Assembly: GCA_044892525.1 (NCBI GenBank)
Contig: CM097885.1
Coordinates: forward strand, 35,466,001 to 35,530,000
DNA from: Schmidtea polychroa
Lineage: Eukaryota
Reading direction: 5' to 3'
Length of the DNA stretch: 64,000 nt
Part shown: positions 1 through 64,000 of the stretch, piece by piece
Position numbering within the stretch: position 1 is the first letter of the stretch
Layout: each line of letters starts with the position of its first letter
Program-made: the position numbers and the translations under genes
Notes under the pieces: generated by a model
What the model was told of the DNA's origin: nothing
The model's database searches: none
The model's input: the letters and a program-made list of their open reading frames with translations, nothing else

Positions 1-542
1 AGCGGTTTACGGAGCCACAATAAGTCAAATCCGGCCGTTGACCGTGGAGTTGGCAGCAATTTACCCTCCGGCCGCGAAAGCTAAGCCCAAAAGGAAGCGG
101 CTGGGACGAAACATCCGGGAAAAGCTAAAGAAGGCCAGATTACCCGAGTATGAACGACAAGAAAGGGCGACGCCCACGTAATCCCAGCAATACGAACAGT
201 CATCTGGACTATACGCATTGAATTTTTGGTTGTTTATTGTTATGGTGTAAATACAATTTAGTTAACAAGTGTTGTATGAGGTGTATTGTTCGCAAATATC
301 GAGTGATTGAGAATTAGTGAGTTGAGATTTTGGGAAAACAATTTTGATAAGGGACCTGAGAAATCGGACACACACCTTCTATCGGTAGTCCGTGAACCCA
401 TGGAGTACTCGACAATTATAGTGCCTTGATGCGCTCACTTTTTGCGAGTACTCAACCCTTGGTACAGTACCAACGTTGATTACTCAACGGGTACCAAGCG
501 GAAACTCTAATGTTGTATTTTGGGTTACGCTGGTAACAGCAC

Positions 543-900
543 TTAATCATTCAACCACCAGTGATCCACCATGTGTCTCAGTCTTAGCTGAAATTCATTC
601 CACGACTGAAAATTCACTAGATGTTCAGTCCATTTCTCATGTTCTGATAGAATTGCGGACATGTTTTTCCAACCATATGAACCTTTATCAGAAGGAGATG
701 TCGTACCTATTGTGAGACTGATGTACAACTTGCAACAGAACCAGTAAATAATCTTTACTTACAGAATACTGCAGAAAATGTCTTAGAATTTCTTCTCCAT
801 TGACAAGTCTGCAGCTGTAATGAAGTTTAGAGAATTTTCTTTGCATGCTGTCTTTAGAAAAGTTAAATGGCTCAAAGGTGTTCTGGCACATGTTCTATCA
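543..900 (-). pseudogene. Fragment of a ZMYM1-like hAT transposase (TTF-type zinc-finger region), frameshifted
   Basis: Overlapping ORF pieces RKFSKLHYSCRLVNGEE..R..LQYSVSKD and GSYGWKNMSAILSEHE..EH....W resemble the N-terminus of ZMYM1/hAT transposases. A hAT-like end (AAAAGGTTGGCAACTACTG) lies at ~1594-1612. Confidence 0.6.
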
Positions 901-2761
901 ACATTTGTCTGATTCCTTGATTATTTAACTCCTCTGGACAATTTTCGTCCCTGTGAGGTACATAGATACATGTTTCGTATTTGTCATTTTCAGTCCGTTG
1001 TTTACAATACTGTGCACCAGAAAATCGTTTTCTCTCTACCATTGGGATTGAATTAACAACTGAAACTGCAAAAATAAAATTTCATTATGATATAGTATTT
1101 TTCAATATATATCATTTTTGTTAATAAAATAATCACAAATTACATAAAAAAATTTAAATATCTAAATCAAACCCGTAAGGCATTTATTTTTATTATTTTT
1201 AATTTATTTATAATTTGTTATTTATTTGAAGTAATTTTAAAGACAATCCAAGAACTTTATCGAAGCATTAAAAATACATTGAATTATTTTGCACCTAAAT
1301 TACTCTCATTGAAAATATTATAGTCTTCAAACTCTCTTTTTAATAGAATATTTATATAAATCGGAATTTAGCTCAGCATCAACTATTTAAAACCAAAGCA
1401 AGAAACTGGATTGAATAAAAAAATATATAAATTATTGTACTTGGTCATTGATCTTCTAGACTAGAAAAAAATATGAAACCTAAACAAGAAAAATATGGCA
1501 CTAAAAGCATAAATTAAAAATAACTTTCTATTTGATTTTTTGAGGGTGTTCGAGATTAAATTTTTTTAATAGTGCAAGTACTTCAAAAATCTCAAAAGGT
1601 TGGCAACTACTGGTCTACAGTGTGAATTTCTAGATCTTTACATGAATCTCATTTTCCATCGGATTCTATTTTTTATTTTTCTCAGCATGCATGTATTTTT
1701 TATACTTCCTTTTATCTCATCTTTACAGTTTTTATCTCTTAATGGAATTTTTTTATTTTTTTAATTTTATTTCTTTGAAAATTATGCCTATATACTTTCA
1801 GTGAGTATTCACACATTTATTATATTAAATTGATTTTTATCAGAGAAATATTTTATTATTTTGGTCAACTTTAACCTGTTTTTTATGATATTTCATTTTT
1901 AACGCAGAAACCTTATAATGAAGTGAAATTCAATATTTTTTCGACAATGCAGAAATGAGAAATGAATATGAAAATAAAATAAAGACAAAAAATCTGTTGA
2001 AATCGGGGCTCAGTTAAAATTAACGAATGAAAATAAATTCTCGCATTTCACTGTTGTGTTAAAAATAATAATTAACAGTTTATATAAAAAATAATATATA
2101 TCTAAAATTTCATTGTTCTATTATGTAAATATTAATTAGATGTATTAATTCACAAAAGAAAAATACTAATTTTTTAAATGTCAGAGAAAGAAATTCTCCA
2201 AATTGTAGTAAAAAGTTATAATTGTTTGTCTGAAAAAAAGAATAAAATTTTACGATTTCCGGCAATTTCTTTGAGTTTTTGAATTAAATTCTATTTAGTT
2301 GATCCAGTTTGAAAAAAACTTCATTATTAATTTTTTAAATATTTTATGTTACTAACATAATGATTAATTCTGAGTACTGGCGTCTGTGTGTGCATACTTC
2401 TTCTTACCTAAATGCAGACGCAAGTAGTCGAGTTTTTGATTCTTATTTGTAATTTATGATATTTTAATCGTTGTTTAAAAGGTTTGTTTTCTGGAATTTT
2501 CGATTTTTGGTTTCGATTTGGATTCCTTTTGTCGAACATTGTATTTTGTTTCTGGAATTTTGATATTGAAAAATAAATTCTTTTCGGAGTCTTCTTATTT
2601 TAATTAGGAATCAAACTGAAGTTAATGAATCTGTTAAATGGTTTAACTCAAAGAATTGATACGGATTCATTTGAGTTGACAAAAAAAGTAATGATATAGA
2701 GGTGTTTGTGCATTTCAAACCAATTGCTGCTACAAATGCAACTACAATAACTGATGAATAA

Positions 2762-3395
2762 GTTCTTTTCGATATTCTCAAAGCTGACAGAGGATACATC
2801 ACTCAAATTATGTTGGAGACATTTAACGCACCAATGATATATGTTGTAATTTAAGCAGTTCTTTCTTTGTACACTTCAGTTCGTATCTCGGATATCGCTC
2901 TGGACTCTAGTGATTTTGTGGCAATTATTTAAGTTATGTGTTACCTCATGCGATATGTAGAATTAATCTAGGCTGAAGAGACTAATAATTATCTAATGGA
3001 AATTTTGACAGACAGAAAATACAGATTTACAATTACTGCCGAAAGAGAAATTGTTCGAGATATTAAAGAAAGATTTACATAGGTCTTGATTTTGAACAAG
3101 ATTTGTGAATTGCAAATTGATACTCTTTCATGAACTACCAAATGATCAAGGTATTACCTTTGGATATGAAAAATCAAGATGTACAAAATCTTTGTTCCAA
3201 CAATCTTTCTTGAAAATGGAAACTGCTGGTATTCATGAGATGACATATAACAGCATGATGAAATGTGATGTGGATATTCGTAAAAATTTATATAGCAATA
3301 TATTCTTATAAAGTCGATCAACAATGTATCTTGGTATTGTTGGTCGTATGCAAAAAGAAATATCACCTTTAGTTCCATTAGCAACAATGAGAATT
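2762..3395 (+). pseudogene. Degraded intronless actin pseudogene fragment
   Basis: Translates with stops and frameshifts to [82 protein letters not shown] and RMQKEI, all actin motifs in the right order. Confidence 0.9.
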
Positions 3396-5899
3396 AACAC
3401 ATAATATTAATATTGTTAATATTTTATTACTGAAATAATTTATTATTGTTATTTTTGGTTTCATATAAGTTTCTATTTTGTTAAGACTGAATTTAAAATC
3501 TTTAAAATTAAAAATGTAATTTAAAAAAAGATTAACATATAGTTAACATATTATTATTTCCAATTTATCAAAAAACATGGTGGAAAACCTTTGAGAAAAT
3601 CTTTGTAGAGAAAATAACAAAAAACGTCTTAAGATTTATAAAATTATATATAAATTTAATATTTCTTTAGAATTTCAGATATTATCATCTGTATACTTAT
3701 AATTATTGGATATTCAAAACAAATTAAATTGTTTACAATTAAAATGGGAAACGCTGCCTTTTTGCGAAGATGAAAAGCTGACGTAAGATTTTATTCATAA
3801 AGTTTGAATTAATTTTAAATTTTAACATTATTTCAGATATTTCTTTTCAAACTCTGCTTTTTGCGAAAATTAAATTTCTTCTATCTCTTTTGATTTCGAG
3901 AAAAAATCAAAAAATCGTAAACTTTAATAACTTAATAATAAAAAAATATAATTTTGCTAGAATCAGAACATGACAAAATTCCAATAATTGATGCCTTCGA
4001 AAATGGCGAAGATTTCTATGAATTTGGAAAATTGTTGAGAATCATCAAAATATATAGATTGGAAGCTTAGTTTCCAAATTCAAAAACTGCAAAGAAATTA
4101 TTTCAGAAGAATAGAGAAATAAAAGTTTTAAAAAATAAATGTGTTTGGCGTTTACATTTTTAATAAATAATTCAAAATTGACCTAACTTACATATCGAAA
4201 TAATTCCAAAATAACTTTAAAATAAATTTCATAAAATTCGTAAAAAAAAGCTGAAAAGTAATTAAAAAATAAATGATAATACAAATGTTGACTAAAAGTA
4301 ATATTTAAGAACTTGAATAATGATCTCATAATCATAAAAAATCAAATATTCAAGTCTTAAAATTAACTTTAAATTAAAAAACTTGAAAGCCATTTTTAAC
4401 ATTCAATAAATTTCAAACTTCATTTTCTCATAAATGGTGAGTTACCTACGATTGGTGTGCACACCAACATATATTATAGAAACCTTTATTCATTGGAATC
4501 ATTGTAACAACAGGTTTAAACAACTAGGTACTAACAAACTAAAAATACCAATTAAATCACCAATTAACAATAAAAGTAAACACAAAATCAATAATAAACT
4601 TTATCATAAAACAATTGTTTATAATAAGCTCTTAATTATGCCAACAAAGCATGGACAACATTTTTTTTTAATCTTGACACACACACAATAACAACTAGTT
4701 ACCAACAACTGGATATTAACAACTAAGCAATCAACTCAATATATTGAGAAACCAACTACAAATGAAATTAAAATATTACAAAATTTATTTCTTCAATGAA
4801 ATTTATCAAATAATTTTTTAAATAAATTAATCTGTTAGATATGTTAAAAATTAAATAAATTGCTATCAATAGTTAGAAACATAATTAGATAGTTTCCCAT
4901 TACTCGTGGTGTCATGATAATGATTTTCCAGAATCCACTTTCTTTACTTCTCTTTCTGCTTTTTCCCTTAACTAATTAATTAACGATTTTCAGTTTATGT
5001 ACGCTTTCTTGCACTTCGAACCTTTCTGAACATATTCTGAGGACACGTTCTCGCCATGATCTTTCCAATCATCTCATTTACACCTGACCCGTTTTTCAAA
5101 TTTTAATTCGATGATTTCTTGATTTTGAATTTTCAAGAAATTTTGATGATTTTATACATATCATTAACCACAAATATCTAGATTGTGCTTAAAAGAAGAT
5201 ATGGCACTGCACGCATTCTATGATCAATTTAATATTTTTTTACTTAAACTTCATAAAAATGAAATTTATTTGACATCATTCAGAATAAATTAAATGAACT
5301 ATTTTTAGTTATTTTTATATAGCCCGATCAAAGAGTAAACGTAATCAGTGAGTTAAAACAAACCGCATTTATAAATTTTCTGAATTTCATCTAATGAGCT
5401 TGAGAATCTCCAAGGCAAGTCAATTTATTGAAGAGAGAGAGAGTCCGATGATATGAAGTAGAAACTTCATAAAAACGATTTTTCTGATAAGAGAGATGAA
5501 TTTTGCCCAATTAAAAGTCATGTAGTCAAGTATGATGAGAGTTTCACTGTCTCGTGAGTTCCCCTAATTGACGAGATTCAAGTAAATCAGCACGAATTTA
5601 TAATACAATGATTTTTTATAATGAAGACAGTTTAAAAAATTAAACATTACAAAATAAATCTTAAAATAAAAGCGTTCAGTATATTGGATGTCATATATAT
5701 TTATGACCGCCAGTTATTTATAAGGTAGCCTCTTTATTTCTTCTGAGCTCTTCTGTGGTTTCTAAAACTTTCTCTGTAACTTTATGGATTCTCGAATTTC
5801 AAGTAATTATTTTTTCTCAACAAAGTTTTGGAAAACAATAAAAATATGATGGAATAAGCAAAAACTTCCAACTGAAATCATTATTTTATTTTGTCATCA

Positions 5900-7288
5900 T
5901 TTTTTATTTCGGTTTTACAGCCGGGTCTCTCAAAACAAATTTAAACGAACTTGCTACTACTGCCGATAGGATAATGACAAATCTTCCATAGTCTTCAGTA
6001 GCATCGGTTCTCAACACTATCCCTACGTTGTTAGACATGATCAAATTCCTATCCTATCAAGTACCATCAATGCAAGTAGAAGTAGCTTCCCAGCGTTAAT
6101 CATGGCGTTCAATTAAAAACTACCTCAATGATAAAGTCACAAAAAGATCTCAATTTAGAGGCAGATTAATCTGCGAATTTCATTATAAATTTCAAAATTC
6201 CTCCCAGAAATGCTGCATAGGTTCCAATCTGTATTGTCCATTTGATTTTTAAAGAGAAAGCTCTAAAACGTTTAGACGGTTGCACTTTTAAAAAAACTTT
6301 AAACATCTTTTGGAAATTCCACTAAATCAAATGATCAAATATCTTGCGACATTTTTAGTTTATCTGCAACTTTCTAAACTTCTAATCGCATAACTACAAC
6401 AATATCCTTCTTGATCGACACCGGTTCATGCTTTTTAATCTTACCGAAGAATTTCGCGTCATCTACTGTTCCAACAAGAAAATTGCTGCACAACTTGCTC
6501 ATTTCCAAAATCACTGAGAAATACCCGAGATATTTAGAAAAGTCCAACGCCCACGACATGGCCATAGCGTCCTACCATAATATCCAGACAACAGATTTTC
6601 AGCTTGAAAAAGAAATTCCGTTATGGTTAATGTTTGTTCTGGCACCTCCTCTTGTCAGAATAAAAGCGTAATTATTGAATTTACTGGAATTGGAAAGAGA
6701 TCCGTGATGGAAACTTCGTTATTTAGAATAAAAAAATTCAATTGGCGTCTATTAAAAATGTTTTCCTGAGTTATTATTGAAATCTGAGGTAACTTGAACT
6801 TGGTGCAAGATTTTGTTGTGGCAAACAATGATTCTTTAAATCTAAGACACATCAGAAGAATTTCTTTGTAATTAATATCACACGCTTTATTTGTACAAAA
6901 CCATTTATCGTGTCCAATAATTTGAGATTGAGCCATGATTGAATTTGAAACATTGGATAATTGTTCAACACTTCGGCTAATAAACATTGGAGTTGTGTTG
7001 ATCTTTTTAAGAGCTCGATTGAATAGAATATCATATCCATAAGTTAGCAAGTTTATCTTTTTATCGCTTTGGGGAAATTTCATAAACATTTGGAGTTTAA
7101 TCTTCTGTCATTTCATGATTTACAGAAATTAAATCGTTGATTTCCAATCGTTTTGAAAAACTTCCATTAATAATTTGCAACGATCTTGCTGAGCCACGAT
7201 CACATGGACAAGTTCCACTGCTGAAAAGACATCTCTTCGCCATATTGCTCATTGAAATACGACATATCAAACATTCATTATCTTCCAT
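5900..7288 (-). pseudogene. Degraded long ORF of unknown identity (probably TE-derived)
   Basis: Consecutive minus-strand ORF pieces (7097-7288, 6655-7089, 6374-6565) in a locally higher-GC block, broken by stops and frameshifts. No motif recognised; the lower boundary is approximate. Confidence 0.3.
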
Positions 7289-9623
7289 ATTTCACTAAGG
7301 CCAAAAATTCAAATCAAAATTATAAATCAGTTCTTTAAAACCACAATTCCAGAAAAATTGAATATCATATCATATCCATAAGTCAGCAACACTCTAAAAA
7401 ACCGATACAATCATCACTGAGTAAAACCAAATAAAACTCACAATAACTTTGACTAAATTCCACAATTGTCCGCGTCTGTGTGCGCACACAAATCAAACCC
7501 AAAAAACAGGTAAAAAGCGCACACAGACGCGCGACCCGATAATCAACCAATGATTTAAAGTTTTTGTTGTTTATTGGTATTGGATTTGAAAAATGAAGAT
7601 ATTGATGGGAACCATTATAAAGGTAAATGAATTATGAAAAAAAAGAAAATAAACGGCTTTGATACTAAGTATGAATGTGTGAAAAATGTTTTGTAAACTG
7701 GTAATTAAACGTTACAAAACAGATATAACAAATATTAATAAATGTATAACTGTCTTAAGGACAGCTATAGTTTTAGGATGATATAAAATTTTTAAAAAAA
7801 GAAAGGAAACTTACTTTTGTAAATTCTGACACCAATTGTAGAAACATAAGAGTCATAAATATATATAAAATATATTTGTTGAGGTCAGTAAATAAAAATA
7901 AATTTAAATAAAATCTAGGTTGAATGAAAAAGACAAATAAAAGTGTGGTCATGCACAGAATTGAGAGTAATGGAAAGTATGATTGGACGCAGTATTAGGA
8001 AATAGCAAAATCAGTTACAAAGTGCAAAAATCCGGAAATTCGGAAAAATCAATAAATTGTAAATTTATCGAAATTGAATCGGAAAAATGGGACAGGTATA
8101 GATTAACTAATGGTCAACAAGATGGTGATTAGGGATTTATTAGAAAATGGTTAGAAAGGGTCGAAAAGCATTCGAATGTGTTAAAAAATAAAATCGTTAA
8201 TTAATTAATTAATTGGCTAATAGAAAACCTGAGTCTATGGAGAACCCGAGAGCTGGAAGAAACTCGAGCTCGATTAACATGATGAGTAAACAAAATGAGA
8301 ATCTCGGAAAGCCATTATCATGACAGCATGATTAATGGAGACAAACAAAGTTTAGGGTTACTACGAAGGATTAACAAAGGGAGGCAATTAATCACGATTT
8401 GGTTCAAACAACGTTCGAAGAACCGGTTGTCAAACTATTGTCAGATAGGAGCAATCCGGTCAAAACCAATTAATCAAAGTGATTATTCTAGTATAAAAGC
8501 AAAGTCGAAATTCAAAATAATCGGCATTTAACCTCAGCTAGGAAGTAGAAAAAAACGAAAAAAGGAAAAGGAAAAAGATGAATTAGGAAGTTTAGTGAAA
8601 AAGAAAATATAGAACCAGGAGATACTTAAAAAGTGGAAAAGAATTAAATCGAATAGAAAAGGAAAGAGTTGGTCAAAAGAAGCTAGGGAATAAAAAGGTG
8701 ATTATTATCTTTTGTCAAGGCATCAAAACCGAGCGGAGAATCGGTAAAACTCGTAAAACTTTGGTTATTTTGTGTCGTGAGAGATATATTTTTGTGATTC
8801 AAATATACGTTGGGTAGTTTGTTAGTGGTGATTTTCAGGCAGGTTACCGACTTGAATTAATAAAACACAACATATTCACTCATTAAACTTAATACAAATC
8901 TTGATATTGGTTTTCTTTGTTAATTTTAAATGCAAAATATATTAAGAACAGAAAGATTGAAGTTTGATGCAATTATACGTCCGATATAGACGTGAAGCGG
9001 ATCAATATTCCACAAATTGGTACAATTCCAGAGTTTTGAGTACATTTTCTTTTTGTGCAGTTAAAACAAAATTTAAATACTTGTTATTTTTAATAACGCA
9101 TTTGTAATTTAAATAATAAAAATTTAATAAAATTAAATAAAATTTTATGTCCATGTTTCAGGTACTACAGAATGTACTTACAAATTTATCGTGCTGAAAT
9201 TTTACTACTCGAAATAAAGATTTATTATCGAATTTTGAAGAAACAGTTAAGGAAGTGTTAGAATAAAACCTCAAATAATCTTGGATCGCTATAATGTGTC
9301 GACATTTAATTTATTAGATTCTAGAAAAACATTAATATTATGTATTAATATCATTTATTATAAAAGAAACTAATGAAAGATGAAATGTATCGAAAATACT
9401 GATTTTTTTTCAGCGTTTATCCGTAATTTTCTCATATTACATCCAATCAGAATTGACTAATTTTTAATTGTTAAAATTGCAGTTTTTGTTAACACTTCCA
9501 AAATTCTACAATGTGTTATATTTATTATATTCTTACTTCTGAATTTAATAATTAATTTAATAATTAAATTTCGTTTTTTCAGCAATCGTTGATGTGGTGG
9601 CCGATTTTAACATTTTTAGGCAA

Positions 9624-9700
9624 GCACCAACAATGGCATTAGTATTTTTAGCAAGTTTAAAAAAGAAAATTGCTTCTTTTCAATATGAAAAACCAATTGT
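9624..9700 (+). mobile_element. 5' piece of a Penelope-like retroelement RT, interrupted by the Maverick
   Basis: Reads APTMALVFLASLKKKIASFQYEKPI-V and continues in frame at 28486 as YKRYVDDIF once the Maverick and one TSD copy are removed. Confidence 0.85.
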
Positions 9701-10569
9701 AGTAGATGGATTGGGCACCGCTGGCACAGGGCACCGCTAGCACAGTACCCCCCCTCCCCCCCGGTCGTAAAATTTTAAAAAAATTCTAAGTCTAAAAGTA
9801 CATTTTTTTCAAGGTCAAATTTAAACAAAGACATATGACTCATCAAAGTCATTGAAACAAAGACCATGACTCATCCTATGACTCATCAAATTTCTCAAGG
9901 TCATTTAAACAAAGACCATGACTCATCCTGTGACTCATCAAGGTCACTTTCAAGGTCATATGACTCATAATATGACTCATCAAGACCAAAAAAATTTTCA
10001 AGGTCATTTAAACAAAGTCCATGACTCATCAAGATCATTTTCAAAGTCGTATGACTCATACTGTGACTCATCAAGGTCATTCTCAAGGTCATATGACTCA
10101 TCCAAGGTCATTTTCAAGGTCATATGAGTCATTCAAGGTCATTCTCAAGGTCATATGACTCATACTATGACTCGTCAAATTTTTTCAAGGTCATATGACT
10201 CATACTATGACTCACCAAAAAATTTTCAAGGTCATATGACTCATACTATGACTCATCAAAAAGTTCCAAGGTCATTTTCAAGGTCATCTGAGTCACCCTA
10301 TGACGCATCAAGGTAATTTTCAAGGTCGCATGACTCATCCAAGGTCATTCTCAAGGTCATATGAGTCATCGCGATGAGTCATCAAGGTCATATTATTATT
10401 TTTAAAAAATATTATTATTTTTATTATTATTTTTAAAAAATATTATTATTTTTAATTTTTCAAAGTTCCCGTCAACGAAAACTAATAATCGATCTCTCAT
10501 TTTAAAGCTCAATCCAAGGCCTTTCGAATGAGCCATATATCCTGTTATTAAGATTATTATTTCTAAAGA

Positions 10570-10660
<91 letters not shown>

Positions 10661-10830
10661 CTATATACATCGAGTCTATATACTCCGAGTCTATCCGACA
10701 AAATATTTTGTCCCCCTATGGGTAATGCTCACAAGGGTACTGGTCACGCTCAACAAATCAACAAATCAACAAAACATACATTTATTTAAACAATAAAATA
10801 ATGTAAAATTAACAAAGGTAAACTAAATAT
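9701..10830 (+). repeat. Left terminal inverted repeat of element A
   Basis: Reverse complement of 27248-28479; pairing stops at 10830/27248. Contains a TGACTCA/TCAAGGTCA array and an (ATT)n tract. Confidence 0.95.
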
Positions 10831-11458
10831 ATATAGTATGATATTCATTAATCAGTGTTGAACAGGCTTGACACTTGCGAACATTCTTCTCGTGACACTT
10901 AGAACAAACAATTACATGACCACATGGTAAATACAAAACCGAAACTCGATTTCCTTTACAAATTGAACAAGTTAAATACCTTTTCTTAACATCGTTCAGT
11001 TTTTTCGTTAGCTTATTTTCAATCAAATCGGTTTTTGCTATCCAATCATAAATCAATCTACTATATCCCGGTTTCAACCTTAAATACATACAACTCCAAA
11101 AGTATTCATTCAGTGAATCGTTGTTTACTGCTATTTTTTCTAAGTACATTAAATAACAAGATAACTTTAAAATGGATTTCTCATAATTAAATAAATCAAA
11201 CAAATATTCAATAGAGGAATGTTTGAAAATTTTTAAAATATTTATGATTTGCTTATCACTGTAAGTATCATGATTATTTAAAAATCTTCAACTGTGTTGT
11301 TAAAAAATTTCAATGAAATTTCAGAATAGGTTGAACTTAATTTTTCCTTATTTCTAGTAGGACTTCCTTGCTATAAATGGTATATATAAAAAATATTGAC
11401 AAAATAATAAAGTTACCAAATGTGTTACACATTCATCAGTTTTATTTGTAGAAATCAT
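10823..11458 (-). CDS. RING-finger (C3HC4, IAP/MDM2-type) protein, two exons, frameshifted in this copy
   Basis: C-terminal CSICKGNRVSVLYLPCGHVIVCSKC...KCQAC. Inferred exon 1 is 11458-11417 (MISTNKTDECVTHL), then a 46-nt GT-AG intron (11416-11371). A 1-nt loss in the T-run at ~11280 breaks the frame. The stop codon lies inside the TIR. Confidence 0.75.
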
Positions 11459-11577
11459 TAGTAATAAATTTCTTAATAACTAAATTACTTTTGTTTTTAC
11501 ATTTATAAAAATTGTGATAGCCAATCAAAATATAGCTTTCAAAATGTAGAAATTGTAACCATCAAAGCTGTTTAAAG

Positions 11578-11655
<78 letters not shown>

Positions 11656-11768
11656 GTCATTGATATAGCTGCATGCTCACTGCAGACTATATAAAATCAA
11701 CATTAAATACTTATAAAATTATATGAAAACAACAAAATAATGAAAAATCTGGTTACAAATTTTAATTA

Positions 11769-11778
11769 ATATATATAT

Positions 11779-11873
<95 letters not shown>
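11769..11873. repeat. (TA)n microsatellite
   Basis: Direct inspection. Confidence 0.95.
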
Positions 11874-11875
<2 letters not shown>

Positions 11876-12011
11876 AATTTTTAATAAATACAATTTTTAT
11901 ACAATTTTTATACAATTTTTATACAATTTTTATAAATCACGAAATCACTATATAAATACAAGTTTTTATAAATCAAAATATAAAGTTTTTTTTCTTTTCA
12001 ATTTGTTCTAT

Positions 12012-15000
12012 TTAAATTTGATCTTCGTCCCATTCGCTGTCGTCAAAACTGGGACTTGGAGCTGGACCGAATTCCTCATCATATTCGCTTAATTCGTCAA
12101 CTCCTAAATAGTGGCCAAATGCGTAACTTTTGTTTTTTCCTAGCCACGCGCGCTTATCATCATTATTACTTAGGGCAATTTTTGAATTTTTGAAAGTAAA
12201 AAGTTGGTGATTTCTAGTACCTATTCTAGTCTGCGGTACAGAAATCACCTGATTTGAATGAAAGCAATTTAAATATGATTCATGATTTATTGATGTCCCT
12301 GGTAATTTAACCCCCTTCGCTTTTACCGTTTCCTTACTACCTAAAAGACTATAACATTTAGGGCGTAAGAAAACCCATTCAGAATAACCTAATCCCTTGC
12401 TCTAATCTTTAAACTTCCCGATGACAGAGTCAAGGTTCCTATTATACAAGGGGTGTGTTGGATCGTAATTTGACGTATCCAATAAATTATCAGAGATCAT
12501 CTGAGGTAATAGAGTTGATAATTTTAAATTTTTTATTTCCAAAAAGAAACTGTCGGTATCACCGGCAATAATATTTATAATACATTTATATTGTCGACTG
12601 TACTTCTCCAAATCAATATATTGGAGCTGGTACATCCGCAGTTTAGACAGATCTAGTACTGTTTGACCGATGTAGCTAGGTCTGTCTAAACAAATCGAAT
12701 CTTTTTCCAAATGTGCCGCAATCAGATCGTCATCGATTCTTATAGACTTTCTGAAAGTCGGCTTTGAGGAGTATACTATCATCTTTTCGGATGAATTACA
12801 CAACCTCAAATTCATTCGTTTTTTCAGATTTTCAACGGATTTACCGTACAGACTGTTATTATACAATTTAAACAAGTCCCTATATATCTCGCTAGTAGAC
12901 TGAGATCGTAAAGTGGTGTTGGTGTCTATGTAGGATTTAAAGATAGGTCCTTGTTTAAACTTTATACATCTATGAATATTTACAACAACCGCACCTAATT
13001 CTATATACAATTTGAGAAGCCTCCAATGAAGAACATAGTTCCTCTTTGGCCAATGCGTAAGCATAAGCTTCTCAACTTTTGAATTAGGCGGGCACAACTT
13101 TTCCGGCGCAAGCGGAAAATGATTCAAAAAGTCATGCACACATTCCGGAATATCGATATCGACCTCCATAGTATACCCATATGGAAGGTTATCAATATCC
13201 GTGTTCATACATTCAAGTAAAACATCATTCAAGTTATTATTCACCCAAGAAAAATCACCATACGGAAGATTTTGGCTAAGAGCCCAACCATACAGATTAT
13301 TTATATCAATGTACAATAATTCTGTATCATCTGAAGTAGCCGTGTAATGTTTGTTAACAAATGTTAACCCACCCCGGATACCTCCCTCATAGAAATTATA
13401 CATTTCCATGTCCTGCAAAAGTACTATGGGTTCCGTTAATGTCATAAGCGCTGAGGCCCATGACATACCGGGAATCCCATAGAAATTAAGAGGATCCAGA
13501 CCATTGTAAGCAATTGCCTTACCGCGGAATTGCTGAAAATAGTCTGCGAGGAGGTATACGTCCAAGTTTAGGTAGATTAACATATAATCTAACAAATTAT
13601 TACAGTTATGCTGACTCCAAATTAGTTGAGCCTCAGCGTACTGATCTTCCGTAACATCAGACCAAATAGGAGGTAATTCTAAAGTCGATTCAAGAACATC
13701 CAAAGAAGTAGCGAAATTATATGGAAAGATACCTTTAGAGTGAATCATCGACCCTTGAAAGACAGACGAAGTTAACGGAAAAGTAGTAAGTGTTTTCACA
13801 GCTTTTGCTAAAGAACAATTAACAAATTGCATGCTGTCAATAAAACGAACAGGCAATTTGTTAATATATGCAATTAAAGATAGAAATTTTTCTGTAGAGG
13901 TAGGTATAATATTAAGTTCCCAAAAGGGAAAATCACTGAGACCATGTTTTAAAATATGGTGGAGGTCATAGCCTCGTAAATTATGAAAGACAACAGGTAA
14001 CAACTTATTAATCCTGCGAGAGACATTGCATTTCCTACATGCCGCTCCGACATATCTACCTGTAAAATGGCAATGATCTCTCACAGGATTAATAATAGAT
14101 TTTTTACACAAGTAACAAATAGTGGTAGATCGAAAGGCACGCTCCTGAGCAAAAGACAAAGTAGACATACCTTTATGACCTTCAAGTTCATAATATGGCA
14201 GGACAATTGTGACAGCAATTTCCTCCACTTTCCTCAAAAAATCCAAAATACAATTAGGTCCAAAAAAATAATAATAAAATTTAGTGTTTGTATAATTATT
14301 AATTAATAAAAGACCTGCTGATATGGGTAAATGTATTTGATGATATGTTTCATGTTCTGGTAAAACCGATTCAAAATCGGCATAAATTACGAAGGGAGGT
14401 GTAACGGTTTTTGCGTAATCTGTGAATAATAAATCCTTATTTTTAGGAAGTGTATACAAGGTTGTGCCAGTCTGATTTTTACAGCATAGAGCAACATGCT
14501 GATCGAAAGCATTCTTATATCTAAAGCCATTTAAACAATGTGGGCACCAGTTACACCTTATTTGAACGTTAACATTTTCATTTAAATGACAATTCATTAA
14601 TTTGTCCAAGTCTGTCACGGCCGTATAATGATATTTATCTTTATTACTCAAAAGTAATAAATAAATTGGCCTACCATCTATAACCTTGGAGCGATGTACA
14701 ATATTAAGATGAGGGTGGTGAGCTACATAATCCTCAGAAATATCACAATCAGAACTGGCTGGATTATAAGACAGAACGTTTATGCTTAAATTTAAATCTG
14801 GATTTTTCCTTTCAAATTTGGGGATGTTACATAGCCTCATCGGGCAATCTGTGTTTTCATCATAATTTAATAGATGTAAATATTCATAATATTTGGCGGC
14901 TCTTTGATGATTACGACCTATTTCTTCTCTTTTTAAAAGTGCAAGAATGCTATACAAGAAACACTTATGGTCGTTGTTTTTAACATTAATTATTGCGTGT

Positions 15001-16081
15001 TTTAATTTTAATGCAGATGGGGTTTTTATATAACTATGTCCGGATAATCTACTAACGGGTGCGTATTTCGTTAAAATAAAATCTATCTCTAAAATATTCA
15101 TTACTCGCCACCCGCTTCCTAAATAAGTGAATTGCTCAATCTTTTAATTTAATTTGCTCACCCCCTCGTTTATAAAGTTTGATGTAAAAACTTGCGCATT
15201 GTTAGAAAAATAATTATCCCGGATCTCCCCATCTTTTTCAAATTTAATTAAAATTGTAAATTGAATTTTTACATTGCCCATCTTTTCTATTTCCTCTATT
15301 AATCTTTCTTCAATTTTTGATGTTAGGGCTATTTTTACTAAGTTTTGATTTCTTATGTCAAATTTTAATGTTCTTCGTGATCCGTTCAAATCGGATTCTA
15401 CCATAGGTTCAAACAAAGAGCCGCCTATTTGACATATGTTGAAAGACGTTGAAGCTACACATTCATCATTGATGACTATCACTTCTTGTTGTGTAGAGGG
15501 TGCTTGTTGTGTAAAGGGTGCTTGCTGTGTGAACGATGTTGAAGCTACACATTCATCTTTGCTGATGACTATCACTTCAGGTCGCAATAATTTATTAGGA
15601 ATATAATTTTTAATTAAACCAGCAGGTCTTTTAATAGAATCTTTTTTAATAATAATAGGATCTTTTTTAATAATAATAGGATCTTTTTTAATAATAATAG
15701 GATCTTTTTTAATAATAGTATCTTTTTTAATAGTATCTGTTTTTTCTTTTATAATATTTTTTTTAATATTTTTTTTAATATTTTTAATAACATCTTTTTT
15801 AATAATATTTTTTTGTAAATTTTTTTGTAAATTTTTTTGTAATTTTTTTTTATTTTTATTTATTTTTTTAAATAAAACATTTTTTGAAATCGAAAATTAC
15901 CCTAAGTGACTATGATGTTTATTAAAAAATGTCATATATTTTATTTTTTCGCTAGTCACGCATTTGGGGCATATAAAAAAGTTGACTGAATTAAACTTTT
16001 TTCGGTAATATTTTTTCATAGTATGATGACATTGTTCATTGTGGCCAATTGAGGATTGGCAATAATTTGGGTATAGTCTAC
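12012..16081 (-). pseudogene. polB: Protein-primed family B DNA polymerase with endonuclease VII-like Zn domain; two premature stops
   Basis: Exonuclease YADFES and FHNLRGYD; polymerase YIDINNLYG, KLYNNSLYGK, GDTDS; CYLC..RDHCH..G.Y.GAAC..CN. ORFs 15144-15587, 12402-15101 and 12012-12248 are one frame broken by TAA (15144-6) and TAG (12402-4) where element C has Glu. A Cys/His N-terminal exon starts after an AG acceptor at 16082. Confidence 0.95.
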
Positions 16082-16139
16082 CTGTTAAATAAAAAATTAA
16101 AGTTTTATTCTTTTTCTATATTGAAAACTAATTGTTACA

Positions 16140-16213
16140 TCTATAAGGATTTATCATCATTTGTTATTTAATTCAAATGAACTATATAACAAATGATGAT
16201 AAATCCTTATAGA
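16140..16213. repeat. Perfect 28-bp inverted repeat with 18-nt loop
   Basis: TCTATAAGGATTTATCATCATTTGTTAT (16140-16167) and its exact reverse complement (16186-16213). Confidence 0.9.
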
Positions 16214-16321
16214 AAATAGGTTAATATATTCGAGAGAATATTAGAGAGATTTTAGTATATGGGTCAGATTATTATTATATGAATATGTTAAATATTAGAG
16301 AGACTATAGTAGACGAGTCAG

Positions 16322-16443
<122 letters not shown>

Positions 16444-16448
16444 GAGAA

Positions 16449-16671
16449 GTAGCTGCATGCTCACTGCAGACTACTATATAGCTACATGCTTACTGTAGAC
16501 TATAGTAGAAGGGTCAGATTATATTATTATTTATATTATTATCATTATTATTTATATTATTATTATTATTATTTATATTAATGAGAAGTAGCTGCATGCT
16601 CACTGCAGACTACTATGTAGCTACATGCTTACTGTAGACTACTATGTAGCTACATGCTTACTGTAGACTAC
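16449..16671. repeat. Five copies of a 26-bp imperfect palindrome (GTAGCTGCATGCTCACTGCAGACTAC type)
   Basis: Units start at 16449, 16478, 16588, 16617 and 16646. Further copies at 11665-11690 and, diverged, at 61103-61128. Confidence 0.85.
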
Positions 16672-16678
16672 ATTATTA

Positions 16679-16754
<76 letters not shown>

Positions 16755-17297
16755 TTAACTATTGAGGATGCACATTGCAAACTACAAGGATTTTATAACT
16801 ATAATTTCGTAATAACTTTTTAAAATATTTTCATAATAATTTCAAAAACGTAGTATTTACTTCATATAATCATTTTCATCATAAATCATTTTCTTCATAA
16901 TTTTCGTCATAAGTTTCATCATAATTTTGGTCATAAATCATTTTCATTTTCTTCATAAATTTTCGTCATTATTTCATAATAAATCATTTTCATCATAATT
17001 TCATAATAAATCATTTTCATCATAATTTTGGTCATAAATCATAAATCATTTTCATCATAAATTTTCTTCATATTTTCATCATAATCATTTTCTTCATAAA
17101 TCATTTTTTCATCATAATTTTTTTGGCATATTTTCATCATAAAATCATTTTCTTCAAGAGTTTCATTATAATTTTTATCCAAATATTTAAAAAATTTTTA
17201 TCAAAATGTTTTTATGAAAATATTTTAAAAAGTTATTACGAAATTTTAAATATATGTAAAAAAAAATATATATATATAAAAAATAAATAATTCTTAC

Positions 17298-17933
17298 ATT
17301 GGGATTCCATGTCGGAATCATCCTCAGACAGGATATTACCAATTTCATCATCATCTTCAGAGAGGGCATAGATATTATTACCAATTTCATCTTCATCATC
17401 ATCTTCAGAGAGGACATTGACATTATTACCAATTTCATCTTCAGAGAGGACATTGACATTATTACCAATTTCATCTTCAGAGAGGACATTGACATTATTA
17501 TTATTAATTTCATCATCAGAGAGGGTATTGACATTATTATTATTAATTTCATCTGCATCAATGTCAACATTGAAAACTGGGGCAATTGAAACATTTCCTA
17601 AAATGAAAAAAAATTAATTTAATAAAAATTAAAATTATAAATTTACCAAAGATCTTATTAGGAGCATCAGTTTGCCCAAGAAAAACGACATCATCGTCGT
17701 CGCTATTTAAAACCTTTTCTAAAATGCAAAAATTAATTTAATAAAAATTAAAATTATAAATTTACCAAAGATATTTTCCACATTTAAAATCGAATCGTCT
17801 TCGGTAACCTCATACCAGTCGAATGGTTCTAAAAGAATAAAATAAAATATAATAAAATAGAATAAAATAAATTACCATTCGTCAAAAGACTTCTCAAAAC
17901 GCGATTGTTAATAGGTAAATTGTTATTTTGCAT
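17298..17933 (-). CDS. Four-exon acidic (Asp/Glu/Asn-rich) coding region, probable 5' leader of polB
   Basis: Exons 17933-17876, 17828-17766, 17718-17647 and 17597-17298 join through GT-AG introns of 47, 47 and 49 nt, all phase 1, into one open frame (MQNNNLPINNRVLRSLL...SEDDSDMESQ). A GTAAG donor follows at 17297. Confidence 0.75.
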
Positions 17934-18279
17934 TTTAGTTAGTTAAAGTGATTTTTGAAAAATTTAGAAAAATTGTGACAAATTTTAGATTTGTCGATGT
18001 TTATAAAGAGAATGAATATTTTCCTGTCCCAGCCAATGAGAATATAGACACACACACATATACACTGAATATTTTACTCACTCAACCAATCACACGCATG
18101 CATGCATGTAATGTAAATCACTCGGAATTACATGTGACTGCCTTTGTTAGTCATGCCTTTGTAAACTTGCACTGTGCATGCCTCACTCAAAGGTAGTCTT
18201 TATGTTACAAATAATAATATTTATTAGAATAATAATAAAATTAATTAAAAATAATAATATTTTTCACAATAATAATAAT

Positions 18280-18346
<67 letters not shown>

Positions 18347-18430
18347 TTAATAATAATAATATTAATAACAATCACAACAACAAAGGAAAGGATACATTTA
18401 TTAAACATCAAATTTATTAAACATTTTTCT

Positions 18431-18842
18431 TTAAACATCAAATTTTTTGTACAATAACCAAGCTAAACAATGTTGACCGCATGTTTGGGTCAATGGATTT
18501 TGAAACATAGTTTTATTATACACAATAAGTTTCCCCATTGTTTGTAGTTTTGATATCAAGAAAGCCGGGTAATAAAAACCCATAGGATCGAACACGAATA
18601 TATTACCAGGTTTGACATATATAGCTATCCAATGTTCTCCACCAAGATGAGACGATTGAGTATTGACGATTATTGCTTGATTATTGCTCAAATATGGAAT
18701 TTTATCTAGAGGAAAAACTCCAACAAATTCATTTCCCAATATCTGTTTTCCGATTTTATTGACCTGAACAGAACTACTTAAATAAATCCAGAGTATAAAA
18801 AACAACTTACTCCATGATAACTTTTTGTGTTTCAATATACAT
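18431..18842 (-). CDS. Adenain-like cysteine (maturation) protease, with a short 5' intron
   Basis: GVFPLD..IVNT....GEHWIA...FDPMG...Q......CGQHC. The likely start is ATG 18842 or 18815, followed by a GTAAGT intron 18810-18774 (tandem AAG/TAG acceptors), giving MDSVQVNKIG. Confidence 0.9.
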
Positions 18843-20057
18843 TTATACCAACACTGTTCTATTTGCAGTAATTTGAACTTCATTTTCAAATACTCCATAT
18901 ATTATAACATGTACTGGTTCAGTAATAGCTTTTGCAAACTTTATATCCAGTCGTAAATTTCCATTTTGAGGTAATTGACTTTGATTTAAATCAAAATCAG
19001 GGGCTAAAACAAATGTAAAAAATGGGTATTTGCTTTTAAAATCTTCTAGAGTTATTCCACAATTCAAATTTTTATCTAAATAACCCAGATTTCTAACAAT
19101 ACTCTGCATATATGTCGCACAGAAATTGTCATTCTCGAAATCTTGAATATATGTTTCTCTATAATCAGTATTTTTCGACAAAGTCAATGAAGTAACATTA
19201 AAGTTTTTGAAAATTGAGCTGGACGCAGTATATGATCCATTATATTGTGCTTCACTTTGAAATGTTATCAGAATAAAATTAGGCATTCTTCTGTCACCAA
19301 ATATTTGTTCTTTATAGAATGATGAAGCACCTTTAGCAATAGCAAATTGTACAATTTCCTTTGTTTTTAATGGATAAATTGCATGTTTTGAATTAAGACC
19401 CAATTGATGACCTGCTAATACTACTCGTACTCTTCTCACCAATAATTTTGCATCAACTAATTGACATATTGGTGCACCTGTAGCACTAGTAAGAGTTAGT
19501 GCAGAATCGGATCTTTTCAATCGAATGTGGACATTAACTCCTGGAAGCAAATATTTCGGTTGATCCATAAAATCGAGTTGTAACGATGAACACTTGGTGA
19601 ATGTTTTTGAGCCTTTAATCCACTTTTTTCTTTCATCGTCGGTTGCAGCATATCCCATTGGAGTAAGACATGTATTTTTAGTATCGGAATTGTAATTTAA
19701 AATAGTTTCTATCAAAGCCTTGTGAATGAATGTATTATTACCACCTTCAATCTTGATATTATTAAATCCCAACACAGCATCTTTAAAAAGAGTATGAAAC
19801 ATGAAATTGTTCGGTATTGCATCAGCAGCATCACCCAAAGCTTTTTTATCTTTATCTATAACCTTGATCTGAACAGTCAATAAAGTATCGTTTAAATCTA
19901 AATATTCAGTTTGCGAACCATTAAAATAAAACTCTATATCATTTCTACTATCAGTAATTGAATTCATTGGAAAAACTTCCTCAAACGCCCCAAATTCTAT
20001 TACAGCCTGGGGCGACGGTCTATCAAATATACATAATTCAGATTTACCACAAATCAT
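18843..20057 (-). CDS. Major capsid protein (double jelly-roll; hexon/PY-like)
   Basis: 404 aa. N-terminal KSELCIF..P.PQ..I, IEF..G....YLDLNDTLL, DFMDQPKYLLPGV.V.I.LKRS and a C-terminal GNLRLDIKF, typical of Polinton/adintovirus MCPs. Lies next to the protease. Confidence 0.85.
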   Translation of the reverse strand: MICGKSELCIFDRPSPQAVIEFGAFEEVFPMNSITDSRNDIEFYFNGSQTEYLDLNDTLLTVQIKVIDKDKKALGDAADAIPNNFMFHTLFKDAVLGFNNIKIEGGNNTFIHKALIETILNYNSDTKNTCLTPMGYAATDDERKKWIKGSKTFTKCSSLQLDFMDQPKYLLPGVNVHIRLKRSDSALTLTSATGAPICQLVDAKLLVRRVRVVLAGHQLGLNSKHAIYPLKTKEIVQFAIAKGASSFYKEQIFGDRRMPNFILITFQSEAQYNGSYTASSSIFKNFNVTSLTLSKNTDYRETYIQDFENDNFCATYMQSIVRNLGYLDKNLNCGITLEDFKSKYPFFTFVLAPDFDLNQSQLPQNGNLRLDIKFAKAITEPVHVIIYGVFENEVQITANRTVLV

Positions 20058-20422
20058 TTTGCAAATATAGTTCCATGGCCTTTCATTCGTTTGTTTATAC
20101 GTGATATTCCATGTCTTTTACGTTTTGGAGCATGAGCTGGAGCTGGAGGTTTTTCTTTTTGAAACATACCTGCAACCCCGGGTAAAACTTTCCCTAATTC
20201 TGCTAAAGCATTTGATTTTAGAGATGGTAATATTTTCTGTTCATTCATAATAACATCTTTAGCAGTTTTCATACCAAAACTACCAATACGTTTAAGAATA
20301 GGAAGTGCAAATCTACCAATTGTTCTCAACCATTCTGATCCGTACTGTTTACCAATAAAATATGGTAATTCACCGCCAGATTGGCTACCACTATACATAC
20401 TTATAATATCCGAATTAGCCAT
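20054..20422 (-). CDS. Putative virion core/membrane-active protein
   Basis: 122 aa with QSGG and QYG motifs (possible protease sites), an amphipathic WLRTIGRFALPILKRIG segment and a basic C-terminus. Sits between the minor and major capsid genes. Confidence 0.6.
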   Translation of the reverse strand: MANSDIISMYSGSQSGGELPYFIGKQYGSEWLRTIGRFALPILKRIGSFGMKTAKDVIMNEQKILPSLKSNALAELGKVLPGVAGMFQKEKPPAPAHAPKRKRHGISRINKRMKGHGTIFAK

Positions 20423-21415
20423 CTACTTTACGAAAATGTAATGTTAAATGAGTTTTTGAATCTTTTGGAAATGCGATTAATTTACCAGAATCATCACGTA
20501 TATTTATTTCTATATTGTTTATACATGAGGTTGACACAGGTAAATACATGGGATTATCGATATTTATATTGACTACTTCATCATGTTCATATTTTTCAAT
20601 CCAAACAGATTTCAGGAGTGGGACCAAAGAATCGCCAACAATTACAGGATCAACAATATTACTATAGATGAACATTTGTTGGTGAAGTTTAATTATTTTC
20701 GGAGCTAGGGTACCTTGATCATCTTGAGCATATGTTGCTTTTGATAATCCTAATGTTTTTATTAGATTTGCATCAAAAGTAATTTCAGTAAATTCGGGAT
20801 TCAAACTGAATTTGAATCTGTCTGATATTTCCAATGATTTAAATAAACCACTTTGTTTTAAATATGTCTGTAATTCATCCAATTTCGAAATGTATAAATT
20901 ATCTTTGAACTCAAATGTACCAGACGTTATACCCGGATATGAAACTGTAAATAAAATTGGTTCAAATCGCTGTACAGTTTTGGAATATCCCGGTCGTAGC
21001 ACAGTGAATTTATCGGAAAGAACTTTATGACTTTGGGTTTTTAATTCCAATCGTTTTGCCATTTCCAAACTATCAAATTTTACAGTAAAAGGATAATGTT
21101 TACATTCAACTACTATATATGGATGGTTAATATACATTTTCACAGCTGGATCAGTTGAATTAGACAACCGAACTTCATCATCTGCATTATCAATGATCAT
21201 AGACAATAATCTATCCTGCCACTCATTCTTTTTGTATCCAATTTTAGCCTTACTATAAAATGGAAAGGCTTGGTATACAAATGTAAAATCCAACAGAGCA
21301 ACTTCCCAGCTATTATCCAAATATATCGGATTTTGAAGATTGACCCTGAATATGCTGGCTTTATTATCTGGATGAATAAGTGGACAGCTATTGCTAGGTA
21401 AAATAATATAAAAAT

Positions 21416-21419
<4 letters not shown>
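20415..21419 (-). CDS. Minor capsid protein (penton/PX-like)
   Basis: Starts MNFYIILPSNSC...N....F.V.L..PI.L...WEVAL and ends FIYSNIVDP..VGD...PLL...Y.PV....I..IEINIRD..G..I.F......LHFR, the Polinton minor capsid pattern. Confidence 0.85.
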
Positions 21420-22537
<1,118 letters not shown>

Positions 22538-22598
22538 TACAACAAGAAGATTTAAAATTAAATTTAATGTCGGGCAATGAAGGATTAGCACCCATTGT

Positions 22599-22871
22599 TT
22601 ATGATTGATTTCCTACAACTCCACCTAATAATGATAATGCCAGAGGTATCAATGCACCAATAAATCCACCTTGTTGTTTATATATAATTTTCCTCATTTG
22701 CTTACGATTTTTATTATTTACTAAAGATAACAATGGTTTCCTATGTTTGCTCAATAAATGCTTTTTTGATTTACTGATTTTAATTTTACCTTTGACTACT
22801 TTAAGTATAATATTGAGTAAATCATCGACAACAAAATTTGGGAATGATTGCAATATATTCATTCTTTTCAT
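22599..22871 (-). CDS. Small basic virion protein with a GG^F cleavage site and C-terminal amphipathic helix
   Basis: ...KQQGGFIGALIPLALSLLGG, a motif typical of a conserved small Polinton/adintovirus protein. Confidence 0.7.
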   Translation of the reverse strand: MKRMNILQSFPNFVVDDLLNIILKVVKGKIKISKSKKHLLSKHRKPLLSLVNNKNRKQMRKIIYKQQGGFIGALIPLALSLLGGVVGNQS

Positions 22872-23131
22872 ACTCGGGCCTTTAACAATGCATTAAAAAA
22901 TGGAAAACTGCGATGATTTTTAACTACTTTTTTACCGGTTTTACGAGTTTTACGGGTTTTACGTTTAGGTTTAGGATTTTTCGAAATAAGATTCATTGCA
23001 GAGAAATTTTCAGTTACAAGTTTTTTAGACGGTGTATAACTAGTTGTTGGTGGAACTTTTGGAACTTTAATACTCTTTCTAATACTTTTTCTTAATTTCC
23101 TAATATTTTTCACCCTTGCTTTTAGAAACAT
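22868..23131 (-). CDS. Highly basic 87-aa protein, possible DNA-condensing core protein
   Basis: Lys/Arg-rich (PKPKRKTRKTRKTGKK). ATGA overlap with the next gene. Confidence 0.55.
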   Translation of the reverse strand: MFLKARVKNIRKLRKSIRKSIKVPKVPPTTSYTPSKKLVTENFSAMNLISKNPKPKRKTRKTRKTGKKVVKNHRSFPFFNALLKARV

Positions 23132-23149
23132 TATTATTCATAGAGGTTT

Positions 23150-23776
23150 TCAACTTTGTTTATAAACCATGGCACCTTTTGGGTTGAAAATATCTGTTTT
23201 TACTCGTAAATCATCGGGACATTGTTGTGTGAAATCAAGAAATATATATCCATGAGGTATTTTTGTTGCATCTTGAAATGCACTGATAAGAAAATTACGA
23301 TTGTTAGGGTATGCTTGACGTGCAAGAAAATCAATCACTGTTGCATCTCTAGGATTCTTGAAAATAACTAAATATTGTACATTTAAATTACGTGTTCGAT
23401 GTGCCCCACCTTGATGAAATAGATTTTGTGTTATGAAAATAACTGTTACACCGACATGTCTGCTGATCTTTGTAAATAAATTATTAAAATCTTTTTCTTT
23501 ATTAGCTTCTTGATACAAATCATCGATAATAATGACATCACCTTTCTTTAATCGGCTGGACCAGTTTTTATCGAATCCCTTTACAATTTTCATGTTTTTT
23601 AATTTACAAAAACTTGATTGAGTTAATCCATGTTCTTCATCAGCACCCCTATGCCAATAAATCCTGTTGAATTTTGATTTGAATAAATTTGATTTTAGTA
23701 ATTTACAAACAAATAATGTTTTTCCACTACCACTCGGACCAACGATTTGGTATACTGCATCATTTCTTAATTCCAT
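23150..23776 (-). CDS. A32/FtsK-like DNA packaging ATPase
   Basis: Walker A GPSGSGKT, Walker B IIIDD, SRH...TVIFITQNLF, and FKNPRD motifs. Confidence 0.95.
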   Translation of the reverse strand: MELRNDAVYQIVGPSGSGKTLFVCKLLKSNLFKSKFNRIYWHRGADEEHGLTQSSFCKLKNMKIVKGFDKNWSSRLKKGDVIIIDDLYQEANKEKDFNNLFTKISRHVGVTVIFITQNLFHQGGAHRTRNLNVQYLVIFKNPRDATVIDFLARQAYPNNRNFLISAFQDATKIPHGYIFLDFTQQCPDDLRVKTDIFNPKGAMVYKQS

Positions 23777-23874
23777 TTCAAAATTTTATATATGTGTATT
23801 TGTTTATATTCGATGATTTAATGAACTCGTGCTCAATTTGTATATAAAGACTAATTTTCATAAATGATTTAATA

Positions 23875-24279
23875 ATGTTAGCAAATATAAATTATCGAGG
23901 AAATTTTGATGTATCGAATATGAGGTTCCCACCAGGGAAACCCCAGCAAATTATCGATAGAAGCGGGAAATATCCGATAATATTTTTCAAGACTGGTAAA
24001 TGCAGAATCATGGGATGTAAGAAACCTTTGGATATTAATAAATTACAATATCGAATAAATAATATTATAATCCAATCAATTACCGTTACTATGGATATGG
24101 GACATAGTATCAATCTATATAACATGTCGAAAAAATGTGATTGTATGTTTGAACCGGAATTGTTATGTGTCAACGTGTTTGCTAGTGGAAAGGTTGTCAT
24201 GTTGGGGTTGAGAAATTTGGAGTATAGAGAATTTGTTGAGAAGGTTCGAAATGAGATAATTTCATTGGTCGATTTCTAA
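23875..24279 (+). CDS. Miniature TATA-binding-protein (TBP)-like protein
   Basis: Two TBP-type repeats: NINYRG...IIFFKTGKCRIMGCK and IQSITVTMDMG..INL......FEPEL..VNVFASGKVVMLGLR. Compare TBP YEPELFPGL and IFVSGKVVLTGAK. Confidence 0.75.
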   Translation: MLANINYRGNFDVSNMRFPPGKPQQIIDRSGKYPIIFFKTGKCRIMGCKKPLDINKLQYRINNIIIQSITVTMDMGHSINLYNMSKKCDCMFEPELLCVNVFASGKVVMLGLRNLEYREFVEKVRNEIISLVDF

Positions 24280-24356
24280 TTGGTTAATTTCTAATTGGTT
24301 ATTGATTGATTTAAACAAACGGTTTTTTGTTTAGGATTCATTTATTCAACAACAAC

Positions 24357-24774
24357 ATGTACAAAATTCCGAGCGCCGCGAATCTCATGAAGGATATTGA
24401 TGATTATGGTAAATTTAAAATTTTTATTTTCACATTTTTTTAAATTTATTATTTTAGAAAAATATTTAGAAATAATGATAAATAGGATAAAATATTATTA
24501 TCCGCAAATTGCTGAAGTAATCAAAGATCGGGAACCAGAAATCATACCAGATTTGATTTTTTATGCCACGCAAATTAGAATAATGGAGGTCTTTCATCAA
24601 TTTTTATGGGATGTTAAGATCAACAGAACAATGAAGCAAATGGAGCCGGAGTACCAATGCATCATCGGATGCTCATGCTGTGCCGATCGATATCGGCGAT
24701 ATGTCGAATGGGAGTTAGTGAAAACTCTGAGAAGGTTTCACTACTCCCGGATTGTAGATTTAGGTTACCAATAA
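24357..24774 (+). CDS. Two-exon hypothetical protein with a Cys cluster (CIIGCSCC)
   Basis: ATG at 24357 (MYKIPSAANLMKDIDDY). A 49-nt GT-AG intron (24409-24457) joins in frame to EKYLEIMINR. AATAAA overlaps the stop. Confidence 0.65.
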
Positions 24775-24860
24775 ATGTATTTTTTATTGTGTTTTATCTT
24801 TTTTATATTTGAAATAATAATAGTAATAATAATAATAATAATAGAAATAGTAATAATAAA

Positions 24861-24923
<63 letters not shown>

Positions 24924-25165
24924 GAAATAATAAAACATTAATAATAAAACATTAATAATAATAATAATAATAGAAATAATAAAACATTAATAATAATAAA
25001 ACATTAATAATAAAACATTAATAAAAATAATAGAACATGTGACAATGCAACATCAATGCATTTTGAATGCAATTTAAACAAAGACATGCTATAATCTGAT
25101 TGGTTGATAGGCATGAGTCAAAGGTATAAAAACCCTGTAACATTTAAATTTATTCATTATTCACG

Positions 25166-25576
25166 ATGACCAAGAAAATTTCAAGCACCGAAAAACCTAA
25201 AGAAATGGTACAACCAGTTCAAATGTTCCACAACTACAAAATGTATTTTTTGAAAGAAGAAATCAATATGAAATTGGTTGCACCAGTCAAGCTAATTCCA
25301 ACTAAATTTGAATTCTTATCCGGCACGCTTTCAATGATTGATGTCAAAACTATTGATGATGTTTTTAAACGGATAGATTCGAATCTATCGTGTAATCAAC
25401 ATGCGTGGTTCAACAATAGATATGCAAGATTTTATGATGCTTTTGATGAAATCAGTTTCAAAGAAAATGAAAATTGGTATATAACAATTGCAATCCAGGG
25501 ATATAAAGTTGATAATAATGATGTATATTCTCCTATTTGGAAAATTATGTCTGCTAGACTTTCACAAATATTTTAA
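25166..25576 (+). CDS. Hypothetical 136-aa protein, possibly an OB-fold ssDNA-binding protein
   Basis: Clean ORF with an upstream CCAAT box and TATA box and a downstream AATAAA. The C-terminal ITIAIQGYKV....YSPIWKI pattern recalls T7 gp2.5-like viral SSBs; the function is an inference. Confidence 0.5.
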   Translation: MTKKISSTEKPKEMVQPVQMFHNYKMYFLKEEINMKLVAPVKLIPTKFEFLSGTLSMIDVKTIDDVFKRIDSNLSCNQHAWFNNRYARFYDAFDEISFKENENWYITIAIQGYKVDNNDVYSPIWKIMSARLSQIF

Positions 25577-25703
25577 TGTTATATTTAATAAATGTATTAG
25601 TCAGATTTGTTTTTTTTCTTTATTAATTGCAACATAAATGCAAATGACATGCAAATTTAACAAAGAAAATCTATAAACAAACTTATAATATAGTTTTAAA
25701 GTG

Positions 25704-26101
25704 ATGAAAATGACTGCAGAAAAAGGTTAACATGATTAATTAATTACCGAATTATTTATTATTTAGAATTTTTAATCAACTTTTTGTTGGAAGAGTTAGC
25801 AGAAATATCTGGTGTGAAAATTGAGGACATATTATCTATTACAAATGCCTTTAATATCGGCTGGTTAGTTGAGAGTCAAGATACAGGATTTGATGATGAG
25901 GAAGAAACTCAAGAAATTGATGAGGAAGAAACTCAAGAGGAAATCTATGAACCTATAGATGAACCTATAGAGGAACCTATAGAGGAACCTATAGAGGAAC
26001 CTAAAGATGAATCTAAAGATAATATTACGAATGATTGTATTGATCATGTCGTTGAAAATATAATGAAATGTGGAGATGAAGACTGCGAATGTGTTAATTA
26101 A
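25704..26101 (+). CDS. Two-exon acidic protein with EEPI repeats
   Basis: MKMTAEK, then a 41-nt GT-AG intron (25726-25766), then EFLINFLLEELAE...; ends CGDEDCECVN. Confidence 0.65.
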
Positions 26102-26178
26102 TAAATCTTAGTTAATTAGTGTTTGTAAATTTATTTAAAATTTTATTTAAAAATCAAACAAAATAACTATATTAATTT

Positions 26179-26686
26179 TTATTTAAAAAACCGACATAAA
26201 ACATACAAAATAGCAACACCTGTTGCAAGTTTTAAATAGTTTTTAAATTTGATTTTCTGTTGATCTATTTCCTTGGCATTTCTGGCGAGTTGATTCAGCA
26301 CGCCCCATCCGCCATTGGCTTCAATCCATGGCTGAAACTTTGACTTGATTATCTAGAAAATAAATATTAATAAAATATAGATTATAAAAGTATTACTTCT
26401 TGAGACCACTGATAATAATGTCCCATAGACTTCTTTCCATTATGATCTTCATATAAGCGAACCCTACTAGTATTCGGGTCCACTTCATCTCCTCGTCGCA
26501 TAAGCAGTTAAAAATCCTATTAAAATAGAATTTCTTCGTTTCAAGGGAATCGGAATTGAGCACGTCCTCATAATCAATGTGATTACCTTCTATAATCTTT
26601 TCGGTCCGATCGACCAGGAAACTTAGGCTTTCCATAATATTCTTGTTGACGAGTTCTCTTAAAAGATTTTCCATAAAATGAGACAT
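26179..26686 (-). CDS. Bcl-2 family protein (BH1, BH2, C-terminal membrane anchor), two exons, one frameshift
   Basis: Exon 1 carries BH1-like MKWTRILVGFAY. A 44-nt GT-AG intron spans 26396-26353. Exon 2 (26352-26179) reads IIKSKFQPWIEANGGWGVL...LATGVAILYVLCRFFK*. A 1-nt loss near 26440 must be corrected to join them. Confidence 0.85.
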
Positions 26687-26791
26687 TTTTACAATAATTT
26701 AAAATATGATGTTTTATTTATACTAATACTGTATGATTTTGATTGGTTGATAGACTATAAATGTAAGAGAAAGGTTTTGATTTGATACACC

Positions 26792-27292
26792 ATGAAAACT
26801 ATATTCATATTGCTAATTATTATAACGAGTGTGTGCTCACACAATACAACAATAACAGTGGAGTCTTTTAATAAATCAATATGTGTTTGTCCGAATACAG
26901 CCAAGTTGATGGATATTTTATATATTCTCGATAAACCAAAATGGTCAAAGCATCCAGGAAAAAGAATATCTCAAAGATTGGAGAATTTAGAAAACAGTTA
27001 TGAACTAACATTTGAATATATACAAAATATAAAAATTAAATTGATTGATCATATTGAGGTTTTCAATAACTCTATTGCTGAAAATAAAAAGAATATGAAA
27101 ATTATTGATAAGAAGCATGATTATTTGTTAAAAAAGATTGAATTATTATTAAGAGAAATTCAAACAATCAAAGGATCAATAGAATATCTGAAAATCAATT
27201 CATCGTTACCAATTTCTAACAATATTGCTGCGAATAGTAGTACATCAATATTTAGTTTACCTTTGTTAATTTTACATTATTTTATTGTTTAA
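26792..27292 (+). CDS. Secreted coiled-coil protein with a probable GPI-anchor signal
   Basis: Signal peptide MKTIFILLIIITSVCS, several N-x-S/T sequons, a heptad-like central region, and a small-residue site followed by a hydrophobic tail with no cytoplasmic part (NSSTSIFSLPLLILHYFIV*). Confidence 0.7.
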   Translation: MKTIFILLIIITSVCSHNTTITVESFNKSICVCPNTAKLMDILYILDKPKWSKHPGKRISQRLENLENSYELTFEYIQNIKIKLIDHIEVFNNSIAENKKNMKIIDKKHDYLLKKIELLLREIQTIKGSIEYLKINSSLPISNNIAANSSTSIFSLPLLILHYFIV

Positions 27293-27433
27293 ATAAATGT
27301 ATGTTTTGTTGATTTGTTGATTTGTTGAGCGTGACCAGTACCCTTGTGAGCATTACCCATAGGGGGACAAAATATTTTGTCGGATAGACTCGGAGTATAT
27401 AGACTCGGTGTATATAGATTAATAATAATAATG

Positions 27434-27505
<72 letters not shown>

Positions 27506-28479
27506 TCTTTAGAAATAATAATATTTTTTAAAAATAATAATAAAAATAATAATATTTTTTAGAAATAATAATATGACCTTGATGACTCATCGCGATGACT
27601 CATATGACCTTGAGAATGCCCTTGGATGAGTCATGCGACCTTGAAAATTACCTTGATGATTCAAAGTTTGACTCAGATGACCTTGAAAATGACCTTGAAA
27701 CTTTTTGATGAGTCATAGTATGAGTCATATGACCTTGAAAAATTTTTGATGAGTCATAGTATGAGCCATATGACTTTGGGAAAATTTGATGAGTCATAGC
27801 ATGAATCATATGACCTTGAGAATGACCTTGAATGAGTCATATGACCTTGAAAATGACCTTGGATGAGTCATATGACCTTGAGAATGACCATGAATGAGTC
27901 ATATGACCCTGAGAATGACCTTGAACGAGTCATATGACCTTGAGAATGAGTCATGGTCTTTGTTTAAATGACCTTGAAAATTTTTATGACTCAACGGATG
28001 AGTCATATGACCTTGAGAATGACCTTGAATGAGTCATGGTCTTTGTTTAAATGACCTTGAAAATTTTTATGACTCATCGGATGAGTCATATGACATTGAA
28101 AATGACCTCGATGAGTCACAGTATGAGTCATACGACCTTGAAAATGACCTTGATGAGTCATGGTCTTTGTTTAAAATGACCTTGAAAATTTTTTGGCCTT
28201 GATGAGTCATATTATGAGTCATATGATCTTGAAAGTGACCTTGATGAGTCACAGTATGAGTCATGGTCTTTGTTTAAATGACCTTGAGAAATTTGATGAG
28301 TCATAGGATGAGTCATGGTCTTTGTTTCAATGACCTTGATGAGTCATATGTCTTTGTTTAAATTTGACATTGAAAAAAAATGTACTTTTAGACTTAGAAT
28401 TTTTTAAAAATTTTACGACCGGGGGAGGGGGGTACTGTGCTAGCGGTGCCCTGTGCCAGCGGTGCCCAATCCATCTACT
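27248..28479 (-). repeat. Right terminal inverted repeat of element A
   Basis: Reverse complement of 9701-10830, with a longer repeat array and lacking the ~110-bp module at ~10448-10557. Confidence 0.95.
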
Positions 28480-29760
28480 AATTGTGTACAAAAGGTATGT
28501 TGATGATATTTTTCTAATATTTAAAAATAAGTAACACGTGAAACCTTTTCTGCATTACATGAATGGATTGCATAAGAACATTAAATTCACATATGAAATT
28601 GCGAAGGATTCATCCATAGCATTTCTTTACTTGTTAATTAAACGTAAAGATGAACAATATGAGACAGAAATTTACAGAAAACCAACAGATACCGGCCTCT
28701 ATACTACCCCAGAGAGTTTTTGTGAATTTAAATATAAAATAAACATGGTGAAAGGATTGGTTTATCGATCATGGTGCTTATCTTCCACTTTTAAAAATTC
28801 AGTAAAAAGTGTAGATAAATTAGTTGAATTACTGATGAAGAATGGCTACTCAAAACGGTTTTATTGTTAACGTTGAAAGAGACTTTTGATAAATGTATGA
28901 ATAATGCTAAGGATCGTAGTATGAATGAATGTAAATTTACTGATATGAATGATGTAGTGAATATGAGTATTGATACTAACAAGATGAGCCAAAATATACG
29001 ATGGTATTGCCGTATTCTGAAGGATATAAAGATTTCAAAAGACAGATTGTTAAACAGTTGGGTACATTGAATTATAGAATTGTTTCAAAATCATGCAAAG
29101 TACGTAGTATGTTTGTTAATAAATTTCAAACGCCGGTTGGATTGTATTCGGATCTCGTTTATCAATTCACATGTAATGGGTGTAATGCCATATACATTGG
29201 AGAGACTTCCCGTCATCTCTGCACTCAAGTTCAAGAACACTGTCGACCGAAAGGAGTGTCCAATATTGAGGATAACAATAAAGTCTGTATGAGAGAATTA
29301 GGAATTTCGGATTTTAAAATCTTATCAAAAAAATTTGATAGTTGTTTTGAGTGTGTTATACGTGAAGCATTATTGATAAGAACATTTAATCCTAAAATCA
29401 ATGTGCAGAATGCAGTGAATACTTGTGTGTTGAATGTTTTTAATTAAATTTTTGTATGTTGATGTATAATGAATAATAGTTATGTTAAATAATTAAAAAA
29501 ATAATAAAAATAATATTTGTTTAAAAAATTTTTAAAAGTGAAAAATAATTGTTTGTTGAAAATTATTTTTGAAAATAATTATTTAAAATTGTTATTTATA
29601 ATTTAAAAATTTATAGATTTAATAATTTGTTTATAAATTATTAATATTGTATAGTTATTCATCCCTCGTGAATGTAGGTAACCTGATGATGATAGTGATG
29701 CTATCGAAATATATAGTGAAAAAGATGTACGAATGGCGATTTTTATTAATAAAGTCTTTA
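28480..29760 (+). mobile_element. Penelope-like retroelement 3' part (RT C-terminus plus GIY-YIG endonuclease), degraded
   Basis: YKRYVDDIF, LHKNIKFTYE, IYRKPTDTGLY, KNGY; then VLPY and LVYQFTCNGCNAIYIGETSRHL....EH, REALLI....PKINVQ. Contains stops and frameshifts; the 3' boundary is approximate. Confidence 0.92.
29681..29717 (+). ncRNA. Minimal type I hammerhead ribozyme motif in the Penelope 3' region
   Basis: AC-CTGATGA-T-GATAG-TGATG-CTATC-GAAA-TATA-TA^GT: intact core, 5-bp stem II and palindromic stem III. Stem I has only 2 bp. Confidence 0.7.
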
Positions 29761-30927
29761 CCGTGTTTATTTAAGTATTTAATTTTCATACTTTTAATTT
29801 AATAAGAATTTTTAAAAATATTTTGTAGAATTTCTGATGAATTTAATCATCATAAAGGGAAGATAAATAATCTTAAAATTAACTCATTATTTTGTTTATT
29901 TTCTAAATGTCCCTTTAATTTTTCGAATTTTTTGTAATAATTTTTCTTTCTAGACGTTAGAAATCATTTGCACAAATTCTACTAAAAAATAAATTAACTA
30001 AAATTATTTTCATATTTGTTCTTATAGAATAATTTGTAATCTGGAAAGATTAAAAATTTCTTCGAAGACATCCGAAATTCTTTTTTAATATTGAAAATAA
30101 GGGCTCTACTTATTGTCGGGGGTTCTTAATTATTGTCTAACTGTGTTTATTTTTAGTTAGAAGCTATAACATTCAATTCTTCTGTCATCAAATAAATTAA
30201 TAAGACTAAATAAATCCAAAATTATATTTCATTAAATCGGCTTATATAAACAAATATTCTTGGGACATTTTCTTTTCATAAATTTTAATTTCAACCAAAT
30301 ATCAACATACGACATGCATACTTAAATTACAATTTTGTTAAAAATTATTTTATTTCCAAATTAATATTAAAACATTCATTTTAATTTTAAACCATTTTAA
30401 TTCTAATATACTTCACATAATTTAAGTTTCACTTTTAATTTTACAAAATTTAATCATGAAATAATTTTAATTTAACATTTTAATTTTAACTCCTCACATT
30501 TTTAATATAGAAATTTTGTGCACCGTACATGTCTGTATAAATTAAAGTTTCTTCTCTCATAAAATTTTCCTATCTTTCTATATTGTCAAAGAACCTTTTT
30601 GACTGTCATTTTTGACACACATTTATTATTAGTTAGTTTTTTATGTTATTCAAACTCTTATATACTTTCTTTTGGACATTCGATTATTGTGCTTTGAATT
30701 AAGTTTAAGTTAATTACTTTTATGTATTAAAAAAAATATTAAAAAATATTGAAAAGTCACGTAATGGGACGACAAATACTAATATATCATAAATAAAATT
30801 TCTCGAAAATTAGTAGAACATACACGATTAGACAAAAACATTTTCAACATTCAAATACTTTTATAAAAATTATAACATATTTTTAAAGACTGCATAATTA
30901 CATATATAAATTACATATATAAAAAAA

Positions 30928-31018
30928 AAGACGATCAGATACCGTCCTAGTTCTGACCATAAACTATGCCAACTGACAGTTAGTAAAGATTATTTAATTC
31001 TTCTTACTAGAAGTCACC
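30928..31018 (+). pseudogene. Isolated 18S rRNA fragment
   Basis: AAGACGATCAGATACCGTCCTAGTTCTGACCATAAACTATGCCAACTG matches a conserved eukaryotic SSU rRNA segment. The flanks are not rRNA-like. Confidence 0.8.
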
Positions 31019-33532
31019 TTTTATAAAATCAAATTTGTAATAAATTCACTTTTCAAAATTTTTTTTATGTGATCCTTAAAGGTTTTTAATGTCTTTTTAC
31101 AATGTTTTCGACGACAAACAAATTTCGTATCTATTCAAGTAATCAAGAGGATCACAAGATTATATATCAGACGTTGTCTATTGTATAAATGCACCTTTTG
31201 TTTAGAAACTTAATAACCCATAAATGAAAGTCATTGTAGAGATATATTAATATTATTTATAAAAATGACGTTTTTGTTATTTAAAGGAAATCGAAAGTTC
31301 AGATCAACATTTCTCAGCATCATTAATGATAGATGTTGATATTTTTATTTTAATATTAAATCCCTTGACAATAATCCTATATCAATATTGTGACATATAC
31401 GTTGTGACGTATAGTTGTAAAACATTTATACCTGGAAAAATTATGGAAATATAATTTTAATTATTGAAAACAATTAATAAAACTAAATTTAGAAACGAAA
31501 ATATTTTTCGAATTCATGTAAACAAATTTAAAATATTAATAATTACAATCGATTCAGTGTGAAAAATATCAAGTAATTTTTTCGTTTATTTTTCGTTTTT
31601 TTCACATTTAATCGATATTTAATTAAATAATTGAAATTAAAATAAATTAAAAATTCAGTTCTACTGGAAATAACAATTAATAATGTAATTTGATTATAAA
31701 TTGACTTACCCAGTTGGTGATTAGATAATAAACGAGGAAGCAGAAAAAACATGGAAACATTACGAATAGAAATCTGGGGAAAATAATTTGTTTCAATGTT
31801 TAATTATCAAGATTTTCAACTAATCGACAATTTATTTTCATTAAATTTAAATCGGTAGAATTAATAAATAATCATTAATTAAAACAAATAAATCTTTTTG
31901 CAGTTATTGGAGTTTTCAAACAGAATTTCATCATATCAAAATTGAAGAGTTATGAAAATTATAGAAAATCTTTAAAAGGTTCTCAAAGATTTAGTGAATT
32001 TATTTTTCTTTTTTATTAATAATATTATTTTGACTGCCTATAATATAAGAAAATAATCAATAATTTATATTATGTAAAATACAAAACCTTACCTGTAAGT
32101 TCAAAATTCATTACAAAATTCATTATGCAGCAGTTACTAATTTTTTATAAATGTAAAAAACATTATTGCAACATTTCCTATAATAAAACAAATATACCCG
32201 ATACTAATAATTATTATTATTACTATTTTATTTAATTTTTCACCAAGTATTTCTCTATCAATATTTTTGCACTCAGGATTTTTTGGTCGAATTTAAATCT
32301 GAAACTCCCACTATAGTCAGAGGGATTTTTAGTCTTGATAAAACAATAGATTTTTTCTCGATTAAAAAGGTTAAAAATAATTCTTAATGAAAAAAGCCTA
32401 AAAATTATTTTTCAATGTAAAACCACTAAACATTATTTCTCGATAGAAGCACTACAATTTTTTTTAAATGAAAAGTTCATGGAATTTTAAGTTCAGATAA
32501 TTTTAAGAAAAGATGACTTATGAGAAATTAAAATAAAATAAAGTAAAATATTTTGAAGAAATGTTAGCACCTGAGAATTTAAAAAAAACTAATAATAAAA
32601 AATAATAATAATAAAAATAATAATAATTCAACCAACAACCATATACCAACATCAAGGTCTCAACATCTAGATAACTACAACTAGATATCAACAACAAGAT
32701 ACCAATTACCAACAAAAAATTAATAACAACCAGCTACCAACATCCAGTTACAAACAACTAGATACTATCAACCAAGAACCAACAATCATGTACCAAAATA
32801 CAAGTACCATCAACTACTAACAACAAAATATCAAACACATAAAAGGATACAACAAAAGAAGACAAAGATAAAAAAGGTCAAATGTTACAAGACGGGTTTA
32901 AAAACACCTTACAAAAACCTGCAGCCAAAATCTTGTTCATCAAAAATCAAAGTTTTCTCCATAAACATTAACCTCGTATAAGAAGTAGAATTCATGTCTT
33001 TTCTTTTCTATTTGCGCTATTTTCATTTAAAAATAAAAAAATTCATTAAATAATAAATTAATTAAAAATTAAATAATAAATTTTTATCCAATAAAATAAA
33101 TATGAATTAAAATATAAATTACTATTAAGCAAACGATTGGTCGATAAATTAAATAATACTTAATAAAGGCAAGGTAGAAAATTTATGTGAAGTATAATTA
33201 CATTTTTGATTTTTTGATTTATTTTGAATATGGAAATAAGTGAAATTTCATAAAGAGATCAAAAGTAACCAAATAAATAAAGTATTTTTCTAATGCCTAA
33301 TTTTATAATTTTTCCAAAATTAATAAAACAGCTGGGGCAGAAAAAATTTAATTTTGTTTTATTTTCTAAATATGCTTTCAATTATTTTTCATAATTTGGA
33401 TTTTTTAAAATTTTCTAGAACAGAAAAATTGAATTTTATTAAACCTATGCCTCGGTCGAGTGGTTTGGCTTCCAACCAAAATGAAATTTATTACAGATTA
33501 ATAAATAATTTTCGATAGCTGCCATTTTATTG

Positions 33533-33567
<35 letters not shown>

Positions 33568-34283
33568 ATTTAATTTATTGGGCGTTTATTTCTTGTTTTA
33601 CCGCTAGTCACAAATTTCCCAAATAACGAAACCATAAAACAAAATAATATATATTTTTCTAAAATTGATTTATTTGCAAATTTTGCAGGTTTCAGTCAAT
33701 TAACATTATATAAATCCAATACTTATTGCGCTCCATTTATTATTTTTCGTTACTGATTTTTATAATTTTTTTAAATTAACTCTCCCACTGAACTTGATTT
33801 AGGGAGAGAAAAACCTTAGGAAAACGAAATTGAATTAATTATTTACATTTTATTACCATAACATTTATTGTCTTTTAATGAGTGAACCAAAAACTCGGTT
33901 GGGCGAATTATACACTCATTAAAACTGCTGAGTTAATTATATGTTTTCATTTATTTCACTGACTAAAGTTTCTTTAATATTTCGACATCATATGAAAAAA
34001 ATATATTTTAATTAATTTTTAGGAATATCAGATCCTGGTTAAAAGTGTAAATTAACAAAAATTAATTTTTCATTATATAAAAACCAAATATTTAATAAAC
34101 ATAAACAAATAAACATAATTTTTTAAAATATATTTTTGTAATATACAAAAATTGTATTTTGAAATGATCAGGCCCTAAAGAAATTTAATAAAACTATTAT
34201 ACATATACATTTATCAGTAATGACATTAGGTGGTTGAGAATTATACACTTATTAAAACTGATAAGTTGAATATAGTTTATTTA

Positions 34284-34630
34284 TAAGGACCGGCAAAAAT
34301 AAATTTGGTTTTTCTACGTCAATGAAATCTTATCAAAATCTAAAAAAAATACAATTCAAAACGTTTATTTGTGAAAATTATATGTGCAAGTATATTAAAA
34401 GTGTAAACTATATCAGAGCCTAGGCATAGTCTCCACCAGCTTCAATGACACTCTGGAGATGACGTGTAAAATTTAGGTATCTCTCAGCATTGATAGATCA
34501 ACCTTCGTGAAGAAGTTCGAAATACGTGAGTGATTTTGCATAGTTCAGAACTTTGCGATCAGATATTGTCTGTCTAGCACTAGTTGGATGGTCACCTGTG
34601 CCATCCACCCAAATACGGTTGCATTCTTTT
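34284..34630 (-). mobile_element. Internally deleted Tc1/mariner relic
   Basis: Minus strand reads NRIWVDG..DHP..ARQT...KV...FELL.EG*SINAERYL fused to a C-terminal LQSVIEAGGDYA*, followed by a TIR-like end ...TTTGCCGGTCCTTATA. Confidence 0.55.
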
Positions 34631-37600
34631 GGAGGTTGTCACTGTTATTCAAGATTGAACCACTGTGATTTTTGTTGTAATAAAAATAAAAAGTATTTTT
34701 GTTGGATTTGTTATTTTAATAGGATTCGGATCATAATCGATTTTCTATCGATCAAATACAACAACTCGACAATAATTAATACTAATCTTATTTGACACAA
34801 TAAACAAACAACAATATTTCTTTTTTTAACGTTCTATTACACTTACCACTAAATTAATATTCTTAAGCACAGTCCTCACAAGAAATATTTTAGACAAACA
34901 TGGCAATTTTCTAAAGTTCTTGCTAAAGTTTTTACTTCGTCAATTTATCGTGTAACCTATTTATCAAGCCACAAAAATCAGAAAATCGAAAATAAATTTT
35001 TATCCCCCCCCCTTGGAAAATTTGTTTACCAAATAAATTAGTTAGTTTCTTTCAATCAATTAATTATTTTTTATTTCTTAAATAACATTATTAAAAGACC
35101 TTCATCTATTTAGAATTATTATATTTTTATATATTGCTATCTACTCATACTGTTTCACCCGAGAAATATTGATTTTCGATTTTACATATTTCTAATTAAT
35201 TTTTGCACTTCAAGTAAATTTTATAAATTTATTAAATTTTGTATAATGGTGTTTTATTTTAATGTACATTATAATGTGCGAAAGGGTTAAAATTTAAAAC
35301 AAAATCCATTATTTTAGTTGGATTTTATTTAAAGATTAGTAAACTAAGCCAGTCCATGACGATCGTATATGACTCATAAAATTAGAAATATAGATGTTGC
35401 ATAGTTTAATTACAAAAATTAAAAAAAAGTATTTTTTTAAGTATTTTGAATGATATTCATTTCAAAGGATTTTTGTACCTGCATAATATGTATTTCATTG
35501 TTTAAAAAAATATTTATGAAGATTTTCACATTTATTTTTTTTTTGTCTACGGGACTATGTTTATGAACTAATATAAAAAAATATTTTTTACATTGAAACT
35601 TCATAGTTTGCACTAATCCTGAGTCTCGGCTGACGCCGCCCAATTAACCGCGTAACTAAAAAACTAAAAAACCGCGTATATAAAAATTAAAATTAATTTT
35701 AACCCATTTTTTGTCTGAATAAATTTAATGTTAATTTTATGAGATTATTTGTAGTTTTTTTAATAAACAAATTTTAAAAATTTATTAAAGTTGTTTAAAT
35801 AAATCAAATATTTTCGAAATCCTACATATATATATATATATATATTGATTTTATAATGGATATTAATATAAATTGATGTAAACATTTCCGGCTGGAATTG
35901 AATTACATATTTAAATTGTTATATCATTTAAATTTTTTAATTTTGTTTGTAAAATTCTATTTTTAAATGAAAACTGTTTGAATTGTGATTGTTACGTAGT
36001 TATTATTTTAGATATTTTTATTTACAGAATAAATTATATTTGTGTATATTATTTTGATACTTTCTAACATTTCTCGGATTTTCCGTTGATTTGTAGCGAT
36101 TGTGTAAAAAATAAATCTGAAACATAAAAGTAATGACAGAATGTTATCATTTTAATGAAAAGTTGTTTAAAAACAGATTTTGAAAATTTTAAACACTGCC
36201 AAATATTAAAATTGTTTTTTTTGTTTAAAAATTATTGATTTTGTAAAATGATTAAAAATTAGATTATAAAATAATTTTTATCACTGCTTAAACTTCACTT
36301 AAATATTCATAGACAAGCCAGATGTTAGACAGAGGCTAAGTGTGAGTCCGTCTGCGCGCAGCATCAGATTGGTTGGTTTTATGTATAATCTTATTACATG
36401 AACCTTTACATTTTATCACTTCTCTTTGCAGTTTCCTTGTGGATGGAAAAACAAAATATTTAATTGCTTTACTATGCACCTTCCTCACAATAACCTTTAT
36501 TCCATTAATTTCCATCAATCAAGCAGTCACAATAATGTTTTCTCAATTTCTTATTTGTTTGTTTTCCCGTTTTTCCCAAACTTAATCTTTCTATAGTTAA
36601 TTAATTAATTAATTATTTAATTAAATATCAATTAATTTTATTCTTTAAAAAACAATATAGCGGAATTTCCTGAGTGAGTTAAAATTTTTTATAATTTATA
36701 ATTATAAAATATAATTAATTAAGGGAACATTTCTGGGTTAAATTAATTTGCAAACTGCCTAGTGGCTACGGAATTGTAAAAATTTGACTGGATTGGGCAT
36801 GATCCAGTTTATAAAAGAGAACATTAAATCCGGATTTCATAATAAATAACAATTTTGTGATAATTAAATTTATAATTTTTAAAAAATCTTTGAAAACTTT
36901 CGATTAAAATGACTCAATAAGTTATAATAATTGAAATACATTTTTTTCAGTAAATAAATTTGAAAAAAAAAATAAAGTGGGAAATAATGGCAAATAAATC
37001 CAGATTTGATGGAGCCGGCTTCTGACAGTGCAATATTCACATTATCTATTGCCAAACAATTGATCAAAGTGTCAATTTCTCTTTCTAAATTTAACGCCAC
37101 GAAGAATATTTGAATTAATTACGGATAATTTAATCTCTCAAAAAACTGATTATTCCGCGTACTCACAGAAGCAAGAAAAGAATTAACGGAAAAAAATCTT
37201 TTTTATATTTTTATCACTATAATACAAATTATTTTTCTTAAACGTTGACATTTTGTAAGAAAGTAAATAATAAAAATTAATAAAAATTAAATAAAATAGG
37301 AAATATAATTTAAATTTATTTAACACAATTTAATTGATAATTAAATGCCTATGAAATAAGGAAATTAATATTTATCAGAAAAAAGATATTTGGAAAATTT
37401 ATGAGAATGAAAATGAAGAAGCAAAAAAAAATAAATGGGAAATTGAAATTTATTTTCATTAATAAAAATTAAAAGAAAATAATTAAAAAAATTTGTGTAA
37501 AAAGATTAAATTAAAAAATAACATAATTTTGGATAGGACGAAGGAAGAATAAATTGCAGAATACTTTAATAATATCATGTACTGATTAGGCTCAACACGA

Positions 37601-37651
37601 AATATTGATGACATTGAGTGTTGCAAGACGAAAAAATGGAAGAGAAATTAA

Positions 37652-37825
37652 CCACTTCTGTGGTCAAACCGGCGACTAATTGATCGAAAGATCAAATTAT
37701 GATACCTGTCACTCAACGCGCGAGATGCGTTCTCTAGACTGGTGAGGAATGACCCGAGCTGCTCTCGAGCAAATCACTAAAAATGTTTTGTGTACGAATC
37801 CAGTTCGGGCAAATCACACAAGGGG
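37652..37825. mobile_element. piggyBac-type MITE
   Basis: TTAA on both sides (37648-51, 37826-29). Imperfect TIRs CCACTTCTGTG / CACACAAGGGG. Confidence 0.55.
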
Positions 37826-39990
37826 TTAAGAAGAAATATACCTAAGTAGAAAGAATTGTTGGGAAGTATGAAAGAACATAAACCGAACCAAACAATCTTT
37901 CTATACCCCTTATCGCTTATTCATAAGCTCGCATTATTTTTAGTTACAACATATGAAGACAAAAATTAAAAATCACAGAAAAAAATCATTATATTAGTAA
38001 CTTGTTAAATGTATTATTTAATGAATAATTTGTTTATATTTTTAAATTTTTCCAAAAAAAATTGGACGTTTTACATAAATTTATGTTGGTTCAAAATCAC
38101 ATTGGAAATGGAATAATTGCACATTATAAACTTGGATATTTTATCCGTGTACATTTTCTACGAAGGGAGACTGCAAAACGAATTACTGAAATCATTCAGT
38201 TGAATTTGAAACGGTTGTTGAATAGTACGAACATAATGGTACGGATAGAATGGTATAATGTACACAAAGGTCTAGATATACGTTTATTTACATAACTTGT
38301 ACAGCGTTTTCTGACCGTGTTTTCTTTTTCAAATTTGATTTAAAAAATGTAAAAAATGTAAATATTAATACGTCGAAATCGGGTTGCATAAAATTATCAG
38401 CACAGAAAGACAGCTTGAACGGGGAAATCGCGAAATAGCAACATGAGAAAACGTAAATAAATGCGAGCATATCCAAATCGCGGGATGCGTATAATTAAAC
38501 CAGTAGATGCTGCACGCGTAAATTGTGGGATACTCCGTCAGAGGGTATATAATAATAATAGTCAGACAATATTTATATTGAACATGTGCGCAATATCTCT
38601 CAGACATCTTGATTGTTGTGTGAAGTGGCTCCGCAATATCTTTATTGAGCCACTTCTCTAAGTGCCAGTTATCGACGATGAAGTTGAGTGCTATACTGCT
38701 CCTGTTATAGTTTTCAAGCTAATTATGTTAATGATGAAAGAGCAAAACCAACATTTTTAATGCAATAAGACAAATTTAATACATTGTTACAGCGAAGCAG
38801 TTTATCAATGACTTTCGAATATTGATTCCACAGCTGAATCTTGGTGGACCCCTTCACAGATTGGTTCAATTTCTTGCCAATTTCTAGTCTATTTTTAGTA
38901 TGATCCCGAACTCCAACTTTAAGAACAATTGCATGTGCACATGTATGAAGTCATGCTTTGAACATTTTTCTTTCACAACGACAGAGTTAACAATTATCTT
39001 TTTTTTACTTTTTGAGGAATTCGGTCGTACTTGAATTTTTTATTGATTTTTCATTGATTAAAAATATTACATTTTAATGAATTTTTCTATCAGAAATGAA
39101 TGAAGAACAAATTAAAAGTTATTTTATTGTCCTTGCTACAATACCCTTTATTTTGATGAAAAAATGTAAAATTTCAAAGATCAAATTGATTAATAAATAA
39201 TAATAAATAATTAATAAATAAATAAAAATAAAAAATAATAATAATTAATAATAAATAAATAATAAATAAATAATAAATAAATAATAATAGATAGAAATAA
39301 ATAAGTAATAATAAATAATAACAATATTAATGATATTAGAATATTAAAACGCAACATTTACAGAAATTAATCAATAAAATCGGCATCCCTTTCTACAAAT
39401 TTATTTTTTAAAATAATAAAGAAAATGAGCAGTGTAATAAAATTGCATCCATAAAATTCATATTTCCAATTGATTCTGAAATTGTCTCGTGTTGAATTCG
39501 GTCAGCCAGAACGAATAATTGACTCCCAGTAATATTGAATAGACAGATATTTATCAAAGTAAGATTGAAGATTTACAGACAAATATAAATTTTGAAAAAA
39601 CAATTAATTGATAAAAAATTTTCAATTTATTTTAGTTGGTGGTAATAGCTTAAGGGGCCTAACCCGAACACGTTTCATGACTTCTAAGGCTCCCAAAGTA
39701 AGTCAGGCGCTAAGCCATATATAACTTGTTTATTGAACTACCAACTTAGCAAATATCACTAGATATGCTACACAAAACACCACTGAGACACGTTTCCTAT
39801 ATTATAAGAAAGTAATAAATAATCTTACATTATAGAAACATACATACTTAATTTGATTTCACGCAGATGTTCGCATTTATAATGCAATGAGATACATTTT
39901 ACACTATAGAAATCTAAAAAGTGATAGAAAAATTAAATACAGACACAACATATACTAAAAACACATACAAACTTTTGATTCATAGAAATG

Positions 39991-40624
39991 CACCGCTGAG
40001 ATACGTTTCTATAATGACTTTATTTTAGACAATTTTTAGAGAAAAAGATGGCTGAAAAATTTTTAAAATATATTTTTAATGAAAATATCAAGAGCAGATG
40101 AATTTGGTTCAGTGTCTTTTCAATCCAGATTTGATTTCCTGGAAGAATCCCATTATATTGAGCTCAGAAAAAAATTATAAAAATATAAAAAATTATTTTA
40201 TTCATTTTCTGCAATTTTCCCAAAATGTTTTAGAAAAATACATATTTTTGGTGATTGATTTATTTAATTATAATTAAAAATATATCTGACTCACATTTCT
40301 TCGAAATAATTCCAAAATACTTAAAAATAAATGTCATAAAATTCTTAAAATCCCTGAAAATTAATTAAAAATAATTTATAATTATACTGTTGACAAAAAT
40401 TATTATTTTAGAATTTGAATAATGATCTCATATCTATATGGATTAAAATTCAAGTCTTAAAATTTATTCGTTGATGAGCAATTCATACGTAAACAAAAGT
40501 TACTGACAACCTTGCTTTATTTATTTATCATCAACATATTTGTCAGTAGTAAATTCATTAAATTGGTGAGTGAGCAATTGCTGTACACGCCGACCACCAC
40601 TATAGAGAATGTATCTCAGTGGTG
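39991..40624. mobile_element. MITE-like element with ~24-bp imperfect TIRs; dispersed repeat
   Basis: CACCGCTGAGATACGTTTCTATA ... TATAGAGAATGTATCTCAGTGGTG. An extra TIR copy lies at ~39779. The interior ~40290-40600 resembles ~4190-4490. No TSD seen. Confidence 0.45.
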
Positions 40625-42150
40625 TTTGGTATATGCACGCCATACAAATATTTTGTACTGATAGCAGTTGACATGCAAAGCAGGACATTTCAGAGCAGTT
40701 TGTTAAAATTAAACTTACAAAATATCGGTTTCAAAATTTCAGCTAACTGCAATTTTTAATTATTAACTTTTATATATTATTAAGTTGATTTTTGTTTAAA
40801 ATCTTTGTAACTTTTTAAATTTCTTTGAAAAACATATTTAAAATGTTTGAAAACATTGACTTTTATTTTTTTTAGAAATTCATTCCTAATTAAGAGATTA
40901 AACTTTAGCGTTTTCAGAAATCATTGTAAAAGTTTAAAACCTCTTACCAAGTTTATAATATACACCAAAGTCTTATGATATATGCCATAAACGATTAAAT
41001 TTAGCTATTTTTTACTGCTAATATAAACAAAATATTTGTGCAATAATATTAGTGCAATGCAAATATTTACGTATATAAATGATCAAAACTTAAAAATACA
41101 AAAACTTTAAACTGTTTTATTCAACTAATTAAAATGTTTTGTAGAACTTGCTTGAGAACTAACATACAAAAATGAGTTTCACTTAACATATTTTCAGAAT
41201 ATTTTAATACCCGACAGGTGGCGCTATTCCAAATATCAATTTTACCATGCCGAGGTAATTTGACTATAAAATGAAAATTAATATATTTTCCTAACAAGTT
41301 ATTGCCATTTTATTGTATATCGCAAAATAAATAATCATGAAAATCAAATAAGCATGAAGTAAAAACTTTAAATTACATATCAGATTATATATAGGATCAA
41401 AATCACTTGAAAAAGGCAATGCCGAAAATTTATGAATATCAAAAAAACATCGATATATTACTGATCCATAGTCAAGCAGAAAGTCAAAAAGAAGTCAGTG
41501 GGGAAATTTGAAAAAGTTCATTTTATACATATAACATTTTGAGAACGAAATGATATTTTAAATTAAAAGTTAATGAATAAATAAGTTAATGAATAAAAAA
41601 AAAATAATATTATTTCTGGATTTAATTATTTTATAAACCAATTAGCATAAGATTGACGGATTTGGGAATGTAAGACATTACATATGAATACATTAAATAT
41701 GTATTTATATATTTGCTATGTATACATTCTGATTGATATATAATGTTGTACGAATATCATAAATTTGATACATTGAATATGACTAAATAATAAAGAGAAA
41801 CAATCCATTTTTATTAAACAATTTAAGAAACTCAATTTAATTAATCATTCAGGCTTTTTAAACGTCTTTAACACGCTCACGCCGGCACGGATCACCGGTG
41901 GCCCACGCTAACCTGTCTCATCGGACGGTGTGTACCACCAGTGGGACGTATTTGATTGTATTATTGAGACGTATTATTAGAAAAATTAACGTATATTCAT
42001 CAAAAAAATTTTGTTTTTAATTACAATTATAATTAATAACGTATTATAAATATGACTTTTGTTCAATAACATAAACTGCGCGGCCAGATGATGCGCCGCA
42101 TTTTGTGATCAATTTAACGCTTGGTTCAAATATAAATCCATCATCTGAAG

Positions 42151-42469
42151 CAGTGGCGTAGCTACCATATAGCAAGAGTAAGCAATGCATAGGGGCCCAC
42201 AAGACATGGGGACCTTTTTTCCAAGTTTCCTTAATTTTCTTCAGCAAAATAAACAACGTGTTCCATCAAAATTTCAAGAGTTACGAAGTGTTCCGTCGCA
42301 GGAAAAGTTTGGGAAACCCTGGTCTAATTCAATTGTGCTTCCAAAGGGGGCAAAAAAATTTTTCCTGCGGCGCTATGGTGCTCTGCACCTATTTCACTTG
42401 TGTATGCAGTATAGGGGGGCCATCTATGACTCTTTGCTTTGGGGCCCAACATTTCTAGCTACGCCACTG
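42151..42469. mobile_element. hAT-family MITE, 319 bp
   Basis: 14-bp TIR CAGTGGCGTAGCTA and a perfect 8-bp TSD ATCTGAAG (42143-50, 42470-77). Confidence 0.92.
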
Positions 42470-42742
42470 ATCTGAAGCCCCGTTTTATTAGGAGAGGATG
42501 TTTTTCATCGAAAATAATAATTTCTAAAATAAATACGTTTATTAGTAAAAATATTAACATTTATTCTAAATATTTGAATGGCTAAGATAATAAATGATTT
42601 AATAATTCCATGTTTGCAATTATTCCCATAAGATAGTTCATGATATATTATTATCATCTCTCCAACCTGAAACAACTCTACCAATTCTTTGATTGATTTG
42701 GGCAAACCTTCTATTATGCTCATTTGCAATTGGCATACCAGA

Positions 42743-42991
42743 TTAAAATTGAGTTATTTTCATTTCATTTAAGCTCTCTTGCCTTTTTATTGCGTCAGTA
42801 AACTTCCAAATGCTTGGATGGTTCGAGTTTAGACGCTTAGCAAAAGAGTTGTGCCATCCTTCAACTGAGTTATTTGTTTTAGGAATGTTAAGTTCTACAT
42901 TATTAAAACTATTCCACATCTCAATTCTTCCACGTGTTTCATGGTTGAACCCTGCCCAAGTTTTCTCATAATATTTGAGAATTTCTTTCAA
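42743..42991 (-). pseudogene. MULE/Mutator transposase C-terminal fragment
   Basis: YYEKTW...EMWN......PKTNNSVEGWHNSF......HPSIWKF is the MULE catalytic-Glu region. Confidence 0.85.
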
Positions 42992-43305
42992 TTCTCTTGA
43001 GAAGCCACTTGATGCTTTTAGAAATTCGTAGTAGGAAAAAATCTACTAATATCTTTACTAATATTTTTATTTTTTTAAATATTTTTACTAATAAACGGAT
43101 TTATTTTAGAAACTATTATTTTCGATAAAAAGATTTTCGATGACAAAAAGGGGAATCATTTTATTAACCTCAAATAACTTCGCTTCGCGGTGGAATTATC
43201 AATGCTTGATTTTAAAAAACATCTCCAACTTCGTGAATGGCTTTCCCAGTTTTCCTGAGATTAGATTTCCCGTTTTTAAATCAAGAGAAATTCCTTCTAG
43301 TTGCT

Positions 43306-44602
43306 AGTAGTAGGATGTGGGCTCCCCAGATCAGGAGCTCCCCGCATCACATATACCCCCTCCCCCCCCCCCCGGGAAAAAAAAATTTTTTTTTAAAAAA
43401 AAATAAAAGGTCAAGGTCAAGGTCATTTTTTTTTTAATTTAATTTTTTGTTTTAATTATGTGTCGCGGGGAGCTCCTACTTTTTTCATCCCAAAAATTAA
43501 TGTTCCCACCAACAGATTTTATTGAACGATACCTCATCTTAAAGCTCAGTCCAAGACCTTTCGAATGAGCTATAGGTATCATATATATCTTTAATAGTTT
43601 TAATGTTATTAACATTTGATGACCACCATCTTTTCAACGTTAAATTATTATTATTTGTCAAAATATTATTAAGTGATCTGGCGGGCTCACACTTTTTTTC
43701 ATCCCAAAAATTAATGTTCCCATTATCCGAATTTATTGGACGATACCTCAACTTAAAGCTCAGTCCAAGACCTTTCGAATGAGCTATTGAAGGTATCATC
43801 ATCATTAATATTAACAAAGAGAATGACTCACCCAATGACTCACCCAACGATGTCTAATATTTTTAGAACGATGCCTAATATTTTTAGAATGATTACGTCA
43901 TATTTTTAGAACGATTCCTAATATTTTTAGAACGATGTCTAATATTTTTAGAACGATGTCTAATATTTTTAGAATGGTGCCTCTTATTTTTAGAACTATT
44001 ACGTAACCAACGCCTAATATTTTTAGAACTATTACATAATTTTTTTAAATTAAGTGATCTGGCGGGCTCACACTTTTTTTCATCCCAAAAATTAATGTTC
44101 CCATTATCCGAATTTATTGGACGATACCTCAACTTAAAGCTCAGTCCAAGACCTTTCGAATGAGCTATTGAAGGTATCATCATCATTAATATTAACAAAG
44201 AGAATGACTCACCCAATGACTCACCCAACGATGTCTAATATTTTTAGAATGATTACGTAATAATTTTTAGAATGGTGCCTAATATTTTTAGAACGATTAC
44301 GTCATACTTTTAGAACGATGCCTAATATTTTTAGAACGGTGCCAAATATTTTTAGAATGATTACGTCATACTTTAGAACGATGCCTAATATTTTTAGAAC
44401 GGTGCCAAATATTTTTAGAATGATTACGTCATACTTTTAGAACGAAGCCTAATATTTTTAGAATTAATAATTTTGTTTTAATTATCGATGATTATATAAT
44501 TTTGTTTAAATCATTGATTATATAATTCTTTTGTTTTAATTATCGAATACGTAATAATATAATTTTGTTTAAATCGTTGATTACATATTATTATTTTCTA
44601 AG

Positions 44603-44644
<42 letters not shown>

Positions 44645-47600
44645 CATATATACTCCTAGTCTATCCGACAAAATATTCTGTCCCCCTATGGGTATTGATA
44701 GCAAGGGTACTACTCACACTCAAAGGTTTTCGATTTTAAAGCATATTATGGTTTATTAAGGTTAGTAAATAAAACTTATCACACACACTTTAATATTTAA
44801 ACGATAAAAATAAAGACAAGAGAGGACAAGGCAAAGTGTATGCATTTAGTATTGCCAGGCCTAATGAGCAGTGACCAAATATCTGTGCCTGAAAGACACG
44901 GTGGATATTTGTTCGCGTCCACAAGGGTCGTCTGTGCCTCCCCCAAGTGGGGTCAGAAGAACCTGGGCATTATAGTTTTCCGTACGGAACATTACGCCTA
45001 GCATGGGTAGTCAACTACCAGCACATTCGAAACGTATAATTTCAAAATACATGCGTCATTGGCACTATAACCAAATTAATTAATGTTTTCACTAACACAA
45101 ATATATATTTACAGAGGCCTCCCACTAGTTGGATTACAACCGCCCACCACGACGATCAGCTTGTAAATATATATTAATTAAGGGATAAAGAGGACCCACC
45201 CAACCCTATTATATTTAATTTACAAATTTTTCTCGCTCTTCTGTTGGTAATCTATCTCAAAATTAATCTCTCCATCAGGCCATTTGATAGTGATTTCATG
45301 GAATACATCTTGCGAATTGGACATATTTCTTAGTTTCTGATGCGGCGTCAACTATCATTGCTAAAATTTATATTGATTTAAAAGCAATTAACTTACATTA
45401 TCTAGCATTTTATCGTCACAGGCTTGATAAATTAGGCAACTGTTATTTGTGGTATACTTTTTCAATGTCATTTCCCACCATAAAACACAGATACCTAAAT
45501 ATAATATATATATTTTAAAGAATTAATTCATGTCTTACATTAATAATAATATTCTTCAGGTAGTACTTTACAATATCTAATTGCTAAAACATCGGTTTTC
45601 CCCATTTTCTTGACATTCGTTGAAAGTTTACATAATTTAAGTCTGATAATTCATGTTGAAGGACACCCACAATCAGCTAATTCATTTAAGAAATCCAGAA
45701 CATAGCAATGTTTCACCATTTTATCTGGTTCATTTTCTTCTATAATTCATGTTTTAATAAGAAATTTCTAAATCCAGAACATAAGTCATTTAGTGTTTCA
45801 CCATTTTGTTCATCTTCTTCATAATTATATAATTCATTTTCTTCATTACTAAGTAAAATAATTAAAATATTTTAGTAAATTCTTTATTTACTTACTTTAT
45901 GGATATTAAACGAAAGAAATAAAGTTATATCAGAATTATATTTAAATAATTTAAATTTAGTTATTTAAACATATTTAAACACTTTAGTTATTTAAGCATA
46001 TTTAAACATTAATATTATTATATAGTATAATTTTATATAATTTTATATAATATTATAATTTTATGTATTCTAAATTTAATATATCCTTCTTTTAATTTTT
46101 TAAATTCAAAACTTTATAATGAAGATTTTTGAATTAAAAAATATTGTGTTAGTATTTCCAGGCAGAAATCAACGAATTCAATAATTAAAATCTTAATTTT
46201 CATGTTGTTAGGGTTGTGGCCAGAATTTAATCGCCATCTAATCGTTTGTTCTCAATTTTGTTCATTTTGTTCAAAACATTCAGGTGAGTTGTTATCTGGA
46301 AAGTTTCTTTTAGCTCAGCTTTCTTAAAACACTCACGGTATTTTTGAGGGACGTGACACTGGAAATAAATTAACAATGGGTGGTCATCCATACATGTTGT
46401 TAGTCTGAGCTGTCGATTTATTTAGAAATAGGTATACTAAAAACATTTAAGGTATCATTCAGTAAAATAATATAGTAATTTTGAGTATTTTTTAGTTAAT
46501 TTATAAATAACAGTATTTTGATATATCAATAAAGACCATATACTCCTAGTCTATCCAACAAAATATTCTGTCCCCCTTTGGGTAATGGTAGCAAGGGTAC
46601 TGGTCACACTCAACAAGTCGCAATATTAATCATTTAGAAATTCTTAGGTAAGATAATCAGAAATTTGTGAATATTTTAAATGTAACTTTACACTTATGTC
46701 GAGCGACTAATTTATTGGTTAACTTTTTAGACATTTAAAGCAAAAGGTAATTTATTCATCTAATGTTCGTTACAATAGTTAATAATATGAGAAAAATGTG
46801 GTCATTATTCATTGATAATTTTAAATTCTTTATCATTTGGAGTAAATTTGTTTGAGGCAAAAATATTTAAAGGAGTCATAATAGAAATATGGTTATCATT
46901 TATCCAGTTAAAGGGCTTATTATTTAGAAATATAGGGTAACAATTATTTTCTAATTTAATGAGATGATCATTGGGCGTAGTATATCTTTGCGAGAAATTT
47001 AAGGTGTTTGAGTAACCAAAACATGGATATTTTGTGCCATCAATTTATGATTATTGGTTAATTTAGTCATTAAAATAATAATATAATAAGGTAATTTAGC
47101 AAAATATCATTTATCCATCCGATAACAATATTCCTTCAATAGATTAACTGATATTCAACCTATTTAATATCTAGAAATCTAATTAAAATCATAAATTTCC
47201 TTCAAAGATCACTTTTCTTTAGTTGTTTTCCAATTTTTTTAAGTCAATATTTCTCAAGCTTTGTCAACGATATCCCCAAAATGAATAAAATAACTTCTTA
47301 AATAAAAATAATTTAAAGCAATAACTCATTAATAGTTAACTTCATCAATTAATTCTAAAGATTTCAAATATTTCATTGTCAAAACCAAGTAAATTGATCA
47401 TTAACCATTAATAAAACCGTAGATAATTAATAAAAACTGGATCTGAAACATAAATTACTGTGCAATAACATTCATCACAACCTCTAAAACGATATAATTT
47501 CACAGGAACTATTCATAGCTGACTATTTCCCTTGAAAATTTGATATTTTACCAATAAGAATATATAAATATTCAAAACATTAACCGATTCCTCACCAAAT

Positions 47601-49340
47601 ATTTCTACCTCTTTAAACACCTTAAATCGTATATATTACCATCTTAACCTTCACTAAATACAACCGAATATAATTTCACCCACTTGAGCCCTTTAATATA
47701 TCTTAAAATCCATATAAAATTCTTCAAAATATGAATTTTATTTAATTGTTACAAACATTCTTCCATTGAAATAATTTAGTAGCTAAATTCAAAGACCTCA
47801 GTAAAAGATCAAAATTCGCTAAAATGAATATTTCCTACAAATATTTCACCACATTCACCATCAAATATCTAATTAGAGATGAAATATATTGATTGATCAT
47901 CGATTCGGCTAATTATAGCCATTATAAAATGATATATCTTTCAAACTAAATCACAAATTTCAGTATATTTTACATTAATTTTCAAGTAGATTTCAAATAT
48001 ATCATCATCATGATAAAATTAGTTGATTTCAACTTTAGATTTTCAATATTTTAAAGTTCATCAATGTGTAAATATTCTTAGAAAAATATATGAAAAAATT
48101 ATTTAGTCAAATTATCATTACAAAGTCATCATCATCAAAATTTATCCTATCACTTGATTATTAACCTCATTAAAAATTAATTTTTATTTAAAATTTTAAA
48201 ACAAGTCAATAAAATATAGCAAATTATCAAGAAATTAACTAAATTTATCTTAGAATTAACACTAAGCCTTAAATATTCTTTCAATTATTCACAAAAAATG
48301 TTGGTAAAATCCCGCTAACTCTAAAAATTACAAATTATATAATCATCGATAATTAAAACAAAATTATTAATTCTAAAAATATTAGGCATCGTTCTAAAAG
48401 TATGATGTAATCATTCTAAAAATATTAGGCATCGTTCTAAAAGTATAACGTAATCGTTCTAAAAATATTAGGCATCATTCTAAAAATATTAGGCATCGTT
48501 CTAAAAGTATGACGTAATCGTTCTAAAAATAATAGACATCATTCTAAAATATTAGGCATCGTTCTAAAAGTATGACGTAATCATTCTAAAAATAATAGGC
48601 ATCGTTCTAAAAATATTTGGCATCGTTCTAAAATTATGACGTAATCATTCTAAAAATATTAGGCATCATTCTAAAATATTAGACATCATTCTAAAAATAA
48701 TAGACATCGTTCTAAAAATATTTGGCATCATTCTAAAATATTAGACATCATTCTAAAAATGTGATGAGTCATTGTCTTTGTTCTAAAAATGTGATGAGTC
48801 ATCGTATGATAAAAATCTATATCTCATTAGAAAGTTCTTGCACAGAGCTTTAAAATAAGCTATCGATCAATATAATATGTTGGCGGGAACAATAATTTTT
48901 GGGATGAAAAAAAGTAGGTCCCCGCCAGATCACTTAATAATATTTTGAAAAATAATAATAATTTAACGTTGAAAAGATGGTGGTCATCAATTGTTAATAA
49001 CATTAAAACTATTAAAGATATATAAGATACCTATAGCTCATTCGAAAGGTCTTGGACTGAGCTTGAAGATGAGGTATCGGTTAATAAAATTTGTTGGCGG
49101 GAACATTACTTTTGGGAAGAAAAAAAGTAGGTCCCCGCTGGATCACTTAATTTAAAAAAAATTACGTAATAGTTCTAAAAATATTAGGCATCGTTCTAAA
49201 AATATTAGGCATTGATTACGTAATAGTTCTAAAAATATTAGGCATCGTTCTAAAAAAAAAATAAAATTTTTTCCCGGGGGGGGGAGGGGGTATATGTGAT
49301 CTGGAGGGGACCTGATCTGGGGAGCCCACATCCTACTACT
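43306..49340. mobile_element. Non-autonomous Maverick derivative, element B, 6,035 bp
   Basis: Ends AGTAGTAGGATGTGGGCTCCCCAGATCAGG...CCTGATCTGGGGAGCCCACATCCTACTACT. 6-bp TSD GTTGCT (43300-05, 49341-46). Imperfect TIRs of ~1-1.2 kb (to ~44503 and from ~48332) contain 21-bp repeats. Shares modules with the element A TIR; no intact ORF. Confidence 0.93.
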
Positions 49341-49703
49341 GTTGCTCCAAAACACCCATTCCCACTAAAGGCTGTACTCGAGTATTTTTATAACCAGCAC
49401 ATTACGCACCACTTCCCCATTTCCAATAATTATTCTTACTTTAATCTGCCAAATAATTTTCAATCAGTTTTAGTTATAGATTTTACAACTCTACGTTTGT
49501 TTAACTGTATCCAAACTCTTGGTTGTCTTCGTCGTTTTCCAATTGTCATTAACCTGGTAATCTGAGCATTTTCCTTCTCTCAATATTTGCGTTCGATGGG
49601 GTTCTATTTGTTCAGTTCCTATTTCAATATTGTCAACTGGTTTCATCTCTTCTAATTTCTCCCCTGTGTATATCGGTGTCATCTGAAGAAATGTTTTCGG
49701 AAC

Positions 49704-50280
49704 TCATAATAGACTGAAGGTATCTGTTCCGCTAACTTTAGTCATTGATTGGTAGTAATACACTGGCGGTACATTTATTTTATCTATGCTACTTTCTTTA
49801 TTCCCATTTTCATTATCTGAACTTGAATCATCGTTTATGCTGTTATTTCTTAGTCGATATTTTACTTTTCCCATTTCCTTATATTGATGAATAGTAATTA
49901 AAAACCGTTCTAGAAATGGTATGCACCCAATAATCAGTTTACACAACCCCTCAGAATTATTATATAATTGGTGAGTAGTAAGTATTTGGGATATTATAAC
50001 TTTAATCATGACCACGATAACATATATTCCAATAAGACCTATATTCCCCATGAATTTTTTTTCACCACATATATTTTTCATAGTACTATATGTTACTAAT
50101 TTACTATGATCTGGTGTTAATAAATAGTTGTAATTTATTTTTCCTTGGCTACTTGGCAATATAGTATCAACATGAAGTCCCATTGGCTTCTTTCCGAAAT
50201 TGATCTCATTATTTTCACATCATTTATTCTTTGACTACGCAACAATGCATGGATGATGTACGTATTAGGATAGATATTTT
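49704..50280 (-). pseudogene. Possible C-terminal (transmembrane) remnant of a chuvirus/gB-like viral glycoprotein
   Basis: YLLTPD...KNICGEKKFMGNIGLIGIYVIVVMIKVIISQI...L......KLIIGCIPFLERFLI has the two-hydrophobic-segment pattern of chuvirus-type glycoprotein tails. Recognised by eye only. Confidence 0.4.
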
Positions 50281-50293
50281 TAAAAAAGATGGT

Positions 50294-50406
50294 TACGAAC
50301 AGGAACTGCAAGTTTTTCCGACACCACCTCTATTTAGATATGAAAAGATTCTTAAATCAAAATATAAAGGTGAGGATAAACAATACTACGTCAAGTGGCA
50401 TGGATA
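50294..50406 (+). pseudogene. Relic of a Maverick integrase C-terminus (chromodomain), first part
   Basis: YEQELQVFPTPPLFRYEKILKSKYKGEDKQYYVKWHG aligns with element A YEQELQVIPPPKVFRIQKILKTKKVGKDKQYYIKWHGY. Confidence 0.85.
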
Positions 50407-52140
<1,734 letters not shown>

Positions 52141-52146
52141 GCATAA

Positions 52147-52430
52147 ACTTGGATATCAGCATCTCAAATTGAATGAATAGAAAAAGTTTTTTCATTATTT
52201 TACCAAACAATAGTTGTTTAATAATGACGCTAGTAAATTTATGGTTGAGTTACAAAATCCCATTTACCAATATGAAATGTGAGAAGTTGATTTGCATGAT
52301 TACACATTTGTGTACAACACATTTCCATTTTACAATAATTTTAAAATAGAATATAAAGAAATTGCACCAAAATCAGTTAGCAGGTTTTACATTATTGAAC
52401 CCGAAGATGATGAAATGTCGATAAAAGAAT
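52147..52430 (+). pseudogene. Relic of the integrase end plus minor capsid N-terminus
   Basis: TWISASQIE* overlaps (ATGA) MNRKSFFIILPNNSC..NDASKFMVELQNPIY...*EVDLHDYTFVYNTFPFY, which aligns with the element A penton. Confidence 0.8.
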
Positions 52431-54008
52431 TAAATAATGATTGTTACATGTATATTACCAAGTAAGTTTTACATATTTGTTTCGCTTCGGGAGTCGAAAA
52501 CTATAAAATCAATACAAATCCTATACAAATTCATTACAATTGAAAGGTTAATAATGATTAAATTTAATAATAATGACAGTAATAAGCCAAAATTAATTAA
52601 AATAAATATAATAAAATAAATATAATGAAGCGAAATTAATTTTGGTTGTTTAAATTGTTTTAAACTAATGAAAATGTAACTTTCGATTGTCGGGAATGAT
52701 CAAACCGATCGCAAAGCTGAAATTCAACATCAATGTACCAAAAATAAATTTTTAAGAATAAAAACAAAATTTCTTTTTCCTTTTTTTGTTTGCTACACTA
52801 GGAAAATCTTACAATTCTCTTTGAGGATATTTTATAAACATATAAATCAATTTCTCACAGAATATTCCTCGGTTACTTTATATTTCTGTTTTAGTTTCAC
52901 ATGGATTTCCTGTTCATATTTTCTACACTATTTCTATAGTAATATTAATTTTAATTATAGAAAAATTTTATCTATTAAATAGAAGAAAAAAATTCAAAAC
53001 AATAATATTAATAATAATAATTTTCATAATAAATTTTAATTAAATTTTTTGTCTTAATTAATTAAAAAAAATTTACCATTTTTCTAAACTTTTTGTTTAA
53101 ACTCGCAAATTTATAATAGTAACATCTGAGACAAAACTGAAGCAATTTTCTAAATTAATGTTATTTTATATTTGCTTTTAAGTAATTATTAAATATTTTT
53201 ATTAATTTTATTAAAATCTATGTTCAAATTTGAATCATGGTGATTTTTATTGATAGAAACACAATGACAGTGTAAAGATGAACAAGCATTTTATTATTTA
53301 AGATTGTTTCAAAGTCTTTCATGGTTGGTAGCATGTTCACTAATAAGTCTTTAACTCCAGTTTGCCTGTGTTTAGAACTCGTGTGTCAATTTTAATGTTG
53401 TGTGTGTAATGCCACATACATCTATGCACTCGAGTTCTTGGACATTGCCGACGGAATAGATTGACCCACATTAGTGATTACCAGTAAGTGTACGAGTAAA
53501 AAAATAAGTATTGCTGATTTTAAGATCTTGTCGAAGAGTTTGAGTAATTACTGGAAACGTTAAATTAGATCTTTAAATCCTATAATTAATATTCAAAGTG
53601 CCACGTCTACAGGGATTTTGAATGTATTTAAATAATTTAACTTGTATATTTAATTTTTGGGATGATGTTTGTTAAATTTTTTTTATAAAAACAATTTTTA
53701 AACTTAAATTTATTTTTATATTAATTTAAAAAATTTTTTTTGTATGAGAATGTTAACAATTTTGTGCGTTTAAAATTTTAATAATTTTTATAGGATTATG
53801 AAAAAATGTTTTACAAAATTTTATTAAAATATATTTTTGATGCAGTTTTATTAGAATTATTAGTTGTTAATTTGTTTGAATATTATTAATTTCATTTAGT
53901 TGTTATTAATACTATTCTTAGCATGAACGATCGAAATATTTAGCAATATTAAATTTAATATACTTAGTTGGCGATTTTCTGTTATAAATACTTTGCCTTC
54001 GTTCTTTG

Positions 54009-54128
<120 letters not shown>

Positions 54129-54538
54129 ATATTAAAAAACACAAAAATCTTAAAATTTGACATTGATTTTTTTTTCAATTTTTGATTAACTTCTATGCAT
54201 ATGTATATAATAATTTCCATTGTATAACATTTCTCTACAAATATAAATAAGATAGATAAAGATATAAATATTAATTAGTAATAAAAATTACACATAAAAA
54301 TTTTACGAATAAATATAAAAATTGAAATTTAATGTCTATGCATTAAAAATTTGTTTTCCGTTCTAATCTGATCCAGACGCATCTGTCAGGTTGGACATAC
54401 ACTGAAAAATCAAAAGGAGAATGCAAATAATTCTCTATGAGATCTGAGATTGTAGAAGTAATTTGTTTTTCTTTTAATTTAATTTTTTGGAAAATTATTT
54501 AATTGATTTACAATTGTTAGTGGATAATTTAAAATTAA

Positions 54539-54631
<93 letters not shown>

Positions 54632-55748
54632 CAATTTAAAGATGAAAAGAAATATTTAATTGTTAACATTTTATATATGCTGATACCAAGAAATCATCAC
54701 TTTATATTATTATTATTAAACGAAAGTTTCTTGGTAGCAGCATAAATTAAATGCTTAACAAGTCAATGATAGAATAAACCTTCTCTTGGAAAATGTTGGA
54801 CTAAAACTGAATTTCAGACCCAGAGTTAAGATTATGACGAAGTGCATCATCGCATAACACGTATACCCAGCTTTAGGCGTACTTAAAAATATAAAAACAT
54901 CAACTAAACAAATATAATAGCGAAACACTGTACCCAAAAATAAAACATTGAAATTAAAAGAAAATTAGAACACGAGTAAGAAGTATAATACGAAATTACT
55001 CAAAGACAACCTAAATACATAACAAGTAACAAAAAATTCGAATTAAGGCGATAAGTAAAAATTAAAAAGAAAATCAAAGAAATACCCATAAAAATAATAA
55101 AATAAATTAAAATCAAGAAAAAATAGAATAAAAAATGAATAAAAACCCAGAACAACCCATTAAAATGGCGAAATCTATCATGGTCGCCAAACCACGTAAT
55201 AAAATTCATCAAAAAGATTCTTTAAGTTTAAAATGACAAAAATTATAAAAAGAATTTATTGTAACTAAGACGAACATTGTAAATAATAAAATAAAAAATT
55301 TATTTATTATAGAATTGTGATCGTGATTTGGCTGCAATACTGACTGGAAACTTCTTTCTGTATTGTTGATTAGAGTTTTATTGTTGAGCTTCATCATCTT
55401 CGTTTTCTTCTTAAAAGCTTGCGTATTTGTAATTTCTCTTATTTAAACAAACCTATTTTTTCTCTTAGTAAATTTTTAATATTAAATATTTAATTAAAGT
55501 ATATTTTTAAGAACATTTTGCGAAACATTAAAATATTGTATTTAATTCTATTTAATTTTTGTTCCGTTTGCTAATAGTAAACGCTAGTAGATGGATGGGG
55601 GCCATCTGGATCAGGGGCCCTCTGGATCACATACCCCCCCCCCCTAGTGGAAATTTTTTAAAATTCTTTTCAAGGTCAAATTTGTTAATGTAAAGTTCAA
55701 TTTTTTGTTAATTTGAAATTCGAGAGTTCCCGACAAGAGATATTATTA

Positions 55749-56126
55749 CCCTAAGTTCTTGTCTATAAGCCGCGGCTTATCTAAAAAAAAACCAACCCGA
55801 CATTCATAAAAACAGTATCGGCTTATACATAAGTACGGCTTATACACAAAATATATTAAATGAAAAGGTTATGCATTTTTAAAAAAATATTTGCCCACTA
55901 ATAATTTTCCTTTTAATTTAAATTCTCGATTAATCAAAGCCATCAAATTCTTCTCCTGATTCAGTATTGAAAAATTCAAGAATATCATTATAAGATGCTG
56001 GAATTTCTGATTCAATTTCTGATCCATGAGTCCGGCTTATCTAAGATAAAAAAAAATTTTTTTTTTATATGTGATTTAGAGAAACCGGTTTATGCACGAG
56101 TCCGGCTTATAGACAAGAACTTAGGG
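55749..56126. mobile_element. Tc1/mariner-superfamily (pogo-like) MITE inside the TIR of element C
   Basis: Perfect 24-bp TIR CCCTAAGTTCTTGTCTATAAGCCG, TA on both sides, internal CGGCTTAT repeats. Confidence 0.88.
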
Positions 56127-56550
56127 TATTTGAAAATAAAGGTCTTTGAAACACAGGGATTATTATTATATATACTCTGAGTTTATCCGAAAAGATATTC
56201 TGTCACCCCTATGGGTATTGTTCACAAAGGTGCTGGTCACACTCAACAAGTCGCAAGGGTATTATTAAACAAATCAATAAAACATACATTTATTTAAACA
56301 ATAAAATAATTTAACAAGGGTTATGTAAATACAAAGTCATTTTATTATTATTATTACTATTTTTATTAATATTACTATTATTACTATTATTATTATTATT
56401 ATTATTATTAATATTATTATTCTTATTATTATTATTATTATTATTATTTTATTTATTTATTTTTTTTTTAATATTTTAATTTATTTATTTATTATTTATT
56501 TATATTTTCATTTTTATTTTTTTTTATTATTATTATTATTTTATTATTAA

Positions 56551-56608
<58 letters not shown>

Positions 56609-56710
56609 TTATTATTATTATTATTTTCATTATTATTATTATTAAGATTTACAAATTATTATTAGTTTTCATAATAAATTAAGACATTAAAAGATATATT
56701 GAATCACAGA

Positions 56711-59700
56711 TCAATTCGATAACAATACGTCATCTATATCAATATCATTGTCATCATTAGCTTCATTGTCATCATCATTGAAATCTAGACTCATTCCGCT
56801 AAAAAGTGAACGAATTTATGAAATTACTTGATCAACATCTGGAACATCGACTCCTAAATAATGTCCATATGCGAGACTGGAATTTTTCCCCACCCATAAT
56901 CGTTTGTCATCGTTGTTTGACAACGCGATCTTGGTATTTTTAAACGTAAGAAGCTGGTGGTTACGCGTCCCTATTCTAGTTTGTGGTACCGAAAATACTA
57001 CGCTGTTGTTGTAGCAGTCTAAATAAGACTGGTGCCCTATCTCAGTATTACCAAGCTGAACTCCCTTTGCTTTTAAATGATTTTTATCCCCTAACAAACT
57101 ATAGCACTTGGGTCTTAAGAAAACCCATTCCTTATACCCTAAACCTTTACTTTCGTCCTTAAATTTCCCTATCACAGAATCCAAACTCTTTGAATACAAA
57201 GGATGAGCAGGATCATAATTGCTAGTATCTAGAAGATTAGCACGAATCATTGCCGGCAAAAGAGTGTCAAGCTTACAGTGCTTTATCTCTAAGAAAAAGG
57301 AGTCAGTGTCACCGGCAACGATATTTATATTACAATTAAATTCAGACCTGTACTTGGCCAATTCCACATATTGTAGTTGATACATTCTTAGTTTAGACAG
57401 GTCTAACACTGTTTGACCAATATAGCTAGGCCTGTCTAAACATATTGAATCTTTATCCAGATGAGCAGCAATCAGATCATCAGCAATTTTGATAGATTTT
57501 CTGAAAGTAGGTTTTGAAGCATATACAATCATCTTTTCAGCTGAATTGCATAGCCTCAAATTCATCCGCTTTTTCAGATTCTCCACCGATTTACCATACA
57601 AGCTATTGTTAAATAATTTGTATAAATCCCTATATAATTCACATGTAGAATTGGCTCGTAAATTAGTGTTTTTGTCTATGTACGATTTAAAAATGGGTGC
57701 ATGCTTAAATTTAATTGCCCTATGTACATTTTTAATAATAGCCCCCAACTCTATATACAACTTGAGAAGTCGCCAATGAAGAACATGGTTCTTCTTCGGC
57801 CAATGCGTGAGCATCAACTTCTCAACTTTGGAGTTCGGTGGGCACATTTTTTCCGGAGCAATCGGAAAATCATTCAAAAAATCATGCACACACTGAGGGA
57901 TATCAATATCAACCTCCAGAGTATACCCATATGGAAGATTTTCAATATCCTCATTCATACATTCATTCAAGACAGAATCAAGATCATCATACACCCATTC
58001 AAAGTCAGCATAAGGCAGATTTTGGCTTAAGGCCCATCCATACAAGTTATTTATGTCAATATACAATAGTTCTGTGTCTTCAGAACTAGCAACATAATGT
58101 TTGTTAACAAATGTTAACCCACCTCGTATCCCTCCCTCATAGAAATTAAACATTTCCATGTCCTGCAGAAGTTCAATGGGTTCCGTTAATGTCATAAGCG
58201 CTGAGGCCCATGACATACCGGGAATGCCATAGAAATTTAGAGGCTCCAGACCATTGTAAGCAATGGCCTTTGCACGGAATTGTTGAAAATAATCTGCGAG
58301 GAGAAACACATCAAGTTTAAGGTATGTTAACATATAGTCTAACATGTTGTTGCAATTTTGCTGAGTCCAAATAACTTGGGCTAATGCATACTCATCAATA
58401 GACACAGAATCCCAGATCGGAGGTAGTTCAAGAGTCGATTCCAGAACCTCAAGCGATGTAGCGAAGTCATATGGAAAGATACCTTTGGCTCGAACAATTG
58501 CGCCATCAAAAACAGAAGAAGTTAAAGGCAGATCGGAAAGAGTCTTAACTGCTTTTGCTAGAGATGAATTAACAAACTGCATGCTGTCAATAAAACGAAC
58601 AGGCAATTTGTTAATGTACGCGATGAGGGAGATGAATTTCTCGGTAGTAGTCGGAATAATATTTAATTCCCAAGAAGGAAAATTATTCAAACCATATTTC
58701 AAAATATGATGGAGATCATACCCCCTCAAATTATGAAACACAACCGGTAACTGGCTCTGAATTCGCCGAGAAACATTACATTTCCTACAAGCAGCACCAA
58801 GATACCTGCCTGAGAAGTGTCAATGGTCCCTAACTCTATCTTTAATAAATTTCTTACAAAGGTAACAGGTTCTGGATTCTCGAAAAGCCCGCTCTTCAGT
58901 GAAAGACAAGGTTTGCATGGGCTTTTTCCCATTAATTTCGTAATATGGCAGGACAATTTTGACCGCAATTTCCTCCACCTTACGCAAGAAAGACAACACA
59001 CAATCATCCCCAACAAACTCATAATAAAATTTTGTGTTATTATAATTATTAATTAATAACATGCCTGCTGTTATTGGCAAGTGTTTTTGATGATGGATAA
59101 TGTCTTCAGGTAAAATTGCCTCAAAATCGGCATATATCACGAATGGCGGGGCGATTGTCTTGGAGTAATCTTTAAATAATAAATTTTTATCTTTAGGTAG
59201 GGTGTATAGAGTTGTTCCTATCTGGTTTTTTATGCATAAGGCGACATGAATATCAAATGCATTTTTATGTCTAAATCCATTAAGACAATGGGGGCACCAG
59301 TTAACTTTAATTCTAACGCTGCATTCACTGCTAGAGTGACAATTCATTAGTCTTTGTAAGTTAAAAACTGCGGTATAATGGAAATTATCACCGTCTTCCA
59401 ATAAAAGTAAGTATATGGGTTCACCACCTATAACCTTAGATCGGTGAATAATATCTAATTGAGGATGATGTGGAATATAGTTACTATCATCGTTTTCAGA
59501 AGGCTTAGCTGGGTTCTTTTTATAAATTAAAACATTTATTGATAAATTTAAATCATTATTTTTCCTTTCAAATTTAGGGATATCACATAATTTCATGGGA
59601 CAATCACTTATAGGGTCAAAATTTAACTCGTCAAGATAATTTTCATAGGAACTAACTCTATTTCTATTTATATGTACTACATTACGTTTTAAAAGGGCTA

Positions 59701-60349
59701 AAATACTATATATAAAGCACATATCGTCAGTGTTTTTGACGTTTACTATTGCTTTTTTAGAATTTAAAGCCGCTGGGGTGGGGATATAACTATGTCCAGC
59801 TAATCTATTTATACATTTATATTTATTTATTATAAAATCTATCTCTTTGATTTTAACCACTCGCCATCCGCTACCCAAATATGTGAATTTTTCTATTTTC
59901 TCATTTAACTTAGTGATACCCTTTACTAGAAAATTATATGAAAAAACTTCGGCGTTATTGGAGAAAAAATTATCCTTTAATTCGCCATCTTTCTCAAATT
60001 GGATTAAAACGGTGAATTGTATTTTAACTGTACCCATACCGTTTATTTCGGTAATTAATTTATTTGTCATCTTATTTGTAATGAAAACTTGTACCAAGTT
60101 ATCTTTTTCCATATTAAATCGTAAATTCTTTCTAGCCCCCTTAAAATCTATCTCAATTTCAGGTTCATCGTCAATATCGATCAAACCACCTATTTGATTA
60201 TATATTGAATCACCAGTTGTATTAATTTTAACAATTTTAGAGGGAACACCAGACCCAAAACTAACAGCAGGCTGTTTATTATTATTTAGAATATTATTTA
60301 TTTTATTATTTAGATTCGTATTTAGATTAGTATTATTTACATTATTATT
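56711..60349 (-). pseudogene. polB: Protein-primed PolB of element C, left arm; 5'-truncated, with premature stops
   Basis: ORFs 58820-60184 and 56816-58741 are one frame broken by TGA in RDH*H. An in-frame acidic tail continues past the TAA at 56816 to a TGA at 56711. Confidence 0.92.
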
Positions 60350-60409
60350 AAGTAAATTTTATTAAGTAAATTTATTTTTAAAATTTAATTGAAATTAAAA
60401 ATTGTTTAG

Positions 60410-60670
60410 TTGATGAAACAATTAATGATGGTGAAAATGTTATTGAGGACAATACCCGAGATATTATCATGGAATCAACGGGTAAATTTATTTTATTTAA
60501 TTAATGAATTACAAAAACTTTAGGTAATGATACCTCGAATGTTGAATATGCCCCAAATATTAATGATGTTTCTGATGAATATGCCCTCACATCAATTGAG
60601 GAGGAAATTAATCATGCCTCCGTTTCTTATGGGGATGAATCTGAGGATGATTCCGATATAGAATCAAAAT
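60410..60670 (+). CDS. Two acidic exons homologous to the element A leader
   Basis: Exons 60410-60481 and 60524-60670 with a 42-nt GT-AG intron, phase 1. They end SEDDSDIESK followed by a GTTAGT donor (element A: SEDDSDMESQ plus GTAAG). Confidence 0.7.
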
Positions 60671-61151
60671 GTTAGTTATATTTTATTATTATTTTTTAAA
60701 TTAATTTAAAATTGTGTTTGATAATTAATTTGTTTAATAACCACATATAAATTATGAAAATGTTGAAAATGATGAAAATATTCCTGAAATTATTATGAAA
60801 ATGTTGAAAATTGTGAGAATGTTCCAGAAACTTCTGAAAAATGCTGAAAATTATGAAAATGTTCCTGAATTTATTATGAAAATGTTGAAAATTATGAAAA
60901 ATATGAAAATGTTTCTGAAAATAATTATGAAAATCATGAAATGTTCCTGAAAATTATGAAAATCTTTCTGAAGATAATTATGAAAAATCTGAAATTTATG
61001 ACAAATATGAATATGTTCCTGAAAATGATGTTGAAATTAATAAGTTGTTATGAAAATAATTATTGAATAGAAATAATACTTTGAAAATATTAATTGTCAA
61101 ACATAGTTTGCATTGAGCACGCAACTACTCTCTTTTATAATAATATTTAAA

Positions 61152-61234
<83 letters not shown>

Positions 61235-61467
61235 TAATAATAACAATGATAATAATATTTATGATTTCATATCTCCCATATTTTATACCTCTGATAATAA
61301 AAATATTACAATAAATTATATATGTATTCCGATTATTATTCCGTTTTATAATTATTATGCGATAAAAACTGCTTAAGAATTGTTAATAAAGACATTAAAT
61401 ATAAATGCAATTAACTATTAATTTTTAAATCTATTAATATATTTGATATATATTTATAATTTATCAG

Positions 61468-64000
61468 GTAAATTATACCCCCGCTACTGCATGTCATCAA
61501 ATGATCATACAAATATATGCCATAAAAATATGAAAAAATACTACGGTCATAGATTCTATGGCATCAACTACTTTATATGTCCAATATGCGAGACTTCCCA
61601 CAGCATTAAATATATAGAGTTTTATAATATTCACAAATCACATTTAAATCTGTTTTCTTTAAATAAAAAGAAATTGTTTATCAAAATACAACAGTCAACA
61701 CATAATACTACAAAACACCTAAATACAAAACCTATAAATTATAATTATAATACAAAACATGTAAATAATAATGTAAATAATACTAATCTAAATACGAATC
61801 TAAATAATAAAATAAATAATATTCTAAATAATAATAAACAGCCTGCTGTTAGTTTTGGGTCTGGTGTTCCCTCTAAAATTGTTAAAATTAATACAACTGG
61901 TGATTCAATATATAATCAAATAGGTGGTTTGATCGATATTGACGATGAACCTGAAATTGAGATAGATTTTAAGGGGGCTAGAAAGAATTTACGATTTAAT
62001 ATGGAAAAAGATAACTTGGTACAAGTTTTCATTACAAATAAGATGACAAATAAATTAATTACCGAAATAAACGGTATGGGTACAGTTAAAATACAATTCA
62101 CCGTTTTAATCCAATTTGAGAAAGATGGCGAATTAAAGGATAATTTTTTCTCCAATAACGCCGAAGTTTTTTCATATAATTTTCTAGTAAAGGGTATCAC
62201 TAAGTTAAATGAGAAAATAGAAAAATTCACATATTTGGGTAGCGGATGGCGAGTGGTTAAAATCAAAGAGATAGATTTTATAATAAATAAATATAAATGT
62301 ATAAATAGATTAGCTGGACATAGTTATATCCCCACCCCAGCGGCTTTAAATTCTAAAAAAGCAATAGTAAACGTCAAAAACACTGACGATATGTGCTTTA
62401 TATATAGTATTTTAGCCCTTTTAAAACGTAATGTAGTACATATAAATAGAAATAGAGTTAGTTCCTATGAAAATTATCTTGACGAGTTAAATTTTGACCC
62501 TATAAGTGATTGTCCCATGAAATTATGTGATATCCCTAAATTTGAAAGGAAAAATAATGATTTAAATTTATCAATAAATGTTTTAATTTATAAAAAGAAC
62601 CCAGCTAAGCCTTCTGAAAACGATGATAGTAACTATATTCCACATCATCCTCAATTAGATATTATTCACCGATCTAAGGTTATAGGTGGTGAACCCATAT
62701 ACTTACTTTTATTGGAAGACGGTGATAATTTCCATTATACCGCAGTTTTTAACTTACAAAGACTAATGAATTGTCACTCTAGCAGTGAATGCAGCGTTAG
62801 AATTAAAGTTAACTGGTGCCCCCATTGTCTTAATGGATTTAGACATAAAAATGCATTTGATATTCATGTCGCCTTATGCATAAAAAACCAGATAGGAACA
62901 ACTCTATACACCCTACCTAAAGATAAAAATTTATTATTTAAAGATTACTCCAAGACAATCGCCCCGCCATTCGTGATATATGCCGATTTTGAGGCAATTT
63001 TACCTGAAGACATTATCCATCATCAAAAACACTTGCCAATAACAGCAGGCATGTTATTAATTAATAATTATAATAACACAAAATTTTATTATGAGTTTGT
63101 TGGGGATGATTGTGTGTTGTCTTTCTTGCGTAAGGTGGAGGAAATTGCGGTCAAAATTGTCCTGCCATATTACGAAATTAATGGGAAAAAGCCCATGCAA
63201 ACCTTGTCTTTCACTGAAGAGCGGGCTTTTCGAGAATCCAGAACCTGTTACCTTTGTAAGAAATTTATTAAAGATAGAGTTAGGGACCATTGACACTTCT
63301 CAGGCAGGTATCTTGGTGCTGCTTGTAGGAAATGTAATGTTTCTCGGCGAATTCAGAGCCAGTTACCGGTTGTGTTTCATAATTTGAGGGGGTATGATCT
63401 CCATCATATTTTGAAATATGGTTTGAATAATTTTCCTTCTTGGGAATTAAATATTATTCCGACTACTACCGAGAAATTCATCTCCCTCATCGCGTACATT
63501 AACAAATTGCCTGTTCGTTTTATTGACAGCATGCAGTTTGTTAATTCATCTCTAGCAAAAGCAGTTAAGACTCTTTCCGATCTGCCTTTAACTTCTTCTG
63601 TTTTTGATGGCGCAATTGTTCGAGCCAAAGGTATCTTTCCATATGACTTCGCTACATCGCTTGAGGTTCTGGAATCGACTCTTGAACTACCTCCGATCTG
63701 GGATTCTGTGTCTATTGATGAGTATGCATTAGCCCAAGTTATTTGGACTCAGCAAAATTGCAACAACATGTTAGACTATATGTTAACATACCTTAAACTT
63801 GATGTGTTTCTCCTCGCAGATTATTTTCAACAATTCCGTGCAAAGGCCATTGCTTACAATGGTCTGGAGCCTCTAAATTTCTATGGCATTCCCGGTATGT
63901 CATGGGCCTCAGCGCTTATGACATTAACGGAACCCATTGAACTTCTGCAGGACATGGAAATGTTTAATTTCTATGAGGGAGGGATACGAGGTGGGTTAAC
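61468..64000 (+). pseudogene. polB: Protein-primed PolB of element C, right arm, including the Cys/His N-terminal exon; truncated by the window
   Basis: CAG acceptor at 61465-67, then KLYPRYC...CPIC...H..H. Same TGA at 63291-93 as in the left arm. Confidence 0.92.

Follow-up and report, generated by a model that had tools for sequence, protein, structure and literature searches.

A miniature TBP and a variant TATA box in a Maverick/Polinton family: a candidate element-encoded late-gene system

The described systems closest to the one reported here are the TBP mimics of beta- and gammaherpesviruses (KSHV ORF24, EBV BcRF1, and HCMV UL87), which the available portions of PMC12529657 associate with a TATT late box. 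According to the same portions, KSHV ORF24 is a 752-aa protein that binds Pol II directly, belongs to a six-protein complex, and has four Phe but not the TFIIB acids. Cellular TBP inserts its Phe pairs into the box at steps 1-2 and 7-8 (available text of PMC1935006). Its contacts for TFIIA, TAF1, Mot1, and Brf1 lie in the basic H2 patch; in most viral TBPs the acids for TFIIB binding are variable, and a TFIIB of viral origin accompanies them (both from the accessible part of PMC7221094). For Polinton-related elements, "TBP" appears as a legend abbreviation in the non-animal section of MELD/adintovirus maps (Starrett et al. 2021, PMC8502044; bioRxiv 10.1101/697771). That label and the protein described below both concern a TBP-like gene of Polinton-related elements, possibly but not necessarily of one family; the accessible portions of PMC8502044 contain no TBP analysis or promoter, and its text supplement has no mention of either. 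The TBP mention in the available part of PMC10675990 concerns mirusvirus-like elements, TBP and TATA are absent from the main text of PMC10748475 and PMC8097293, the word polinton is absent from PMC7221094, and among the matches listed in searches of the open full-text literature (as distinct from subscription journals), neither a Polinton TBP nor the YATAAACR motif is analyzed.

The gene in question is part of an 18,779-bp Maverick/Polinton (9701-28479) within a 64,000-nucleotide stretch of Schmidtea polychroa DNA, hereafter the window. In line with the criteria for terminal inverted repeats (TIRs) and target-site duplications in the available part of PMC8097293, the element has long TIRs (left, 9701-10830, + strand, with a 5'-AGTAG end; right, 27248-28479, - strand), AGT-type ends, and a 6-bp target-site duplication (9695-9700 and 28480-28485). 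Its gene content is equally typical, with pPolB (12402-15101, -, homologous to 56816-58582, which itself matches DNA_pol_B_2 at E = 2.9e-20), an rve integrase with a chromodomain (21416-22537, -), an A32-like packaging ATPase (23150-23776, -, Pfam Pox_A32 E = 3.6e-07), and an adenovirus-type cysteine protease (18431-18898, -, Pfam Peptidase_C5 E = 5.5e-06). The double jelly-roll candidates are conserved ORFs of fitting size and order without a family match. They comprise a putative major capsid protein (18843-20057, -), assigned by position, size, and conservation with no Pfam match, and a putative penton (20415-21470, -), assigned by position and size with no informative family match, a label that follows Polinton gene order. 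Next to the TBP gene lies a conserved 136-aa neighbor (25166-25576, +), which is preceded by a canonical TATA box and an initiator-like word and has no match in Atlas. A family-level Pfam scan of the element ORFs, chiefly the larger ones, gave no match to a TFIIB-like gene or an RNA polymerase, and at 18.8 kb the element is too small to hold a polymerase gene.

Several other features of the window deserve mention. A C3HC4 RING protein is encoded where the left TIR borders the interior of the element (10823-11149, -, Pfam E = 1.9e-09). Near the right end there are a 97-aa ORF with a weak, below-cut-off Bcl-2 match (26393-26686, -, E = 0.017) and a canonical TATA box upstream, and a 166-aa ORF (26792-27292, +) that looks like a membrane-anchored surface protein, with hydrophobic N and C termini and a coiled-coil-like middle. 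Broken ORFs with a weak GIY-YIG match (28559-29447, +) adjoin the right TIR on the outside and, as we infer, probably represent a Penelope-like element. A weak match to a Monjiviricetes fusion glycoprotein (49704-50183, -, E = 0.00023, below cut-off) lies near the inverted-repeat pair 43445-43790/48816-49161. Finally, at 56816-64000 and locus L112, two pPolB fragments of another Maverick family form a 2237-bp perfect inverted repeat with a 1414-bp spacer.

A first-pass annotation had described the mini-TBP gene (23875-24279, +) as a 134-aa ORF with two TBP repeats and FEPEL, smaller than the TBP core, and this description holds. The ORF contains IFFKTGKCRIMG, FEPEL, and VFASGKVVMLG, its Pfam TBP match passes the curated cut-off in two stretches (E = 6.5e-10), and an Atlas feature search returned TBP clusters for it. 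A canonical TATA box, TATATAAA (23841-23848, +), lies 34 nt upstream of the start and is a putative early, host-read promoter. The annotation had also suspected a deletion after FEPEL. That deletion is real, in frame, and 33 bases long (site 24162-24165, +), but it does not belong to the design of the family, since all 29 sister copies fetched encode 145 aa. A search of the 781-Mb assembly for the 25-mer across the junction, allowing up to one mismatch, finds it a single time, and the junction is shared by none of the homologues at E ≤ 0.001 (51 of them with both marker motifs; the lone flag was a pattern mismatch). A genome search that scored 150 of 4044 candidates gave a match of 402 nt for the window, as against 435 nt for the other matches listed, and contigs from three of four public runs, of presumed type, carry the longer TBP form; among 20 public runs listed, none with the gene is on record as RNA. 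The deletion is therefore damage private to the window copy, although an assembly error may be its source. It removes strand S2' and the equivalents of yeast TBP F190 and P191, so that the window-copy protein is probably nonfunctional; its predicted structure shows disorder at the site. The same copy is damaged elsewhere, a trinucleotide microsatellite interrupting its integrase.

The fold was assessed on an intact sister copy, P0057, which is naturally 145 aa long and still miniature. AlphaFold predicts a TBP saddle with a pLDDT of 95.8, and Foldseek against the PDB gave 44 matches at E ≤ 0.001, with TBP chains throughout the matches listed, at TM-scores of 0.67-0.77 and identities of 20-24%. 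In this model the C-lobe is complete, and the N-lobe keeps its strands but lacks any helix as long as four residues; its H2 segment counts 18 residues versus 31. What truly miniaturizes the protein, as modeled, is that its N-lobe has lost helices H1 and H2. Residues were counted on a 49-row alignment (A2) that is unfiltered on the scored positions and replaces a filtered one, in which the R and M columns were 100% by construction, and the yeast contact list is that of PMC12529657, Table 1. DNA-contact residues are kept at N69 (47/49), F116 (48/49), F190 and F207 (49/49 each), and P191 (41/49), as are the TFIIB acids E186 (47/49) and E188 (48/49). Six positions carry fixed changes: V71N, V122R, N159S, and V161T (48/49 each) and T124M and L205N (49/49 each). 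The F99 position holds Pro in 48/49 rows, in an inferred register that MAFFT places differently, neither placement putting a Phe there. The family appears to keep three of the four intercalating Phe, and the window copy also lacks F190. Since the DNA face is changed and yet near-invariant, this pattern argues for a new specificity rather than for loss.

How does this protein compare with known TBPs? With cellular TBP and TRF (PF00352; PDB 1ytb, 1cdw, and 1vol) it shares the two-lobed saddle, N69, F116, F190, F207, P191, and the EPELFP stirrup, and it differs in its 20-24% identity, the absence of H1 and H2 in the model, the six changed DNA-face positions, and the loss of the H2 basic patch for TFIIA, TAF1, Mot1, and Brf1. 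Among the hallmarks of a canonical TBP, then, the four Phe, the hydrophobic DNA face, and the N-lobe H2 patch are missing, and the TFIIB stirrup is present at the sequence level. Nucleocytoviricota and mirusvirus TBP-like proteins resemble it in having a viral TBP fold (BFVD matches) and a divergent N-lobe regulatory surface; unlike them, to which it is 7-20% identical, the mini-TBP keeps the TFIIB acids, and no TFIIB-like gene was seen among the scanned ORFs of its element. The likeness to the herpesvirus proteins, as far as the available portions of PMC12529657 describe them, includes a viral TBP fold, a polar DNA face in which V122, V161, and L205 turn polar in both, and a variant TATA box upstream of structural genes. 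The mini-TBP, in contrast, is a 145-aa stand-alone saddle with the TFIIB acids, three Phe, and YATAAACR instead of TATT, and neither herpesvirus-type partners nor extra Pol II- or DNA-binding domains were found in this single-domain protein or the scanned ORFs of the element. The Maverick system would work like the vTBP/TATT pair but falls outside that system, and its protein does not qualify as a canonical TBP either.

We found 55 mini-TBP homologues at E ≤ 0.001, and 60 clusters (50% identity) score E < 1e-30 for the family. Among 51 metagenome loci, 22 have a Polinton core gene, 9 more have the 136-aa neighbor alone, and 20, mostly short contigs, have neither. When genomic elements were picked by their capsid gene, 38/40 carried the TBP gene (35 beside the ATPase and 3 elsewhere in the element; the other two are broken stretches), and 30 of the 35 ORFs beside the ATPase are full length. 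The family is under purifying selection, with a dN/dS of 0.13-0.33 in the 9 of 496 pairs that have usable divergence, well away from the value near 1 that would have spoken against a working gene. Among 26 near-identical genomic copies, pN/pS is 0.5-0.7, which fits decay after insertion and not strong constraint; a within-family tally of 15 synonymous and 9 nonsynonymous changes was set aside as biased, the copies having been ranked by protein similarity. In a tree of 47 hand-picked rows, the short forms group (95/86) among longer relatives of 163-190 aa, separate from the TBP of the host and the paralogues of that protein. It is hardly credible, then, that the gene stems from a recent capture of host TBP and is a fragment decaying without a role. 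The damaged window copy and the 5/35 broken capsid-selected ORFs would suit such a fragment, but the 60 clusters, a dN/dS of about 0.2, and the separate position in the tree refute it for the family and leave it to the window copy alone. Judged by its sequences, the mini-TBP family is real, old, widespread, and conserved.

As for its origin, the hand-picked tree names no gene donor, profile scores do not discriminate between archaeal and eukaryotic TBP, and the EPELFP motif looks eukaryote-type. No relatives came up when viral contigs were scanned with the capsid protein, the ATPase, or the TBP alignment, a scan with the long-form TBP alignment gave only two giant-virus TBP-like genes, and a single weak 25-residue match from a prokaryotic genome scan was discarded. 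In the regions L082-L091, G000 C3:38.2-39.1 Mb, and C1:23.8-24.2 Mb, the host has several divergent TBP paralogues, two as single ORFs, and clustered TFIIB-like open frames of about 300 aa. Since the genomic loci L092-L107 and L117-L156 are often 87-100% identical to the window in the ATPase and about 85-100% in the capsid, and differ sharply in TBP (47-55%) and the putative penton (51-57%), module swapping by recombination among genomic Maverick families is suggested.

In the window copy a 98-bp gap separates the mini-TBP ORF from the ATPase head to head, as the first-pass annotation had pointed out, but this arrangement is not conserved: it recurs in 2/15 metagenome loci showing both genes, the position of the gene varies, and a conserved bidirectional promoter was rejected or down-weighted. 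That the gap is TATA-rich, also remarked on earlier, is uninformative by itself in an AT-rich window where TATAAAC is not enriched overall (21 versus 30 expected). The signal that stands out is positional and strand-specific rather than a bulk enrichment. On the - strand, TATAAACA lies upstream of the ATPase (23801-23808), in the ATPase tail upstream of an 87-aa basic ORF (23157-23164), upstream of a 75-aa ORF (22675-22682), in the putative penton tail upstream of a 122-aa ORF (20516-20523), and within that ORF, 42 nt upstream of the putative major capsid gene (20092-20099). The related CATAAACA lies 66 nt upstream of the integrase start (22596-22603, -) and GATAAACA in the integrase tail, upstream of the putative penton (21483-21490, -). 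Further TATAAACA boxes at 17998-18005 (-) and 25672-25679 (+) have no ORF of at least 50 aa close behind, nor do the extra boxes of a sister, and possibly serve small or spliced genes.

Counting ATAAAC up to 110 nt upstream of starts, with near-duplicates removed, we found it before 16/17 ATPase genes (1.7 expected by chance), with 15 of the 16 sites at 31-36 nt, and before 9/9 capsid genes, 6/6 122-aa ORFs, 8/9 pentons, 8/11 90-aa ORFs, and 6/10 integrases, as against 4/39 TBP genes (chance 2.7). The box is absent upstream of the 90-aa ORF and the protease in the element of the window, and it is likewise found ahead of genes without an obvious structural role, encoding an LRR and a C2H2 protein. 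De novo, TATAAAC and ATAAACA ranked as the top upstream 7-mers, ATAAACA occurring 52 times on the coding strand of seven modules and never on the opposite strand. Of the 69 nonredundant variant boxes found no farther than 70 nt from a start, 52 are placed 30-49 nt upstream; before virion-module genes the usual distance is 30-45 nt. Where the box falls inside coding tails, synonymous resampling indicates that it is kept at the DNA level in two reading frames (penton, 14/14 versus 2.8 expected; 122-aa ORF, 12/12 versus 4.9), gene bodies being near expectation. It is very improbable that this motif serves polyadenylation, another function at the RNA level, replication, or packaging and is unrelated to TBP. 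It does often sit toward the ends of genes and has ATAAA in common with AATAAA, but the base preceding ATAAAC is T in 43/58 cases and A in only 3, the box lies about 90 nt upstream of the penton stop, and it also occurs ahead of the block's first gene, with no codirectional gene farther upstream (the window, L044, and L064).

Canonical TATA boxes in the same loci serve many of the TBP genes, among others. An initiator-like TCAY follows at +24 to +35 in 23/32 canonical boxes and in only 6/58 variant boxes (2/32 and 2/58 in the control window), and because TCAY trails the former and rarely the latter, the elements hold two promoter classes, canonical TATA and variant box. A second Polinton family of the same genome (PF21738 capsid) served as a control. 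No TBP gene lies inside the 14 elements examined, three TBP matches being nearby and outside, and ATAAAC precedes 3/37 starts (4 elements), each time 9 nt from the ATG; the association of TBP with the box rests on this one TBP-less family and on related lineages, so that the counts are not independent. Most starts of this family (G000 L197, L189, L199, and L169/L170) consist of a T-run, a few bases, an A-rich AAA, and the ATG. Such T-run and A-rich starts resemble the late promoters of poxviruses and giant viruses, and by analogy the pattern hints at helper-virus dependence. No covariation of protein and box was seen, the longer TBP form in L077/L080 pairing with CATAAACA, nearly the same box.

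Could the host itself read the box? In the accessible parts of PMC4402545, cellular TBP disfavors C at TATA position 7, and it binds a C-containing TATA variant through a Hoogsteen pair that avoids a leucine clash (see also the title of PDB 1qn3). Because cellular TBP tolerates the C in this way, the host might read the box as a weak TATA. At the counterpart of yeast L114, presumably the clashing leucine, A2 still has I/V/L, so simple steric relief is not seen in the mini-TBP. We regard it as unlikely that the box is a weak TATA or a host-factor site (host TBP or Forkhead-type) and that the mini-TBP is a decoy soaking up TFIIB or damping host transcription; a dominant-negative decoy was one option in the first-pass annotation. 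The conserved TFIIB acids, the apparent loss of one intercalating Phe, and the Hoogsteen tolerance all agree with it, and ATAAACA fits the Forkhead consensus RYAAAYA. However, a fixed, polar, changed DNA face is unnecessary for a decoy, and the decoy loses ground because that face is conserved in its changed state rather than drifting; the GTAAAC variant expected of a Forkhead site is not enriched, the box is one-stranded and fixed in position, and it is missing from the TBP-less Polinton family.

We favor as the probable explanation, on sequence grounds, that the mini-TBP is an altered-specificity late-gene TBP of this Maverick family that works with host TFIIB and Pol II. Host TFIID would read the canonical TATA promoter, so that the mini-TBP is made early; it would then bind the YATAAACR box upstream of the particle-building genes. 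Its retained acidic stirrup would recruit host TFIIB, and Pol II would start about 30 nt downstream of the box. Loss of the N-lobe helix H2 may allow escape from TFIIA, TAF1, Mot1, and Brf1, and the variant promoters would be TFIID-independent. In a TBP-DNA complex the N-lobe covers the 3' half of the box, which matches the fact that the N-lobe is the lobe most remodeled here. The earlier suggestion of a late-gene activator is thereby supported to the extent that a candidate target box has been found, for which binding by the mini-TBP and late timing are predicted. A somewhat more remote alternative than the decoy is that the mini-TBP binds the box as a repressor or timer that keeps virion genes silent on integrated copies, or depends on another protein of the element, for instance the 136-aa neighbor. 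The evidence for binding is the same, the 136-aa gene adjoins the TBP gene in many loci, and the herpesvirus vTBP needs five partners (available portions of PMC12529657); against this, a box at TATA distance without an initiator, together with a retained TFIIB surface, suits activation, and no TFIIB-like Pfam match was found in the element ORFs scanned, which include part of the small ones.

Extending the favored late-gene reading, we suggest more tentatively a one-gene late system, in which a 145-aa TBP without the host-regulated lobe surface, retuned to YATAAACR, would plug into host TFIIB and Pol II and bypass TFIID, giving a helper-independent nuclear virus an early-to-late switch. The two Polinton classes of this one genome appear to follow different promoter logic. 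For the timing of Maverick/Polinton capsid genes and their need for a helper virus, the mini-TBP and its box name a testable factor and DNA site; the box marks expected virion transcript starts, so that active production of particles could be read from 5'-end data already at hand. As regards TBP itself, this natural minimal saddle shows which surfaces can be dropped or retuned. If the proposed mechanism is true, the family would offer a natural orthogonal TBP-promoter pair and evidence for an autonomous Maverick virus cycle.
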